Shown here: one piece after another, positions 1 through 64,000 of the stretch
Layout: each line of letters opens with the position of its first letter
How positions within the stretch are numbered: the stretch's first letter is position 1
NCBI GenBank assembly: GCA_050744085.1
Contig: JBOGGU010000139.1
Span: 34,809 to 98,808, forward strand
Reading direction: 5' to 3'
Origin: Acidimicrobiales bacterium
Lineage (GTDB): Bacteria; Actinomycetota; Acidimicrobiia; Acidimicrobiales; JAJPHD01
DNA length: 64,000 bases
Translations under genes and position numbers: made by a program
The notes under the pieces: model-generated
Databases searched by the model: none
The model's input: only the letters and a program-made list of their open reading frames with translations
What the model was told of the DNA's origin: nothing

Positions 1-2069
<2,069 letters not shown>

Positions 2070-2075
2070 GGCGGC

Positions 2076-3464
2076 CTATCCGATGGCGGCGCCGGGGCCC
2101 AGCAGCCGGCGGGTCTCGGCCTCCAGCTTCTCGGGGGTGACGGCACCGACCGCTGTCACTGTCCCATCCAGGTCCACGAACACGTTGGTCGGCACGCCCC
2201 GGATGCCCAGGAGGGCCGCGTAGTCACCGGTCTCGTCGACCAGGACCGGCCCGCTGACCCCCCAGATCTGGCAGAACTGCTCCGCTTCGGTGTGGGCGCC
2301 CACGCCCTCCCACAGATTGACGAGGATTATCTCCAGGCCCGACCGGGCCGTGCGGCGCCTCAGATCCTCGAGAACCGGCGCCTCGGCGTTGCACGGGCCT
2401 CACCAGCTGGCAAAGAAGTTGACGATGTACTTGCGCTCGGCCCACTCCACGCTGTGGCGCAGCTGGCCCGAGTGCAGGTCCGGCAATGAGAACGGCGGCA
2501 GCCTCGTGCCCACCAGCGGGTCAGTGCCGTCGTGGTTGACCGTGCCGGCAGGGCCGACGAGCAGGTCGTCGACCACGGTGAGCGACCCGCTTCCTGCGTT
2601 GGCCACGAGCAGTCGCCGGTCATCGAACGGGTGGACACTCACCCCTCCAGGCGCCCAACCCACGTCGATCCGGGACCACTCGGCCCCGTCCATCCCGACC
2701 ACGCTCAGTGTCCCGTTGCCCCGGTTGCTCACGTAGATCCGGTCTCCCAGGGGGCTGGCCGCCATGCCGACCGGGGCGCTGGCCACTGCCATCTCGCCGA
2801 CCACATCGCCGCTCGGGATGTCGATGCGGGCCACCGTGCTGGCCAGGGAGTTGACCACGTAGACCTCGTCGAGCTGCGGGTTCACCGCGGCCGCGCAGGG
2901 ACCGTTGCCCACTGTGATCCGCCCGATGGGTTCGTTGGCCTCGGTGTCCACGACGGTCACCGAGCCGGTCAGGAAGTTGACGCAGTAGGCCCGTTGGTGG
3001 CGCGGGGACACCGCCACCGCGCCCGCCCCCAGCTCAGCGGGGACTGTGGCCACCACCTCGAGCGTGTCGATGTCGATGACGGTCATGCTCGAGCCCATCG
3101 TGTTCCCGCAGTAGAGGCGCCGGCCCTTCTCGTCGAAGCCCAGCCCGGCTGGGTAGGACCCGACCGCGATCTGGCCTACCACCTCGTCGGTAGTCGTGTC
3201 GATGACCGACACCTGATCGGAGCGAGCGTCGGCGGTGAACACCCGCCCCCCGATCTCGTCCATGACGATGTCGATGGGCTCGGTGCCCACGGGGATGCTC
3301 CCAAGCAGATGCATGGCGTCCAAGTCGACGACGGCGACGGCGTTGGAGCGCGAGCAGGCAACATAGGCCTGCCGGCGGGGTCCGCCGACGACCACTCCCT
3401 CCGGGTCGAGCCCCACCTTGACCTCCCCGACGAGGTGGTGATCCTGAGCCGGCTGGGCGGTCAT
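2076..3464 (-). CDS. YVTN-type beta-propeller repeat protein fused to a TlpA/redoxin thioredoxin-fold domain, with an in-frame TGA at 2400-2402 in place of the first Cys of WCxPC (selenocysteine candidate, or a nonsense pseudogene)
   Basis: The track ORFs 2400..3464 and 2076..2303 share one frame (2400-2076=324). Translation across the junction reads KYIVNFFASW-TGA-GPCNAEAPVLEDL...PVLVDETGDYAALLGIRGVPTNVFVDLDG, a complete redoxin motif set. The N-terminal ~320 aa carry repeated V..D.....V...I.VG..P propeller-like units. Confidence 0.6.
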
Positions 3465-3629
3465 GTTGCGATGGTCCCGTCAGGCCCTACGTGCATTCGT
3501 CACTCCCTTTTAGCGTCTCGGTGGTCCTCGATGGTTGGTTCAGGTCAGCCGGCCCGCCCGGCGGGAAACCCGCAGAGACCCTACCCAAGGGGGCATGTGC
3601 AAGGTGCAGCGGCCAGCCGGCCTGGGCGC

Positions 3630-3684
3630 GGGGGCTCAGCGGGGGCTCAGCGGGGGCTCAGGCGGCGCTCAGCCGGCGCTCAGG
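3630..3684. repeat. 11-nt tandem repeat, about 5 copies (gggggctcagc / cggcgctcagc)
   Basis: Read directly from the sequence. The units are contiguous and run from the intergenic space into the stop codon of the fructosamine kinase gene. Confidence 0.8.
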
Positions 3685-4567
3685 CGAAGCGGCGGGCTAT
3701 TGCCTCGGCCTGGGCGCCGTAGCCGCCGCCGAAAGCCACCGCGTGGACCAGCAGGGGGTACAGCTGGAACAGGCTTACCCGCTCCCTCCACCCGTCGGCC
3801 AAGGGCCCGTGCTCTGCGTAGGAGTCGAGGACGCGGCGTGGAAAGGGGCCGAACAGCGCAAGCATCGCCAGGTCCTCTTCCGGGTGGCCACCGTGCACCG
3901 ATGGGTCGATCAGCCACGCCCTGCCGTCGGCTCCCCATAAGACGTTCCCCCACCACAGGTCCCCGTGGACCAGGGAGGGCGAGCAGGGTGGTATCAGCTG
4001 GTCGAGGCGTTCGACCACCCGCTGGATGCTCGCGCCCAGGCCGCACCGGCCAGCCAGGTCCGCCAGGCGGCGGCCGTAGAAGGAGGCAGCGCTGGGGGCT
4101 TCGGCAGGGTCGACCTGGCAGGGCCCGATCCAGCCCGACCCACCGCCCCAGGTTGTCCAACCGGCGGCGTGCAGTGCGGCGAGTGACTCGCCGAGTTGCT
4201 CCTCGTGCGCGTGGGAGCGTCCAGCCTGGTCCACCCAGTCCTCCACCAGCAGGTCGCCTTCGGCCAGGGCCACCTCGGGCACCGGTGGCCACGCTGTCTG
4301 GCTGGCGGGGCTGGCGGGGCCGGTGGGGCTGGCGGGGCCGGTGGGGCCGCCAGGCCCGGCCTCGGCGCTGGCGGGGCCGCCAGGCCCGTGCGCCGCCCCA
4401 AGCTGGCGGAGGCCCGCTGCCTCGTCGGCCACGCCGGGCCCGGTCTTGACGACCAGCGCACGTCCGGCGATGCTCACCCGCCAAATGCTCCCACCGATGG
4501 AGCGCACCTGCTCGGGCTCGCCGAGGCTCTCAGCGAGCCTTTGCGGCCAGTTGCTCGACGAGCCCAT
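3680..4567 (-). CDS. Fructosamine/ketosamine-3-kinase family protein
   Basis: Carries HGDLWWGNV and LIDPSVHGGHPEEDLAM kinase motifs and the C-terminal YPLLVH. The start is set at the internal ATG (MGSSSNW), because the longer ORF would run deep into the upstream PTP gene. It contains a Gly/Pro/Ala-rich insert encoded by tandem repeats (about 4300-4390). Confidence 0.8.
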   Translation of the reverse strand: MGSSSNWPQRLAESLGEPEQVRSIGGSIWRVSIAGRALVVKTGPGVADEAAGLRQLGAAHGPGGPASAEAGPGGPTGPASPTGPASPASQTAWPPVPEVALAEGDLLVEDWVDQAGRSHAHEEQLGESLAALHAAGWTTWGGGSGWIGPCQVDPAEAPSAASFYGRRLADLAGRCGLGASIQRVVERLDQLIPPCSPSLVHGDLWWGNVLWGADGRAWLIDPSVHGGHPEEDLAMLALFGPFPRRVLDSYAEHGPLADGWRERVSLFQLYPLLVHAVAFGGGYGAQAEAIARRFA

Positions 4568-5009
4568 AGCAAGCCGCCTCGATGATCCCAAGCGTGTGGT
4601 CGAAGTCAGAGGCGTCGCCGCCCCACGGGTCGGGGACCTCGTTGCCATCGGGCGCGAGGGCGGGGTCGAATGACCTCAGCAGCCGTACCTTGGAACGCTC
4701 GCTGTCGCTGGTGACCAACCGGCCGACATCGGCCCAGTTCGAGCGGTCGGCGACCAGCACTAGGTCGGCGGCCTTCACGTCCGCGGCCGTGATCCGACGG
4801 GCGCGGTGGCCCTCGCAAGGCCACCCCCGCCGGCCCAGCGCAGCCAGCGCGCCGGGATCGATTGGCGCACCGACGTGGTAGCCGGCGGTGCCGAAGGACT
4901 CGACTTGAACTCGGTCAGACAGCCCGGCTCGGGCGACCAGCTCGGTGGCCACGGCAGCGGCCATCGGCGAGCGACAGATGTTCCCCAGGCAGACCATGGC
5001 AACCCTCAC
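4530..5009 (-). CDS. Low-molecular-weight protein-tyrosine phosphatase
   Basis: N-terminal CLGNICRSP P-loop (CX5R-S) and a DPWGG-type Asp loop (PDPWGG). 159 aa. Confidence 0.9.
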   Translation of the reverse strand: MRVAMVCLGNICRSPMAAAVATELVARAGLSDRVQVESFGTAGYHVGAPIDPGALAALGRRGWPCEGHRARRITAADVKAADLVLVADRSNWADVGRLVTSDSERSKVRLLRSFDPALAPDGNEVPDPWGGDASDFDHTLGIIEAACYGLVEQLAAKAR

Positions 5010-5101
5010 CGCGACAGTCTCTCACGCGCCCCCGCGCGCGCCCTCCCCGGCTATCTGTCCAGGAGGAATATGACCCTGTGTCGCCGCGCCCCCGCGCCCA
5101 C

Positions 5102-6073
5102 TCACCCGCCGTGCCCAGGTGAAGGTGGGGCGAGGTCGGCGAGCCGGCTCACCCAGGGAGGGGGCGGGCCGCAGCTGATCTGGGCGTTTCCCGGGACGCT
5201 CAGTGTCGTGTACTCGCTCACCTGCTTGGGCCGGTAGCCCGCCGGGTAGCTCACCGAGGCAGGCAGGCAGGCGAGGGTCTTGCCGGGCTGGGCTTGCACG
5301 ACCGTGACCGGTACCCAGACGAGCTCGTCGAGGGTGCAGCTCTGCTGGACGCAACCGCCGTACAGGCCGGGGTCCGCCCGGTTGAGGACCGGGACAGTCG
5401 TGAGCTTGAGGGTCATTGAGGTGATCGCGCCCTTCGGGGCCCCAGGCGCAGCATTGCGCAACATGTAGGACTCCTCGTTGCGGGTGAGCACCCCGAAGGG
5501 GACACGGGAGGTCGATCCCCCCGGGCAGCCGGCCTGCGCAGGGTCGCGGTTGGTCAGGGCCGCGAACCACGACGGTTGGTTGCCGGCTGGAATCGTGGCC
5601 TCGACCTGTGCGGTGGTTGCGTCCAGCACCACGAGCTTGTTCCCGCCGATGAGGACCGCCCATACCGGCTTCCACGGAGCGCCAGTCAAGGCGCTCGGGA
5701 CCTGGGTGATCCCGTGCTCGTAGCCGATGGACTGCATCAGCGCGGAGACCTCCGTCCACGAGGTGAGCTTGGCGAGCGCTCCGTTGGTCGACCCGCTGCC
5801 CACGGCCACCCTGACGGCCCTCTCGGCGCTGAGAACAGGCCGCGGGCTCGTCGGCAGTTGGACCACGCTCGGGGGTTTGACGCCGGCGTGGCCTGCGATC
5901 GCTACACCGTGAACAGTTGTCGCACACGAGCCCACCCCGCTGACTGCGCCCGGGTCCGCAGTCCTGACTGCGGGTGCTGGTCTGGTCGCCGAGGTGCCAC
6001 AGCCAGCCAGGCTGAGGCCAGCCAAGGCGGCGCTTGCCGCCACACGGGATCGGAGCGGCGCTGTTTGTCGCAT
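5102..6073 (-). CDS. Putative lipoprotein, unknown function
   Basis: MRQTAPLRSRVAASAALAGLSLAGCG is a signal peptide with an L-A-G-C lipobox. The start is taken at the second Met of the ORF. Confidence 0.55.
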   Translation of the reverse strand: MRQTAPLRSRVAASAALAGLSLAGCGTSATRPAPAVRTADPGAVSGVGSCATTVHGVAIAGHAGVKPPSVVQLPTSPRPVLSAERAVRVAVGSGSTNGALAKLTSWTEVSALMQSIGYEHGITQVPSALTGAPWKPVWAVLIGGNKLVVLDATTAQVEATIPAGNQPSWFAALTNRDPAQAGCPGGSTSRVPFGVLTRNEESYMLRNAAPGAPKGAITSMTLKLTTVPVLNRADPGLYGGCVQQSCTLDELVWVPVTVVQAQPGKTLACLPASVSYPAGYRPKQVSEYTTLSVPGNAQISCGPPPPWVSRLADLAPPSPGHGG

Positions 6074-6185
6074 GGTTTTACCGACGCTCGTGGGCGTCAC
6101 ACGGTTGCCTGACGAACCGATTCCCGGACCGAGTCGAGCCTGCCTGAGCCTCCCGCCGGCGCTCGGCCAGTAGGCTGACAGCCTC

Positions 6186-7712
6186 GTGTGCGGGATAGCG
6201 GTCCAGTGGAACGACGTGGACCGGGTGGCCGGGGCCCGGATGCTGGAGCGCCTCGCCCATCGGGGTCCCGACGACGCCGGGGAGATGCAGATCGGTGCAG
6301 CGTGGCTGGGTCACACCCGCCTGTCGATCGTGGATGTGCCCGGTGGCCACCAACCCCTGCTCACGACCGACGGCACGGCGGCGATCGCGGTCAACGGCGA
6401 GATCTACAACCACTCGGCCCTGCGCAGCGCGCTCGGGCCGGTCGATTGGCAGACAGAGTCCGACAGCGAGGTGGCCCTCGAGGTCCTGGTGGCAGACGGG
6501 CCAGATGGCCTGCACCGACTTCGGGGCATGTTCGCGCTGGCTTTCACCGACGGAGACAGCCTCCTGCTGGCCCGGGACCCGGTCGGGATCAAGCCCCTGT
6601 ACTGGGCTCGTAGCCACGGGAGGGTCGTGGCGGCCTCGGAGCTCAAAGCCTTTGACGTGGCCCTTCGCCCCCACGTCCAGGCTTTCCCCCCGGGTCACTG
6701 CTGGTCTCCCGAGCGGGGCCTGCGGCGGTTCGCCTCCGCGGTTCCAGGCGAGCTGAGGGTCGCCGCAGTCGACGCCCCAGTCGAGCCCGCCGTCGAGGCG
6801 GCCGAGACAGCCGAGACGCATGAGGAGATGGTGCGTGACGCCCTGGTGCGTGCAGTGGAGCGCCGGATGATGGGTGACGTCCCGGTCGGTTGCTTCCTGT
6901 CGGGTGGGCTCGACTCGAGCATTGTCACTGCGATAGCCGCTGGTTGGATGCGCCGACACGGCCTGCGCCTGCAGACCTTTGCCGTTGGAACCGCGGGCTC
7001 GCCCGACCTCGCCGCGGCCCGCGTCGTGGCTGATGCCCTCGACACAGACCACCACGAAGCCGTGTGCACCGCAGCTGAGGTTCGTGCCGTCATCCCGGAG
7101 GCGGTTCGTGCCATCGAGCACTTCGACGCCTCGCTGGTCCGCAGCGCGGTCGCCAACTACCTCGTGGCCCGCCTCGCCGCCGCTCACGTCAAGGTGGTCC
7201 TCACTGGGGAAGGGGCCGACGAGCTCTTCGGCGGCTACGAGTACCTGCGCGGCGAGGGCCTCGACGATCCGAGCGCCTTCCACGCCGAGCTTGTCCGCTC
7301 GGTCGACGAGCTGCACGGGCTCAACCTGCAGCGCTGCGATCGCGTCACCATGGCCCATGGGCTCGAGGCGCGTGTGCCCTTCCTGGACCTCGAGGTCATC
7401 GAGGTCGTCCTGTCTGTCCCGGCCGGAGTGAAGGTGCCCACGCCCGACCGCATGGAGAAGGACCTGCTGCGCCGGGCATTTCGCGGATGGGTTCCTGAGG
7501 AGATCCTGTGGCGGACCAAGGCGCAGTTCGGCGACGGGTCGGGTGTGGCGGGGGCTCACTCGCTGCCGACGGGGCGCGAGGCCCCCTCGGGGGGCCCAGG
7601 CCTCGGGCCCCGGTTGCGCACCGCCGAGGAGCTCTACTACTACGAGATCTGGTCCGAGGCGCTCTCGCCGATCCGGCCAGAGGCCACCTTGTCGCGCTTC
7701 GTCACCGCCTGA
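6186..7712 (+). CDS. asnB: Asparagine synthase (glutamine-hydrolysing)
   Basis: N-terminal M-C-G-I (Cys2 nucleophile of class-II amidotransferases) and a SGGLDSS PP-loop. 508 aa. Confidence 0.85.
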   Translation: MCGIAVQWNDVDRVAGARMLERLAHRGPDDAGEMQIGAAWLGHTRLSIVDVPGGHQPLLTTDGTAAIAVNGEIYNHSALRSALGPVDWQTESDSEVALEVLVADGPDGLHRLRGMFALAFTDGDSLLLARDPVGIKPLYWARSHGRVVAASELKAFDVALRPHVQAFPPGHCWSPERGLRRFASAVPGELRVAAVDAPVEPAVEAAETAETHEEMVRDALVRAVERRMMGDVPVGCFLSGGLDSSIVTAIAAGWMRRHGLRLQTFAVGTAGSPDLAAARVVADALDTDHHEAVCTAAEVRAVIPEAVRAIEHFDASLVRSAVANYLVARLAAAHVKVVLTGEGADELFGGYEYLRGEGLDDPSAFHAELVRSVDELHGLNLQRCDRVTMAHGLEARVPFLDLEVIEVVLSVPAGVKVPTPDRMEKDLLRRAFRGWVPEEILWRTKAQFGDGSGVAGAHSLPTGREAPSGGPGLGPRLRTAEELYYYEIWSEALSPIRPEATLSRFVTA

Positions 7713-7731
7713 GGAGGCCGCGCATCGGCGG

Positions 7732-8037
7732 CTAGTCCCGCTTGAGCGAGATGGCCAGATCGGGCTTGAACAGGGACACAACGTAGCGTGGCCAGAGTAT
7801 GCCTCCAGTGCAGCGGAAGTTGACGATATCCCCCTCGGCCGCGTCGAAGGAGTGGTCTCGGCTCGAGTATCGGCCAACCCGTATCCGCAGGGTGTGGTGT
7901 CCCGGTTCCAGCGGCGTCTCGACTGTGTCATGGTTTTGGAGCGAACCGACGGCCTTGCCGTCGAGAAGGATCTCGAAGGTGCCGCGTCGGAGCTCAAGGG
8001 CGACACCTTCCCTGGTCAGCCGGAGCGTTGTCGACAT
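7732..8037 (-). CDS. Small hypothetical protein (101 aa), last gene of the ABC-2 operon
   Basis: The ATG at 8037 is preceded by gaaaggagagcagc (an AAGGAG RBS). I recognise no family. Confidence 0.45.
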   Translation of the reverse strand: MSTTLRLTREGVALELRRGTFEILLDGKAVGSLQNHDTVETPLEPGHHTLRIRVGRYSSRDHSFDAAEGDIVNFRCTGGILWPRYVVSLFKPDLAISLKRD

Positions 8038-8090
8038 GCTGCTCTCCTTTCGATCGGGTCTGTGGGGATGGTCCGTGCGTTCATCGGGCC

Positions 8091-8809
8091 TCATTGGCTG
8101 TTGGTGATGAGTCGTTCCCGGTCAAAGCTGGCCGAGGTGATTCGCCATCCGAGGCGGTCGAGGACGAGGAGCGCCGCCCCGAATCCGATGGCGATGCTGA
8201 GGCTGGCGGGGATGACTTTGTAGGCGATGAGGGAGGTCACGGCGACGATGGGCAGGCTGGCGAGGGTGCTTAGTTGCTGAGCCGTGCGGACGTCGTTGGT
8301 CTTGGCCGAGATGCCGATGCCCACCCAGATCGACCAGGCTGCCAGTAGCGGCGTGAACAATATTTGGGCGAGCAGCTCGGGTCCGCGAATGATCGCCGCG
8401 GGGATGCCCGGGCGGGCGAAGAGCTCGACGACGGCGACGAAGAGGGCGAACACGACGTATGAGACGGCCACGGATGGGACGAACGCGGCCAGGGCTTTTC
8501 CCAACAGGAACTCTTCGCGTCGGGTCGGTGTGGTGAGCACCGGCTCCAGGGTCCCTTGCCGACGCTCGCCGACCACGGAGTAGGAGGCGAGGGTTGCGGG
8601 CACCAGGGCCGGTACGGCGAGGAGGTACAGGAGGAGGTCGGCATGGACGAGGAGCCCCGATGCGGAGTGGGGGCTCACCAGGATGACGATGAGTGGTTGG
8701 ATGATGAACACCACTGGGATGATCGCCATGGCTGCGATGATCGCCCCGTTGCGCCGGTATTCGTGCAGCTCTTTGACGAGGATGGCCTTGACACGCCGCA
8801 TGCTGAGTT

Positions 8810-8813
<4 letters not shown>
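8091..8813 (-). CDS. ABC-2 type transporter permease
   Basis: 240 aa with about 6 hydrophobic spans. Its start overlaps the stop of the upstream ATPase gene (8810-8813). Confidence 0.75.
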
Positions 8814-9829
<1,016 letters not shown>

Positions 9830-9839
9830 GACACGACAG

Positions 9840-10124
9840 TCACTGCCGCGCCTGGCAGTGTCGGGGTTCCGTCTCGTCGATTTGACCAGGCTCGTCGTCG
9901 CTTTCCTGAGACTGTCCGCCGTGTCGGCCCTGACCGGGTGGCCGGCCTCGCCGGGGAAGGCTGCCAGCGTTTTTGGGCATCCGGCCGGCGTCTTTGAGGG
10001 CGCGCCGCAGCAGTAGCTCCACTTGGGCGTTGAGGCTGCGGAGCTCGTCGGACGCCCAGCGGGCGAGCGCGTCGTGTACCGCCGGGTCGAAGCGGAGCAG
10101 GACCGGCTTGCGGTCCCGGTTCAC
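9840..10124 (-). CDS. Arc/MetJ-type ribbon-helix-helix protein
   Basis: PVLLRFDPAVHDALARWASDELRSLNAQVELLLRRAL is a typical RHH beta-alpha-alpha pattern. It is coupled to the SPFH gene by a 4-nt overlap (10121-10124). Confidence 0.55.
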   Translation of the reverse strand: MNRDRKPVLLRFDPAVHDALARWASDELRSLNAQVELLLRRALKDAGRMPKNAGSLPRRGRPPGQGRHGGQSQESDDEPGQIDETEPRHCQARQ

Positions 10125-11035
10125 GAATAGAGGGTTCCGGCATTGACGACGGGCGAGGGCGGCTGGTCACTGCAGAGCACCACCATCAAGTTGCTGACCA
10201 TGGAGGCGGTGCGCTCCTCGTCGAGATCGACCACCCCCTGCTCGGTGAGCCGGCTGAGAGCCATCTCCACCATGCCGACCGCGCCCTCGACGATCCGGGA
10301 CCGGGCCGCGACCACCGCGTTGGCCTGCTGGCGGCGCAACATCGCTTGGGCGATCTCGGCCGCATAGGCGAGGTGGCTGATCCGCACCTCTACGACCTCG
10401 ATCCCAGCGATCGAAACCCGCTGTGCGACCTCGGTGGCCAGCTGGGCGGCGACCTCGTCAGTAGAGCTGCGAAGCGACGTGCCGCCGCCCTGGGTGTCGT
10501 CATAGGGATGGGCGGTGGCCACATGGCGCAGCGCCGACTCGGACTGCATGGAGACGAAGTCGGGGTAGTCGTCCACCGCGTACGTGGCCTTGGCGGTGTC
10601 GGCCACCTGCCACACGATGATGGCGGCAATCTCGACCGGGTTCCCGTCGGCATCGTTCACCTTCAGGCGGTTGGTCTCGAAATTGCGCACCCGGACGCTC
10701 ACCGGCCGCCGAACCGCGAGCGGCAATACCCACCGGAGCCCAGATCGGCGGACAGTGCCGACGTACGAGCCGAAGAACTGCACCACCCGGGTCTGCCCTG
10801 GCGGGACGATCACGAGCCCACTCAACGCCAAGAAGAACACCACGATAGGCAGCACCGTCCAACCGCCCGCCTGGCTCGTTCCCGCGACCACCGCTCCGGC
10901 GATGCACCCCGCCAGCACGGCCACCCCGAACCAGCCGCTCGTCATCGCCGCCGGACGCTCGCGGACCGCCACCCGGGCTCCTCCATGCCCAACCGGCGCG
11001 GCTGGCGCTACGGCGGGCGTATCCTGTTCGCTCAT
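10121..11035 (-). CDS. SPFH/band-7 (stomatin-prohibitin-like) membrane protein
   Basis: N-terminal transmembrane segments are followed by an SPFH core ([29 protein letters not shown]) and an Ala/Gln-rich coiled C-terminus. Confidence 0.85.
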
Positions 11036-11437
11036 CGTGGCTCCAGCCTAGTCATTAGTGCTATCAAGACGATATCACTTTACACGATCACGTGCCGACT
11101 CCCCGCCTCGGATCGTCCCGGGCCAGACCCGAACGCCTGGTCCCCACCCCAGGGAGCCCAGGGGAGCACCTCGGCAAGGGTCGCAGCCAGGGGCGCAAGG
11201 TGGGCCGGTGGTGGGAGTCCACGACCCTAACGATTACAAGTACACGAGATGACGTGGCACACCCTGTCTACTTGTCGCACGATGTCCCGTTGTGGCTGGT
11301 CAGAGCCAGTGTTGCGGCGCTCGGGCGAAACCGGCCGGGACGGCGTGAGACGCGATGGGACCCAGTTGTTGGGTCACTGTTGGGATGAAGCGGAAGCGGG
11401 TCGACCTTTCCCGACCGATGTGGCGGATTGTTACGGA

Positions 11438-11848
11438 TCACCGGCCCAGCTCCTCGAGGAACTCACGTGGAGAGCGGATGCGGACGGGCGGGTGGTCCAG
11501 GTCTCGAAGATCCGAGTCACCGCTGACCAGCACGTCAGCTCCGGCGCTCGAGGCGAGGGCCACCAGGTAGTCGTCGGTGGGATCGCGGGTTACAGCGATA
11601 ACCTCCGGGTCGGGAACCTCGTCAGCGACCCCGCGGAGCGCCTCGACAACGTCCTGGACCTCTGCGAGCGTGACGTAGCGGCGAAACCTGGGTCGGTTCA
11701 ACACCGTCCGAAGCTCATCAAGGAGGTGCGGGCAGGCGATCAAGGCGAAGCGCCCAGCGAGGGCACCTTGAACTATCCGACCTGTCGTGCCCCCCGGGGT
11801 GATGACACCCGACACCAACACGTTGGGATCGATGACGACACGGGTCAC
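11438..11848 (-). CDS. PIN-domain toxin (TIGR00305-like toxin-antitoxin component)
   Basis: VVIDPNVLVSGV at the N-terminus and LVSGDSDL near the C-terminus. A GTG start at 11848 lies 11 nt after the antitoxin stop. Confidence 0.75.
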   Translation of the reverse strand: MTRVVIDPNVLVSGVITPGGTTGRIVQGALAGRFALIACPHLLDELRTVLNRPRFRRYVTLAEVQDVVEALRGVADEVPDPEVIAVTRDPTDDYLVALASSAGADVLVSGDSDLRDLDHPPVRIRSPREFLEELGR

Positions 11849-11858
11849 CGAGTCGATG

Positions 11859-12116
11859 TCAGGCGCTATGGGCCTGCTTGCGCTCCTCACGCATCGCGCG
11901 AAGCTCGGATGTGGCCAGGACCATGGCCTCCTTGTCACTCAGCGGCGTCTCTTGGCGTGCGGCGACCCTGTCCAGCACAGCAAGCCCGCGCAGGCCAAAG
12001 TACCGTCGGAGAGCATCGATGAGGACCTGGCTCTCCGAGACACCCTCATCGACCGCGAGCTTGCGCACTACAGCCAACATCCGGTCATCCAGCTCGACGG
12101 TCAAGACTTCGCTCAC
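11859..12116 (-). CDS. CopG/RHH-type antitoxin
   Basis: 85 aa. LTVELDDRMLAVVRKLAVDEGVSESQVLIDALRRYF is an RHH pattern. It sits immediately upstream of the PIN gene. Confidence 0.7.
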   Translation of the reverse strand: MSEVLTVELDDRMLAVVRKLAVDEGVSESQVLIDALRRYFGLRGLAVLDRVAARQETPLSDKEAMVLATSELRAMREERKQAHSA

Positions 12117-12232
12117 GCTCCAAGCGTACGGGATCGTGAGCCCTGATGGCGCGTGCGAGACGATCGATCACCAGGGATCATCCTCCCCCGATCTATCCGC
12201 GGCAACGGGGGAGGAGGACCTGGCTGTGGCTG

Positions 12233-12275
12233 GCTGGCAGGTGGGTGGACTCGAACCCGGCGACCTGATATGATT
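12233..12275 (-). other. tRNA 3'-end-like fragment (T-loop box GGTTCGAGTCC ... CCA), not a foldable tRNA
   Basis: The minus strand reads GGTCGCCGGGTTCGAGTCCACCCACCTGCCA. The T-stem halves do not pair (CCGGG vs CCACC), and I could not build a cloverleaf from the upstream sequence. Confidence 0.25.
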
Positions 12276-12320
12276 CGGTGGCCGGTTCGTGGACGCGGAC
12301 ACGGTGACGAAGGCCGCCGG

Positions 12321-13170
12321 ATGGCGGCACCTCACAGAAGCGACGAGGATGTGGCCGCGGATGGCATTTTCCATCTCAAGCATTCCGGCATCACCATGCT
12401 CGCTCACTCCGTCAGGGACATAGGGGCCAACAAGTTCGAAGTGGTGCTCGGCCCCAAGGATGGAATCGTAAACGGCGGTCACTCGGCGACGCTGGTCGCC
12501 GAATGTGACCCCGCCACCTCGCCCGACCACCAGGTCGTCAAGATCGAGATTCTCGTTGGTGTTCCTGACGAGTGGATCGTCGACATTGCTGGTGGTCTCA
12601 ACACGTCGATCCAAGTTCAGGCCAAGAGTCTCGACGACCTGGCCGGCAAATTTGATTGGCTCAAGGGCGAAATCAAGGCCGAACCCTATGCCAGCCAGAT
12701 CATGTGGCGTGAGAACGACCCCGGCGTGTGGGACGTCACATACCTGCTGTCGGTGCTGGGTTGCTTCAATATCTTCGACTTCCCAAACGACGGAACCAAG
12801 CATCCGGTATGGGCCTACGGTCGCAAGATAGGAGTACTCCACCAGTTCGAAGGCAAGCCGGCGACTTTCAAGCGGTTGACACCCATCGCCAGAGATGTGT
12901 TCCGACTACACGACACCATTAGCGCCGAGGCGAAGGAACTCTACAACGCCACGGGCGGTAAGTACGGTAAGTGGTCGTTCGTCCAGAAAAGGCCGAGTCC
13001 CTACGTCTTCTCCGGTCACGCGGACGGCAACCAAATGCTTGGTGGTGCCCTGTTCCCGATCCTCGGAGCGTTCCGTTGGGCAGTCATCGCCGACGGGGAC
13101 GGCGACGCTCGTAGGATCCTGTTGGACAAATGGGAGCGCTCACTGTTATCTTCATCGAAGGAGGAGACCG
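12321..13170 (+). CDS. AIPR-like (abortive-infection-type) domain protein; the 3' end is undefined and it is possibly a remnant
   Basis: GIVNGGHSATLV and GGLNTSIQVQAKSLDDL resemble the AIPR NG.QT / N.Q. motifs, recalled from memory. The region is visibly AT-richer than its flanks. The track ORF (12153..13616) has no stop before it runs out of frame through the next MFS gene, whose RBS and ATG are at 13171. Confidence 0.35.
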
Positions 13171-14430
13171 ATGCCGTCCTCGATCGACCAGCCCTGCGTC
13201 GAGACGCTCGATGTCCGCCTCGGCTCCGACCACCATCCGCATCCCGCGCCCAGGGCTCTTGCCTTCTGGCTGGTGGCGGTCGCTTTCGCAGTTGCCATGC
13301 TCGGCACGACTTTGCCTACCCCACTCTACGTTATCTACCAAGCGCAATGGCACTTCGCCGCCGGGGTCACCACGGTCGTGTACGCCATGTACGCCTTGGG
13401 TGTACTCATCTCGCTGCTGTTCTTGGGGCGAGTCTCCGACCAGATCGGTCGGCGTCCGGTCTGGGCCGGGGCGCTGGCATTGGCCGCCGTGAGCACCGTC
13501 ATCTTCATCCTGGCCACGGACGTGGCCATGCTCATGGTGGCCCGGGCGTTGTCGGGCCTGGCTGCCGGCGTGGTCACCGGCACCGCCACCGCAGCTCTCT
13601 CAGAGCTGGTCCGTGACGGCAACGGCCGCCGCGCTGCCCTGATCGCCACCACTGTCAACATGGGCGGCCTGGGGCTCGGACCGCTGCTGGCCGGGTTCCT
13701 CGCACAGTACGCGCCAGCGCCGACGGTCCTGGTCTTCCTCGTTTATATCGGCCTGCTCGTCGTCGCTGCCGCCGCCATCTGGGTCGTCCCAGAGACCGTA
13801 ACGTCGCGGGGTCGGCTGTCGTTGCGTTTCTCGGGGCTGGGTGTGCCAGCCAACGTACGGTGCGAGTTCGCTTCTGCCGGACTCGCCGCCTTTTGCGCCT
13901 TCACACTCCTCGGGCTGTTCTCCGCATTGGCTCCCTCCTTCCTTGGCGGCGTGCTGCACGAGCACAACGAGGCCCTTGGGGGGGCAGTGGTGTTCTTGAT
14001 CTTCGCAACGGCGGTGGCGACCCAACTCGCCCTACACCGCCTGGCCAGCCGAGTGGCCATGGGCGCCGGTCTGGGCTGGCTACTGGCCGGTCTGGCCGTG
14101 ATCATGGTCGGGCTCTCACAGGCCTCACTTCTCGCGTTTGTCCTCGGCACCGCCGTCAGCGGCGTCGGCGTGGGCCTGGTATTCATGGGCAGCCTGGCAA
14201 CGGCAAATCGGCTTGCCCCACCCGAACGCCGAGGTCAGGTCGTCTCCACCTATTTTGTGGCTGCCTACCTCGGTCTCATCATTCCGGTCATCGGCGTCGG
14301 CGTGGCCTCCCAGCACGTAGGGGACTTTCGGGCCACCCTGGTCTGCTCGATCGTGGTTGCGGTGCTCGTGGCCATCGCCGGTGGGAGCCTCGCCAAGGAC
14401 ACCAGCGGCAAACGGAGCCGGTTGGAGTGA
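13171..14430 (+). CDS. MFS transporter (12-TMS type)
   Basis: The ATG at 13171 is preceded by gaaggaggag. 419 aa of alternating hydrophobic spans, with a GRVSDQIGRR motif-A-like loop. Confidence 0.8.
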   Translation: MPSSIDQPCVETLDVRLGSDHHPHPAPRALAFWLVAVAFAVAMLGTTLPTPLYVIYQAQWHFAAGVTTVVYAMYALGVLISLLFLGRVSDQIGRRPVWAGALALAAVSTVIFILATDVAMLMVARALSGLAAGVVTGTATAALSELVRDGNGRRAALIATTVNMGGLGLGPLLAGFLAQYAPAPTVLVFLVYIGLLVVAAAAIWVVPETVTSRGRLSLRFSGLGVPANVRCEFASAGLAAFCAFTLLGLFSALAPSFLGGVLHEHNEALGGAVVFLIFATAVATQLALHRLASRVAMGAGLGWLLAGLAVIMVGLSQASLLAFVLGTAVSGVGVGLVFMGSLATANRLAPPERRGQVVSTYFVAAYLGLIIPVIGVGVASQHVGDFRATLVCSIVVAVLVAIAGGSLAKDTSGKRSRLE

Positions 14431-14513
14431 TGGGCGGGTCACCTGACGGCGCAGGACGCGGACACCTGCCGGGTGCTCACTAGCGTGGGAGCATCCCCGA
14501 GCCGCTCTGCCTC

Positions 14514-15380
14514 CTGACCTTTCACGCCCACCCTGACGACGAGTCGTCCAAGGGGCCCGCGACAGTGGCGCGCTACCACGCGGCAGGGGTGCGTACGGTG
14601 CTGGTCTGTGCCACTGGCGGTGAGGAGGGAGACATCCTCAACCCTGCGATGGACACCCCCGAGGTGCGCGCAGACCTGACGATGCTGAGGCGCTCGGAGC
14701 TCGCCGCCGCGGCGGCGGTCATCGGCTACGACGAGGTGGTGATGCTGGGCTATCGCGACTCAGGGATGGCCGGGACTCCAGCCAACGAGAACCCCGAGTG
14801 CTTCGCCAGGGCACCGCTGGAGGAGGGCGTCGGCTCTCTGGTGGCGGTGATCCGCCGGGTGCGGCCCCAGGTCGTGGTGACCTACGGCGACGACCACAGC
14901 GGCTACCCGCATCCAGACCACATCCGAACCCACGAGGTGGGCGTGGCCGCGTTCTCCGCGGCGGGGGACCCGAGCGCCTACCCCGAGTCAGGGCCTGCCT
15001 GGCGACCGCTCAAGCTCTACTACACCGCCTGGTCGCGCACCCGGATGCTGGCCACCCACGCCAAGTTCCTGGAGCTGGGCATGGAGTCCCCCTTCAGCGA
15101 CGAGTGGCTGGCTCGGGGGTCGGGGGGTGACGAGTCGGTCACCACCAGGGTCGACATCGCGAGCTGGGCGGACGTGCGCACCGATGCGCTGCGGGCCCAT
15201 GCCACCCAGGTGGACCCCACCTCGCCGCGGTGGTTCGGCCTGCCTGCCGATGTCGCCCGCACCGTCCACCCCTTCGAGGACTACACCCTCGCACGGGACC
15301 TCACCGGCTTGGGGAAGCTCGACGCCGGTGAGCTCGAGGGCGACCTCTTCCGGGGGGTGGGGGGCGCGCCAATAGCGTAG
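14514..15380 (+). CDS. PIG-L/LmbE-family deacetylase, mycothiol S-conjugate amidase (Mca)/MshB-like; start codon unresolved
   Basis: The zinc motif HAHPDDESSKG is encoded at 14523-14555, upstream of the first canonical start (GTG 14565). A second motif, HPDH, and the Mca-like C-terminal half are present. An in-frame TAG at 14481 leaves only CTG 14514 or ATC 14493 as possible starts. Confidence 0.65.
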   Translation: MTFHAHPDDESSKGPATVARYHAAGVRTVLVCATGGEEGDILNPAMDTPEVRADLTMLRRSELAAAAAVIGYDEVVMLGYRDSGMAGTPANENPECFARAPLEEGVGSLVAVIRRVRPQVVVTYGDDHSGYPHPDHIRTHEVGVAAFSAAGDPSAYPESGPAWRPLKLYYTAWSRTRMLATHAKFLELGMESPFSDEWLARGSGGDESVTTRVDIASWADVRTDALRAHATQVDPTSPRWFGLPADVARTVHPFEDYTLARDLTGLGKLDAGELEGDLFRGVGGAPIA

Positions 15381-15515
15381 AGCCGACGGCGCTCCAGTTG
15401 CTGCAAAAACAGCGCCTCGGCAGCGCTACGGCACGTGTGCGCTCGACCGGCGCCGGAACGGCTAGGGGGCGACGCCATACTTGACGCCTGGCGCTGTGGC
15501 GGCAACCATGGTCCG

Positions 15516-16085
15516 ATGGCGAACACTGCACTGTTGGTAATGGACGTCCAGAACGGTGTCGTCGAGCGCTTCGCGCAGGGGTCCGCTTCGTTGCTTGCTG
15601 CCCTGGGTAGGGCCGCGACGGCGTCCCGGTCAGCTGGGATTCGGGTGATCTACGTGAGGGTGGCCTTTCGTCCGGGCACGCCGGAGGTCAGTGGCGCCAA
15701 CCGGGCCTTCGCTGCCATCGCCGGCTCGGGGACGATGGGTGTCGACGACCTGGCCACCCAGATACATCCCACTGTGGCGCCCAAGCCCAGCGACCTCGTT
15801 GTGCTCAAGAAGCGGGTCAGTGCCTTCGTGGGCAGCGACCTGGACGTCGTGCTCCGATCCCTGGACGTAGATTCCCTGGTTTTGACCGGCATCGCGACCA
15901 GCGGAGTCGTGCTGTCCACGCTTCGCCAGGCGGCTGACTTGGACTACAAGCTCACGGTCCTGCGGGATGCATGCGCCGACGCCGACGCCGAGGTGCACCG
16001 AGTCTTGGTCGACAAGGTCTTCCCCGGACAGTCCGCCGTGCTCGCCACCGACGAATGGGTGGAGCGTCTGCCCGCCCAGATGTGA
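15516..16085 (+). CDS. Isochorismatase-family hydrolase-like protein
   Basis: ALLVMDVQNG, KKRVSAF and LTGIATSGVVLST are present. By my alignment, the position of the usual catalytic Cys reads Val. Confidence 0.75.
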   Translation: MANTALLVMDVQNGVVERFAQGSASLLAALGRAATASRSAGIRVIYVRVAFRPGTPEVSGANRAFAAIAGSGTMGVDDLATQIHPTVAPKPSDLVVLKKRVSAFVGSDLDVVLRSLDVDSLVLTGIATSGVVLSTLRQAADLDYKLTVLRDACADADAEVHRVLVDKVFPGQSAVLATDEWVERLPAQM

Positions 16086-16173
16086 AACCGTGCTCGCCGG
16101 CCGGGACCTGCTCACGGGCGCCCCGGCCGGGCAGTGACGGGGGCAGGGCAGGGACACGAGGCAGACTGCTCAG

Positions 16174-17004
16174 GTGAGTCATCGCCTGGCGACCCGCAGG
16201 CCACGCCTCCGGGTACCTCGGATCACCGCGTACTTCTGGATCATCAAGGGGCTGTCCACGGCGATGGGGGAGTCGACCTCGGACTACCTCGTGCACACCA
16301 TCAACCCCGTCGTGGCCGTGGGACTGGGCTTCGTCGCGCTCCTCTTGGCCCTTGCCTTGCAGTTCTCCAGGCGTCGATACATGGCGTGGACTTACTGGTT
16401 CGCCGTGGTCATGGTTGGCGTCTTCGGCACGATGTGCGCCGATGTCCTACACGTGGCTTTCGGTGTTCCCTACGTGGCGTCGTCAGTGTTCTACGCGTTA
16501 GTGCTGTTCGCGGTCTTCGTGGGCTGGCAGACCTGCGAGGGGACCCTTTCGATCCACAGCATCGACTCTCCCCGGCGAGAGGCGTTCTACTGGGCTGCGG
16601 TGATCGCCACCTTCGCCCTGGGCACCGCCTTCGGTGACATGACGGCGTATACCCTGCACCTGGGATATCTCCGTTCTGGCCTCATCTTCGCTGGGGTGAT
16701 CGTCATACCCGCGATCGGCTACTGGCGGTTCAGACTCAACCCGATCCTCGCCTTTTGGTCTGCATACGTGGTCACCCGCCCGCTCGGGGCCTCGTTCGCA
16801 GACTGGTTGGGCAAGCCCACGAGCGTGAGCGGCCTTGGGTTGGGAGCTGGACGCGTGAGCCTTGGCCTAACCATCGTGATCTTCTTCCTGGTGGCACACC
16901 TGGCGATCAGCCGAAAGGACGTGCAACGGCGCCGGGCCATACCTGTGGGCAACGCCCAACCCGACCACGCCCGACCCGACCACGCCCGACCCGACCACGC
17001 TTGA
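16174..17004 (+). CDS. Integral membrane protein (COG4705-like, function unknown)
   Basis: 276 aa with about 8 hydrophobic spans. The C-terminal tail PDHARPDHARPDHA is encoded by a 15-nt tandem repeat. Confidence 0.6.
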   Translation: MSHRLATRRPRLRVPRITAYFWIIKGLSTAMGESTSDYLVHTINPVVAVGLGFVALLLALALQFSRRRYMAWTYWFAVVMVGVFGTMCADVLHVAFGVPYVASSVFYALVLFAVFVGWQTCEGTLSIHSIDSPRREAFYWAAVIATFALGTAFGDMTAYTLHLGYLRSGLIFAGVIVIPAIGYWRFRLNPILAFWSAYVVTRPLGASFADWLGKPTSVSGLGLGAGRVSLGLTIVIFFLVAHLAISRKDVQRRRAIPVGNAQPDHARPDHARPDHA

Positions 17005-17046
17005 CCCGACCACGCCTGACCCGACCACCCCGGCCCGACCACGCCT
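16961..17046. repeat. 15-nt tandem repeat, about 6 copies (ccgaccacgcccgac)
   Basis: Read directly. The array spans the stop codon at 17002-17004. Copies 3 and 4 carry TGA where copies 1 and 2 carry CGA. Confidence 0.85.
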
Positions 17047-17059
17047 GGCCGAGGCTGGC

Positions 17060-18373
17060 TCATGGCGTCCCGTGGGCCAGGTCCTCGAGGAGCGTGTCCA
17101 GGACCAGCTCTTCTTCGACCTCGGCGCCGCTGGTGCGGATCGACGGAGCCAGCGCTGCGTCCCAGCAGGCGTCGGGCACCGGGCCGCGCAGGGGAGGCAG
17201 ATGGGCGCTGGTGGCAACCGCACGGGCCAGGGCCGCCCGGTGGTCCTCTGTGCCAAACCTCCACGGTCGTGCCCCGATCTCCCCGATGACCAGGTTGGCA
17301 ATGGAAACCCCGCCGGCACCGAAGTCGCCGTGATAGGTGAGCCGGGCCCTGCAGTCGACCAACGCCCGCAGGAGGAGCCTGCCCGCAAGCGACGGCCAGC
17401 CCTCCAGGCAGATAACCGCCGCCCCTGTTCCCGCCGCGGCGGCCAGCACCGAGGGGTTCTCGCACGCCCACACCGGGGCCCCGCTCGGGAGCTCCCAGCG
17501 CTCGGCTTGCACTGCTGCCAGCGGGACTGGCAGTGGGATGTCCCCGTCAGCCCACCGGTGTGCGGCTTCGGTCAGGGGCCCGACCGGTCGAGGGCGCAGG
17601 CCGAGGGTCAGCACGGTGGAGGAAGCCTCGTCGAAGATGACCCCCTGGGCGCCCCAAAGGTATCGGCGCTGGGCAGCCCTCAGTGGATCTTCGACTCCGG
17701 CCGAGTGGGCCAGGGCGGCCGTGACCAACCTGCCGGTGGGGCTGGTGTCGTCCAGTGCGTGGGCGTCGCCTAGCACCCGGGCTGCGAGGCGGGACCGGCC
17801 CGCTCGTACCACCAGTGGTAGCTGGCCAAGCACGTCGAGTGCCTGGGTAAGCCGGGCCTCGGGGTTGTCGAGGCGTCGCCAGGCGCCAGTGGCGTCGAGG
17901 CGGGCGAGCCAAGCCTCCAGGGGCGGGTGGCGGCGCAGGGCGTCGTGGTCGAGGAGCCTATCCCAGAGGGCCATCTCAGCGCTTTGCACGGCGGCTCGTT
18001 CGCCGGGCAGGTCGCGAAGCGGACCGACCGCTGCGGTCAGCACCTCGACAAGAGATTGGCCCGTGTGCGAGCGTAGGAGGCGGTCCAGGCGGTCCAGGCG
18101 GACGCGGATCGTGACGCCCCGGCTGCGCACCCCGAGGAGCCGGTCTATGCCGACGCGCTGGTCCGCTCCCAGGTCTCGCAGGTGCACAGTGGCCTCGAGC
18201 CTGCAACCCGACCGCTCCAGCCTCTGGTGGGACGCCAGCCATAGAGGGGTCAGCCGCTTGTCGCACAGCAGCGCCTCGAGGCCCGACGCCCCCGCCCCCG
18301 AACCCCCTGCCCCCGCCGCTCCCGCCCCCGCCGACCCCCCTGCGCCCGCCGACGGGTCAGGCAAAGAGGCCAT
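17060..18373 (-). CDS. jetD: Wadjet JetD (TIGR02679-type, Toprim-like C-terminal domain)
   Basis: It is the last gene of the TIGR02677-02680-type cassette. The C-terminal VWACENPSV ... LTYHGDFGAGG resembles the Toprim E ... DxD region. The start is taken at ATG 18373. Confidence 0.85.
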   Translation of the reverse strand: MASLPDPSAGAGGSAGAGAAGAGGSGAGASGLEALLCDKRLTPLWLASHQRLERSGCRLEATVHLRDLGADQRVGIDRLLGVRSRGVTIRVRLDRLDRLLRSHTGQSLVEVLTAAVGPLRDLPGERAAVQSAEMALWDRLLDHDALRRHPPLEAWLARLDATGAWRRLDNPEARLTQALDVLGQLPLVVRAGRSRLAARVLGDAHALDDTSPTGRLVTAALAHSAGVEDPLRAAQRRYLWGAQGVIFDEASSTVLTLGLRPRPVGPLTEAAHRWADGDIPLPVPLAAVQAERWELPSGAPVWACENPSVLAAAAGTGAAVICLEGWPSLAGRLLLRALVDCRARLTYHGDFGAGGVSIANLVIGEIGARPWRFGTEDHRAALARAVATSAHLPPLRGPVPDACWDAALAPSIRTSGAEVEEELVLDTLLEDLAHGTP

Positions 18374-21300
18374 CGCCGTCAGCCCTGATGGTGGTCGCGT
18401 CTGCGCCAGCTTCCAGCCAAGGGTCGTCCTCACGCCTGGCTTGGCCATCCCACACGAAGCGAAGGGCAGTCACCCCGGGCCGCCCTGGCGTGCGTTCGAG
18501 GTGGTACACGGCGACCGCTGGCACCTCGGGGTAACAGCCCCACTCGGAGTAGTTGGTGAGGACCATGTCGAGGTCCAGGTCGACAAGCATGGCCATGCAG
18601 TCCCCTCGCTGGCTGTCGTCGATGCCGGCGAACGCCTCGTCCAGCATGAGGAGGTGAGGGGCATCGGGCCTCGCGGACGAGTAATAGGCCGCAGTGGCGG
18701 CGAACAGCGGGAGGTGCGCCAGCTTTGCCTGCTCTCCCCCGGAGCCAACGCCCTGGGTGCGAGACGTAAGTCGCTCGTCGCGCCCATTCGAGCGGCGGAA
18801 TATGCAAAAGCGGTGCCAGAGTCGGTAGTCCAGCGCGGCTGAAAGCCGCTCCACCACGTCGGCCCCCTCTCTGTCCTCCCGTGCAGCTCGCACCCGCTCG
18901 GCAAGGAACGCAGCCAGTGCTGCCCGATCAGGCTGGTCGAGCAGCCTCACGTCCTGGCGCAGCAGCCGGACCGCATGCTCGGCGCTTGGGCCGGCGTCGG
19001 ACGCCACCTCCCAAGAAAGGCGCAGGCTGACCCCACTACGGGTCGGGTGGGCTGCCAGCTGCTCGTTCATCCGTTTCGTGAGCGACCAAGCCGCGTGGAC
19101 CTGCTCGCCGAGGTGGGTCCCGACCTCGGTGAGAAGGTGTCGCTCGATCAGCTGGCGCTCCTCGGCCGACAGGGCCTCGCGCCGTCGCCGGATCTGGCTG
19201 CCCAGGGCGGCCGCCAGGGCCGTGGCGCCCACCACGTCGCCGTTCAGGGTGGCGTAGCACACCTCGATCCCTCCGCTCGTGTCCAGGTAAGGATCGAAGT
19301 CGGTGCCGAGCTGGGCGCGCAGGGTGGTCATCTGGTTGTGGAACCGGTTGCTCACCGAGTCCTGAGCAGCCTGGTCGACGCCCACCTCCCGTAAGCGCTC
19401 GTAAGCCGAACGAGCAAACCCCAAACCGGCCGTCTTTTGGGCCAGGTCCAGCTCACCATCGATTGGCCCCAGCGCCAGGACGGCGAGCTCGGTAGCGCCG
19501 AGGCGCGCCAAGGCGTCGAGCGCCCGCTTGCGCTCGGCCTCGTGCTCGACCCTCTCGTCGCTGGTGGCACTCAGCAGGGCGCGGGCGGTGGCCAGGCGGT
19601 CGATCGCCGAGTCCCTGGCGAGGCCGAGGGCTGACCGTTCGGCCTCGGCTGCCTCCCGGGCCGCCGAGAGCTCTCGGTGCCGAGTCACCACGGCGTCGGC
19701 ATCTGCACCGCTCGTGCGGCGCAGCTCATCGGCCTCACCCCGGGCCTGGGTGGAGGTTGCCAGGGCCTCGGCAAGCTGTGTGGCTGCCGCGGCCGCCATT
19801 GCCTCGGCGTCTCGCGCCCGGGCATTGGCCCCAACCGCTGCGCTTCTGGTTGCCAGGGCGTGGCGGGCGTCTCCCGCCAGTGTCGCCAGGGCGCTGCCAT
19901 AGCGAGACAATGCATCGAAAGCCTCATCGAGGCCCGCTGCCGCCCACCCGGCTGCCGCCTCCGCCCGGGCGAGGGCGTCGATTGCCCCTCGACCCTCGGA
20001 TCGAGCTTGGTGCAAGCGCTCGGCGGCTTCGGCGAGCGCCGCCCGAGCCACACCCGCCCCCTCCGTCGTCCGTCGCAAGTCCCCCACGGCGTCTCGCAGC
20101 CCGTCCGCGGAGGGCCAGGCAGACTCGGCGCGGTCCAGGCGGCCCAGCTCCGCAGCCAAGGACTGGTCCCGGGCACCGAGGTTTGCCAGGTCCGAGTCAA
20201 GCACTGCTATCTCGGCTAAAAGGGCTGCGACCCGACGTGCCCGGGCCTGAGCGCGAGCCGATGCCCCCACGTATTCTGCCGACGGCTTGGACCAAGCCCC
20301 GTGCAGGGGGCCAACAGACCACTTCCCGCCGCTCGTGCAGTTCGCACCGGCTCCGGCCACGGCGGCCAGGGCTGCGAGGACAGTCGCCTCATCGAGCGGT
20401 CCTGCCGTCACTGGGACAAGCCCTGCCAGCCCGCCCGCCACAGAGCCGTCCCCCGCCGAGCCGGCCCCTGCCGAGCCGGCCCCTGCCGAGCCGGTCCCCG
20501 CCGAGCCCGTCCTACCCGCCGCGACCCAGGTGTCGAGGGTGTCGGGGTCGAGCACGGCCCCGCTGGGGCTAACCAGGGCGTCCAGCAGCCCGGCAGCCTC
20601 CAAAGCGGCCTCCAGGCCAGCCCGCTCGACGGCATCCAGCTCCGGGGCAAAGTCCACACAAGCCCAAAGGGGAGCACATCCGGCCGCTCGTGCTGCCGGG
20701 CGCCCCGGGCGAGCGGGTGGGGCATCGTCGGCCTCGGCGTCCACCCGGCGCCGTTCGTCCGCTGCCTCAGCTCGCCGTCCTTCCAAACGCCGCCGCTCGG
20801 CTCCCGCGGCCACCTGCTCTTCCCTCAGCGACCCGCGAGCGGGGGCAAGCAACCTAGCCGCCCGCGGCTGTCCACCGGCCATGACCTCGTCCACCACCTG
20901 CTCGGCGTGACCCCCCGCCAAGGACACTTGCCACTCAGCGGCCCAGAACTCCACCGCCTCGGCCAGGGAGCTCCCCGCGGCCTCCAGCCGGGACCGTGCC
21001 TGGGACTCGGCGTCCTCCGCGTCGCCGAGGGCGCTCTCTGCCCGTCGGTGGGAGGCCTCCTCAGAACGGATCCGCTCCAGCGCTGAGCCAGCGGCTGCGG
21101 CGGCAGTCCGCACCGCCAGCAGCGCTTGGTGCCGCCGCTCGACACTTCCCTCCATGGCGAGGACCGAGCGATCCGGCTCGGCCAGCAACCGCCCCTTGTG
21201 CATGTCGTGCTCCGCCCCCAGCCCAGCCGCCTCCGCCAGCGCCACGATGGCCGTCGCGACCTTGTCCCGGCGCTCCTCCGCCGAGGCAGCGTCCGACTCG

Positions 21301-22454
21301 GCCACCTCGCTCTCGGCTAAGGCCGCAACAGAGCGTTCCAGGTCCATTTCGGCGCGTTCCGACCGCGCTGCAGTGTGCCGCTCGGCGTCGGTGGCCCTGC
21401 GCTCCACCTCGTGAAGCGCATGGACCTTGGACATGTCCAACCCGCTCAGCTGCCCGGTCATGGCATCGATCCCGACACTCAGCTCCACCCGGCGGGCTTC
21501 GATCGCCTCCAGCGCGGCCCCAGCTGAGTCCCGCTCGGCTCCCTGGAGCCGCTCGGTCTCGGTCACCTTGTCGAGGCGTGTGTTCGCCGACCGCACCGCG
21601 TCGGCCCGCAACCGGGTCTGCAAGCGGGCGTGGTCGCGGTAATGGCTAAGGAACGCACCGAGTGCCGCAGCGCTCGCCTCTAGGCGCTCGATCTCGGCGG
21701 TGTCTTCGTCCAGGCGGGCAAAGGCCGAGGCAAGGGAATCCATCCTGTGGCGCTCCAGCGGGGGCAGGGCGTCGCTCAGGTACTCACCAAGGCGGCCCAT
21801 GTCCAGCTTCTCGGACAGCTTTGGCCGCCGGAGCCGCAGCAGCAGGTGGAGGAGAGCCTCGTAGCGGTCGGGACCGAGCCCGAACAGGGCCCGGTCCACG
21901 GCAGCCCGGTGCTCGCGCGCCGACGGCGACACCACGCTGCCCTCGGGGAGGGCTGCCTTGAAGCGCTCCGCGGTGAGGGGGATCCCCCGCGGCGCCAGGT
22001 CCAGGTCCACCCCCACGCGAGCTTGGGTGACCGCCCACCAGGGGTCCACCCTCTTGCCTGCGGAGCGAACGGCTCGCATGCCCACGATGCAGGTGACGTA
22101 GTGCTCGTCCCCCTCGGAGTCGAGTTGGCCGAACTCCACCCAACTGTAGCCGATGGCGGAGGAGCGCTCCTCGGAGAACTCGACGAGGTTCCAGTACATG
22201 GTCTTGGAGCGCGAGCCGAACGGGTCCAGCCGCTCCGAGCGGATGTCGCCGTCCAGCACAAAGGGCAACAGCAGCTCCAACGCCTTCGACTTGCCAGCTG
22301 TGTTCTGTCCCCGCAGGATGAGCCGGCCGTCGGCGAACCACAGCTCCTGGTCGTCGTACTCCCAGATGTTGAGGATCCCGGCGCGCAGCGGTCGCAGGCG
22401 CCCCGGCGAGGGGCTGGGAGCCCGGCGCGCAGCTCCGAGGTGGGCGATGCTCAC
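18357..22454 (-). CDS. jetC: Wadjet JetC, SMC-like ATPase (TIGR02680-type)
   Basis: N-terminal Walker A GQNTAGKSKALE. About 900 aa of Ala/Glu/Arg-rich coiled coil follow. The C-terminus has SGGEQAKLA (signature-like) and LLMLDEAFAGIDD (Walker B). GTG 22454 forms a GTGA overlap with the jetB stop. Confidence 0.9.
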   Translation of the reverse strand: MSIAHLGAARRAPSPSPGRLRPLRAGILNIWEYDDQELWFADGRLILRGQNTAGKSKALELLLPFVLDGDIRSERLDPFGSRSKTMYWNLVEFSEERSSAIGYSWVEFGQLDSEGDEHYVTCIVGMRAVRSAGKRVDPWWAVTQARVGVDLDLAPRGIPLTAERFKAALPEGSVVSPSAREHRAAVDRALFGLGPDRYEALLHLLLRLRRPKLSEKLDMGRLGEYLSDALPPLERHRMDSLASAFARLDEDTAEIERLEASAAALGAFLSHYRDHARLQTRLRADAVRSANTRLDKVTETERLQGAERDSAGAALEAIEARRVELSVGIDAMTGQLSGLDMSKVHALHEVERRATDAERHTAARSERAEMDLERSVAALAESEVAESDAASAEERRDKVATAIVALAEAAGLGAEHDMHKGRLLAEPDRSVLAMEGSVERRHQALLAVRTAAAAAGSALERIRSEEASHRRAESALGDAEDAESQARSRLEAAGSSLAEAVEFWAAEWQVSLAGGHAEQVVDEVMAGGQPRAARLLAPARGSLREEQVAAGAERRRLEGRRAEAADERRRVDAEADDAPPARPGRPAARAAGCAPLWACVDFAPELDAVERAGLEAALEAAGLLDALVSPSGAVLDPDTLDTWVAAGRTGSAGTGSAGAGSAGAGSAGDGSVAGGLAGLVPVTAGPLDEATVLAALAAVAGAGANCTSGGKWSVGPLHGAWSKPSAEYVGASARAQARARRVAALLAEIAVLDSDLANLGARDQSLAAELGRLDRAESAWPSADGLRDAVGDLRRTTEGAGVARAALAEAAERLHQARSEGRGAIDALARAEAAAGWAAAGLDEAFDALSRYGSALATLAGDARHALATRSAAVGANARARDAEAMAAAAATQLAEALATSTQARGEADELRRTSGADADAVVTRHRELSAAREAAEAERSALGLARDSAIDRLATARALLSATSDERVEHEAERKRALDALARLGATELAVLALGPIDGELDLAQKTAGLGFARSAYERLREVGVDQAAQDSVSNRFHNQMTTLRAQLGTDFDPYLDTSGGIEVCYATLNGDVVGATALAAALGSQIRRRREALSAEERQLIERHLLTEVGTHLGEQVHAAWSLTKRMNEQLAAHPTRSGVSLRLSWEVASDAGPSAEHAVRLLRQDVRLLDQPDRAALAAFLAERVRAAREDREGADVVERLSAALDYRLWHRFCIFRRSNGRDERLTSRTQGVGSGGEQAKLAHLPLFAATAAYYSSARPDAPHLLMLDEAFAGIDDSQRGDCMAMLVDLDLDMVLTNYSEWGCYPEVPAVAVYHLERTPGRPGVTALRFVWDGQARREDDPWLEAGADATTIRADGDGLFA
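20451..20510. repeat. 15-nt in-frame tandem repeat x4 inside jetC
   Basis: ccccgccgagccggc / ccctgccgagccggc units, which encode GSAGTGSAGAGSAGAGSAGDGS on the minus strand. Confidence 0.85.
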
Positions 22455-23653
22455 CGTTGCTCCGCCTCCGGGGCCCCCGAGGGATCCGAGGGATCCGAGG
22501 CCCACAGCTGAGTGGGCGGCGACGGTCGCACCGCCTCGACGGCTGCGAAACGGGCCGCCCCAGGAAGGGCCTCGATCCCTTCGGCGTGGCGCAGGCAGAG
22601 CCGCGCCGCCACCAGGATGGCTACCGCCTGGCCGGCCAGGACCTCCGCCCCGGCCACGGTGTCAGTGCCCTGCCTCCAGTAGCCGGCGTACTCGACAGCG
22701 AGGCCCTTCACGAACCGGGTCACCTCGTCGGCGGGCCAGCGGGCTGGTTCCCCGCGGCCCTTGCGGGCACGCAGCTCGTCGCAGAGGCGCAGGGCCGTGG
22801 TCTCCGCGGCGCCGTAGTCCGGCCAGCGCAGGTCGGAGAGCTCGCCTGCGGTGTCGACGGCCACCCAACCCTCGGCGCGCACCTCCAGGCTCAGCCCCAC
22901 CTTGTCGGCCAGGACCCGCTCCAGGCGTCCCCGCTGCAAGCGTAGGTACTCGACCTCCTCACGTGACAGGTCCTCGCGGTAGACGACCGGCTCCTCGACC
23001 ATGGCCCTGGTCACGCGGTGGCGCCGGCGCCTGGCCCGGCCGTCCTCGGTGTCTGGGTAGGACTCGGTGGCGACCTCAGCCGGCGAGGCAGCCAGCGACG
23101 GGGGCTGGGGGGCGGTCGGCAGGAGCGAGAGGCGCTCCCTGTCGACCCGGTAGAGGGCGTCCCCGCCGGCCTCACCTCTGACGAAGCGCTCCTCGTCCCC
23201 GTCGGCTCGCTCCAACACCCCGAGATCGGCCGCCGCCTGGACCGCTTGGATGAATATGCGCCTGCTCGCCCCAACCGTCGGCTCCCACTCCAACCCCTCG
23301 ATGACGGCTGCTCGGACCTTGACATCCTCGAACAACGCGGCCAGCGTGGTCCTCTCACCGGCCGCCTCTGCGGCCGCCAGGACCAGGCAGGTGAGGGCGT
23401 ACCGGCGTCCGTCGAACGTCCTGCCGCTCCTGGTAGCAAAGCCCCTCGGGGCGTGGCCGGGACCGGGCAGCTTGGCCAGGCGAACCACCCCAGGCCGGCT
23501 GGCATCGAGGCGGTAGCCGAGCTCGTCGGCGAACCAGCGGGTCAGCTCGGCCCGGTGGCGCCTGGCGAGCGCCAGGGTGGGGCTCCTCCGCTCGACCAGT
23601 GGCTCGGCCAATAGGCCCCTCACTGCGCTGCGTAGCTCGTCCTCCCGCAGCAT
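22451..23653 (-). CDS. jetB: Wadjet JetB (TIGR02678-type, kleisin-associated subunit)
   Basis: Placed by position between jetA and jetC. About 400 aa, acidic and Arg-rich. ATG 23653 shares one base with the jetA stop (TGATG). Confidence 0.8.
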   Translation of the reverse strand: MLREDELRSAVRGLLAEPLVERRSPTLALARRHRAELTRWFADELGYRLDASRPGVVRLAKLPGPGHAPRGFATRSGRTFDGRRYALTCLVLAAAEAAGERTTLAALFEDVKVRAAVIEGLEWEPTVGASRRIFIQAVQAAADLGVLERADGDEERFVRGEAGGDALYRVDRERLSLLPTAPQPPSLAASPAEVATESYPDTEDGRARRRRHRVTRAMVEEPVVYREDLSREEVEYLRLQRGRLERVLADKVGLSLEVRAEGWVAVDTAGELSDLRWPDYGAAETTALRLCDELRARKGRGEPARWPADEVTRFVKGLAVEYAGYWRQGTDTVAGAEVLAGQAVAILVAARLCLRHAEGIEALPGAARFAAVEAVRPSPPTQLWASDPSDPSGAPEAEQR

Positions 23654-25156
23654 CACCCTACCGCCTCTGCTCGGGCGTCGCCGACCACGTCCAGGTGGAT
23701 CGCCATGTCGGGGCAACGCAGCTTGCCCGAGGGCATGGCGATCACCGCCTGGGGGGCGTCGGGGATGGGGCGAAGGGTGACACTGACCAACGGGGTCGAC
23801 GCGCGCCGGGCCCCGTCGCGGCCCGGATGGGCCGACAGGGCCGCGTCGACGACAGCCAGCAGCTGGGAAAACTCCTCGGCGTCCAGCATCCCCAGCTGGG
23901 AGAGCCGGCTGGGTGTGCGTCCAGCAAGACGCGCGGTGGCGCCGGCTGCCTGGCGATGAGCCAACCTTATCCTCGCCAGCCCGGCAGCCTTGGCCACGGC
24001 GTAGTCAGCGGCGCGCCCGGGGCGCCCCGGGCTGGCCCGTTTACCGGTGGCCCTCAGCCGAGGAGCCACCTCGACCGCGGCGGCGTCCCAGAAGCTGGCC
24101 CCACGCTCGGACTCCTCGTCCTCGCAGGCCTCGGCAAAGTGGCGGGCGGGGTAGAGCCCAAACGCACGGTCCCACAATGTGCAGGCCTGCGCGGGTGTCG
24201 AGGTGGCGAACCAGCGTGCAAGTTGGGTGAAGTCGGCCTCCCTGGTCACCCGGCGCAGGTGGCGCCTCGTGAAGCCGGCCGACTGCGGCGAGTATCCGGT
24301 TTAGGGCGTCGAGCATCGCCGTGCGTAGCGACTCAGCAACGGCGGGCTCGGCGCCCTGGGCGACGAACCAGGCGCTCACCCCGGCCCACCGAGTTGCGAA
24401 CGAGCGCCGGACCCCGTCGTCGTCACCGCTGAGCACCGGTGCGGCGTCGGTCTGCGCCGCGAGTTCGATGAGGCCTTCCATCTCCGGATCCAGCTCCGTG
24501 ATCGCAGCGGCGATGAGGGGGACCGTGTCGGCCAGACGGCTCACGAACTCGTCCAAGTAGGTGAACACGGCGCGCTTGTAGGAGGTAAAGGCCTCGTCGT
24601 CGCTGGCAATCTCGGTGGTCTCGACTGCCAGGTCGTTCATGTAACGTGCAGCGTTCTCGGCCAGCTCGGCGAAGCTGGCGAAAAGGTCGATGAGCAGGTG
24701 GTACACCCGAGGGCCGTCCGGGTGCCCGGTGCTCAGCTCTGCGCCGAGGGCCCCGAGCCGCTCCATGATGCCCGGCAGGAGCACGCCCGAGAGCCGGCCG
24801 CTGTCCAGCCCGGCCCTGCGCACCGCACGAATGCCCTCGTGAGCGGCCGCCCCGGCTTCGGTGAGCTGGTACAAGAAGCGCCTTGAGTAGAACGCCTCAA
24901 GCGTCTCGGGAGCCGAGGTGTCGTAGAACCTGGTGACGTTCCCCCAGGCCGCCAGCGCCTCCAGTGCCTCTGCCACCTCCTCGACACCGGCACCTGCCAG
25001 CTCCCGGGCAACCTCTGCCGGGCGAAGCTGCAACCGGTAGCGCTCCCTGGCTCCGACCAGGGCCTCCACCAGCGGTACGTACAGCCAGGCCTTCTCCGCC
25101 ACGGCATACGCGAACACCCGCAAGCTGGGATCGTGAGGGAGCGGCGCATCGGGCAT
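23653..25156 (-). pseudogene. jetA: Wadjet JetA (TIGR02677-type), interrupted by a 1-nt frameshift near 24261-24271
   Basis: ATG 25156 follows aagggggg. The N-terminal 297 aa (MPDAPLPHDPSLRVFAYAVAEK ... ILAAVGRLHE) are in one frame. The continuation RHLRRVTREADFTQLARWF ... runs to the stop at 23653 in another frame. The total length of 1504 nt is not a multiple of 3. Confidence 0.8.
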
Positions 25157-25243
25157 CCCCCCTTTATAGCCAACGGGTGTGACATGGTGGTGGACCTGTG
25201 CGTAACCTGAACGAGATGGTCGACCCCCATTAGGCTGGCGCGT

Positions 25244-25798
25244 GTGGCCACGCTGGCCGATCTCGGGGTGGAGGCCAGGTGCTGCGTGCGCTGTGCGCTG
25301 GCCAAGGGCAGGACCAACGTCGTGTTCGGCGCTGGGGACGCCTCGGCGGGGCTGATGTTCGTGGGAGAGGGCCCGGGCCACGACGAGGACATCGCCGGGC
25401 TTCCGTTCGTGGGGCGCTCCGGCAAGCTGCTGGACCGGCTGATGGCCGAGGAGCTGGGCATCGACCGTTCGGCGTGCTACATAGCAAACGTGGTCAAGTG
25501 CCGCCCACCCGGCAACCGCGACCCCCTGCCCGACGAGATCGCGAGCTGCCGGCCCTACCTGGACGCCCAGGTGGACCTGATCGACCCCCGGGTGGTCGTC
25601 ACCCTGGGCAACTTCGCCACCCGGGCCCTCCTGGACACCACCGAGCGCATCAGCGACCTACGGGGCAGGGTGTACCCGTTCAGGGGGCGAGCCCTGGTCC
25701 CCACTTACCACCCTGCTGCGGCGCTCCGAGCCGGTGGTGCGATGCTGGCGGCGATGAGGGCCGACCTGATCCGGGCCAAGCGGGAGCTCGCCCGATGA
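25244..25798 (+). CDS. udg: Uracil-DNA glycosylase, family 4 (Fe-S type)
   Basis: Cys-rich N-terminus (CCVRCALAKGRT) and the GEGPGHDEDIAGLPFVGRSGKLLD motif. Confidence 0.85.
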   Translation: MATLADLGVEARCCVRCALAKGRTNVVFGAGDASAGLMFVGEGPGHDEDIAGLPFVGRSGKLLDRLMAEELGIDRSACYIANVVKCRPPGNRDPLPDEIASCRPYLDAQVDLIDPRVVVTLGNFATRALLDTTERISDLRGRVYPFRGRALVPTYHPAAALRAGGAMLAAMRADLIRAKRELAR

Positions 25799-26274
25799 TC
25801 CACCTGGTCACCAAGTCGGCTGACGACACCAAGGAGCTGGCAGGCGCGGTCGCCGGGCAGGCTCAGGCAGGGGACGTGATCCTGCTGATCGGCGACCTCG
25901 GGGCGGGCAAGACCACATTTGCCCAGGGCTTCGGGCTGGGGCTCGGAGTAAGGGAGCCGATCACCAGCCCGACCTTTGTCCTCCTTCGGACCTACCGGGG
26001 CCGCCTCGAGCTGCTCCACGCCGACGTCTACCGCCTCGACCACACCCAAGAGGTCGTCGACCTGGGCTTGGCCGAGCTGCTGGACGAGGGCGGAGTGGCC
26101 CTGGTCGAGTGGGGCGACGCCGCTGCCGCGGCCTTTGCCCCCGACTACTTGGAGGTGAGGCTGCGCCCGGTTGGCGCCGACGGGCGGCAGGTCGAGCTGC
26201 ACCCGGTCGGCCGGGCCTGGGCGGAGCGCTGGGTGAGCCTAGAGCTGGCGCTGGATCGCTGGCGGGCGGGGTGA
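25795..26274 (+). CDS. tsaE: tRNA t6A37 biosynthesis ATPase TsaE
   Basis: ATGA overlap with udg, GDLGAGKTTF P-loop and SPTFVL. Confidence 0.85.
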   Translation: MIHLVTKSADDTKELAGAVAGQAQAGDVILLIGDLGAGKTTFAQGFGLGLGVREPITSPTFVLLRTYRGRLELLHADVYRLDHTQEVVDLGLAELLDEGGVALVEWGDAAAAAFAPDYLEVRLRPVGADGRQVELHPVGRAWAERWVSLELALDRWRAG

Positions 26275-27014
26275 GCGTGGCGGGCGAGGGTGCGGGGTTG
26301 CTGGTCCTGGGGATCGAGACCGCCACCTCGCAAGTGGGCGTGGCGCTCGGGAACCACGAAGGCATCATCTCTGCCACCCAGGTCGTGGCCCGCCGACGCC
26401 ATGCGGAGATCCTGACCCCGGCGACCGAGTGGGTGTGCCGCCAGGCGGGAGTGTCGCTGGCCGAGGTTCGGGTGGTTGCCGTCGACGTCGGGCCGGGGCT
26501 TTTCACCGGGCTGCGGGTCGGGGTGTCGGCGGCCAAGGCCACGGCAGCCGCCCTGCGGGTCCCCATGATCGGGCTGTCCAGCCTGGACCTGCTCGCATAC
26601 CAGGTGCGCCACACCGAGCGGCTCGTCGCCTCGGTCGTCGACGCCCGCAAGGGAGAGGTCTACTGGGCGCTCTACCGCCAGGCGCCGGGCGGCATCCAGC
26701 GCGTCGGCGAGCCCGATGTCTCGGCGCCCGCCGAGCTTGCCGCCGAGCTCCAGGCACGCGCCGAGCCAAGCCTGGTGGTCGGGGACGGGGCGCTCCGATA
26801 TGCCGCCATGCTGGGCGCCGACAGGGGAGCGGAGCTCGGGACCATCGGCACGGCCTATCCTCGCGCCAGCGACCTCGTGGAGCTGGCTCGGCCCAAGGTG
26901 TTGCGGGAGGAGTTCGTGCAAGTGTCGGAGATCGAGGTGGCCTACCTGCGCAAGGCGGACGCGGAGATCAACTGGGAGCGCCGCGCTGGGGCGAGCGCTG
27001 CGGGTGGCGACTGA
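26271..27014 (+). CDS. tsaB: tRNA t6A37 biosynthesis protein TsaB
   Basis: GTGA overlap with tsaE. LGIETATSQVGVAL and an ASKHA-fold pattern. Confidence 0.85.
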   Translation: MSVAGEGAGLLVLGIETATSQVGVALGNHEGIISATQVVARRRHAEILTPATEWVCRQAGVSLAEVRVVAVDVGPGLFTGLRVGVSAAKATAAALRVPMIGLSSLDLLAYQVRHTERLVASVVDARKGEVYWALYRQAPGGIQRVGEPDVSAPAELAAELQARAEPSLVVGDGALRYAAMLGADRGAELGTIGTAYPRASDLVELARPKVLREEFVQVSEIEVAYLRKADAEINWERRAGASAAGGD

Positions 27015-27016
27015 GC

Positions 27017-27625
27017 GTGGCGGCTCGCGAGCTGAGAGCAGGGGGCCCGTCCCTGAGCGGTCGTCCCGTTTCGCCGGAGGGGCTGGCGGTCCACCTGGTT
27101 CCGATGCGCCGCCGCCACCTGAGGGCGGTCATGAGGATCGAGGCGACCGTGTACCCGCGCCCGTGGTCGTTCTCGCTGTTCGTGAGCGAGCTCGCCCTCC
27201 GCAGCGTGAGGGCTTACTACGTCGCCAAGGTCGAGGGCGTGGTGGTCGGCTACGCGGGCCTGATGCTGACCGGCGACGAGGCTCACGTGACCAACATCGC
27301 GGTGGCCCCCGAGTGGCAGCGCCACAAGGTAGCGACCCGGCTGCTCCTCACCCTGGCCCGCACGGCGGTGGAGCGCGACGCCACGGGCTTGACGCTCGAG
27401 GTGAGGGTGGGCAACCTGGGGGCCCAGGCCATGTACCGCCGCTTCGGGATGGCGCCGGTGGGGATCAGGCGTAACTACTACGCCGAGACCAACGAGGATG
27501 CCCTCTTGATGACTGCCTCCCCGATCGACACCCCCGCTTACGCCATCCGCCTGGCCAGCATCGAAGCGGCGGTACCCGGCTCGACCATCGTGGAGACCTG
27601 GCCAGCGAGGACATCCCCGCGGTGA
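27017..27625 (+). CDS. rimI: Ribosomal-protein-alanine N-acetyltransferase RimI (GNAT)
   Basis: GNAT core NIAVAPEWQRHKVATRLL. It occupies the conserved position between tsaB and tsaD. Confidence 0.85.
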   Translation: MAARELRAGGPSLSGRPVSPEGLAVHLVPMRRRHLRAVMRIEATVYPRPWSFSLFVSELALRSVRAYYVAKVEGVVVGYAGLMLTGDEAHVTNIAVAPEWQRHKVATRLLLTLARTAVERDATGLTLEVRVGNLGAQAMYRRFGMAPVGIRRNYYAETNEDALLMTASPIDTPAYAIRLASIEAAVPGSTIVETWPARTSPR

Positions 27626-28758
27626 GCCCAGCCAGACCGAGCACGGCCGGAGCGAGCCCCGCCAGACCGAGCCCCGCCGGAACGAGCAAAGCCGTCCTGG
27701 GCATCGAGACCTCCTGCGACGAGACCGCAGCCGCAGTGGTCCTGGCCGGGGTCGACGTGGCGTCGTCGGTGGTCTCCAGCCAGATAGACCTCCACGCCCG
27801 CTTCGGTGGGGTCGTGCCCGAGCTTGCCGGTCGCGCACACGTCGAGCTGCTCACCCCGGTCGTTGCCGAGGCGCTCGTCGAAGCAGGCCTCGACCCCCGC
27901 CCAGCCGGCGCCGTGTCGCCCGGTGCGCCGTCGGCCCCGGCCGCACTGGCTGCGGTCGCCGCCACGGTCGGGCCGGGCCTCGTCGGCTCCCTCCTCGTGG
28001 GGGTCAGCGCGGCCAAGGCCATGGCCCTGGTGTGGGGGGTGCCCTTCGTGGGCGTAAACCACCTCGAAGCTCACCTGTACGCCGCCTCCCTGGAAGACCC
28101 CAGCATCGAGCTTCCGATGATCGTCCTGCTGGTCAGCGGCGGCCACACGATGCTCATCGAGATGGCCGACCGGGGCAGCTACCGCCTCCTCGGCCAGACC
28201 CTCGACGACGCCGCGGGCGAGGCGTTCGACAAGGTGGCCAGGTTCCTGGGCCTGGGCTACCCCGGTGGCCCCGAGATCGACCGGCTCGCAACGGTTGGCG
28301 ACCCCGAGGCCATCCGCTTCCCGCGGGCGATGATGGACGGTGGGTGGGATTTCTCCTTCAGCGGCATCAAGACCTCGGTGACCCACTACGTGAGGGCTCA
28401 TCCCGACGTGTCGTCCGCCGACGTGGCGGCCAGCTTCCAGCGGGCAGTCGTCGACGTGCTGGTCGCCAAGGCCCGCCGCGCTGCCAAGGAGCTGGGCGCC
28501 CGGGCCATCTGCCTGGCTGGGGGGGTGGCAGCCAACACTGAGCTGCGGGAAACCACAGTGGCGGCCTGCGAGGCCGACGGCATCCGTGCGTTCGTGCCGA
28601 GCCGGGCGATGTGCACGGACAACGCGGCGATGGTGGCCGCGGCGGGTTGGTGGCGGCTGCTCTCCGACGGGCCGAGCTCACTCGCCACGGGTGCCGACCC
28701 GGCGATGGGACTGGAGTGGGCAAGGGGGCTTGGCTCCACCGCGCCAAATTTTTCCTAA
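27622..28758 (+). CDS. tsaD: tRNA N6-adenosine threonylcarbamoyltransferase TsaD
   Basis: LGIETSCDETAAAV, VNHLEAHL and SGGHT. The N-terminal ~22 aa extension is encoded by a 30-nt duplication (27625-27684). Confidence 0.92.
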   Translation: MSPARPSTAGASPARPSPAGTSKAVLGIETSCDETAAAVVLAGVDVASSVVSSQIDLHARFGGVVPELAGRAHVELLTPVVAEALVEAGLDPRPAGAVSPGAPSAPAALAAVAATVGPGLVGSLLVGVSAAKAMALVWGVPFVGVNHLEAHLYAASLEDPSIELPMIVLLVSGGHTMLIEMADRGSYRLLGQTLDDAAGEAFDKVARFLGLGYPGGPEIDRLATVGDPEAIRFPRAMMDGGWDFSFSGIKTSVTHYVRAHPDVSSADVAASFQRAVVDVLVAKARRAAKELGARAICLAGGVAANTELRETTVAACEADGIRAFVPSRAMCTDNAAMVAAAGWWRLLSDGPSSLATGADPAMGLEWARGLGSTAPNFS

Positions 28759-28801
28759 AGGAATTGGGCCCGGTGGCGCCGGGCCGCCGCGCCCGCTATC
28801 G

Positions 28802-28828
28802 TTAGCACTCGCAAGGTCCGAGTGCTAA
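28802..28828. promoter_or_regulatory. CIRCE operator (HrcA binding site) upstream of groES
   Basis: A perfect TTAGCACTC-N9-GAGTGCTAA, 39 nt upstream of the groES ATG. Confidence 0.9.
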
Positions 28829-28832
28829 ATGA

Positions 28833-30827
<1,995 letters not shown>

Positions 30828-30830
30828 ACC

Positions 30831-30854
30831 CTCGGGGGGGCAAGCCCCCCCGAG
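30831..30854. terminator. Perfect 10-bp GC hairpin after groEL
   Basis: ctcggggggg-caag-cccccccgag. A second C8/G8 hairpin (about 30856-30908) encloses three copies of AAGGTCA. Confidence 0.7.
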
Positions 30855-30912
30855 TCCCCCCCCAAGGTCAAGGTCAAAACCAAGGTCAACCACGGCCCTG
30901 GGGGGGGCTTGG

Positions 30913-31485
30913 TTAGGGGCGTAGGTCGGCTGGGTCGAAGGTGACGGGGAATGGGTCGGACAGAATCATCCGTGCACCTGGGCGTCCAGCGGCTACCTCT
31001 ACGTAGCTGGTGCCGTCCAGGCGGTAAGCGTAGACAGAGGGGCCATCGTCCAGCTCGACCCGCCAGAACGCCGGGATGCCGGACTGGGCGTAGAGGCTGG
31101 GCTTGGTCAAGCGGTCCTTGGCCCCAGATCCAGGCGACACGATCTCCACCACGAGACGGACCAGGCTGGCCTCGAGAATGCCGGATCGGTTGGCCAGGGC
31201 AGGTTCCCGCTCGGCGACGAGAACGTCGGGGATGAACACGCTCCCGCCGTCCAGGCGTACCCCAGTGGCCTCGATGACGATCAGCCCTGACGGCACACGC
31301 GCCTCCAAGGCCGAAGCGAGCATGAAACTGGTGCGTTGATGCAAGGGGGGCGGCGGCGGGCTCACCACCAGGCTCCCCGCGAGCAGCTCGTAGCGCTGGG
31401 ACTCGGGTAGGGAAGCCAGATCGTCCTCGGTCCAAGGGCCGTCGTGCAGGGCGAGGGAGGATGCCACTCCACCAGCATGCCACAT
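30913..31485 (-). CDS. Uma2 (DUF820) family PD-(D/E)xK endonuclease-like protein
   Basis: 190 aa with a YELL.G.LVVSP start and the core IPDVLV ... LVVEIVSPGS ... D...K..LYA..GIP.FW.V, which is the D...E.xS...D..K pattern of Uma2. Confidence 0.75.
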   Translation of the reverse strand: MWHAGGVASSLALHDGPWTEDDLASLPESQRYELLAGSLVVSPPPPPLHQRTSFMLASALEARVPSGLIVIEATGVRLDGGSVFIPDVLVAEREPALANRSGILEASLVRLVVEIVSPGSGAKDRLTKPSLYAQSGIPAFWRVELDDGPSVYAYRLDGTSYVEVAAGRPGARMILSDPFPVTFDPADLRP

Positions 31486-31489
31486 GGGA

Positions 31490-32062
31490 TCAGGCAGGGC
31501 CTAGGAGCACATCGACGTTCAGGGCCACCCCCGGAAGGGTCTCGACCACCAGGGTGTCGCTCCGCCGGGCACGGCGGGTCGTTGCGTAGCCGTCGGGTCG
31601 AGGGTCAGCGAACACCCGGACCTCCATGGCGGTTACATCCACCACCCAAAGCTGTGGCACCCCGGCCCTGGCGTAGCGGGGAGCTTTGTAGTTGACGTCC
31701 CAGTTGAGGGTGGAGTCCGCCACCTCGATGATCAGGAACACGTCGCTGGCCATCGCTATGTGGCCGTCGGGCGAATCCAGGCCGTGCTTCACCAGCGCCA
31801 AGTCCGGCTCAGGCTCGGAGTAGTCGTCCAGCTGGACCGGGCACTGCACCGAGACCAGTGCTCGGTCCCCCACCGCGTTGACGAGCAGGTGGTTGAGGCG
31901 TAGAACACAGGCATAGTGCGGATGCCCCATGGCGGCCATCTGGAAGACCTCCCCGTCGAGCAGCTCGACGTGCGAATCGCCCTGGAAGAGCCCGGCCTCG
32001 GCCATGCGGCGCCACTCCTCGACACTGAACGCGTGACGGGCGGGAGCCTGCTCGAGAACCAC
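31490..32062 (-). CDS. Uma2 (DUF820) family endonuclease-like protein
   Basis: 190 aa. VELLDGEV, EPDLALV, LIIEVADST...D...K...YARAGVPQLWVVD. Confidence 0.8.
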   Translation of the reverse strand: MVLEQAPARHAFSVEEWRRMAEAGLFQGDSHVELLDGEVFQMAAMGHPHYACVLRLNHLLVNAVGDRALVSVQCPVQLDDYSEPEPDLALVKHGLDSPDGHIAMASDVFLIIEVADSTLNWDVNYKAPRYARAGVPQLWVVDVTAMEVRVFADPRPDGYATTRRARRSDTLVVETLPGVALNVDVLLGPA

Positions 32063-32214
32063 GCCCTGAGCCTACGCTTCTCTCCGGTCGCCGCGACGCT
32101 GGGCCAATCGGACGCTGGGCCAATCGTTAGGGAGTTGACGGGCTCGTCCAGTCATGAGTAATGTCCGGTTTGTCCCCACTGGGGGGGTTTGACTTGGCCG
32201 ATGTCAGCGATGAT

Positions 32215-33744
32215 CTACTCGGAGGATATGGAATGTCGATAGAAAGCATCACTCGAAACCGGACTCTTCGTCTCGTGTCCCTCATCGTTGCCAGCGTGGC
32301 CATCTTGGCGGCTGTTATCTTTGGAAGCGTCCCCGTCACCGGTGCCCAGACGCCCAGTGGTGCGGGAGCCCCGGCGGCGGTCCTGACCGTGCACGGCTGA
32401 CCCGGCTCGGCGCAGGTCGCCGATCCCGAACGCCAGCAGGGCGAGCACTGCGAGTCGGAGCTGAACGCTGCCTTCGAGCATGTGGCGTGTCACCTCCTGG
32501 CCTTCGGCCTGCCAGGCGATCAGCATCGCCAGCAGCCCGATGAGGGCAAGGGCGCCGGGAACCTGCCACTCCCGTGATCGCCACAGGCCTCTGCGGCGGG
32601 CCAGTGCGAGGCAGAGGGCCAGGGCGGCCATGGCCGTGGTGGCCCACCAGCGGTACAGGGAGGTGGTCAGCACTGGGGTCGTTGGCGAGCCTGATGCTGC
32701 GTAGAAGCCGAGGTCCCCGTTGGCGTAGTTGAACGCCTCCTGGGGGGACTGGAATGGAGCGCTCACCAAGAACACTGGGTGGGTGAGCAACCAGAGCGCG
32801 TAGGTGGTGGTGGCGTGGCCGGCGTCGATCCAGGCGAAGAGGGGGGCGGTGGCGGCGGTGTCGGTCGGGGCGACGACCGGAGCCGCACCGGGAGGCGTCT
32901 TCGTGCGGGCCGCCAGGGCCTCCACCAGGCCCACGTCGGGCATGCCATGGGCGGCGAAGAAGGCGTCCCGGGCCGGGTAGGGAAAGACCCGGACGTAGAG
33001 GTCGTCGAGGGTGTAGGTGCCGTCCCTTCCGGCCGCAGCGGCGAGGCCCTCGGCGAGGATGGCGACGGTGAGCAGGGCGGCTCCCAGGGCCTGGAGCCGG
33101 CGGGGTGAACGTCGGCGGGAAACGACCCCAGCCACAACGAGCAGGCCGACAGCGACAATGCCGACGGTGACCGTGTTGGAGTCGCGCGAGAAGGCCATAC
33201 CGATGGCCGACACCACGACAGCGCCGAACCAGGCTCGGCCCGGCTTGCTCGCAAAGCCGACGAGGGTGGCGACAAAGAGTGCCACGAATGCCAGAGTGGT
33301 CGTCTCGGACAGGATCGAGCGGTCCCACTGGGTGACGTACTGGCTGGAAGCCAAGGCTAGCACCAGGGCCGTGGCCAGGACCTGCGCCCAGGCCTGTCGC
33401 ACCCTGGTGGCGATCACCCCCGCCGTCGTGGACCACGCGATCACGGCGATCACCGTTTGAGCCAGGACGAAGCTCGTCTGAGTGCCGGTTAGCTTCCACA
33501 GCAGCGGCACCAAGGGCGGGAAGTGGCCAGCCCAGAACCCGCCGCTGAGGATCGACATCGTGCCCACCGACTCGTAGAACTTGGTGTCCTGCCAGATCAG
33601 GGCTGGCCCGGCGAGCGCCTCCCAGATCCGGTAAGCGGCAAAGGCGCCCATGAAGGCGCCCATGACGACCCAGCAGTATCTCGTCGTGCCCGAGGCGCCA
33701 GGCGAGCGGGTCGCCGCCACTCGCGGCAGTGTCGTGCTGGCCAT
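32215..33744 (-). CDS. Polytopic membrane protein, GT-C-like (putative glycosyl/arabinosyl-transferase-like); function uncertain
   Basis: About 11 hydrophobic spans plus a large loop near the C-terminal third. The start is taken at MASTTLPRV (33744). The hydrophilic C-terminal ~60 aa overlap an AT-richer region and a convergent small ORF. Confidence 0.55.
   Translation of the reverse strand: MASTTLPRVAATRSPGASGTTRYCWVVMGAFMGAFAAYRIWEALAGPALIWQDTKFYESVGTMSILSGGFWAGHFPPLVPLLWKLTGTQTSFVLAQTVIAVIAWSTTAGVIATRVRQAWAQVLATALVLALASSQYVTQWDRSILSETTTLAFVALFVATLVGFASKPGRAWFGAVVVSAIGMAFSRDSNTVTVGIVAVGLLVVAGVVSRRRSPRRLQALGAALLTVAILAEGLAAAAGRDGTYTLDDLYVRVFPYPARDAFFAAHGMPDVGLVEALAARTKTPPGAAPVVAPTDTAATAPLFAWIDAGHATTTYALWLLTHPVFLVSAPFQSPQEAFNYANGDLGFYAASGSPTTPVLTTSLYRWWATTAMAALALCLALARRRGLWRSREWQVPGALALIGLLAMLIAWQAEGQEVTRHMLEGSVQLRLAVLALLAFGIGDLRRAGSAVHGQDRRRGSRTTGRLGTGDGDASKDNSRQDGHAGNDEGHETKSPVSSDAFYRHSISSE
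32233..32400 (+). CDS. Possible small signal-peptide/TM protein (55 aa)
   Basis: ggaggatatggaATG gives an RBS-like context. RNRTLRLVSLIVASVAILAAVIFGSVPVTGA has an n-h-c signal shape. Third-position GC is only modest by my count, and the ORF overlaps the tail of the convergent membrane-protein ORF. Confidence 0.25.
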   Translation: MSIESITRNRTLRLVSLIVASVAILAAVIFGSVPVTGAQTPSGAGAPAAVLTVHG

Positions 33745-33771
33745 CTCAGTGGGCAGCCTACGCTCAGGGCT

Positions 33772-33960
33772 ATGTCGATACCCGATCACGCTCCGTGTGA
33801 CCCGGCCAAGCTGTTGGCTGCCTGGATCGAGTGGGAGCGGGGTGAGACCCCACCCGGCCGGGTGATGAGCAACCTCAAGACCGGCGGGCTGCGCGATGTG
33901 CTGGAGCATCTGGCCGCCACCGGCTGGGTGATGCCCAGGGAGACAACCGCGGCCCCCTGA
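33772..33960 (+). CDS. Hypothetical small protein (62 aa)
   Basis: The ATG lies 27 nt from the divergent membrane-protein start. I recognise no family. Confidence 0.3.
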   Translation: MSIPDHAPCDPAKLLAAWIEWERGETPPGRVMSNLKTGGLRDVLEHLAATGWVMPRETTAAP

Positions 33961-34005
33961 GGCAATCCAACGCTGGGAGCGGGCCCTGCCTAGCCGGCGT
34001 CGCGG

Positions 34006-34665
34006 TCAGGATCTGGCTTCCAACGTCTTGCGTGCCCAGGCGTGGCGGGAAGCAGCCAGCTCGGGGACTTCCAACAGCTCGGCTGCGCGGTCGCGCTCGG
34101 TGTGGCAGATCCTGGCCACTTCGCCCAGGGTGAGGCTGTCGTGTCGCTGGTGGTCCACGCCTATCGAGTCCCCGGCAGCCAGCTCGCCCTCCTCGACTAT
34201 CCGCAGGTAAGCCCCGGTGCGACCCTCCTTCAGGAACCGGTCCGGGAAGCCGTCGTCACCTACGCGGATGCCCAGCTTGTAGCAGGGGGTCCGTGGCTGG
34301 GACACCTCCAGCAAGACGGTTCCCACCCGCCAGCGGTCGCCAACCAGCGTCCCGCAGAGGTCCAGGCCGGCTGTGGTCAGGTTCTCGCCAAAGCTTGCTG
34401 GCTCCAGGTCCCGGCCAAGCCGAGCGGACCACCAGGCGTAGTCCTCGACCGAGTAGGCGTAGACTGCCTTGTCGGGCCCGCCGTGGACCCTGCGGTCGGC
34501 CTGCTCGTCGCCTACCAGGTTGAAGCCGCGCACGGCCACCGGGCCGGTTACCGGGACCTTGCAGATTCCGGAGCTGACGGTCCTGCCCCGCCAGGCAAGC
34601 TCCTTGGGGCGACCGACGTTGAGCGAGACCAGCGCCCCGATGGTTGGCGCGGTCCCCATTGTCAT
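34006..34665 (-). CDS. MOSC-domain protein (YiiM-like)
   Basis: GDEQADRRVHGGPDKAVY, GENL and QPRTPCYKLG (the conserved MOSC Cys). Confidence 0.85.
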   Translation of the reverse strand: MTMGTAPTIGALVSLNVGRPKELAWRGRTVSSGICKVPVTGPVAVRGFNLVGDEQADRRVHGGPDKAVYAYSVEDYAWWSARLGRDLEPASFGENLTTAGLDLCGTLVGDRWRVGTVLLEVSQPRTPCYKLGIRVGDDGFPDRFLKEGRTGAYLRIVEEGELAAGDSIGVDHQRHDSLTLGEVARICHTERDRAAELLEVPELAASRHAWARKTLEARS

Positions 34666-34670
34666 CGATG

Positions 34671-34781
34671 CTAGTGCTGCGCCGCGAAAGAGCCACGTGT
34701 GTCGCCCAAGGCATCAATCCTGTTCAGAGCAGCCAAGACTCGATAAGCGACACACGTGGCTTTTCCGCTCAGCAGCACTAG
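34671..34781. repeat. 111-bp inverted repeat (35-nt arms, 30/35 complementary, 41-nt spacer) in the divergent promoter region
   Basis: The left arm is ctagtgctgcgccgcgaaagagccacgtgtgtcgc. The reverse complement of the right arm is ctagtgctgctgagcggaaaagccacgtgtgtcgc. The outer 10 nt and inner 15 nt are perfect. Confidence 0.85.
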
Positions 34782-34804
34782 TAGTGTCACACCCCCGGGG
34801 CATA

Positions 34805-35734
34805 ATGGAGGCCGTGTCCTTGCTCGAAGAGCTCAGGGGAGCTGGGCTGGAGCGGCCAGCCACCGACGTGGGGCTTGCGGGCCGCATCCGGGATCAGCTC
34901 GAGGCTGCGGCGGCAGGAGTACCCGCGGGGGTCACGGTGAGGGTCACCAAGCGCCGCCTGCATCAGGTCCTGTTGTGTGAGGCTCACCTGGTTGCGTTGC
35001 TGACAGCGGCCCCCCCGCCTTCCCCGGAGCAGGTTGCCGGCCAGCTCCTCGACTGGTTGTTCGGCCTGGTAGCCACGGGCCAGCCGGTCGGGACGGACCT
35101 GGTGGCGGATGCGCTCGGGGCTGGGGCAGCGTCCGGCGAGTCGGATCTGGCCCGAGACTGGGACTCGCTGTCAGTCGAGGCCCAAGGGGAGGCCCGGATG
35201 ATCGTCGCGGCGTGCTGGCCAGCGCTGGTCGCATGGCCGCAGCTGCCTCCGAGCGCTCTGGTGCGGCTGCAGGAGCCGATTGTTGCCGAGCTGGCTGGTG
35301 GCCGGGTGGTGCTGGCGGGCCGGGCGGACCTGGTGCTCGGCCAACCTGGCGCCGGGAGGGCCGGGTCCAGGCTCATCGACCTCAAGAGCGGCAGGCACCG
35401 CCAGGAGGACGTGGCGGAGGCCGGCTGGTACGCCGTCCTGGAGACGCTGCGACATCGTGCCGCCCCGCTCCAGGTGGGGACCTACTACCTACGCGACGGC
35501 TTCCTGGCCTTGGACGTGGTCACCGCCGAGCTGCTGGAGCAGGCGAGCGGGAGGATCGCCGAGGGCGTTCGTCGCCTGGTGGCGCTGGCTGGCGGCGCGG
35601 AGGCCGAGGCAAACCCGAATCCATTATGCCCCTGGTGCCCGAAGATCGATTCATGTGAGCCGGGCAGGCGGCTCGCCTCCGAGAGGGGCACCTACGTACC
35701 CAGGATGAACCTGGAGGCCAGCGATGAGCTTTGA
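34805..35734 (+). CDS. Cas4/AddB-type PD-(D/E)xK nuclease with a 4-Cys (Fe-S) cluster signature
   Basis: N-terminal Cys (HQVLLCEAH), GRADLVL, SRLIDLKSG (D/E-x-K), GWYAVLE, and C-terminal CPWCPKIDSC (C-x2-C-x5-C). Confidence 0.7.
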   Translation: MEAVSLLEELRGAGLERPATDVGLAGRIRDQLEAAAAGVPAGVTVRVTKRRLHQVLLCEAHLVALLTAAPPPSPEQVAGQLLDWLFGLVATGQPVGTDLVADALGAGAASGESDLARDWDSLSVEAQGEARMIVAACWPALVAWPQLPPSALVRLQEPIVAELAGGRVVLAGRADLVLGQPGAGRAGSRLIDLKSGRHRQEDVAEAGWYAVLETLRHRAAPLQVGTYYLRDGFLALDVVTAELLEQASGRIAEGVRRLVALAGGAEAEANPNPLCPWCPKIDSCEPGRRLASERGTYVPRMNLEASDEL

Positions 35735-36707
35735 GCTGCCAGCCCACCAAGAGGCGGTTCGGGCCGCGGTCCAGGACGGTCTGGCGGGGGAGCCCCCGCT
35801 GTCGGGCGCCGAGCTGGGTGCCCTGCGGGTGGAACTGGTGGAAGGTCTCCGCCCCTTCGCGTCGACACCGCTTCTCGTGGACAGTTACCGGCTGTCGAGA
35901 GTGGCCGCCTGTCCAGCCAGCTACGTGGCAGGTCCCTTCGAGTGGACCGCCCGAGTCGCCCAGCGCTCCCTCGGCCTGCGAGCCCTTCGAGCGATGACAT
36001 CTGATGCCAGGCTCGGCGTGCTCGACGCTGCGGGGGGGGCGATCGACGAGGCGATCGGAGACGACTACTCGGTGGGGAGGTGGCTGGGGGACCAGGACGG
36101 GCCTGCCAGGGGAGCGACCGTGGCGGCCGTGGCCACTTGGGCTTCGCGGTCCTGGGTGGCCGTACCCTGGGGTCGGATCGGGACGGTGAGCCCGACGAGC
36201 GCGGCGTTCAAGTTCCGGCCATTCGGGCGGGGCGGCCAGGTTGCCCTCGAGGCCAGGCCCGATGCAGTCGTCCAGCCAGGTGGGGGACGGCGGGACGACC
36301 CTCGTCAGGTGCTCCTGGGACTGCGGCCAGCGTCCCGGGTCGCCATCGGCTTGGAGGCCCTGGTGTTTGCTCTCGTTCGCAGTGCGGCGCCGATGAGGGT
36401 AGTGACGGTGCAGCCGTCGATTGGCCTGGTGGGGTCAGTGGAGGTAGACGAGGCCCTGCTTAGAGCGGCCGTCGAGGGCGTCGTTGCCGCAGCGCCTGTC
36501 CTCGCTGCCGCCCCTGGGGAGGCGGTGCGGCTCGAGGAGGTGCCCGGCCCCCAGTGCTGGCGCTGCTTCCGGCGCCACCAGTGCCCCACCGGAGGTTTCT
36601 GGCTGGGACACCAGCCCCGTCGGATAGGGGGGATACCCACCGGGGAGCAAGGCACGGTGGCCCGGATCGCCAGGATCAGCGCGGACAACATTGCGAGCAG
36701 CGGATGA
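35724..36707 (+). CDS. Degenerate Cas4-like paralog (Cys cluster kept, catalytic motif eroded)
   Basis: The ATG lies 11 nt before the stop of the previous gene. RVAACPAS, LEARPDAVV, VLLGLRP (in place of D/E-x-K) and C-terminal CWRCFRRHQC. Confidence 0.5.
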   Translation: MSFELPAHQEAVRAAVQDGLAGEPPLSGAELGALRVELVEGLRPFASTPLLVDSYRLSRVAACPASYVAGPFEWTARVAQRSLGLRALRAMTSDARLGVLDAAGGAIDEAIGDDYSVGRWLGDQDGPARGATVAAVATWASRSWVAVPWGRIGTVSPTSAAFKFRPFGRGGQVALEARPDAVVQPGGGRRDDPRQVLLGLRPASRVAIGLEALVFALVRSAAPMRVVTVQPSIGLVGSVEVDEALLRAAVEGVVAAAPVLAAAPGEAVRLEEVPGPQCWRCFRRHQCPTGGFWLGHQPRRIGGIPTGEQGTVARIARISADNIASSG

Positions 36708-37825
36708 CTATCGCGGAGGAGCGAGCTGACTGCAAGTTCCGGTCCATTGCCAGCGCCTTGCGCCAGCGGGGGGAGGCGTTGGCTCTCGTGGACAGCGGCG
36801 TGAACAGCCGCGTGGACAGCGAGGAGCCCAACCGTTGGCGCACGGCGTCCCGGCTTTGCCGCCGCTACGTCGGGGTCAGCCTGGATGAGCTTTACGACAC
36901 GCGCGTCGAGCGGACCCCCTACGGGTCATGCCTGCACCTGGTCGACCGGGTGGCGCCGTTCGAGCTGGGGCTCGCCGGCCCGGACCTGGCGGAGGACACG
37001 ATCCTTTCTGAGCTGAGGCTGGTGTTCGGCGTGGGACCGGTTACCGCCGAGGCGATGCGTGTTGCTGGGGTGAGACGAGTCTCCGAGCTGGTGGGGCATC
37101 GTCGTTTCGGGGGTTCGGCGGCCTGGCTGGTGCAGTGCTGGGAGCGCCAGGACCTGGTGTCTCTGCACGACCACATTCGCCAGCGATTGGGCGGCGCAGG
37201 GCACGGGCTGGGGTTGCTCCTGGCCGGGCTGGTTCCTCCCGAGCGTGTCGTGGTGGTGGACCTCGAGACACTCGGGCTGTGGGGGGCGCCGATCGTCCTG
37301 TTCGGCTTCGCCCGCGTGGAGCGGGGTTGCCTGGAGATACACCAGTACCTGGCCAGGGCAGGCAGCGAGGAGCCCGCGGCTCTGTGGCTGGCACTGAAGG
37401 TGCTGGGAGGATGCGACGTGATGGTCACCTACAACGGCCGTAGCGCAGACTCGCCGTGGATGCGCCAGAGGCTGGCTTACTTTGGGTTCGGGAGGGCGTC
37501 GACCCCCGTGCACCTGGATCTGCTTCATCCGGTGCGCCGGCGTTACCGGGGTGGCGCAGGGTCAGGTGACCCCGCAACCGGAGGCTCGGGACCGGCCGCT
37601 TCGCTCCTCGACTGCCGGCTGGCAACCGTGGAGTCCAACTTGTTGGGGATCGAGCGCTCGGTGGATGACCTGCCGGGCGACGCCGTGCCGCACTTCTACA
37701 GGGAGTACGAGCGGCGGCAGAACGTCGGGCCCCTTATCCCGATCATCGACCACAACCGAGCCGACCTCGTCGCGGTAGGTCGCCTGCTGAGCCACCTCGG
37801 AAGCGATGCCGCCGCCCGCTGGTAG
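36704..37825 (+). CDS. YprB/MrfB-like RNase-H-fold (DEDD-type) exonuclease with an HhH motif
   Basis: ATGA overlap with the previous gene. VVVVDLETLGL, MVTYNGRSADSPWM and IIDHNRADL. An HhH-like LVFGVGPVTAEAM lies upstream of the exonuclease core. Confidence 0.7.
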   Translation: MTIAEERADCKFRSIASALRQRGEALALVDSGVNSRVDSEEPNRWRTASRLCRRYVGVSLDELYDTRVERTPYGSCLHLVDRVAPFELGLAGPDLAEDTILSELRLVFGVGPVTAEAMRVAGVRRVSELVGHRRFGGSAAWLVQCWERQDLVSLHDHIRQRLGGAGHGLGLLLAGLVPPERVVVVDLETLGLWGAPIVLFGFARVERGCLEIHQYLARAGSEEPAALWLALKVLGGCDVMVTYNGRSADSPWMRQRLAYFGFGRASTPVHLDLLHPVRRRYRGGAGSGDPATGGSGPAASLLDCRLATVESNLLGIERSVDDLPGDAVPHFYREYERRQNVGPLIPIIDHNRADLVAVGRLLSHLGSDAAARW

Positions 37826-40136
37826 CCCCGCAGCCGGCTCCGCCGAGGCCGCCCAGCCCGCTGGTAGCCCCAGCCCGCCCCCTGGCGCCCCGACCGCCGG
37901 GCTCGTCGAGGGGCTCCGCAAGCTCGACTCCTACAGAGGCCAGATCACCCACGTCGAGCACATTGCATCCCGACCGGCTCGCGAGGCAACGCTGTCGACC
38001 CCGCTGCCCGAGCCTCTGGGCTCCTATCTGGCCCAGCGGGACCTCCGGCTCTGGTCGCACCAGGTCGCCACGATCGAGGCGGTCCGGGGAGGCGACGACG
38101 TCATCCTCACGACTGCGACAGCCTCAGGCAAGACCCTGGCCTTCAACCTGGCTGTCCTCGAAAGGCTCCACACCGACCCCCAGGCCACAGCTCTGTACCT
38201 CTACCCGATGAAGGCCCTGGCCAACGACCAGCTGGGGACGCTCAGCGACATCGAGGCCGCGACCGGGATCCGCATCGGAGCTGCGGTGTACGACGGCGAC
38301 ACCCCCAAAGGCCGTCGGAGCCGCATACGGGCTGCTTCGAGGCTGGTCGTCACCAACCCGTTCGGGCTCCACGAGTACCTGCCCAGCCACCACCTCTGGG
38401 AGCGCTTCCTGTCCAAGCTGGCGCTGGTGGTGGTCGACGAGGCCCACTGGTACCGAGGCGTGCTCGGATCGAACGTCGCCTTGGTGCTCCGCCGACTCCG
38501 CCGGGTTGCCTCCCATTACGGAGCCGCGCCGTCCTTCGTGCTGGCGTCAGGCACCATAGCCAACCCCGCCGAGCACGCCGCCAACCTCGTTGGTCGTCCC
38601 CATCTCGTGGTCGACACAGACGGTGCGCCCCAGGGCCCGAAGGACTTCGTGGTCTGGGACTCGGCGGTTAACCCTGCTCGTTCGCCGCACCTGCAGGTGG
38701 CCGACCTCCTGGCCCACTTTGCCACCACGGGTCACCAGGCGATCTGCTTCACCGTGTCCAGGCGGATGGCAGAGCTGGTGGCCCGGTGGGCTGCGCAAGC
38801 GGCCCCAGGTCGTCGGATCGCTGCTTACAGGGCGGGATACCTCCCAGGGGATCGGCGCCAGATTGAGGCCGAGCTGCGCAGTCGAGCACTCGACGCGGTG
38901 GCCGCCACCAGCGCTCTCGAGCTGGGCATCGACGTCGGCGAGCTCGATGCGGTGGTGATGGCTGGCTACCCAGGGAGCATCTGCTCCACCTGGCAGCAGG
39001 CCGGGCGGGCCGGGAGGTCCCTGGCGCCCTCGATAGCCGTCCTGGCGGCGTTCGAGGACCCTCTGGACCAGTACCTCGTGAGCCACCCAGAGGAGCTTTT
39101 CGCCCGACCCCACGAGAACGCAGTTGTGGACCTGGCCAATCCCCACATCCTCGCGGGGCACCTCACCTGCGCAGCGGCGGAGCTCCCCCTGCGGGACACC
39201 GACGAGGAGTATTTCGGCCCGCAGCTGGCGCCACTGGTGGCCAGCCTCACCGGGGAGGGCGTGCTTGCCCCGACTCCGATGGGTCACGCCTTTCATGGCA
39301 CCTTCCGGCCGGCCGGGGTTGTGCGCCTCAACGCCGTCGACGAGCACCCTGTGGAGGTGCGATGCGGGGACGAGGTGCTGGAGGTCATATCCGGTCCCCG
39401 GGCGCTGGCCTCGGCCCACCGAGGCGCGATCCTGCTGCATCGAGGCGCCAGCTGGAGGATCGAGTCCCTTGACCCTGAGGCGGGCGTCGCCAGAGCCGTC
39501 GCCGAAGAGACCGAGAGCTATACCGAGACCCTTACCCATACCACCGTTGAGGTGCTGGGCGAGCGGCGCCAGCGTCCGCTCGGAGGGGCAACCTTGTGCC
39601 TCGGCGAGCTGCGGATCTCCCAGCAGTCCTACGCCTACAGGCTCAAGTCAGGGGAGCAGGTGCTGGGGACCTTCCCGCTGGAGCTTGCGCCAGCGGAGAT
39701 GGACACCGTGGGCGCGTGGCTGGCGTTGCCCCCTGAGCTGGCCAGCGGGGTTCGCGCAGGTGCCTACGCCGGCGGCCTCCACGCGGGGGAGCACGCCCTC
39801 ATTCACATGATGCCGCTCCTTGCGATGTGCGACCGCCGAGACGTGGGCGGTTTGTCGAGCGCCCACCACGCCGGGGTGGGCGCCGCCGCCATCTTCGTCT
39901 ACGACGGCTACAAAGGAGGGGTGGGCATCGCCGAGAAGGCATTCGAGCGCTTCGAGCACCTGGCGGAGGTCACATTGGGGCTATTGGAGGGCTGTCGATG
40001 CGAGAGCGGCTGTCCGTCCTGCGTCTACGACCGCAACTGCGGTAGCGACAACCAGCCCATGGACCGCTTGGCGGCTGCAACGATCCTGCGAGGGGTGCTC
40101 CGCCGTCCTGGCAGCCATGCCGGAGCTCGGCGCTAG
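37806..40136 (+). CDS. MrfA/YprA/SftH-like DEAH-box helicase with a C-terminal DUF1998 (4-Cys zinc) domain
   Basis: TATASGKT (motif I), VVVDEAHWYRG (motif II), SGT (motif III), WQQAGRAGR (motif VI), and C-terminal GCRCESGCPSCVYDRNCGSDNQ. The ATG lies 20 nt before the previous stop. Confidence 0.9.
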   Translation: MPPPAGSPAAGSAEAAQPAGSPSPPPGAPTAGLVEGLRKLDSYRGQITHVEHIASRPAREATLSTPLPEPLGSYLAQRDLRLWSHQVATIEAVRGGDDVILTTATASGKTLAFNLAVLERLHTDPQATALYLYPMKALANDQLGTLSDIEAATGIRIGAAVYDGDTPKGRRSRIRAASRLVVTNPFGLHEYLPSHHLWERFLSKLALVVVDEAHWYRGVLGSNVALVLRRLRRVASHYGAAPSFVLASGTIANPAEHAANLVGRPHLVVDTDGAPQGPKDFVVWDSAVNPARSPHLQVADLLAHFATTGHQAICFTVSRRMAELVARWAAQAAPGRRIAAYRAGYLPGDRRQIEAELRSRALDAVAATSALELGIDVGELDAVVMAGYPGSICSTWQQAGRAGRSLAPSIAVLAAFEDPLDQYLVSHPEELFARPHENAVVDLANPHILAGHLTCAAAELPLRDTDEEYFGPQLAPLVASLTGEGVLAPTPMGHAFHGTFRPAGVVRLNAVDEHPVEVRCGDEVLEVISGPRALASAHRGAILLHRGASWRIESLDPEAGVARAVAEETESYTETLTHTTVEVLGERRQRPLGGATLCLGELRISQQSYAYRLKSGEQVLGTFPLELAPAEMDTVGAWLALPPELASGVRAGAYAGGLHAGEHALIHMMPLLAMCDRRDVGGLSSAHHAGVGAAAIFVYDGYKGGVGIAEKAFERFEHLAEVTLGLLEGCRCESGCPSCVYDRNCGSDNQPMDRLAAATILRGVLRRPGSHAGARR

Positions 40137-40142
40137 CTGGAC

Positions 40143-40185
40143 CTGGTCGTGTTTGTGTACCTATCGCGACCACAAACACGACCAG
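40143..40185. terminator. Perfect 15-bp hairpin between the convergent helicase and ndh genes
   Basis: ctggtcgtgtttgtg-13 nt-cacaaacacgaccag. Confidence 0.7.
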
Positions 40186-40203
40186 ATGTGCAGAGGCAGG
40201 GGC

Positions 40204-41514
40204 TCACTCGCCGACTATGACCCTGGTGCCGCGGCTCCAGGACATGTAGCGCCATGCCCAGTTGAGCAGCACCGAGACCCTGTTGCGGAACCCGACCAGC
40301 GTGACCAGGTGCAGCGCCAGCCACGCCAGCCACGCAGGCGTCCCACGAAGCCGGATACGACCGGGGAGCTGGGCCACCGCCGCCCGGCGGCCAATCGTGG
40401 CCATGGTCCCCTTGTCGTGGTACCTGAAATCCTCGGTGGGCATGCCCTCCACCAGCCGGCGGATCTGGATCCCGGAGTGGCGACCCTGCTGGATCGCGGG
40501 CTGGGCCAACTGAGGCAGCAGGGAGCCGTCGTGTCCGGCAACCCCTGCCATGTCGCCGATGGCGAACACGTTGGCCTGGCCGGCTACCCGCAAGTCGGCG
40601 CCCACCGCTATCCGCCCACCGCGAACCTGTTCCAGCGGAAGGGTTGAGGCCAGGGTGCCCGAGCCAACCCCTGCCGCCCACACCACCAGCCCGCAGGAGA
40701 TAGCCTCGCCCGAGGCCAGGGTTACCTTGTCAGGGTCGATCGAGGCGACTGCCTCCGACAGCCGGACCTCGACACCCAGGCGCCTCAGCACCTTGGAGGC
40801 ATAGCTGCCCAGGCGGGGATGGAACGCCCCCAGCAACCGGTCGCCTTGCTCCACTAGCACCACCCTGGCCTGACGGGGCGCCAGGTCAGGGTACGCAGTG
40901 CCAAGCTCCATGGAGAACAGCTCGGCCAGCGTGCCGGACATCTCGATGCCTGTCGGCCCGCCGCCCACGACCACCACGGTCAGCCCACGCGCCGGGTTGG
41001 CGTCTCCCGCCGGGTCACCTCCAGCCAACGCGGCGGCGGCCGCCTGCTCCAGCTGGTCGAAGATCTGGGCCCTCACCGCCAGGGCGTCCTCCATGGTGTA
41101 GATGGCCCGGCTGTGCTCGACCGCACCAGGGATGCCGAAGTGGTTGGTGGCCGCGCCCGCAGCCAGGACCAGGTAGTCGTAACCGAGGGTGCCGCCGTCC
41201 TCGAAGCGCACCAGGCGCGCGTCGAAGTCCACTCCACACACCATCCCCCGGCGGAAGTCGGTGGCCGGATGGTGCCTGACGTAGGCCCGAACCGGATAGG
41301 CGATGTCGCCCGGGTTCAGGCCGGCGGTTGCCACCTGGTACAGCAGCGGCTGGAACGTATTGAAGTGGTGCTTGTCCACCAGCGTCACGCTCACCGCAGC
41401 CCTGGCCAGCTCGCTGGCCACGGCCAGCCCTCCGAAGCCGGCACCGACGACGACCACCCTCCGCCCCAAAGCCTCAGGGGGCTGCAGAGGTAGTACCGAT
41501 GAGACGCCCGTCAC
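40204..41514 (-). CDS. ndh: Type II NADH:quinone oxidoreductase
   Basis: Two dinucleotide folds (VVVVGAGFGGL and VVVVGGGPTGIE) and a C-terminal membrane-anchor helix. Confidence 0.88.
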   Translation of the reverse strand: MTGVSSVLPLQPPEALGRRVVVVGAGFGGLAVASELARAAVSVTLVDKHHFNTFQPLLYQVATAGLNPGDIAYPVRAYVRHHPATDFRRGMVCGVDFDARLVRFEDGGTLGYDYLVLAAGAATNHFGIPGAVEHSRAIYTMEDALAVRAQIFDQLEQAAAAALAGGDPAGDANPARGLTVVVVGGGPTGIEMSGTLAELFSMELGTAYPDLAPRQARVVLVEQGDRLLGAFHPRLGSYASKVLRRLGVEVRLSEAVASIDPDKVTLASGEAISCGLVVWAAGVGSGTLASTLPLEQVRGGRIAVGADLRVAGQANVFAIGDMAGVAGHDGSLLPQLAQPAIQQGRHSGIQIRRLVEGMPTEDFRYHDKGTMATIGRRAAVAQLPGRIRLRGTPAWLAWLALHLVTLVGFRNRVSVLLNWAWRYMSWSRGTRVIVGE

Positions 41515-41643
41515 GTCTTTCGAGGGTAGTAGCCAGAGCCCTCGCTGGCAGGCGTGTGCTTGCGCCCGGCGCCGGGTTCCGCCATACTAGTAGCACCGAT
41601 ACTACAAATCCTGGGGGTCCTTGTGTTGCGCTAAAGCCTGGCA

Positions 41644-42556
41644 GTGACGACCTCGGCCGTGGCAGCGGCCGTGGCAATGACAGGATTAGCCGCTGGCTGT
41701 GGCTCCTCCCCGAAGTCGGCGTCTCCGACTTACTGCCCCAATGGCCGGTACTGTGCGGATGGGCGTGCAGCCGTTCGTGACCGCGACCAAGATCATCCCG
41801 GCTTACAACGACCTGGCCAAGGCCATCTCGGCCAACCTGGGCTGCCGAGTGACGGTGACGATCACCAGCGACTACGCCGCTGAGACCGAGGCAATTCGGG
41901 CAGGAAAGCTGGAGTTCGCCGAGTTCCCTCCTTTCGGCTTCGTGCTGGCTCAGAAACAAGCTGACCTGGTGCCGCTGGTGACCGCTGGAACCGCCAGTGG
42001 CAAGATCGCCTACGCGGTGGGCGGCCTGGCGGTCCTTTCGTCGTCGCCCTATCACAACCTCTCCCAGCTCCGGGGCCAGTCGGTCGCCTTCAGCGCCCCG
42101 ACAGCGACCTCCGGTCACCTGTTGCCCGCCTACGGGCTGTACCTCGCGGGGGTCAACCCGAACACTGGGATCAAGGCGGTCTACCTGGGCACCCACACCG
42201 CAACCTACGAGGCACTGCTCACTGGCAGGGTGGCTGCGGCCGAGCTGAACTCTGTGGAGATCGCATTGGCCGCAGCTGCGGGGAAGTACGACCCGTCGAA
42301 GATCCGGATGCTCTACACCTCGGCGCCCTCGCCCGCCGACCCCATCGTGGTCCGGGGCGACTTGCCGAAGTCCTTCCAGCGGCGTCTGAAGAAGGCCCTC
42401 CTGGCAGTTGACTTCGCCAAGCTTGCCCCGGCTACCCAGAAGTTCTTCACCAAGACGCTTCACCAGACCAGCTACGTGCCGGTCACCAACACCACCTATG
42501 ACGGCGTGCGCAAGATCGCCGCCGCGTTGCACGTCACCGCGGCAAACGCAGGTTGA
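41644..42556 (+). pseudogene. phnD: Phosphonate/phosphite ABC substrate-binding lipoprotein PhnD-like, frameshifted between signal peptide and mature domain
   Basis: The signal peptide and lipobox (MTTSAVAAAVAMTGLAAGCGSS) are in one frame. The PhnD-like body (GTVRMGVQPFVTATKIIPAYNDL ...) is in the next frame. The shift lies between about 41700 and 41740. Confidence 0.7.
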
Positions 42557-42967
42557 GCGACCTGGCGCTGCAGGTGGGGGGCCTGGTCAAGCGCTACCCG
42601 AGCGGGGTCCTGGCACTGGACGGCATCAGCCTGAGTGTAGACCCGGGCGAGCTGGTCGCGATACTTGGCCCCAATGGCAGCGGAAGTCCACCCTGCTGCG
42701 CTGCATTGCCCGACTGATCGAGGTCACTGAGGGGACCGTCAGGGTCGCTGGGCAGGACCTGGCAAAGCTGTCCGGCGCCGAGTTGCGCCGGGCGCGCCGA
42801 TCTATCGCGATGATCTTCCAGCGGCCCTGCCTGGTCCGGCGGCGCTCGGCCTTGGACAACGTGACGGCCGGGGCGCTGGGCTATCATCCCGAGCCTGCGA
42901 CCGGCCTGGGCCACCTTCCGAGGACCGAGCGCCGGCCGCCTACGCCGCCCTGCAGACTCTCGACATC
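42553..42967 (+). pseudogene. phnC: Phosphonate ABC ATPase PhnC-like remnant (1-nt deletion in the P-loop, second frameshift, 3' half deleted)
   Basis: TTGA overlap with phnD. LVKRYPSGVLALDGISLSVDPGELVAILGPNGSG is in frame 1 and then KSTLLRCIARLIE in another frame (ggaag where gga-aag is expected, about 42684). No signature motif or Walker B follows. The junction coordinate is approximate. Confidence 0.65.
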
Positions 42968-43525
42968 GCCCTGGTCGCCACCCTGGCTTCGGTGGTGATC
43001 TCGATCCCACTGTCCATGCTGGCCACCCCCAGGGTGGCCGGCGGAACATACCTCTACCTGCCGGTGCGGGCAGCGGCCACCTTCCTGCGTGCAATCCCCG
43101 ACCTGGTCTGGGCGCTGTTCTTCGTGGTTGCCGTCGGGCTCGGCCCCTTCGCCGGGGTGCTTGCCCTGACCGTGCACTCCGTCGGGATGCTCGTTCGGCT
43201 GTTCGCCGAGACCATAGAGGAGATGGATACTGGCCCGGTGGAGGCGCTGGTCACGACCGGCGCCAACCGGTCCCAGGTGTTCAGCCACGCTGTCCTGCCG
43301 GAGCTGTTGCCCACCCTGGGCGCCTTGTCGCTGTACCGGATGGAGCAGAACCTGCGCGCCTCGCTGGTGTTGGGTTTCGTGTGCGGCGGCGGCATCGGCT
43401 TCCAGATCCTCACCGCGATGGACGAGTTCCAGTTCCGCCAAGTCACGATGCTGCTGCTGGTCCTACTGGTGCTGGTGGCGGTGGTGGAGCTTGGCTCCGC
43501 GGCCTTCCGCCGAGAGATCCGCTAG
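42968..43525 (+). pseudogene. phnE: Phosphonate ABC permease PhnE-like, 5'-truncated and fused to the phnC remnant
   Basis: Only about 185 aa of permease remain (LVATLASVVISIPLSMLA ... EAA-like loop VEALVTTGANRSQVFSHAVLPE). There is no independent start with an RBS. Confidence 0.55.
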
Positions 43526-43812
43526 ATGAACCAGAAAATGCCAAAGCTGAACAGGCCCCAGACAAAGTAGAGTACCAGCCCGATGATGCCGAGCACGAGG
43601 CCGGCCACTGCCCTGCCATGGCCCACCCTCACCTGCTTGGAGCGGGCGAGGCCGACTCCTCCGAACGCGATGGCAAGGATCGCCAAGGCAAGCGTGATCA
43701 GCCCGCCCCATTCGATCACGACCGCCAGGATGCCGAGGACCATCCCTGCCGTGGCTTGGCCATTTGAGACGACCGGTCCGTACTGCTGGGATTGCGGAAC
43801 ATTGGTTGCCAT
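43522..43812 (-). CDS. DUF4190-like small membrane protein
   Basis: A Gln/Pro-rich N-terminus followed by two long hydrophobic helices (GMVLGILAVV... and AGLVLGIIGLVLYFVW). Confidence 0.6.
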   Translation of the reverse strand: MATNVPQSQQYGPVVSNGQATAGMVLGILAVVIEWGGLITLALAILAIAFGGVGLARSKQVRVGHGRAVAGLVLGIIGLVLYFVWGLFSFGIFWFI

Positions 43813-43895
43813 CGTATGATCATACATCACCCCCCATCTGCCTGGGGGCTGGCACCACTCGGCAAGATCGGGCAGAAGCCGTCTATCCTCGCGTT

Positions 43896-45059
43896 ATGGC
43901 TGAGGTGGAGATCGGGATCGGCAAGTCAGGTCGTCGGGCTTACGGGTTCGACGACATCGCGATAGTGCCGTCTCGCCGCACCAGGGACCCCGAGGACGTG
44001 GACATCTCCTGGGAGATCGACGCCTTCCGCTTCGAGCTGCCCCTGATGGCGGCGGCCATGGACGGGGTGGTGAGCCCGGCGACTGCCATCGAGGTGGGCC
44101 GGCTCGGCGGGGTGGGGGTGCTCAATCTGGAGGGCCTATGGACCCGGTACGAGGACCCGACCTCGGTGCTGGAGGAGATCGCTTCGCTGACCGGGGACAA
44201 GGTCACCGCCCGGATGCAGCAGCTCTATGCCGAACCTGTCAAGGCCGAGCTGGTCACCACCCGGATAGCGGAGATCAAGGCCGCCGGGGTTATCTCGGCC
44301 GCCGCGGTCACGCCCCAGCGGACCAGGGAGTTGCTGGGCCCCATACTGGCCGCCGAGCTGGACTTGCTGGTGATCCAAGGCACGGTCGTGTCGGCCGAGC
44401 ACGTGTCTCGCAGTGTCGAGCCGCTCAACCTAAAGCGTTTCATCCGCGAGCTGGACCTGCCGGTGATCGTGGGGGGCTGCGCCTCCTACCAGGCGGCGCT
44501 GCACCTCATGCGCACCGGCGCGGCGGGCATCCTGATCGGGGTGGGCCCTGGCAACGCCTGCACCAGCCGGGGGGTGCTCGGAGTCGGCGTCCCCCAAGCC
44601 ACCGCCATCGCCGACGGGGCCGGCGCTCGGATCCGTCACCTCGACGAGACCGGCGTCTACTGCCACGTCATCGCGGACGGGGGCATGAGCCGCGGTGGTG
44701 ACGTGTGCAAGGCCATCGCCTGCGGGGCCGACGCGGTGATGCTCGGGTCCCCCCTGGCCGCGGCAACCGAGGCGCCGGGACGGGGGTATCACTGGGGTAT
44801 GGCTACCTTCCACCCGACACTTCCCCGCGGCGCCCGCATCCGAACCGAGGCTCGCGGCAGCTTGGCCGAGGTGCTGGTGGGGCCGGCGCACGAGAACGAC
44901 GGGCGCATGAACCTGTTCGGGGCCCTCCGCACTTCGATGGCCACATGCGGCTACGCCACTGTGAAAGAGTTCCAGAAGGCCGAGGTGATGGTGGCGCCCG
45001 CCCTGATGAGCGAAGGCAAGGCGGCCCAGCGTGCCCAGCGGGTGGGCATGGGGGCTTAG
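43896..45059 (+). CDS. guaB3: GuaB3-family IMP-dehydrogenase-related protein
   Basis: [21 protein letters not shown] and a TIM-barrel IMPDH-like core without a CBS insert. About 387 aa. Confidence 0.88.
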
Positions 45060-45083
45060 GCCGGTCAGGGATAGGCTGACGCT

Positions 45084-45656
45084 GTGCTCGAACAGGACCG
45101 GCGATACCGCTTCAGCGTGAAGGAGTGGCACCTGATCGGCGACACCGGGGTCTTTCTCGGGGGTCCGCGCTTGGAGCTGATCGACGGGGAGGCGTACGAG
45201 AAGATGACACCAGGTCCGCCGCACCTCGGTTGTGTCAACCGGTTGACTCGTCTGCTGGTCCCGGCCGTCGGGCGCCGTGCATTGGTATCGGTCCAGAACC
45301 CGGTCCGACTCGACGACTACTCGGAGCCAGAGCCCGATGTCGCGCTCCTGCACCCCCGTGCCGACGACTACTCGGGCGCCACGCCCACGGGCAACGACGT
45401 GTACCTGCTGATCGAGGTCTCGGACAGCTCACTGCGCTTCGACGTGGACTTCAAATCCCAGCGCTACGCCAAGGCGGGTGTGCCGGCACTCTGGGTGATC
45501 GACCTGACCGGGGACGAGATCCTGGTTATGACTGGCCCGGGCCCGATGGGGTTCGCGACCGCTCACCACGCTCGCAGGGGCGAGACCCTGGCGGTGGACG
45601 ACCTGCCTGGCGCGGGATTCAGCGTGGATGAGCTACTGGGGCCTGAACGCCGATGA
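45084..45656 (+). CDS. Uma2 (DUF820) family endonuclease-like protein
   Basis: [17 protein letters not shown] and LLIEVSDSS...D...K...[13 protein letters not shown]. It is a close paralog of 31490..32062. Confidence 0.8.
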
Positions 45657-45859
45657 CGCTCGACCAGGCCCCGGCTCGATACTCGTTCAGCGTGGAGGAG
45701 TGGCGTCGCATGGTCGAGGCGGGGTTGTTCCAGCCCGAGTCGCACGTCGAGCTGATCGACGGGGAGGTCTTCCGGATCGCAGCGATGGGGCATCCGCTCG
45801 AGGTCCAGCAGCTTCCGGGGGTCGCGCTGAATCTCGAGGCGCTGCTCGGCCCGGGCTGA
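45653..45859 (+). pseudogene. Internally deleted Uma2 paralog (68 aa: N- and C-termini only)
   Basis: By manual alignment, about 37 of its 47 N-terminal residues are identical to the 31490..32062 protein. It then jumps directly to the C-terminal [15 protein letters not shown]. The catalytic core is absent. ATGA overlap with the preceding Uma2 gene. Confidence 0.6.
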
Positions 45860-45936
45860 GTCAGCCCACCGACTGGAGTGGGTCGCGGTGGTGGGCGGAG
45901 CTGAGCAAAATTCCTCCGATGCTCTATCCTCGGAGG

Positions 45937-47502
45937 ATGACCATCGATGGGATGAGCATCGGTGACGAGGTGGTGCTGGTGGTCGACTTCGGCGCCCAGT
46001 ACGCCCAGCTCATCGCCAGGCGGGTTCGCGAGGCCCACGTGTTCTCCGAGATCGTGCCCCACACGGTTTCGGCTGCCGATGTCGCGGCGCGCCGCCCGGC
46101 CGGGGTGATCCTGTCCGGGGGGCCCCGCTCGGTCCACGTCGCCGGCGCCCCAGGCCTCGACCCGGCGATCCTCGGGTTGGGGGTCCCAGTGCTTGGTATC
46201 TGCTACGGGGCTCAGCTGCTCGCCCGGGACCTCGGGGGCACGGTAGCCCGCACCGGGAGGGGCGAGTTCGGCCGCACCAAGGTGACAGTCCTCGAGCCGT
46301 CGTCCTCCCTGTTCAGGGGTTGGGGTCCAGCTGGTGGTCCGGCTGAGGTGTGGATGAGCCATGCAGACGCCATCACCGTCGCCCCGAGGGGCTTCGAGGT
46401 GACTGCCTCTGCCCCGGATTCCCCTGTCGCGGCCATGGAAGACCCGAGCCGGCGGATCTATGGGGTGCAGTTCCACCCCGAGGTAGCGCACACCTTCGGC
46501 GGCCAGGCGATCATCGAGCGCTTCGTCCACGACATCTGTGGCTGCTCCGGCGCGTGGACCCCCGCCTCGATTGTGTCGGCCTCGGTGGACGCCGTGTCCC
46601 GCGCCGTGGGGGGGGACCGGGTGCTGTGCGCCCTGTCCGGCGGGGTGGACTCAGCCGTTGCGGCTGCCCTGGCTCATCGGGCCGTCGGTGACCAGCTGAC
46701 TTGTGTGTTCGTGGACACAGGCCTCATGCGAGAGGGGGAGGCCGAGCAGGTGGAGGCTACCTTTGGGGGGGAGCTGGGGATGTCGCTGGTGCATGTGAGG
46801 GCGGCGGACCGCTTCTTCGAAGCCCTCGCCGGCGTGTCCGATCCCGAGGCCAAGCGCAAAGCCATCGGCGAGGCGTTCATCCGGGTCTTCGAGGAGGTCG
46901 CGGGGGGCCTCAGGGACGCCCGCTGGTTGGTCCAGGGCACCTTGTACCCAGACGTGATCGAGTCCGGGACCGCCGACGCAGCCAGGATCAAGTCGCACCA
47001 CAACGTCGGCGGCCTTCCGGTGGACATGAACCTGGGCCTGGTCGAGCCGCTCCGGGCCCTGTTCAAGGACGAGGTTCGCACCGTCGGCACGGAGCTGGGA
47101 CTGCCTGACGAGGTCGTGTGGCGCCAGCCGTTCCCCGGGCCGGGGCTTGCCGTGCGCGTCGTGGGCGAGGTGACCCGCGAGAGGGTGGCTATCGTGCGCG
47201 CAGCCGATGCCATAGTCACCGAGGAGGTCCGTCGGGCCGCATTGGACCGGGAGCTGTGGCAGGCTTTTGCAGTGCTGCCGGTGGTGCGGACAGTGGGCGT
47301 GATGGGCGACGAGCGGACCTATGCCTACCCGGTGGTGATCCGGGCGGTCACCAGCGACGACGCCATGACTGCGGATTGGGCCAGGCTTCCCTACGAGCTG
47401 TGCGAGCGCCTCGCCACGCGTATCGTGAACGAGGTGCCCGGGGTGAACCGGGTGGCCCTGGACATCACCTCCAAGCCTCCGGGTACCATCGAGTGGGAAT
47501 GA
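45937..47502 (+). CDS. guaA: GMP synthase (glutamine-hydrolysing)
   Basis: [18 protein letters not shown] (GATase), SGGVDS PP-loop and a C-terminal KPPGTIEWE. The start is either 45937 or 45952. Confidence 0.93.
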
Positions 47503-48296
47503 CCACCTGGCCCGGCCCCCGCCCGGCCACCCCGGCGATGAGCGAACCGGAGCCGCCTTCGGGCGGAGGCGGCACCTGGGAGGGCTTCGGGCCGGCGGCC
47601 TGGGGACCGCTCGGAGACGACCCGGCTGGCTGGGGAATGCCAGGCCTGGGCCCGAGCCCGGCCGGGCCCGGCGTCGGGGGCGGGGACGACGGCCTGGAGC
47701 TGTCGGGCAAGCTATTGGTTGCTGCTCCTCGCATGGTCGATCCCAACTTTGCCCGCACCGTGATCCTGGTGCTCCACCACGACATAGGGGGCAGCCTGGG
47801 CCTGGTCCTCAACCGTGGCAGCCAGCTGGCCCTGGACGAGCCGCTGGCCCAGTGGTCCCACCTGGCCCCGGAACCCAAGGTGGTGTTCGTGGGCGGGCCG
47901 GTGGCGTCTGCCGCCGCCATCTGCCTGGCCCGGCTTCGTGGACCGGCTGAAAGCGGGACCGGGGCCGCGGATGGGGGGATCATGGACCTGGCGTTCGAGC
48001 GGCCCCAGGGCTGGCGAGCGGTGTGGGGTCGGGTGGGGACCCTGGACCTGAACGGGGACCCGGCGGCGGCGGCGGCGCTGTCGGTCGAGGCCATCCGGGT
48101 GTTCGCCGGCTATGCCGGTTGGGGGCCGGGCCAGCTGCCCACCGAGCTTGGGTTCGGGGGTTGGATGGTGGTGGAGCCTGCCGAGGGCGACGCATTCGCC
48201 GCCGAGCCCGAGGGCCTGTGGAAGGCGGTCCTGCGCCGCCAATCGGCCCCGGTGGCCATGCTGGCCTCCTACCCCGAGGACCCCTCGGCCAACTGA
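47499..48296 (+). CDS. YqgE/AlgH-family (UPF0301) protein with a Gly/Pro-rich N-terminal extension
   Basis: ATGA overlap with gua[36 protein letters not shown]. Confidence 0.75.
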
Positions 48297-48305
48297 GCCC
48301 GAGCC

Positions 48306-49139
48306 CTACGGCCGCTCGATGACCTCGATGTCGTGGCGGTCGCCGCTGGGGCCGTACAGCCCGATCCCCAGGGCGCGGGCTTCGTCCAGGGCGTCCACGT
48401 ATATGACCTCACCGTAGGCGAAGGCCTGGTACGGTGGGTGATAGCCGCGCTCGCCAAGGCGCTCCCGGGTGGTCGAGGCCGCCACCCGCCGGCGGTGCTT
48501 GCGCACGTCCCCCCCGCGCAGGCGAAACTTGGCCTCTACCACCACCGTGGCCGTCCTGCCGTCGGCGAGGGTGACGGATGCGACGGTGTCCAGCTCGCCA
48601 TCCCCGTCCAGCTCGATCGAGATTGGCTTGGAGGCCAGCTCGAAGCCCCTGTCCCTGGCCAGGGCCGTGAGTGAGATCTCGGCAGCGACCTCGATGGCGA
48701 TGCCCACCAGGTTCCACATCTGGTCGATGCGGCCCTCTGTCCTTCGCTGGGATGCCCTGATCGCCTCCAACTCCATGCTGAGACGGCCGTCGAGCTCGAC
48801 GACCTGCGCTCCGAACCGGTCCATGCGGTCGCTCAGCCGGTCCATGCGCTGGACGAGCTGGGTCACGACTTCGGTGAGCTGGTCCATCCGCTCGGTGAGC
48901 TGGTCCATCCGCTCGGTGAGCCTGGCGTCTATCTCGGCGACCCGCTCGGTGAGCCGGTCCACGCGCTCAGGTAGCTCCAGGAGCTCCTCGGTAAGGATCG
49001 CCCGTCGGACCTCGGCACGAATCTCGGGGTCGGCGGCTACCAGCCTCAGGAGCCTCCGAACCTCGTCTGGTGTCGCAACACCGGTGGTGGTCTTGATCAC
49101 CTCTCTCTCGATCAACTGACGTTCATTACATTCTAGCAC
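48306..49139 (-). CDS. Coiled-coil protein with a C-terminal PD-(D/E)xK-like (restriction-endonuclease-fold) module
   Basis: The N-terminal half has heptad-like repeats (LTERMDQLTERMDQLTE, encoded by a 21-nt tandem repeat at 48872-48920). The C-terminal half has ELDGDGELD ... VVVEAKFRL (a D ... E-x-K pattern). The 5' end is AT-richer. Confidence 0.45.
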   Translation of the reverse strand: MLECNERQLIEREVIKTTTGVATPDEVRRLLRLVAADPEIRAEVRRAILTEELLELPERVDRLTERVAEIDARLTERMDQLTERMDQLTEVVTQLVQRMDRLSDRMDRFGAQVVELDGRLSMELEAIRASQRRTEGRIDQMWNLVGIAIEVAAEISLTALARDRGFELASKPISIELDGDGELDTVASVTLADGRTATVVVEAKFRLRGGDVRKHRRRVAASTTRERLGERGYHPPYQAFAYGEVIYVDALDEARALGIGLYGPSGDRHDIEVIERP

Positions 49140-49218
49140 ATCTCACGGGAGGGCGACCGGCTTGTGAGTGGGCGCGGCGGCGGATAACCACCGGCTCCAA
49201 TTCCTAAAAGATGCCGGC

Positions 49219-51711
49219 TCAGCGCAGGGCAAGCTCGGCGCCGTCGACCTCGACTCGCACCGTATCGCCCTCGCTGTAGCGGCCTTCCAGGAGCGCCATC
49301 GCCAGGGCGTCCCCCAGCCGCCGTGCTATCAGGCGGCGCAGGGGTCGGGCCCCGTAGACCGGGTCGTAGCCGGCGGTCGCCAGCCAGGAGCGGGCCTCGG
49401 GGGAGACCTGGAGCGTCAGGCGGCGCTCGGATGCCAGCCGTTTGGCCAGCCCGGCGAGCTGGATGTCCACGATGCGGGCGAGGTCCTGCTCGGTGAGCGC
49501 CCGGAAGCGGATGATCTCGTCCACCCGGTTGATGAACTCGGGCTTGAAGAACGCGGCCGGGTCCCCCGGGAGGTTGGACGTCATTATCAGCACCGCGTTG
49601 GTGAAGTCCACCGTGCGGCCCTGGCCGTCGGTGAGGCGGCCGTCGTCGAGCACCTGGAGCAGGATGTTGAACACGTCAGGGTGGGCTTTCTCGATCTCGT
49701 CCAGCAGGACCACTGCGTAGGGCCGCCGGCGCACCGCCTCGGTGAGCTGGCCGCCCTCGTCGTAGCCGACATACCCGGGCGGGGCCCCGACCAGGCGGGC
49801 GACGCTGTGGCGCTCCTGGTACTCGCCCATGTCGATGCGCACCATCGCCCGCTCGTCGTCGAACAAGAAGTCAGCCAGCGCCCGGGCCAGCTCGGTCTTC
49901 CCAACCCCGGTCGGGCCCAGGAAAAGAAAGGACCCGATGGGTCGGTTGGGGTCGGAGAGCCCTGCCCGGCTGCGGCGGATGGCATTCGCCACGGCGGTCA
50001 CCGCTTCGACCTGCCCCACCACCCTGGCGTGGAGCACGTCCTCCATCCGCACGAGCTTGGCGACCTCGCCCTCCATGAGGCGGCTGGCGGGAACCCCCGT
50101 CCAGCGGGAGACCACCTCGGCGACGTCCTCGGCGTCCACCTCTTCCTTGAGCATGCGCTCGTGGGACTGGAGCGCCGCCAGGGCCTGGGTGGCTTCGTGC
50201 ACCCTCTGCTCCAGCTCGGGGAGCCGGCCGTAGCGGATCTCGGCGGCTCGGGCCAGCTCGCCGTCGCGCTCGAAGCGCTCGGCGTCGGTGCGAGCGGCCT
50301 CGAGCTCGCCCTTGGCGCTGCGGATGGCGGCGATTGCATCCTTCTCCGACTGCCAGTGGGCGGTCATCCCGTCCACCTGCTCTCGCAGGTTCGCCAGCTC
50401 CTCGTCGAGGCGCGCCAGGCGCTCGGCCGAAGGCGCATCGGTCTCCTTGGCCAGCGAGAGCCGCTCCACCTCCAGCTGGCGCATGCGCCGGGAGACCACG
50501 TCTATCTCGATGGGCATAGAGTCGATCTCGATGCGCAGGCGGCTGGCTGCCTCGTCCACCAGGTCGATGGCCTTGTCGGGCAGGAACCGCCCGGTGACGT
50601 AGCGATCGGACAGGACGGCTGCGGCCACCAGGGCGGCATCCTGGATGCGGACCCCGTGGTGCACCTCGTAGCGTTCTTTGAGGCCCCGCAGGATCGCGAT
50701 GGTGTCGTCCACGCTGGGCTGGCCCACGTACACTGGGCTGAAGCGGCGCTCCAGGGCGGCGTCGGACTCGATGTGCTTGCGGTACTCGTCGAGGGTCGTC
50801 GCTCCGATGAGCCTGAGTTCGCCCCTTGCGAGCATCGGCTTGAGCATGTTGCCGGCGTCCATGGCACCTTCGGCAGCCCCTGCACCGACCATGGTGTGCA
50901 GCTCGTCGATGAAGGTGATCACCTCTCCCTGGGCGTCGGTGACCTCCTTCAGGACCGCCTTTAGGCGCTCCTCGAACTCGCCCCGGTACTTGGCGCCGGC
51001 GACCATCGAGGACAAATCCAGCGCCACCACCCGCTTGTTGGTGAGCGAGGTGGGGACGTCGCCCTCCACGATGCGGCGGGCCAGGCCCTCCACGATGGCG
51101 GTCTTGCCGACGCCGGGCTCGCCGATGAGGACGGGGTTGTTCTTGGTGCGCCGCGACAGGACCTGGATCACCCGGCGGATCTCGTCGTCGCGCCCGATCA
51201 CCGGGTCGAGCTTGCCGGCTCTGGCCGCATCGGTGAGGTCCCGGCCGTAGCGCTCCAGCGCCTGGTACTGCGACTCCGGATCCTCGCTGGTGACCCGGTG
51301 GCTGCCCCGAACCTCCCGCAGCGCTGCGAGCAGCTTGTCCCGTGCGACTCCCAGGGTGGGGGCCAGGGCGAGCAGCACGTGCTCCACCGACACGTACTCG
51401 TCGCCCATCTCGACCCGGGCCTTGTCGGCGGACTCCAGTTCGTTGCGCAGCTCCCTCGACGGGCCGGGGGCGGCGCCGCCGTAGGCCCGGGGGGCGCTGG
51501 CGAGGCGCTCGCTCAGGCTTGCCCGCAATTGCGCTGGGGCCACCCCCGCACGGGTCAGCACCGGGATGGCCACCCCATCGGCCTGGCCGATCATCGCCAG
51601 CACCAGGTCGTCCGGGGTCACCTCGGCGTGGCTGGCTCCGGTGGCGGCCTGGGTGGCAGCGCTGAACGCCTCGGTCAGGCGGCGGGTCCAGCGGTTTGGG
51701 TCGAGAGCCAT
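49219..51711 (-). CDS. clpB: Disaggregase chaperone ClpB
   Basis: ATG 51711 is preceded by acaaggagctgct. There are two AAA+ modules (GEPGVGKT and GPTGVGKT) and a long middle coiled-coil domain. Confidence 0.95.
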
Positions 51712-51739
51712 AGCAGCTCCTTGTCGATCAGACAGGAAA

Positions 51740-51760
51740 CTTGATTGTGAGTCTATCAGG
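51740..51760. promoter_or_regulatory. HAIR-like inverted repeat (candidate HspR operator) upstream of clpB
   Basis: CTTGATT-N7-TATCAGG compared with the consensus CTTGAGT-N7-ACTCAAG gives 10/14 by my count. It lies 29-49 nt upstream of the clpB ATG, and hspR is present in the window. Confidence 0.35.
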
Positions 51761-51793
51761 TTCTGTGCCACTGAGGACCCGCCCGCCCCACGG

Positions 51794-52192
51794 TTAGTCG
51801 GTGAGCACCTCGACCCGGCACCTGAGCCCAGGGGACCGGGCCAGGTGAGCGTCCGCAGTGATCAGGGATCCATCGAGGGCTTCAGCAAGGGCCACGTAGA
51901 CAGCGTCGTAGGTCGTAAGGTTGTCCCTGAGGGCCCAGGCTCGCCGGAGCAGCGGGGCGTGATCCCAACGCAGCGCGGCCAACTGGGCGAGGTCGTCCAG
52001 GGCTGTCGCCGCCCGTGCGACGCCGGTCTGGCCCAGCCGGACCCTCCGGCGCAGGGCCGAGGCGACCTCGACATCGAGCAGGTGGGGGGCGTGAAGGTCG
52101 GGATCGGCGCGCAGCCTCTCCCGTGCCCGGGCTCCAGCCCCCGAGGTGCTGAGCAGCGCCGCCAGCGCCACCGAAGCGTCGGCGACGATCAA
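51794..52192 (-). CDS. vapC: VapC-type PIN-domain toxin
   Basis: MIVADASV ... and acidic PIN residues. 132 aa. 4-nt overlap with the upstream antitoxin gene. Confidence 0.8.
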
Positions 52193-52434
52193 CCCGGGCC
52201 CTCGGAATGAGGTCGCTCGGCGACCACCGACTCACGGGCATCCGCGAAGCTCATGGTGTCACCTGGGTTCCGGGCAACCCGTTCGAGCAGCTCGCCCAGG
52301 GTGGGCCGGAAGGCGAGTCGGATGAGCTCCTGGCGTGCGAAGTCCGACAGGCTCATGCCGCCGAGGGCTGCCCGGCGACGCAGCTCGGCATGTATGTCGT
52401 CGGGCACGTCGCGGACTTGGAGCATCTTGGTCAT
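52189..52434 (-). CDS. vapB: VapB/FitA-like RHH antitoxin
   Basis: MLQVRDVPDDIHAELRRRAALGGMSLSDFARQELIR is the typical FitA/Arc-type antitoxin N-terminus. Confidence 0.7.
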   Translation of the reverse strand: MTKMLQVRDVPDDIHAELRRRAALGGMSLSDFARQELIRLAFRPTLGELLERVARNPGDTMSFADARESVVAERPHSEGPG

Positions 52435-52587
52435 GCCTGACATGCTACCAGCATGGCAAGACATGTGTAGCGCATGGCCGGAGACTGCGCGAGTGCCCGA
52501 TCAGGCAGCTCGAGGTTACCGAAAGCCTGGCGTGTTCGGCCCGAAGCGACTCGAAGCTGGCGTCGCGCTGAGGCCACGCTGTCGGAG

Positions 52588-52641
52588 GCCGCCACCGAGC
52601 CCGCCGCCACCGAGCCCGCCGCCACCGAGCCCGCCGCCCAC
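52588..52641. repeat. 15-nt tandem repeat x3.5 (gccgccaccgagccc) in an unassigned region
   Basis: Read directly. It lies in the 52465-53076 gap, which has no convincing CDS. Confidence 0.85.
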
Positions 52642-53076
52642 TCGGGCGAGACAGCTGCCGAGGTTGACGTCCCACCAGGGCGATGGCGAGGACGGCGACG
52701 CCAGCGGGTCGGTGCCGGGGAGGGGGGCCTTCGGTCCCGCGTGCGGCGCCAAGGGACCCCGGTTGGCGGCTTGTCGAGGCGCGTGAGTGCCCCTGGCCTG
52801 GTTCATGGTCCTTTCCCCCCTGCGTAGCTTCAGCGATTGAGCAAGCTAGCCCATCCGCGCGGGCAGCTCTGCGCGCCCCAGCTCTGGAGGCTGGCGATTG
52901 GCCGTGGTGGCAGGCCAGCGGTCAGTCGATCCTCGCCGAGATCATTGCTTGTCGCACCGGGCACGCGGCCCCGGCGCTGCGCGACGCTGAGGGCCCGATT
53001 CGATTCACCGAGCTTCGGTGATTGCCTGATCCCGCTCGGCGCACATCTCGGACCTCCAGCTGGCTGCACAGTGAGG

Positions 53077-53673
53077 TCATTTGTCGACGACGCCCGGACC
53101 TACGAGCGCAGCCCAATCATCTGGCGTGTCGGCGTCTACCAGCACGTCAGGTTCGGCCGCCGCCCATCCTGTCACGTCCACATAGGCAATGTCGGTAACC
53201 GCCTCAAGGAGGACGCTCATGGCTCGCTGTCCCGAGGCGACCAACATCTGCGCAGTTGCCAGGTCGCCAGGAGAGTAACGGGCACATAGCGGCTGTGGGC
53301 GACCACCGGCATCGAGGGGGACGACAGATCCGGGAGCCGGATGAGCGGCCAGGTGGGCCAGGAACTCAACCGATAGGCAAGGCAGGTCGGTGGCGACGAC
53401 GATCACCGGCCCGGTCCATCCCTGACCACCCAACCATGCCAATCCGGTTGCTATGGCTGCCAAGGGCCCGGCTGCGGGCAGCGCGTCCATAACGAAAGGG
53501 GCGCCTGAGTGTCCGGGACCGACTTCCACCACCGGCTCGGCGATCGTTGCCACAAGCGCGGCGGTCCGGGCCGCCAGAGTTGTCCACCCAATGGGCAGTG
53601 TTGCCTTGCATCGGCCCATCCGGCGACTGGCTCCACCGGTGAGCACCATCGCGGCCACATCCATGTTGACCAT
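53077..53673 (-). CDS. mobA: Molybdenum cofactor guanylyltransferase MobA
   Basis: MVLTGGASRRMGRCKA (the LAGG..RMG..K motif). It sits directly downstream of the molybdoenzyme gene. Confidence 0.75.
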   Translation of the reverse strand: MVNMDVAAMVLTGGASRRMGRCKATLPIGWTTLAARTAALVATIAEPVVEVGPGHSGAPFVMDALPAAGPLAAIATGLAWLGGQGWTGPVIVVATDLPCLSVEFLAHLAAHPAPGSVVPLDAGGRPQPLCARYSPGDLATAQMLVASGQRAMSVLLEAVTDIAYVDVTGWAAAEPDVLVDADTPDDWAALVGPGVVDK

Positions 53674-53685
53674 TGTGACGCGGGT

Positions 53686-56172
53686 CTAGCTCGCAGGGGA
53701 CAACCTCACTGCACAGACTTTGAACTCGGGCATTCGGCTGTCCGGATCGAGGGCTGAAATGGTGAGTATGTTGGCTGCCTTGCGACCGCCCCAGTGGAAC
53801 GGCGCGAAGACCGTATCGGGTCGTATGTCGCGGGTTACGTCGACCTTGAAGCGGACTGAGCCACGCCGGCTGTGTGCGATCACCTCCGCGCCGTCCACTA
53901 CGCCTATCGTGCTGGCCAGCTCGGGGTGCATCTGGAGGCACGGTTCTGGCTGGAGCCGGCCCAGGCGGTCCACCGCACGGGTCTGTGTCCCGGAATTGTA
54001 GTGCTCCTGGTAGCGGCCGGTGGTGAAGTACAACGGGTATGAGGCGTCGGGCTCCTCAGCCGAAGCCCGGTAACTCACAGGAACAAACCGGGCCATGCCG
54101 TCGGGGTGGGCGAATCGTTCACCGAACAGCCGCGGAGTGCCTGGATGATCGAGGCCGGGGCAGGGCCAGAAGATACCCTTGGAGGCATCGATTCGTTCGT
54201 AGGTGATTCCGGAGTAATCGGCCCTGGCCCCGGCGCTGGCGCGGCGAAGCTCGCCAAATACCGCCTCGGGTCCTTCGAAGCGGAACTGGGAGCCGTGGCC
54301 CAACCGCTCAGCCAGAGCGCAGAGCACCTCGATGTCGCTACGCACGCCCTTTGGCGGGTCAGTCGCCCGCCGGCGACGTACGACCCTGCCCTCGAGGTTG
54401 GTCATGGTGCCGTCCTCCTCGGCCCACTGGGTCACCGGCAGGACTATGTCGGCCAGAGCGGTGGTATGGCTCGGGAAGGGGTCGAGCACGGCTAGACAGT
54501 CCAGCTCTGCCAACTGTTCGCTGACCCGACCAGAGTCAGGAGATGCGACGGCCAGGTTGGAGCCGACTACCAAGAGTGCCCGCAAACCATGCTCCGTGCC
54601 GATACTGTCGAGCATTTCCACGGCACTGCTCCCCGCACCAGGCAAGGAGTCCGGATCGATCCCCCACACGGCGGCGATCTTTGCCCGATCTGCGCCTTCG
54701 GTGATCGAGCGATAGCCGGGCAGCTGGTCGGCCTTCTGGCCGTGCTCGCGGCCGCCCTGGCCGTTTCCCTGGCCGGTGATGCATCCGTAGCCGCTCGCAG
54801 GACGACCCGCTTTACCCAGCGCAAGCATGAGATTGATCAGGGCGGCCACGCTGTCGGTGCCCTTCGACTGCTGCTCAGGCCCCCTCCCGGTGAGGAGCAT
54901 CGACGCCGGAGCTCCGGCAATCGCCTCGAGCGACGCCCGGAGGAGGGATTCGGGCACCCCTGTGACGCGCTCCACCCTCGCCGGGAACCAGCCCTGCACC
55001 GATTGGCGGGTCTGCTCCCAGCCCACGGTGCGGGCCTCGATGTATTCGAGGTCGAGCATCTCTCGGGCGACCGCCAGCTGCAAAAGGCCCATCGCCAGCG
55101 CCAGGTCGGTCCCGGGAATGGGTTGGAGGTGGAGTTTGGCCAGGCTGGCGGTCTTGGTGTGGCGAGGGTCGACGACGATGAGCTGGCCCCCTCTGGCTCG
55201 CTGCTCCTCGAACCAGCCCATGAGGGGGGGCATCGTGTCGGCCGGGTTGGCGCCCCACAGCGTGACGACGTCGGCTTGGGCGATGTCCGACACCGGGAAC
55301 GGCATGCCCCGGTCCACCCCGAATGCCCGGTTCTGGGCGGTGGCCGCCGAGGACATGCAGTAGCGACCGTTGTAGTCGATGTTCGATGTGCCGAGCGCTA
55401 CCCGGGCAAACTTGCCCAACAGGTACGCCTTCTCGTTGGTGAGGGCACCACTGCCGAAGACCCCGACCGCGTGGCTGCCGAAGCGTGCTTGAACTCGCGA
55501 GATCCGGGCAGCCAACTCGTCGAGCGCGTCGTCCCAGCTGGTCTCGTGCATCCGCCCGTCCCTGAGCCGCACTGTGGGCCTGAGTAGGCGGTCGGCGCGC
55601 TTGAGCAGCTCGGGCGAGGTCCAGCCCTTGATGCACATGCCGCCCCGGTTGACCGGGAAGCTCGGGTCCGACACGACTTCGACGGACCCGATCCCCACCG
55701 TGGTCCCCTCGACCGCCGGGGCAGTGCTGGTGTCGACCCGTAGGTGCATCCCGCACTGGAGAGCGCAGTACGGACAATGGGTGGCGGTCGTCGCCAGGCC
55801 TGCCGGCGGCGACGCCGCCCTGCTTACGGCGAGGACCTCCACAGATCCCCCCCAGACCCGGACCGGCCACACCCTCACCCCCGGTGACACTCCGTCGAGG
55901 CACGCTCCGCTGGTGAGGTCGAAGCGGTGCTTGTAGATCGGGGACGCCACGTATGCAACGTCAGCCTGGGAGCCGAGCAAGCCTCTGGCCAGCACGTTGA
56001 CACCCGAGACCGGGTCGCGGTTGTCCACGGCGCGAAGCTGGGGCGCCCGGCCCTCGGCACCGTCGGCAACCAGGAAGACCGCTACCTGCTCGTCACCGAC
56101 CAGGGCCGCAACACCGCGCCCTACGTCGAGCTCTGCCAGCGAGCAGATGCGCACCCATCTCCGGGCGCTCAC
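53686..56172 (-). CDS. Fusion protein: NirD-like Rieske-fold small subunit (N-terminal ~115 aa) plus assimilatory nitrate reductase catalytic subunit (molybdopterin oxidoreductase, NasA/NasC-like)
   Basis: The N-terminus WVRICSLAELDVGRGVAALVGDEQVAVF ... SPIYKHRFDLTSGACLD is NirD-like. It is followed by the HCPYCALQCG 4Fe-4S motif and a full MopB-type body in one uninterrupted ORF. GTGA overlap with the nirB stop. Confidence 0.85.
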   Translation of the reverse strand: MSARRWVRICSLAELDVGRGVAALVGDEQVAVFLVADGAEGRAPQLRAVDNRDPVSGVNVLARGLLGSQADVAYVASPIYKHRFDLTSGACLDGVSPGVRVWPVRVWGGSVEVLAVSRAASPPAGLATTATHCPYCALQCGMHLRVDTSTAPAVEGTTVGIGSVEVVSDPSFPVNRGGMCIKGWTSPELLKRADRLLRPTVRLRDGRMHETSWDDALDELAARISRVQARFGSHAVGVFGSGALTNEKAYLLGKFARVALGTSNIDYNGRYCMSSAATAQNRAFGVDRGMPFPVSDIAQADVVTLWGANPADTMPPLMGWFEEQRARGGQLIVVDPRHTKTASLAKLHLQPIPGTDLALAMGLLQLAVAREMLDLEYIEARTVGWEQTRQSVQGWFPARVERVTGVPESLLRASLEAIAGAPASMLLTGRGPEQQSKGTDSVAALINLMLALGKAGRPASGYGCITGQGNGQGGREHGQKADQLPGYRSITEGADRAKIAAVWGIDPDSLPGAGSSAVEMLDSIGTEHGLRALLVVGSNLAVASPDSGRVSEQLAELDCLAVLDPFPSHTTALADIVLPVTQWAEEDGTMTNLEGRVVRRRRATDPPKGVRSDIEVLCALAERLGHGSQFRFEGPEAVFGELRRASAGARADYSGITYERIDASKGIFWPCPGLDHPGTPRLFGERFAHPDGMARFVPVSYRASAEEPDASYPLYFTTGRYQEHYNSGTQTRAVDRLGRLQPEPCLQMHPELASTIGVVDGAEVIAHSRRGSVRFKVDVTRDIRPDTVFAPFHWGGRKAANILTISALDPDSRMPEFKVCAVRLSPAS

Positions 56173-58742
56173 TGGCGCTCGGTGAGGATGCCGACTCGCT
56201 CGGACTCCCTTGCGGGGCGGGGCTGGGAGCGCTCCTGGACCATGACGATGTCCGGGTCGCGGGCCTCGGAGTTCACAAAGGAACGGAATCGTCGCAGCCT
56301 CACCGGGTCACCGAGCGTCTCGGCCCACTCGCAGCGGTAGCCGGCCACGGCACGGGCCATGTAGGCCTCGAGCTCGGCGGCCAGGCCGAGGCAGTCGTCG
56401 ATGATGACGCTTCGCAAGTAGTCGATGCCCCCGTCCAGGCTCTCTATCCACGACGCGGTCCGCTGCAAGCGATCCGCACTTCGAATGTACAGCATCAAGA
56501 ACCGATCGATGGTGGCTATCAGGGCCTGGGTGTCGACGTCGGATACGAAGAGGTCGGCGTGGCGGGGCCGGGTCCCGCCATTGCCACCTACGTAGAGGTT
56601 CCAGCCCCGCTCGGTGGCAATCACGCCTACGTCCTTGCTCTGGGCCTCGGCGCACTCCCGCGCGCAGCCCGAAACGGCCATCTTGAGCTTGTGGGGAGAA
56701 CGCAGGCCCCGGTAGCGGGTCTCGAGGTCGATGGCCAACAGGGTCGAGTCCTGCACGCCGAAGCGACACCAGTTGGTGCCGACGCATGACTTGACCGTGC
56801 GGACGGCCTTGCCGTAGGCATGGCCTGATTCGAAGCCGGCGTCTATGAGGCGAGCCCAGACGGCTGGGAGTTGCTCGACGCGCGCCCCCAGGAGGTCGAT
56901 GCGCTGGCCGCCGGTGATCTTGAGGTACAGGCTGAAGTCCCTGGCGACCTGGCCCAGCACGATCAGCTTCGCGGGTGTGATCTCGCCGCCGGGGACCCGC
57001 GGGACGACGGAGTACGTACCATCCCGCTGCAAGTTGGCGAGAAAGTGGTCGTTGGTGTCTTGGAGACCGGCTCCCTCTCCATCCAGCACATGAGCCGCCC
57101 GCTGGGAAGCCAATATGGAGGCGATCGCCGGCTTGCATACCTCACATCCCAGCCCGCGCCCATGACGCTGGAGCAGCTCGGTGAACGTGGTGATGCCCTG
57201 AACCCGGACGATCTCGTAAAGATCCTGGCGGGAAAGGGCGAAGTGCTCGCAAAGGCTTTTCGCGGCCTCGATCCCCCGGGCGGCCAGATCGACACGGACC
57301 AGCTCGGTGAGCTGGGGGACACATCCCCCACAGCCGGTCCCAGCGCGAGTGGCAGCCTTGACCCCGGCCACGTCCGCGGCGCCGCTGGCGGCGACGCGGG
57401 ATTCGATGGCCTCGATAATGGCGGCCTTGGTCACATTCTCGCACGAGCAGATAGTGGCGCAGCCGGCGAGTGCGGCCACGCCGGTGGGTCCGCCGACTCC
57501 GGGCTCGGCAAATCCCGGGGCCATCAGCAGCACCGCCGGAGCCTTGGGGGTGGGGAGGGTACCCGCGGCCATGCTCACCAGGGCATCGAAGCCCGAGCCA
57601 TCTCCGACGAGGACCCCACCGCTGATCTGGCCAGCGCTGTCCAGGACCAGTCTCTTGTGGATCAGTGCCACGTTGTCTGTGAGCACGATGACCTGCGCCC
57701 CCGGCGCCCGGGCGTGGGCGTCACCAAAGCTGGCCACGTCGACTCCGAGGAGCTTGAGCTTGGTGGCGGTGGAGCCACCGGCGAAGCTGGCCTCGGCCCC
57801 GCACAGCGTGTCAGCGACCACCCTTGCCATCTGGTAGCCCGGCGATACCAGGCCGTGGATCCGCCCGTCGGCGAGGGCGCACTCGCCGATGGCGAAGATG
57901 GCGGGATCGCTCGTGCGGCAGGCGGCGTCGACCACGATCCCGCCCTTCTCGCCCAGGTGGAGAGCGGCCTTGCGAGCAAGGTCATCCCGGGGCCGGATAC
58001 CAGCAGCGAACACCACCATCTCGGTGCCGAGACGCTCCACCTCCCCCGGCTCCCCGGGGCTCTTGAGCATCACCGCATCCACCAGACCGTCTTGACCGGA
58101 ACAGATCGCACTCAGCGCGGTCGAGGTGTGCACAGCTATCCCCATCGACTCGATGCGCTGACGCAGGAGCTCTCCGCCACCCTGGTCGACCTGGGTCGGC
58201 ATCAGGTAGGGCGCAAACTCCACAACCTCGGTCGCCAGACCGCACGAATAGAGCGCGCCGGCGGCCTCCAGTCCGAGGAGCCCACCACCTACCACTACGC
58301 CATGGTGCCTGCCTGACGCCCAGGCCCGGATGGCGTCCACGTCGTCAAGGGTCCTGTAGACGAAGCAGCCCGCCAGGTCGGCGCCCGGCACGGGGGGGAC
58401 GAAGGGGAAAGAGCCGGTCGCCAGGATGGCGACATCGTAGGGGTACTGCCCGCCGCTGGCGGTGTGGACCACCTGCTCGACCCGGTCGAGGTCGCTGACC
58501 TGTTCGTGACGCAGCACGGTCACCGCCCGGTCGGTCTGGGCCTCGAAGCCACCCAGAGCCAGATCTGGGGGGCTTGCACCCTGGAACAGCATGGATAGGT
58601 GGACCCGGTCGTAGCCGGGGTGAGCCTCCTCGCCGATGATCAGGATATCGCATGTCCTGGCGGCTCCCCGGGCTACCAAGGCATCGACGACCTTGTGACC
58701 CACCATGCCGTGGCCCACGACGACGATTCGACGCCTTGCCAC
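56169..58742 (-). CDS. nirB: NAD(P)H nitrite reductase large subunit NirB
   Basis: GTG 58742 lies 2 nt after the narK stop. IVVVGHGMVGH FAD fold, BFD-like CGGC, and a sulfite/nitrite reductase siroheme region (SGCARECAEAQ). 857 aa. Confidence 0.9.
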   Translation of the reverse strand: MARRRIVVVGHGMVGHKVVDALVARGAARTCDILIIGEEAHPGYDRVHLSMLFQGASPPDLALGGFEAQTDRAVTVLRHEQVSDLDRVEQVVHTASGGQYPYDVAILATGSFPFVPPVPGADLAGCFVYRTLDDVDAIRAWASGRHHGVVVGGGLLGLEAAGALYSCGLATEVVEFAPYLMPTQVDQGGGELLRQRIESMGIAVHTSTALSAICSGQDGLVDAVMLKSPGEPGEVERLGTEMVVFAAGIRPRDDLARKAALHLGEKGGIVVDAACRTSDPAIFAIGECALADGRIHGLVSPGYQMARVVADTLCGAEASFAGGSTATKLKLLGVDVASFGDAHARAPGAQVIVLTDNVALIHKRLVLDSAGQISGGVLVGDGSGFDALVSMAAGTLPTPKAPAVLLMAPGFAEPGVGGPTGVAALAGCATICSCENVTKAAIIEAIESRVAASGAADVAGVKAATRAGTGCGGCVPQLTELVRVDLAARGIEAAKSLCEHFALSRQDLYEIVRVQGITTFTELLQRHGRGLGCEVCKPAIASILASQRAAHVLDGEGAGLQDTNDHFLANLQRDGTYSVVPRVPGGEITPAKLIVLGQVARDFSLYLKITGGQRIDLLGARVEQLPAVWARLIDAGFESGHAYGKAVRTVKSCVGTNWCRFGVQDSTLLAIDLETRYRGLRSPHKLKMAVSGCARECAEAQSKDVGVIATERGWNLYVGGNGGTRPRHADLFVSDVDTQALIATIDRFLMLYIRSADRLQRTASWIESLDGGIDYLRSVIIDDCLGLAAELEAYMARAVAGYRCEWAETLGDPVRLRRFRSFVNSEARDPDIVMVQERSQPRPARESERVGILTERQ

Positions 58743-58744
58743 GC

Positions 58745-60358
58745 TCAGGACTTCCTTCCGGCCATCCTGGGCCCGGCCATCCTGGGCCCGGCCATCCTGG
58801 GTCGGAGCCGGCGGCTCACGACGCATCCGTCCGGGGCGAGGAAGGCCTGGCGGTCGCTGCGGGCGAGGGTCGACTTGTGGCGGATGTACACGGCCCAAGT
58901 GAGTGTGCCGAGGACCACGTAAGCGGCGATGAAGGCGTACAGGGCTGGAACCGACCAGGCCGAGTGTGCCGTGGCCGCGGCCACCTTCTCAGCGGGGGTC
59001 TTGGCGGCCTTCTCGAGGGCCGAGATGCCGAGGCTGGCCTGGCGGAGCACCACCTGGACCAACACCCCTCCGAATGCCCCGATTGCTCCGGCGATGCCGA
59101 TGACAGCCGCCGCCCGGCGCTTGAACGCGACGGTGTTGAGCACCCGGTCACCACCCGCGGCCACCGCGAGGGCGGCAAAGACCGAGGGGATAATCTTGTA
59201 AACCGAACCGTTGCCCATGCCCGTCACGGCGAATACGGCCATGTAGGAGCTGAAGAAGAGTACAAAGTTGCGATCCTCCACCCCAACGATGGCGGTCGCG
59301 GTGAACAGCGCCATCCCGGCGAACATCGCCAGGGTGACCCGCGCCCCGCCGATCCGGTCGGCCCACAGGCCCCCGATCGGCCGAGACAGAGAGCCGATCA
59401 GCGCTCCGAGGAATCCGAGCCCAGCCAGGTAGGTGGCGATGAACGGGTGCATGCCCAAGAACTCCGGGAAGGTGTTCTTGATCACCAGGGGCAGGGCAAA
59501 GGAGAATCCGATGAACGACCCGAAGGTGCCGATGTACAGCAGGGAGATAATCCAGGTTTGGGGGTAGCGCAGAGCAGCCCGATACGCGCTGGTGTCGGCC
59601 TTTGCCTGGGTCAGGCTGTCCATGTACCCCCAGGCAGCGAAGGCGGCAACGATGATGAAGGGGAGGAACAGGATCCCGGCATAGGAGATGTGAACCGCGT
59701 GCGTGCTGAGCTTGAGTGCGGCGGTGGGAACCCCGATGATCACCACCAAGGGCACCAAGAACTGGGCCGTTGCCACGCCGAGGTTCCCCCCGGCGGCGTT
59801 GAGGCCGAGTGCCCAGCCCTTGGCGCGCTCGGGGTAGAAGTAGGAGATGTTGGCCATCGAGGAGGCGAAGTTGGCACCTCCGCAGCCCGCCGTCGCAGCA
59901 CAGACGAACAGCACCCAAAGCTGGGTGGAGTGGCCTTGGTGCGCCAACCAGCCGCTGGGCACCAGGAATGCCAGTAATAGGGCGGGGACCAGGAGGACCG
60001 CGCCGCTCATCGTCGTCCACGCTCTGCCTCCGAAGCGGGGGATGGCAAAGGTGTACGGGATCCGCAACATCGAACCGATCAAGTTCGGGGTGAGGGTCAG
60101 CAGGAACAGCTGGGATACACTCAGGTCGATGCCGATGTCGGCCAGGTTGAGCACCACGATCGTCCATACGATCCAGACGCAGAAGCCGACGTGGTCGGTG
60201 AACATGGACAGGATGAGGTTCCTTCGGGCGATGCGCTTGCCCCTGGCTTGCCAGAATGCCTCTTCGTCGGGTTCCCAGTGATCGATCCAGTGCTTACCTC
60301 GAGAGGCCGAGCCTCGTCGCCCGCCCCCGACCTCCGATGGCTTGGTGATTGTGGCCAT
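58745..60358 (-). CDS. narK: NarK/NasA-type nitrate/nitrite transporter (MFS, NNP family)
   Basis: 12-TMS profile and a Gly-rich NNP-type segment (LNAAGGNLGVA). The C-terminal tail PRMAGPRMAGPRMAG is encoded by a 15-nt x3 repeat (58759-58803). Confidence 0.88.
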   Translation of the reverse strand: MATITKPSEVGGGRRGSASRGKHWIDHWEPDEEAFWQARGKRIARRNLILSMFTDHVGFCVWIVWTIVVLNLADIGIDLSVSQLFLLTLTPNLIGSMLRIPYTFAIPRFGGRAWTTMSGAVLLVPALLLAFLVPSGWLAHQGHSTQLWVLFVCAATAGCGGANFASSMANISYFYPERAKGWALGLNAAGGNLGVATAQFLVPLVVIIGVPTAALKLSTHAVHISYAGILFLPFIIVAAFAAWGYMDSLTQAKADTSAYRAALRYPQTWIISLLYIGTFGSFIGFSFALPLVIKNTFPEFLGMHPFIATYLAGLGFLGALIGSLSRPIGGLWADRIGGARVTLAMFAGMALFTATAIVGVEDRNFVLFFSSYMAVFAVTGMGNGSVYKIIPSVFAALAVAAGGDRVLNTVAFKRRAAAVIGIAGAIGAFGGVLVQVVLRQASLGISALEKAAKTPAEKVAAATAHSAWSVPALYAFIAAYVVLGTLTWAVYIRHKSTLARSDRQAFLAPDGCVVSRRLRPRMAGPRMAGPRMAGRKS

Positions 60359-60462
60359 GCCTGCAGCCAAGCACGTTGATGTGTTCCCGCTGTTGCCTCG
60401 CGATGAACCGCGCTGGTCAGGTCCCGCACACCGGCTGGTGCCTCATTGTGAGGATCAGACCC

Positions 60463-60500
60463 GTAACACGAGCGAAACGCTCCCGTAATCAGCGCCTTTT
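60463..60500. promoter_or_regulatory. GlnR-box-like site (GTAAC-n6-GAAAC-n6-GTAAT-n6-...) in the narK/nnaR divergent intergenic region
   Basis: GTAAC acgagc GAAAC gctccc GTAAT cagcgc. The first a/b half-site pair matches the actinobacterial gTnAc-n6-GaAAc consensus exactly. The second pair is partial. Confidence 0.5.
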
Positions 60501-60515
60501 AGAATCTTGTGATTA

Positions 60516-61646
60516 GTGTCGCTGCGTCCCCTCGACGGCTTCGTGATCGGTATCACCGCGGATCGCCGCTGGGAGGAGCAGGCTGAGCTGTTGTCGCGCC
60601 GGGGGGCGTCGATCATCCACGGCCCTACCATCACGACGCTCTACCTGGCATCGGAAGAGAACCTCCGCCGGGCGACGATGGCGGTGATGGCCGAACCCCC
60701 CGACTACCTGGTTGCCACCACGGGGATCGGGATTCGGGCCTGGCTGGATACCGCGGCGGCCTGGGGGGTGGGCGACGAGCTGGTTGCGGCTCTGGGACGC
60801 GCCCGCATCGTCGCCCGGGGACCCAAGTCCGCTGCAGCACTACAGATCGCAGGCCTGCCCGTGTGGCAGAGATCCCCCACCGAGCGGATGGATGCATTGG
60901 TCGAGATCCTGCTGGCCCAGCCGCTGAGCGGCCTTCAGGTCGCCGTGCAGGAGTACGGCATGGGGAGCCCCGAGCTCATCGAGGCTCTGCACGAAGCCGG
61001 GGCGAAGGTCGTCACCGTGCCGGTCTACAGGTGGTGCTTGCCCGCAGACCCCGAGCCGGCGCGCCGCCTGGCCAGGGCAGCTTGCGCCGGTCAGGTTGAC
61101 GCCATCACCTTCACCAGCGCTCCTGCGGTTCACAACCTGTTCGCCCTCGCCGGCAGCCCAGAGGCCGACCAGCTCCGGGTAGCGCTCAACGGTGGGGTTG
61201 TCGCCGCCTGCGTGGGACCGGTCTGCGCCGGGGGGGCGCGCGAGGAGGGCATAAGGGAGCCTCTGACACCCTCGATTGGCCGGCTGGGCCTTCTGGTGCG
61301 GATACTCGGCGATCACGTGAGCGGAGCTCGAAGCGTCCACCGTCTTGGTGGCCATGAGCTGATCGTGCAGGGCGGCGCGATATGCCTCGATGGCGTCGTG
61401 GAGCAGCTCAGTCCCACGGAGCGAAGCATCCTGGACATGTTGATCCGAAAGCCGGGGGCTGTCGTCAGCCGACCGGCACTGCTCGGGCGCGTCTGGGGCG
61501 ACCCTGACGCCAATCCCCATCTTCTCGAGGTGGCCGTGAGCCGCCTCCGATGCCGGCTGGGTCCAGCAGGCGTGGCTCTGCAGGCTGTCTCCGGGAGGGG
61601 CTACCGGTTCCACTCTGGTGATTCGAGCCCGACCCCGCCCTGCTAG
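60516..61646 (+). CDS. nnaR: NnaR-type regulator: uroporphyrinogen-III synthase (HemD)-like domain fused to an OmpR/PhoB winged-helix DNA-binding domain
   Basis: The N-terminal ~250 aa are HemD-like. The C-terminus reads LSPTERSILDMLIRKPGAVVSRPALL ... EVAVSRLRCRL ... GRGYRF (trans_reg_C). It is divergent from the nitrate operon. Confidence 0.8.
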   Translation: MSLRPLDGFVIGITADRRWEEQAELLSRRGASIIHGPTITTLYLASEENLRRATMAVMAEPPDYLVATTGIGIRAWLDTAAAWGVGDELVAALGRARIVARGPKSAAALQIAGLPVWQRSPTERMDALVEILLAQPLSGLQVAVQEYGMGSPELIEALHEAGAKVVTVPVYRWCLPADPEPARRLARAACAGQVDAITFTSAPAVHNLFALAGSPEADQLRVALNGGVVAACVGPVCAGGAREEGIREPLTPSIGRLGLLVRILGDHVSGARSVHRLGGHELIVQGGAICLDGVVEQLSPTERSILDMLIRKPGAVVSRPALLGRVWGDPDANPHLLEVAVSRLRCRLGPAGVALQAVSGRGYRFHSGDSSPTPPC

Positions 61647-61689
61647 TCCCGATGGTCGATCCGCTGCCGGAACGCACTTTCCTGACATG

Positions 61690-61880
61690 ATCGGCCTGCT
61701 CGGCGGGGACTTCGGAGGCCAGCGCCCGAGTACTACCGTCGAGTTGGCGGCGGTGGTGCCGAAGCAGGCCAAGGTGGTTTTTGTGCCCGGCGAAGCGTTC
61801 GGGCGCCCGGGTACGGCCGGTTCTCCTACGCCCTGTCGGACGCGGCGCTGGCCGAGAAGATGGAGCGCCTGGCGCCCGGC
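61690..61880 (+). pseudogene. 3' fragment of a class-I aminotransferase gene, frameshifted
   Basis: KVVFVPGEAFG in one frame continues as PGYGRFSYALSDAALAEKMERLA in another. No upstream body of the gene is present. Confidence 0.45.
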
Positions 61881-61884
61881 TGCC

Positions 61885-62052
61885 CCGTTCGCAGAGCTGG
61901 TCGACCACGTGGCCTTCTACTGCGCGCTCATGGACCGCTGCACGGTGGGCGGGGAGGTGGTCGTCCCCCAGCCCTGCGGCTTCTACGGCGGCTGGGTGAC
62001 CTCGTGGGTGGTGGGGCCGTTCAAGGGAGCCCCCGGCACCCTCGGCTGGTAG
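61885..62052 (+). pseudogene. C-terminal fragment of a small conserved protein (DUF427-like by recollection)
   Basis: HVAFYCALMDRCTVGGEVVVPQPCGFYGGWVTSWVVGPFKGAPGTLGW-stop. It has no own start and is fused behind the aminotransferase fragment. Confidence 0.3.
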
Positions 62053-62062
62053 GCTCGTCCCC

Positions 62063-62400
62063 GTGCGGACGCTATTCGCGGGCGATGTGTTTGTCCACTA
62101 TGCCCAGCTCTACGTCCAGAGCGGCGACGAGTGGCTCTCAGATATGGAAGCGCTTTTGCCGGGCAGTCGAACGGCCTCTGCGGGGCTGCGGTACCCGGCG
62201 GGCTCTTCCTGTTGACCGGCTGCACACGGGCCAGGTCGGTTTCAGCGAGACCCCAATCACTCATTTGTGGCAGCTCGTCGCGGAGGGCCCGGAGGAGTTC
62301 GAACAGATTCTCAAGGGTCTCTCGGACAGGCTCACCACCTGGAGAGTCGCCGTGGCTCGGTGCCGACCGGCGAGGGGGACGTGCGCCCCAGCTGACCCGC
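62063..62400 (+). pseudogene. Unidentified ORF broken over three frames
   Basis: VRTLFAGDVFVHYAQLYVQSGDEWLSDMEA in frame a, FAGQSNGLCGAAVPGGLFLLTG in frame b, and LHTGQVGFSETPITHLWQLVAEGPEEFEQIL in frame c. They read as one protein only if two frameshifts are assumed. Confidence 0.3.
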
Positions 62401-62404
62401 TGCA

Positions 62405-62950
62405 CTACAGCGGCGGCGTGGCGGGGGAGGTGGTCGGCAGCAGCGCGACCCAGGTTGGGCCGGGAGCAAGGGGGATCACCTTGTACGCCTTGTCGAGCAG
62501 CGTGGTCGGTGAGCCCGGGTGGGGGTGCACCCACCTACCCGTGATGACCACCCCGTTGCGAGCCACCTCGGCCGGCCCCGAGCCGACCGCGCCGATGTAG
62601 TTCTGGTGGACGCCCGTCGCGTCCTCTACGTACGGGCTCGGGACGACCCGGACTTGCTCCACCACCACGTTCGCCGCCTGGATCTGGGTGCCGTCGCCGA
62701 GCTTGGCAGGAGCATTGCCGTAGAAGCGCAGGTAACGGCCTTTCTTGGGGTTCCAACGCCACCAGACATTTGCGGCGTAGGAGATTGCCAGGTGGATGGC
62801 GGGAGCCGTGGCGCCAGAGGGTGGCTTGGCCGAGTAGGTGAACAGCGCCTTGGGTGCGCCCGTCGGGTTGCCGGCGGCTGCCAACAGGGCCGAGGTGGAG
62901 GTCTCGAGGTTGTGCGGGGCGACCCGGGCCGGGTCCAGCGAGAAGGGGGC
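62405..62950 (-). pseudogene. DUF3048-like (YerB-type) protein, C-terminal half only
   Basis: WWRWNPKKGRYLRFYGN ... AANVVVEQV ... GSGPAEVARNGVVITGRWV ... IPLAPGPTWVALLP. The frame is closed by a TAG about 62951-62953, and no N-terminal domain or signal peptide lies upstream. Confidence 0.45.
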
Positions 62951-63190
62951 TAGCTGCTAGCGTCGGTGTCGGGAACTGTCGAGAAGGGCCTGTCTGACGG
63001 CCGGGGCCCGCCTGGTCAAGGCTTATGGCTCCCGGCGCTGGCTGCTGTCGGGCCGCCGGGCCAAGAAGTCGGCTCAAGCGGGTGCCGCCCAGGACCAGAT
63101 GGGACAGGACGATTATTACAACATCCTCAACGCAAGGCCCGGGCCGCCTGGCTGCGCAAGCACTGACCGTTGTTCGGCTCGCTCGGCCGA

Positions 63191-63655
63191 TCAGCGGCGG
63201 CCTCGCCAGAGCACCGGCGACTGGTTGAGCGGCACCAGGTCGCGCCGGTAATGGCGGTGGGTCTGGGCGACGGCTTCGGCGGCTGCCTGGCGGGCCTCGG
63301 CGAGCTCTGCTCGCAGGCGCTCGACCTGGTCCTCCAGGGCCATGACCTGGCGCACCCCCTCCAGGTTGAGCCCCGCAGCGGTGAGGTCCAGGATGCGTCG
63401 CAGCCGGGCAATGTCGCGCTCGCTGTAGCGCCGGCTGCCTCCCCCGGTGCGCGCGGGGCCCACCAGCCCGCGCCGCTCGTAGATCCGCAGGGTCTGGGGA
63501 TGCACCCCAGCCAGCTCGGCGGCAACCGAGATCACGTAGACGGCCCGGTTCGGACCAGGGCGGCCTGGCCGTGCTGGCCCGCCTGGCCCCCCTGCGCCGG
63601 CTGGCCCCCCTGCGCCGGCTGGCTCCCCTGCGCCACCTGGCCCCCCTGGGGTCAT
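63191..63655 (-). CDS. hspR: MerR-family heat-shock repressor HspR
   Basis: MerR HTH (YVISVAAELAGVHPQTLRIYERRGL). It sits directly downstream of dnaJ with a 4-nt overlap. The N-terminal Gly/Pro/Ala extension is encoded by an 18-nt x3.5 repeat (63583-63649). Confidence 0.85.
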   Translation of the reverse strand: MTPGGPGGAGEPAGAGGPAGAGGPGGPARPGRPGPNRAVYVISVAAELAGVHPQTLRIYERRGLVGPARTGGGSRRYSERDIARLRRILDLTAAGLNLEGVRQVMALEDQVERLRAELAEARQAAAEAVAQTHRHYRRDLVPLNQSPVLWRGRR

Positions 63656-64000
63656 GCCACCGGCTCGGTCTGCTTGCGGGGCGACTCGGTGAAGGCGGTT
63701 GCCAGGCCCTCGACAGCGACCCGCTGCTCGTCGCTCAGGCTCGTCGGCACGCTCACCTCGACGCTGACCAGCAGGTCACCGGGCCCCCGCCCCTTGGCAT
63801 CCCCCGATGGTACTCCGCGTCCCCTCACCCGGAACGTCCTCCCACTCGGGGTGCCCGGCGGTATCCGCAGCGACACCGCCTCGTGCAGGGTGGGGACCGT
63901 GATGGTGGCGCCGAGGGCGGCCTCGGGGAAGGTCACGGGGACCGTCAAGATGAGGTTGTGCCCGCGGCGCCCGAAGACCGGGTGCGAGCCCACCCTCACC
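63652..64000 (-). CDS. dnaJ: Chaperone DnaJ, C-terminal part (5' end outside the window)
   Basis: The DnaJ C-terminal domain reads HPVFGRRGHNLILTVPVTFPEAALGATITVPTL ... GDLLVSVEV.VP..L. The ORF is open to the window edge. Confidence 0.9.
   Translation of the reverse strand, partial: VRVGSHPVFGRRGHNLILTVPVTFPEAALGATITVPTLHEAVSLRIPPGTPSGRTFRVRGRGVPSGDAKGRGPGDLLVSVEVSVPTSLSDEQRVAVEGLATAFTESPRKQTEPVA

Follow-up and report, generated by a model that had tools for sequence, protein, structure and literature searches.

The locus described here raises the question of whether a TGA codon that interrupts an otherwise complete redox protein gene is a stop signal or a site for selenocysteine (Sec) insertion. 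The codon lies in a 64,000-nucleotide stretch of DNA from an Acidimicrobiales bacterium, which is called the window below, and it occupies the position at which thioredoxin-fold proteins of this type carry the first Cys of a W-C-G-P-C motif. Both the UGA and the coding sequence that follows it are conserved. Sequence comparison leads us to the view that the UGA at 2402-2400 is very likely a genuine Sec codon in a gene for a propeller/thioredoxin-fold fusion protein, and we place the probability of this reading at roughly 0.9.

An interrupted gene and its orthologs

The minus strand of the window includes a 354-codon ORF that runs from an ATG at 3464 to 2403 and ends with ...KYIVNFFASW, its C-terminal sequence being ...EWAERKYIVNFFASW directly before the TGA. 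The same frame continues beyond this codon with GPCNAEAPVLEDLRRRTARSGLEIILVNLWEG... (GPCNAEAP...) for 107 codons until it reaches a TAG at 2078-2076. The preliminary description of the locus had reported an in-frame TGA at the first Cys of a WCxPC-type motif and a frame open to 2076, and both observations hold, with the downstream part (2076..2399) measuring 324 nt. When the TGA is written as Cys, the read-through product has 462 residues and two domains (Table 1).

Table 1. Features of the interrupted gene and of the RNA that follows its UGA (window coordinates)
Feature	Position	Strand	Description
CDS part 1	2403..3464	-	Residues 1-354: propeller, linker and first redoxin strand, ending ...YIVNFFASW
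UGA, predicted Sec codon	2400..2402	-	Residue 355, first position of the W-U-G-P-C redox motif
Peptide across predicted Sec site			FFASW-U-GPCNAEAPVLEDLR
CDS part 2	2076..2399	-	Residues 356-462 and the TAG at 2078-2076; remainder of the ResA/TlpA/DsbE-like thioredoxin fold, including Cys358 and the GVP cis-proline loop
HP1	2351..2388	-	Interrupted hairpin of 38 nt, beginning 11 nt downstream of the UGA (nt 15-52)
HP2	2336..2349	-	GGCCC-[GGUC 2344-2341]-GGGCC, a G+C-rich hairpin of 5-7 bp located 2-5 nt after HP1; candidate SelB-binding hairpin

Approximately residues 10-300 match the YVTN repeat model TIGR02276 in four stretches (122 bits, cutoff 27.85), the Pfam family PF21783 (54 bits, cutoff 27.1) and the structure PDB 1L0Q (E value 1.4e-38), which places this region in the YVTN/YncE family. 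Judged by these matches, the N-terminal part is a seven-bladed YVTN/YncE-type beta-propeller. Its cysteines C37 (in ACSRSN), C161 and C190 are invariant or nearly so, and most homologs carry an N-terminal G-P-x-C-(R/L)-V-D motif that is absent from the window copy.

The second domain matches the Pfam Redoxin family PF08534 over residues 318-445 (53.9 bits, cutoff 26.6) and the AhpC-TSA family PF00578 (47.8 bits, cutoff 26), and both alignments span the TGA when Sec is written as Cys. Further matches are to PF13098 and PF13905. ResA (4NMU) aligns across the Sec site over 136 residues with an E value of 2.8e-12, and the best NCBIfam match is the ResA model NF002854. Family cutoffs are thus exceeded, a CxxC-type motif follows strand beta-1 and a cis-Pro loop is present, as in TlpA/ResA/DsbE-like (Redoxin/AhpC-TSA) domains. 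Conservation of amino acids is highest at residues 344-367 (0.89-0.97), and P425 is nearly invariant in a mixed alignment that contains fragments and is of poor quality. GC3 is 0.90 on either side of the TGA (0.90-0.91 for the downstream part). The other in-frame stops of the window that have coding potential on both sides proved to separate adjacent genes (tsaD/groES; MOSC/membrane protein) or to lie in a non-coding frame.

A TGA codon follows the Trp codon in all 85 orthologous loci (49-63% protein identity), and TGC, TGT, TAA or TAG is found in none of them, an agreement that greatly exceeds what chance would produce. The 2.77-Mb contig of ERZ25039491 and Streptomyces coelicoflavus GCA_042734225.1 each contribute one of these loci, three come from assemblies with an identical protein, which GCA_974217515.1 carries, and the remaining 80 are metagenome contigs that were found by using the propeller part alone as query. 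Wherever a locus reaches far enough, the same redoxin domain is encoded by an open frame of 105-125 codons.

Protein databases present the same gene in two pieces. When the read-through product was compared with 5.8 billion proteins, about 55 clusters with 50-63% identity were returned, none of which extends beyond the first 75% of the query, and each of the 25 intact cluster sequences retrieved ends at ...(N/D)(F/V)FASW. Two additional low-ranking matches, P0057 and P0058, look frameshifted. With the C-terminal part as query, the downstream pieces are recovered as separate ORF calls of 90-150 residues, some of which are named 'TlpA family protein disulfide reductase, partial [Acidimicrobiales bacterium]'. 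Their start sites vary, and no conserved start codon was found after the TGA. These sequences very probably represent an unannotated family of propeller/thioredoxin-fold fusions in Acidimicrobiales-type actinobacteria that gene callers split at the TGA.

The nearest Cys-containing proteins are stand-alone redoxins with just 34-41% identity, and a protein search with the C-terminal part revealed no Cys-form ortholog above 41% identity. A scan of genome contigs with the full read-through protein, which became fixed on WCGPCNAE, likewise returned only distant Cys redoxins, and 81 such stand-alone proteins carry WCGPCN at the homologous position. Since the TGA is present at 85 of 85 loci and Cys occupies the same place in these 81 redoxins, the two groups form a Sec/Cys pair. 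The comparison of this column among orthologs, which had been suggested for the locus at the outset, therefore finds TGA throughout the family and Cys only in distant relatives, and the close family seems to exist in the TGA form only. A separate 1.5-kb contig (L168) encodes the same TGA-containing redoxin without an upstream propeller, and JGI rendered its TGA as Trp.

Two hairpins downstream of the UGA

The RNA immediately following the UGA is under constraint at synonymous sites. Synonymous diversity just after this codon is the lowest in the gene (ratio 0.44), and the segment from +15 to +81 is the most stable of the gene, with a synonymous-recoding z value of -1.47. If the first 11 nt, which a ribosome would be expected to cover, are omitted, the minimum free energy (MFE) fold of the window sequence consists exactly of two hairpins, HP1 (2382-2354) and HP2 (2349-2336). 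Our alignment of 66 distinct sequences covers the region from the UGA to +87, numbered with the U of the UGA as 1, and most of these sequences form the same two hairpins when each is folded separately.

The consensus for HP1 is CGCGG-A-GGCGC-C-GUUCC-[UCGA]-GGAGC-U-GCGCC-G-CCGCG, and its core in the window is GGCGCC(2382-2377)-GGUUC-[UCGA 2371-2368]-GGAUC-UGA-GGCGCC(2359-2354). Among the 66 distinct sequences, 86.2% of cells are paired, compared with 29-58% when the partner strand is slid. The covariation score is 0.148 versus 0.107 for shuffled alignments (none of 500 shuffles reaches the observed value), and a single pair, 31-42, is seen as UG, CG, GC, GU and UA. There are no indels in HP1 in any of the 66 sequences, and it is the more stable hairpin of the two, with a mean MFE of -21.6 kcal/mol.

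This model revises the stem-loop that had been drawn in the preliminary description, where an outer stem formed by GGCCCGUGC and GCACGGCC enclosed a GGCGCC/GGCGCC pairing and a 17-nt apical region. All of these strings are present, and the inner GGCGCC pairing survives as part of conserved HP1. The outer stem does not, given that only 52.7% of its cells are paired in orthologs and its covariation equals that of shuffled alignments. The supposed apical region is itself a 5-bp helix capped by the UCGA loop. The second hairpin, with its GGUC loop at 2349-2336, was missed in that description.

HP2 takes the form GAGGCCC-[GGUC]-GGGCCUC or, shifted by one nucleotide, CAGACC-[GGUCN]-GGUCUG, and the CCGGUC of its loop region is nearly invariant. 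Its arms vary in a compensatory manner (GAGGCCC/GGGCCUC, GAGACCC/GGGUCUC, CGCCC/GGGCG and CAGACC/GGUCUG), with paired changes from G-C to A-U, G-C to C-G and A-U to G-C, some of which occur via amino acid substitutions. On average, 5.95 bp are formed between the two arms of a given sequence, versus 4.23 bp when arms from different sequences are combined, a difference reached in none of 2000 register-aware permutations. The loop is encoded by Arg-Ser, and 61 of 62 sequences use CGG for this Arg, as against 31% of Arg codons across the gene, so that a G is fixed at a four-fold degenerate site of the loop. In the 3' arm, a Gly codon is GGT in 30 of 62 sequences versus 8% gene-wide, and the GGT haplotypes carry an A at the paired position of the 5' arm.

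Thermodynamic and model-based approaches contribute less. The folding energy of the single sequence is no better than that of shuffled sequences (z = -1.08, or 0.06 without the first 11 nt), a statistic that is uninformative in this G+C-rich sequence. Thus, the evidence for the hairpins is comparative rather than thermodynamic. RNAalifold produced no useful consensus from the codon alignment, since clades differ by one nucleotide in the register of HP2. A covariance model derived from the family's sequences (R1) finds this site alone in the window, at 85.6 bits, and the next best score is 16.8 bits. However, R1 also assigns 12-41 bits to Cys homologs through shared sequence, and the register of HP2 is unresolved in its alignment (65% paired), so R1 is not an independent test of the structure. 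Rfam SECIS families gave no match on 2280-2440 even at E <= 10, and Rfam is said to cover bacterial SECIS elements poorly.

The published consensus for bacterial SECIS elements includes a loop of 3-9 nt whose first two positions contain a G, as a rule with G or U after it, a stem of 4-16 bp, a distance from UGA to loop of 16-37 nt, and an MFE of -7.5 kcal/mol or lower (PMC13188914). These properties are divided between the two hairpins. HP2 conforms in loop, stem and energy (mean MFE -11.2 kcal/mol), whereas its distance from UGA to loop is 52-55 nt, outside the consensus range, with the GGUC itself at nt 59-64. [quoted passage not shown]

The stem-loop of E. coli measures 17 nt and is separated from the UGA by 11 nt, and its function requires U17, G23 and U24 (PMC8659212). 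The region described here resembles the E. coli fdhF element in that structure begins 11 nt after the UGA and in that a G+C-rich hairpin, CC-GGUC(N)-GG in HP2, presents G-U in its apical loop. The apical loop of fdhF, A-GGUC-U with G23 and U24 essential, is likened here to the loop of HP2, and its numbering is consistent with PMC8659212. The fdhA SECIS of Moorella thermoacetica is a further known element with which the region may be compared. The differences are that the GGUC loop is located at nt 59-64 rather than at nt 22-25, that the 38-nt HP1 stands in between, that no bulged U is evident, and that SelB binding is a prediction in the present case.

Subtraction of the 38 nt of HP1 would bring the G-U of HP2 to nt 22-26, near G23 and U24 of E. 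coli fdhF, and for this reason we consider that folded HP1 might serve as a compact spacer at the mRNA entrance while HP2 acts as the SelB-binding hairpin. In the scheme that this suggests, the UGA would be decoded as Sec by Sec-tRNA(Sec) and SelB under the direction of RNA structure within the next 70 nt of coding sequence. We offer as a tentative proposal, one that is somewhat less likely than not to be correct, that the family uses a bipartite SECIS in which HP2 binds SelB about 55 nt from the UGA and works only because HP1 at +11 folds away, and that it is an obligate-Sec family without a close Cys form, linked to selC in one clade.

An alternative assignment, in which the gene encodes a selenoprotein with HP1 as its functional SECIS and HP2 as an accessory element, an unrelated structure or a by-product of a conserved R-S-G-L peptide, strikes us as rather unlikely. 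It has the merit that HP1 satisfies the rules for spacing, stem and energy, starting 11 nt after the UGA with its loop at 28 nt, and that HP1 is both free of indels and the more stable hairpin. Exceptions to the rule of a G in the loop are also accepted in the literature, given that some bacterial SECIS elements depart from it (PMC13188914). However, the SelB-like features are not found in the HP1 loop, which lacks the early G and the conserved GU. The GGUC loop belongs to HP2 and keeps its G at a four-fold site in all but one of 62 sequences, and the arms of HP2 covary through amino acid changes to an extent that protein constraint alone does not explain.

Selenocysteine machinery and non-Sec readings of the codon

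Scanning of 40 window ORFs, with groEL/groES and several shorter predicted ORFs left out, revealed no SelA, SelB or SelD domains, and the 64-kb window contains no tRNA gene, including selC, and no Rfam family. This agrees with the preliminary description, which had listed no selA, selB, selD or tRNA-Sec in the window. TGA is the commonest stop codon in the window, ending 22 of 38 genes. Thus, UGA is not reassigned throughout this genome and any recoding must be local.

The relevant tRNA does occur next to some orthologs. ARAGORN identified a 94-nt tRNA-Sec with the anticodon UCA on the opposite strand, 150-450 bp upstream of the propeller-redoxin gene, in seven loci (L107, L111, L117, L141, L165, L166 and L167). 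The Rfam family RF01852 agrees in all four of the loci scanned, at 66.8-67.8 bits versus a gathering score of 47. The surrounding gene order in this clade is NifU, FAA hydrolase, CMD, UDG, selC, selenoprotein, peptidase S8 and MerR. All seven loci fall in this one syntenic clade, and the linkage therefore represents a single evolutionary event. It proves that carriers of the propeller-redoxin gene have selC, as observed at seven loci of one clade. The window's own copy of the gene has no adjoining tRNA-Sec, and comparison of gene neighborhoods revealed no functional partner that is conserved across clades. The CMD gene that adjoins selC was considered as a second source of a SECIS, but it is of the Cys form (CxxC) and hence carries no second SECIS. 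For another lineage related to Acidimicrobiia, the order Actinomarinales, the presence of Sec machinery has been documented (bioRxiv 10.64898/2026.04.03.716425), and such machinery has also been reported for 42% of mycobacterial genomes.

The identity of an inserted amino acid cannot be read from the sequence by itself, and we therefore weighed whether the UGA might be read through by a near-cognate tRNA that inserts Trp, Cys or Arg, or bypassed by restart, with the downstream hairpins assisting. The lack of Sec machinery among the window ORFs scanned is compatible with this idea, as is the JGI gene call P0121, which gives W at the TGA, although this rendering is an artefact that stems from the choice of code table. 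We judge such a mechanism to be improbable. The codon coincides precisely with the nucleophilic Cys in a CxxC motif, and an enzyme with Trp or Arg at this site would be inactive. If Cys were the residue required, TGC or TGT would be one step away and free of cost, yet neither is found at any of the 85 loci. Restart is not favored by the absence of a conserved start codon after the TGA. In addition, a tRNA-Sec adjoins the gene in seven loci and the loop of HP2 is of the SelB type.

A nonsense mutation of recent origin, a pseudogene, or an error of sequencing or assembly in the window, the first and last of which the preliminary description had kept as its alternative, can be dismissed as extremely improbable: a 107-codon open frame would arise by chance in about 11% of cases in random sequence of 69% G+C (our own estimate rather than the output of a program), but the same TGA recurs at 85 of 85 loci in independent assemblies whose proteins are 49-63% identical, the domain encoded after it is conserved and has a GC3 of 0.90, and three independent assemblies carry an identical protein.

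The reading as a Sec codon is thus the one that the conserved TGA, the Cys at the same place in 81 distant redoxins, the tRNA-Sec genes at seven loci and the synonymous constraint all support, in keeping with the original suggestion of a selenoprotein that has Sec in a W-C-G-P-C type motif and a YVTN propeller.

Predicted protein function and relation to known selenoproteins

Thioredoxin-fold proteins with U-x-x-C had been cited in the preliminary description as a known class of bacterial selenoproteins, and the literature concurs, listing TlpA, Prx-like and thiol:disulfide-interchange types (PMC13188914, PMC9312934). The family reported here shares with UxxC proteins of the TlpA/redoxin type the replacement of the N-terminal Cys of CxxC by Sec, the existence of a Sec/Cys pair and a stem-loop after the UGA (PMC13188914, PMC9312934), and the Pfam families of that class are the ones matched here (PF08534, PF00578, PF13098 and PF13905). 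It differs in that the redoxin domain forms the C-terminus of a protein with a YVTN propeller of about 300 residues, a distinction drawn from descriptions in reviews rather than from reference sequences. The fusion had been called unusual from the start, and consistent with this the family is not named in the selenoprotein lists of the two reviews, neither of which uses the word 'propeller' (PMC13188914, PMC9312934).

None of the NCBIfam selenoprotein models reaches its cutoff with this protein. The model NF041054, 'ResA-like WAxxUGC motif-containing protein', describes another ResA-like selenoprotein and matches weakly over the redoxin domain. We rejected membership because the score (50 bits versus a cutoff of 300), the motif (WAxxUGC compared with FASW-U-GPC) and the position of Sec all differ.

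Among Cys proteins, the closest likeness is to ResA, TlpA and DsbE (CcmG), as reflected in the best matches to 4NMU and NF002854 and in the GVP cis-proline loop. Those proteins, however, are membrane-anchored and extracytoplasmic and carry Cys in variants of CxxC, whereas the window protein has no anchor by inspection and has a thioredoxin-type W-x-G-P-C motif whose first position is predicted to be Sec. The N-termini of the window protein and its homologs are polar or acidic and lack a hydrophobic segment, so that inspection of these N-termini gives no sign of a signal peptide, of a membrane anchor or of the extracytoplasmic placement of TlpA/ResA/DsbE-like proteins. On this basis, we take the protein to be cytoplasmic. 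Fusions of the NHLRC2 type also join a thioredoxin-like domain to a beta-propeller and provide a lead, but there the thioredoxin-like domain comes first, the propeller is a six-bladed NHL propeller and the active site contains Cys rather than Sec.

In W-U-G-P-C, Sec would be the attacking residue of a reducing motif of the thioredoxin type. The protein might therefore function as a cytoplasmic selenol/thiol-disulfide reductase, in which Sec355 would attack a disulfide or an oxidized sulfur of a substrate held by, or located within, the propeller, and Cys358 would resolve the resulting selenenylsulfide. The propeller would supply the site for the substrate or for a partner protein.

The traits that set this family apart are its propeller fusion, the lack of any close relative in the Cys form, and a SECIS region of two hairpins that falls outside either the consensus spacing or the loop rule. 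The family would add a propeller-fused architecture to the known thioredoxin-fold selenoproteins, and its apparent Sec-only form is uncommon among bacterial selenoproteins. In the database copies examined, NCBI records included, it appears as a truncated 'YVTN/YncE propeller' accompanied by a separate 'partial TlpA' fragment. Because the halves are annotated as separate proteins, what is probably a widespread selenoprotein of Acidimicrobiales is invisible to current annotation. In uncultured soil actinobacteria, the linkage to selC seen in one clade offers a simple genomic marker of Sec use. Since the consensus properties of a SECIS are split between two conserved hairpins, the family also constitutes a natural test of the limit on the distance between a UGA and its SelB hairpin. 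If the proposed bipartite SECIS is correct, then Sec decoding in bacteria would be set by three-dimensional rather than linear distance, and gene finders that rely on SECIS elements would systematically miss genes of this kind.

Start of the selenoprotein gene
An ORF of 11 codons lies upstream of the selenoprotein gene and has a Shine-Dalgarno-like sequence in front of it. The selenoprotein gene starts at an ATG that shares bases with the TGA of this ORF (ATGA), an overlap that suggests translational coupling of the two. The selenoprotein of the window is without the N-terminal extension of 30-60 residues that is seen in nearly all homologues, where it carries a conserved G-P-x-C-(R/L)-V-D motif.

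Related loci
In seven loci that belong to one clade, the tRNA-Sec gene (selC) directly adjoins its apparent client, the selenoprotein gene. The conserved order is NifU, FAA hydrolase, CMD, UDG, tRNA-Sec, selenoprotein, peptidase S8 and MerR, wherein the CMD protein is AhpD-like and is the Cys form, with CxxC.

The Sec-redoxin domain also occurs in a stand-alone version (L168), which shares 62% identity with the C-terminal part of the window protein and retains both the TGA and the hairpins that follow it. No propeller was found upstream in any frame, and JGI's gene call gives Trp for the TGA.

Streptomyces, represented by S. coelicoflavus, is the sole named cultured genus among the sources of orthologues. 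Its copy is flanked by a Transposase_mut gene on one side and a phage-integrase gene on the other, which suggests horizontal acquisition.

Other genes of the window
The TsaD-like paralogue upstream of tsaD is probably tsaB. A single in-frame TAA (28756-28758, plus strand) separates tsaD from groES; the tsaD-groES read-through suggested by a stop-to-stop ORF scan was rejected as mere gene adjacency. The identity of groEL was taken from gene order and length, not from a scan. Two of the three Uma2-family paralogues are in tandem, and a HemD/response-regulator fusion gene lies near the nitrate/nitrite reduction pair.

JetA2 to JetD2 form a Wadjet anti-plasmid system of type II that is complete, with PADLOC E-values of 1e-75 to 0 for its components and Pfam matches to DUF2397, DUF2398 and SbcC Walker B.

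Features of the window and of related loci
Feature	Location	Strand
Shine-Dalgarno-like AAGGGAG	3509-3503	minus
Upstream ORF, MHVGPDGTIAT*	ATG 3496, TGA 3463-3461	minus
Type II Wadjet system	17060-25381	minus
JetD2	17060-18448	minus
JetC2	18357-22505	minus
JetB2	22451-23716	minus
JetA2	24041-25381	minus
TsaD-like paralogue, tsaD, groES, groEL	26109-30827	plus
groEL, after groES	29160-30827	plus
Uma2-family (PF05685) putative endonuclease genes	30913-32062; 45084-45656	minus; plus
Assimilatory nitrate/nitrite reduction pair	53686-58898	minus
NirB-like NAD(P)H nitrite reductase (first)	56169-58898	minus
Rieske-fused molybdopterin oxidoreductase (second)	53686-56172	minus
HemD/response-regulator fusion	60516-61646	
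selC-linked clade	L107, L111, L117, L141, L165-L167; e.g. L165 7333-13758	
S. coelicoflavus orthologue region (GCA_042734225.1)	L002 7945-16123	
Stand-alone Sec-redoxin (JGI contig Ga0613033_045769)	L168 742-1263

Follow-up and report, generated by a model that had tools for sequence, protein, structure and literature searches.

A rare conserved operon of Acidimicrobiales joining MrfA/MrfB-type proteins to a Cas4-like nuclease pair: a candidate DNA repair machine

The 64,000-nt stretch of Acidimicrobiales DNA analysed here (the window) carries four overlapping plus-strand genes (34814-40136; Table 1), whose products may form a DNA-damage-responsive repair machine composed of a helicase and two nucleases and built from two joined modules; we put the probability of this reading at about 55%. 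The observations favour a role in DNA repair over one in defence against phages. The original prediction named a Cas4-like nuclease, a degenerate paralog of it, a YprB/MrfB-like exonuclease and an MrfA-type helicase, and all four identities hold in profile searches, PDB matches and Foldseek comparisons. The overlapping stops and starts described there are borne out by the list of open reading frames and by the junction coordinates. The end of ORF1 (stop codon 35732-35734) overlaps the beginning of ORF2 by 11 nt, and GGAGG is placed 7 nt 5' of the ORF2 ATG. ORF2 ends and ORF3 begins within a single ATGA (36704-36707), and the ORF4 ATG lies 20 nt 5' of the ORF3 stop (37823-37825).

Table 1. Positions of the four genes and of the associated elements in the window.
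Feature	Position	Strand	Description
ORF1	34814-35734	+	Cas4/AddB/Dna2-type PD-(D/E)xK nuclease, 4-Cys Fe-S signature, predicted active
ORF2	35724-36707	+	Full-length ORF1 paralog, predicted catalytically dead
ORF3	36704-37825	+	MrfB/YprB-type DEDDh 3'-5' exonuclease
ORF4	37806-40136	+	MrfA/YprA-family SF2 DEAH helicase
Promoter	34786-34806	+	-26-type element and -10 hexamer CATAAT
Imperfect inverted repeat	34671-34781		35-nt arms, 41-nt spacer
Hairpin	40143-40185		Perfect 15-bp stem, 13-nt loop

The product of ORF1 is matched by the Pfam family PDDEXK_1 (5.6e-8), and the motifs LLCEAH, GRADLVL, IDLKSG, WYAVLE and CPWCPKIDSC, as originally read, are all found in its translation. Residues C58, D175, K194, Y209, E213, C275, C278 and C284 (numbered from ATG 34805) are invariant. 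The D...(D/E)xK...Y..E signature is intact and four cysteines are present, and ORF1 is predicted to be an active nuclease; the top Foldseek matches of its AF2 model (pLDDT 84) are ACE1 (6.8e-7), AdnAB, Dna2, RecE, AddB and Cas4. ORF2 has no match in Pfam, NCBIfam, PADLOC or PHROG, and its alignment with the ORF1 family by hhalign reaches 98.1% probability (E=6.7e-14, 271 columns). It retains four cysteines (C63, C278, C281 and C287) and one aspartate (RPDAV), while the (D/E)xK and the Y/E motif are gone. This agrees with the degenerate Cas4-like paralog proposed, and ORF2 is predicted to be a catalytically dead, cluster-retaining copy of ORF1. The ORF2 model (pLDDT 67) is also closest to ACE1 (7e-4), followed by Dna2, RecE and Cas4. 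Both are about 310-330 aa long with a long helical N-terminal region. Of the four genes, ORF2 evolves fastest; its C-terminal GGIP is unchanged across the seven close homologs of A1.

The fold and the C...CxxCx5C pattern are common to ORF1, ORF2, Cas4, the Argonaute-associated ACE1, the nuclease domain of Dna2 and EXO5/MGME1, with ACE1 as the best structural match of both ORFs. No cas or Argonaute genes were found among the neighbouring genes of the examined loci. To our knowledge, a fixed pair of an active and an inactive gene is not a described feature of the stand-alone nucleases of the Cas4 family. In the end-resection machines AddAB, AdnAB and RecBCD, a DNA motor is likewise joined to nuclease domains of the RecB/Cas4 type; AddB is a four-cysteine Fe-S nuclease, and the ORF1 model matches the nuclease domains of AdnAB and AddB. 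Domains that are active elsewhere also occur in AddAB and RecBCD as degenerate copies without activity. In contrast to these complexes, the operon encodes separate small nucleases and an added DEDDh 3'-5' exonuclease, its motor is an SF2 helicase of the YprA type rather than an SF1 UvrD-like one, and the inactive module is a nuclease, not a helicase.

ORF3 is matched by RNase_H_2 of Pfam (5.8e-23) and by MrfB in the PDB (8UN9, 3.9e-9). Its DEDDh core occupies residues ~182-366, and the catalytic residues D186, E188, D249, H350 and D354 are invariant. The motifs DLET, YNGRSAD and DHNRAD are present in the translation as predicted. The helix-hairpin-helix motif that had also been read there (FGVGPVTAEAM) is visible in the N-terminal region of ~180 aa and obtains no significant profile, the best being DNA_pol_lambd_f with E=0.15. 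ORF4 contains the TASGKT, DEAH, QQAGRAGR and CRCESGCPSC motifs listed earlier and the Pfam domains DEAD, Helicase_C, WHD_HRQ1 (Hrq1-type winged helix, PF22982) and MZB, the last being the MZB/DUF1998 zinc-binding domain. Residues 51-741 align with B. subtilis YprA (PDB 6ZNP) with E=1.3e-130. The score against TIGR03817 is 697.6 bits, under the cutoff of 874.1, and the best defence model, DruE, gives 134 bits.

As in MrfA/MrfB (YprA/YprB), the mitomycin-C repair pair of B. subtilis, the helicase, with its full-length YprA alignment and DEAD, Helicase_C, WHD and MZB architecture, is encoded next to an exonuclease with the MrfB DEDDh core. The differences are the reversed gene order, with the exonuclease first, the lack in ORF3 of the C-terminal TPR domain of B. 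subtilis MrfB, the distinct N-terminal region, the two additional co-transcribed Cas4-like genes and the promoter of the -26-element type.

This promoter consists of a -26-type element GTCACACC (34786-34793), a 7-nt gap and the -10 hexamer (34801-34806); a -35 element is absent. The window holds a single occurrence of this pattern, where chance alone would give 0.02. Nearly every ORF1-like gene, that of L079 included, bears the conserved promoter, with the consensus G(T/A)CACA(C/G)CC-N6-CATnnT-N6-7-(G/A)TG derived from 39 unique sites, at which the G, the ACA and the A and T of the -10 hexamer are invariant. All 40 matches to the pattern on both strands of ~835 kb of fetched DNA adjoin ORF1-like genes, and no further regulon member with the motif was found in that DNA. 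GTG 34814 is more likely to be the ORF1 start than ATG 34805, because the latter overlaps the conserved -10 hexamer and because the start codon follows this hexamer by 6-7 nt in the 39 related promoters. The ORF1 mRNA is probably leaderless and translated from this GTG.

PafBC sites have the form tGTCgg(N10)tA(N3)T without a -35 element (PMC8635444; PMC5656591), and SiwR, a second WYL activator, likewise acts at -26 (PMC10693628). The promoters of both activators share with the window promoter a GTC-centred element at about -26, a distance of exactly 10 nt from the 6-mer to the -10 element, the form xAnnnT of the latter and the lack of a -35 element; the mRNA here also looks leaderless, its start codon following the -10 hexamer by 6-7 nt. 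The distinctions are the invariant ACA in place of the 'gg' of the PafBC consensus and, compared with the mycobacterial consensus, the A in place of the T of GTC at 12 of 39 sites and a -10 hexamer beginning with C, not T. By its geometry, the promoter matches the PafBC "-26 element" promoters of the actinobacterial DNA-damage response, and the operon may thus be induced by damage. The 64,000 nt of the window encode neither PafBC nor any other WYL protein.

The repeats thought to bracket the operon as one transcription unit are both real, but the inverted repeat is located upstream of the promoter and forms no transcript boundary. Its arms (34671-34705 and 34747-34781; 111 bp overall) are 86% complementary, both contain GACACAC, and folding as single-stranded DNA gives -34.5 kcal/mol (z=-6.5). 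The repeat is flanked by the divergent MOSC gene on one side and the ORF1 promoter on the other and has no second copy in the window; L001 possesses an unrelated repeat with a 15-bp stem at the equivalent position. The downstream hairpin (arms 40143-40157 and 40171-40185; -33.3 kcal/mol, z=-4.2) separates ORF4 from the convergent NDH-2 gene (40204-41514, minus strand). This hairpin is not followed by a T tract and was not called by a T-tract terminator scan; it is probably a T-tract-less terminator for both genes.

The four-gene order was found in at least five Acidimicrobiales lineages. Besides the window, it is conserved in L001/L002, L004 and L079, and in L010 from ORF1 to ORF3, where the contig ends. 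Between these loci the proteins are 46 to 75% identical. The wider spread across Actinomycetota that had been put forward for testing was not observed, and the four-gene form was not found outside a narrow Acidimicrobiales clade. The upstream neighbourhood contains UDG, tsaD, groES/EL and MOSC. NDH-2 and IMPDH follow downstream in L001, L004, L079 and the window, all of which except L004 have the MOSC gene upstream of the cluster.

The ORF1-ORF2 pair is distributed differently. Of 36 non-redundant loci that offered sufficient sequence, 32 have an ORF2-like gene after the ORF1-like gene, whereas ORF3 and ORF4 are present in only three of the 23 ORF1-like loci having at least 4.5 kb downstream. 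The pair-only loci show nothing similar to ORF3 or ORF4 (E<=1e-5) in the flanking DNA fetched for them, which reaches up to 8 kb. The relatives of the pair belong to uncultured high-GC bacteria, the named ones being Acidimicrobiales/Acidimicrobiia MAGs. Judging by this distribution, ORF1-ORF2 is an older, stand-alone two-gene module, and the four-gene operon reflects the joining of two modules in a particular lineage, since the pair stands alone in most loci and is accompanied by ORF3 and ORF4 only in the window clade. This disagrees with the original view, in which a Cas4-like function separated from a TM0106-type fusion and then underwent duplication in this operon. At E<=0.01, neither ORF1 nor ORF3 has a match in NCBIfam, TIGR03491 included. 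Some relatives of the pair are carried by integrative elements, a context compatible with conflict functions.

It seems that the four genes are carried by a single leaderless mRNA, from a promoter built like those on which the WYL-domain activators PafBC and SiwR act in response to genotoxic stress, and that their translation would be coupled. The MrfA-type helicase (ORF4) may load on damaged or nicked DNA and unwind it in the 3'-5' direction, the MrfB-type exonuclease (ORF3) would trim the 3' strand, and the displaced 5' strand or flap would be cut or resected by the ORF1/ORF2 nuclease, most likely a heterodimer of an active 5'-strand nuclease and a dead partner. The outcome could be the excision of bulky adducts or crosslinks, or end processing, akin to AddAB/AdnAB or to yeast Hrq1-Pso2. 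The repair reading is favoured by the presence, next to ORF4, of an MrfB-type exonuclease whose DEDDh set is intact, and ORF3-ORF4 fit 'YprA with MrfB', the repair branch of Bell et al. (2025). In the repair of interstrand crosslinks, the nuclease Pso2 is stimulated by Hrq1, the relative of MrfA in eukaryotes (PMC12918939). The yeast pair of Hrq1 (RecQ4 family) and Pso2/SNM1 provides a functional precedent for an MrfA-like helicase working with a 5'-processing nuclease, and ORF4 bears the Hrq1 winged-helix domain. Pso2 is a metallo-beta-lactamase nuclease and not a PD-(D/E)xK one, so the likeness to the operon is an analogy of function only.

An anti-phage or anti-plasmid immunity system, in which the YprA-family helicase would sense foreign DNA or translocate on it and leave its degradation to the Cas4-like pair and DEDDh exonuclease, in distant analogy to Druantia, DISARM or ARMADA, is improbable. 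PADLOC profiles do match ORF4 (DruE 1e-39, BrxH, SngC) and ORF1 (DruK 2e-8), these being single-gene matches only, in line with the view that the four genes form no named system. The relatives on integrative elements adjoin methyltransferases, a PLD-like gene and a ubiquitin-like conjugation system, a Uma2-family gene is located near the window locus, and defence helicases commonly show active/inactive nuclease pairing. A make-up of helicase and nucleases is also typical of defence systems. However, ORF4 is far nearer to MrfA and TIGR03817 than to any defence profile, and its pairing with MrfB is the signature of the repair branch. No methyltransferase, DrmB/C, DruA-D/H, BrxHII or PglX partner was found at the locus, there are no plasmid matches, and ORF1 and ORF2 have no PHROG families. 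The housekeeping neighbours stay constant over the whole range of protein identity, without the patchy, island-like spread typical of defence. Housekeeping synteny, the repair-type scores of ORF4 and the damage-type promoter architecture argue against the defence function that the original prediction had offered as an alternative.

It is also unlikely that two independent modules merely share a transcript after a rearrangement that coupled them neither physically nor mechanistically, with ORF1-ORF2 serving a purpose of its own, as in the many loci lacking a helicase, and ORF3-ORF4 being an ordinary MrfBA pair. The rarity of ORF3/ORF4 next to the pair agrees with this, as do the operation of B. 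subtilis MrfAB as a two-gene unit and the gaps of 76 and 23 nt separating ORF4 from ORF3 in L004 and L079, respectively, where the two genes do not overlap. Only a few MAG lineages carry the four-gene form, so the coupling may be recent and incidental. On the other hand, the ORF2/ORF3 ATGA and the order 1-2-3-4 are kept in every cluster-bearing lineage, down to 46% ORF2 identity, all four genes rely on the one conserved promoter 5' of ORF1, no promoter-like site being found inside the cluster, and the domain replacing the TPR scaffold of MrfB in ORF3 could be an adaptor. It is very unlikely that ORF1-ORF2 is mainly a sensor of DNA ends or ssDNA that recruits or licenses MrfBA at broken or foreign DNA. 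Such a role is suggested by three integrative-element loci (L005, L012 and L015), where an XRE repressor and an M78 (HELGHH) peptidase-ORF1-like fusion precede the ORF2-like gene; ImmA/IrrE-type proteases are damage-triggered switches. The likeness to ImmA/IrrE (COG2856, Peptidase_M78) and XRE switches is limited to these relatives, the window cluster containing no peptidase or XRE gene, and the catalytic residues of ORF1 are invariant family-wide, fusions included, which argues for real nuclease chemistry.

The damage-responsive repair machine proposed above bears on a pathway of which, as the authors of the MrfB study state, further factors remain unknown (PMC11194089). The main text of a 2025 census of YprA helicases mentions no Cas4 or RecB partners. 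Described here is a rare conserved operon that joins MrfA/MrfB to an unnamed pair of Cas4-like Fe-S nucleases, one predicted to be active and the other dead.

The original prediction described ORF1-ORF4 (34814-40136) as four plus-strand genes with overlapping ends, encoding a Cas4-like Fe-S nuclease, its degenerate paralog, an MrfB/YprB-like exonuclease and an MrfA/YprA-like helicase. The overlaps were borne out by the ORF listing and the junction sequences, and all motifs quoted from the translations were found there. The gene identities also proved right, including the reading of the first two genes as an active nuclease and a degenerate paralog, as revealed by domain profiles, structure matches, an hhalign comparison and the lost catalytic motif. 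Repeat and folding analysis showed both the inverted repeat upstream of the operon and the 15-bp hairpin downstream of it to be real. The upstream repeat (dG -34.5 kcal/mol, z=-6.5) is present as a single copy in the window, which has a G+C content of ~69%. The nearest protein relatives are labelled as Acidimicrobiales MAGs.

Table. Gene junctions and flanking repeats of the ORF1-ORF4 operon
Feature	Coordinates	Strand	Description
ORF1/ORF2 junction	ORF2 ATG 35724; ORF1 stop 35732-35734	+	ATG 11 nt before the stop; GGAGG 7 nt upstream
ORF2/ORF3 junction	36704-36707	+	shared ATGA
ORF3/ORF4 junction	ORF4 ATG 37806; ORF3 stop 37823-37825	+	ATG 20 nt before the stop
Upstream inverted repeat	arms 34671-34705 and 34747-34781		35 nt each, 86% complementary
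Downstream hairpin	40143-40185		perfect, 15 bp; dG -33.3 kcal/mol, z=-4.2

ORF1 matches the PDDEXK_1 family (PF12705, 5.6e-8) and possesses the catalytic set D175, D192-x-K194, Y209 and E213 (numbered from ATG 34805), in which D175, K194, Y209 and E213 are invariant across 12 aligned sequences. Four cysteines (C58, C275, C278 and C284), arranged in the pattern C...CxxCx5C, are also invariant and represent putative ligands of a [4Fe-4S] cluster. With the AF2 model (pLDDT 84), Foldseek found ACE1 (6.8e-7), AdnAB (6e-6), Dna2 (2e-5), AddB (3.5e-4) and Cas4 (3.7e-4), and RecE was matched as well. ORF1 is a predicted Fe-S PD-(D/E)xK nuclease of the Cas4/AddB type. No cas domains were found among its neighbours at 25.2-45 kb of the window or in the related loci; ORF1 is Cas4-like, not CRISPR-associated. 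In L001, one of the fetched loci with ORF1/ORF2 relatives, the segment of ORF1 (8944-10011) that separates nuclease motifs II and III carries a low-complexity (AGxGL/V)n insertion. Pfam has no match for three longer proteins (P0064, P0110 and P0131) that carry an ORF1-like domain at the C-terminus.

ORF2 has no family in Pfam, NCBIfam, PADLOC or PHROG. Its hhalign comparison with the ORF1 family gave a probability of 98.1% (E=6.7e-14) over 271 columns. In the profile alignment, the IDLKSG motif of ORF1 corresponds to LLGL--RP and WYAVLE to LEALVF; the (D/E)xK and Y/E motifs are gone, and ORF2 retains only the RPDAV aspartate and four cysteines. By its sequence, ORF2 is predicted not to qualify as an active PD-(D/E)xK nuclease. 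The AF2 model is moderate (pLDDT 67), and Foldseek placed ACE1 (7e-4) first, followed by Dna2, RecE and Cas4, so that both proteins model as the anticipated Cas4-like fold. The profile alignment and the moderate model indicate that ORF2 is a full-length paralog of ORF1.

ORF3 contains the RNase_H_2 domain (PF13482, 5.8e-23); residues 182-366 correspond to the exonuclease core of MrfB (8UN9, 3.9e-9), and the DEDDh set D186, E188, D249, H350 and D354 is invariant across orthologs. B. subtilis MrfB has a C-terminal TPR domain (PMC11194089). No TPR domain was detected in ORF3 with Pfam, and the exonuclease core extends to about residue 366 of the 373-residue protein. The N-terminal region of ~180 aa, where MrfB differs, carries an HhH-like motif. 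This motif, noticed in the first reading, is visible, but Pfam gave no significant match for the N-terminus, the best being Pol-lambda fingers/HhH (E=0.15). ORF3 overlaps the MrfA-type ORF4 by 20 nt, and the gene order is inverted relative to yprAB. The metagenome scan with the ORF3 alignment gave no matches. GEDHR/GQDHR pentapeptide repeats, a low-complexity insertion, are present in the N-terminus of ORF3 in L001 (10927-12159).

ORF4 comprises an SF2 core (DEAD, PF00270, 2e-27; Helicase_C, PF00271, 2e-13) with the TASGKT, DEAH and QQAGRAGR motifs, an Hrq1-type winged helix (WHD_HRQ1, PF22982, 4e-12) and a C-terminal MZB/DUF1998 four-Cys zinc-binding domain (PF09369, 5.9e-23) with CRCESGCPSC..C. 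Its residues 51-741 align with residues 25-731 of B. subtilis YprA/MrfA (6ZNP, E=1.3e-130), and ORF4 is a predicted helicase of the MrfA/YprA family. The score on TIGR03817, the SftH-type 'helicase/secretion neighbourhood' DEAH helicase, was 697.6 bits, below the cutoff of 874.1; ORF4 is related to this family, not its equivalog. Defence helicase profiles gave at most 134 bits. ORF4 of L001 carries an APTYLA/PTDPA repeat, again a low-complexity insertion.

The expected conservation of the four-gene order was found in two Acidimicrobiales MAGs (L001 and L002), a JGI metagenome (L004) and L079, and partly in L010, where the cluster runs up to ORF3 and the contig ends, but it is taxonomically narrow. 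A genome scan with a 7-sequence ORF2 alignment and a single peptide pattern gave only 2 loci and under-samples the distribution across GTDB species. Identity to the window proteins is 55-69% for ORF1, 46-58% for ORF2, 63-68% for ORF3 and 66-75% for ORF4, the dead paralog ORF2 being the fastest-evolving of the four. The loci share upstream neighbours (UDG, tsaE/B/D, rimI, groES-groEL, a 60-63-aa gene and MOSC, which is missing in L004; the short L079 contig shows upstream MOSC only) and the downstream neighbours NDH-2 and IMPDH. All Pfam-matched neighbours at 25.2-45 kb of the window are housekeeping or metabolic genes; a 563-aa ORF (32215-33909) has no match. The presence of the same neighbours at all four-gene loci indicates a vertically inherited housekeeping neighbourhood and no defence island.

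A Uma2-family gene, putatively restriction endonuclease-like (31490-32062, minus strand; PF05685, 2.9e-29), lies 2.7 kb upstream of the operon in the window; in L001, a Uma2 gene is placed downstream of the cluster instead. The 62-aa protein encoded at 33772-33960 on the plus strand (MSIPDHAPCDPAKLLAAWIEWERGETPPGRVMSNLKTGGLRD...) has no family assignment and is highly conserved at the same position in L004 and L001. The promoter of its gene is of the leaderless type, with TACGCT or TAGGCT and, 7 nt further on, ATG.

Word-indexed protein searches gave only 7, 19 and 12 relatives, but an exhaustive ORF2 profile search of 1.84 billion proteins revealed a larger family of 517 representative clusters at E<=1e-3, including 36 at E<=1e-30. 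The tail of this search is made up of active proteins resembling ORF1 and of an ORF2-like class without cysteines. Ten clusters were looked up, and no functional name is attached to any of them. The metagenome scan with the ORF1 alignment yielded 54 loci, in which six-frame ORFs were scored with HMMs of ORF1-ORF4. An ORF2-like gene follows the ORF1-like one at 32/36 non-redundant loci with enough downstream sequence, and ORF3 and ORF4 homologs are confined to the window clade (3/23 loci with 4.5 kb or more of downstream sequence). This indicates that the ORF1-ORF2 pair is a separate, older module and that the window operon is a lineage-specific merger of two modules. The original prediction of a Cas4-like function split off a TM0106-type fusion and duplicated in place is thereby contradicted.

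In a second large lineage, the pair has a copper amine oxidase gene on one flank and patatin, NUDIX and phoB-pst genes on the opposite flank. There, the ORF2-like partner in L008 (3605-4501) is entirely devoid of Fe-S cysteines, and the ORF2-like genes of L032 (8777-9844) and most loci from L022 to L064 score similarly on the ORF2 profile, about 95-130 bits. Cysteine-less representatives also turn up frequently in the profile search, so the inactive subunit may have undergone further degeneration in this lineage. In two loci (L013:7292-10969 and L014:7039-10716), the ORF1-like and ORF2-like genes are separated by a 495-aa gene whose product weakly matches a GHKL ATPase (HATPase_c_3, E=1.9e-4), and the surroundings are full of LRV/HEAT-repeat genes. 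In L016, the 929-aa gene that follows the pair was suspected to encode a helicase; its product is a GT87/PIG-U-like membrane protein. The tblastn search of ORF1 and ORF2 against 72,556 plasmids found no match, and PHROGs contain no family for either protein; matches on viral contigs were generic Cas4-like fragments of 23-30% and were judged irrelevant.

The pair was also found in a different setting. In the integrative-element loci L005 (3380-6505), L012 (7811-10948) and L015 (3224-6361), an XRE HTH gene is followed by a fusion of an M78 ImmA/IrrE peptidase (HELGHH) with an ORF1-like nuclease, its catalytic residues intact, and then by an ORF2-like gene. L005 and L012 also encode a tyrosine integrase, a TrwC relaxase and methyltransferases, and L012 additionally a PLD-like and a MazE-like gene; the L015 contig ends directly after the pair. 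This arrangement looks like an induction switch that would sense DNA damage or DNA ends. Divergent from the XRE gene, on the minus strand (L005:367-3204, L012:4794-7631, L015:206-3040), lies a conserved four-gene set, a bacterial ubiquitin-like conjugation operon comprising DUF2604, Y4jH-like (multi-ubiquitin), 160-aa and Prok-E2_C/ThiF fusion genes. Operons of this kind have recently been linked to antiviral defence.

Alignment of the regions upstream of ORF1 in the window, L001 and L004 revealed the pattern TGTCRCAS-N8-CATAMT-N6-7-start; the element at this position in L010 is AGTCACAG, and L079 carries the motif too. The TGTCRCAS-type pattern occurs once in the 64-kb window, with 0.02 occurrences expected by chance. 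The general form, G(T/A)CACA(C/G)CC-N6-CATnnT followed after 6-7 nt by GTG or ATG, is present at 39 unique ORF1-like loci, where the G, the ACA and the -10 A and T are invariant; for the PafBC-type GTC, G is present at 39/39 sites and C at 34/39, with the -10 A and T at 39/39. In ~835 kb of fetched DNA (both strands), 40/40 motif matches lie upstream of ORF1-like genes and none at other genes. The element is only 10 nt from the -10 hexamer, too close for a -35, and the blank sigma-70 promoter scan of the region is what would be expected of a promoter without one. The position of the start codon relative to the -10 implies a leaderless mRNA. By this spacing, the ORF1 start in the window is more probably GTG 34814; ATG 34805 overlaps the -10 hexamer.

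The PafBC motif, tGTCgg(N10)tA(N3)T, includes a -26 element and lacks a -35 (PMC8635444); an earlier form was given as tTGTCRgtg-8nt-TAnnnT (PMC5656591), and SiwR, a second WYL activator, acts at -26 under genotoxic stress (PMC10693628). The ORF1 promoter is identical to PafBC promoters in geometry and spacing but differs from the mycobacterial consensus in the invariant ACA in place of gg and in a -10 that begins with C. No WYL regulator is encoded in the 64-kb window. L001 (14823-15536) and L002 (13101-13814) encode a 236-aa WYL + WCX protein on the minus strand, ~340 bp downstream of ORF4 and on the opposite strand to it, with no counterpart in the window or the other loci searched. Strong conservation and exact spacing suggest that the ORF1 promoter is a putative WYL/PafBC-like damage promoter.

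Both arms of the upstream inverted repeat (34671-34781) contain GACACAC, a variant of the -26 element that occurs in other lineages. At the corresponding position (~8845-8895), L001 carries a repeat of unrelated sequence with a stem of 15 bp, adjoined by a canonical tGTCgg. These repeats may serve as additional regulator sites, or they may insulate the divergent MOSC and ORF1 promoters from each other.

The four-gene architecture matches no named system, as was originally supposed. ORF3 is a member of the MrfB family and ORF4 of the MrfA/YprA family, with differences in the missing TPR domain, the reversed order and the sub-cutoff TIGR03817 score. DISARM, Druantia, Dpd and ARMADA combine a YprA-like helicase with required partners, listed in the 2025 YprA census as DrmB/DrmC/methyltransferase, DruA-D/H, Dpd biosynthesis genes, and BrxHII with PglX, respectively (Bell et al. 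2025), and the window cluster lacks these partners. According to the same census, Druantia and ARMADA helicases have a C-terminal nuclease fusion, whereas ORF4 ends in MZB without a fused nuclease (Pfam). PADLOC, applied to the operon as had been proposed, gave only partial single-gene matches and no complete defence system. TM0106/TIGR03491 proteins are fusions of Cas4-like and RNase_H_2 domains; in the window these domains are on separate genes, and ORF1 and ORF3 have no NCBIfam match at E<=0.01, hence no TIGR03491. In AddAB/AdnAB the nuclease domains are fused to SF1 UvrD-like motors, whereas ORF1 and ORF2, with 306-327 aa, each stand alone and the motor is SF2. The census, of roughly 52,000 YprA homologs, describes the repair branch as 'YprA only or with MrfB', and its main text mentions no Cas4 or RecB partners (Bell et al. 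2025). A literature search on YprB with Cas4, or on TM0106, found nothing relevant.

It seems that the cluster represents repair of the MrfAB type, to which an unnamed pair of Fe-S nucleases has been added. The fullest reading, to which we assign a probability of about 0.3, is that ORF1/ORF2 constitute an unrecognised damage-inducible Fe-S nuclease heterodimer with one dead subunit, widespread in uncultured high-GC bacteria (the named relatives being Acidimicrobiia) and driven by a WYL/PafBC-like -26 promoter. Within this Acidimicrobiales clade, the heterodimer would supply the additional MrfAB nuclease that has long been sought. The four proteins would make up a machine of helicase, 5'-nuclease and 3'-exonuclease, a counterpart of AddAB/AdnAB or Hrq1-Pso2 with separate subunits and an SF2 motor; the ImmA/IrrE-fused pair would be a damage sensor triggering mobile-element induction. 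In the mechanism held most likely, ORF1-ORF4 would be transcribed from the damage-responsive promoter without a -35, with coupled translation. Cas4, AddB and Dna2 nucleases act on ssDNA ends or flaps, and the ORF1/ORF2 heterodimer would process the 5' strand or flap. The MrfA-like ORF4 would translocate 3'-5' and the MrfB-like ORF3 would remove the 3' strand, both being established MrfAB activities (PMC11194089), and the joint outcome for all four would be excision of adducts or crosslinks, or resection of ends. Possible functional analogues are AddAB/AdnAB, whose nuclease domains match ORF1 structurally, and Hrq1-Pso2, in which Hrq1 stimulates Pso2 in crosslink repair (PMC12918939).

That two independent modules are merely co-transcribed is doubtful: the pair usually stands alone, but the ATGA overlap of ORF2 and ORF3 and the gene order are conserved, there is a single promoter and the scaffold domain of ORF3 is remodelled. 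A defence module, which the gene composition, the single-gene PADLOC matches and the occurrence of the pair on mobile elements would fit, is thought quite unlikely in view of the conserved housekeeping synteny, the absence of the partner genes of defence systems, the affinity of ORF4 to the repair branch and the lack of ORF1/ORF2 relatives among the plasmids and PHROGs searched. The invariant catalytic residues of ORF1 argue against a pure sensor role for ORF1/ORF2, hinted at by the peptidase fusions, and make it very improbable.

The gene identities themselves hold no surprise, and the four-gene form, which comes from uncultured organisms, has a narrow taxonomic range. MrfAB is a recently defined, UvrABC-independent excision pathway, and the association of MrfBA with a Cas4-like pair in a conserved operon provides a concrete candidate for its missing strand-processing activity. 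The MrfB structural paper explicitly states that other MrfAB partners are as yet unknown (PMC11194089). New leads are the stand-alone pair, in which ORF2 has no family name and the profile search gave 36 representative clusters at E<1e-30, the highly conserved -26-element promoter and the ImmA/IrrE fusions, which suggest that the same nuclease fold may be used as a damage sensor on mobile elements. Among conserved -26-element promoters outside mycobacteria, that of ORF1 is one of the cleanest observed; if it is WYL/PafBC-like, it would extend 'sigma adaptation' control to Acidimicrobiia, and its motif would be a simple marker for the damage regulon in uncultured actinobacteria.
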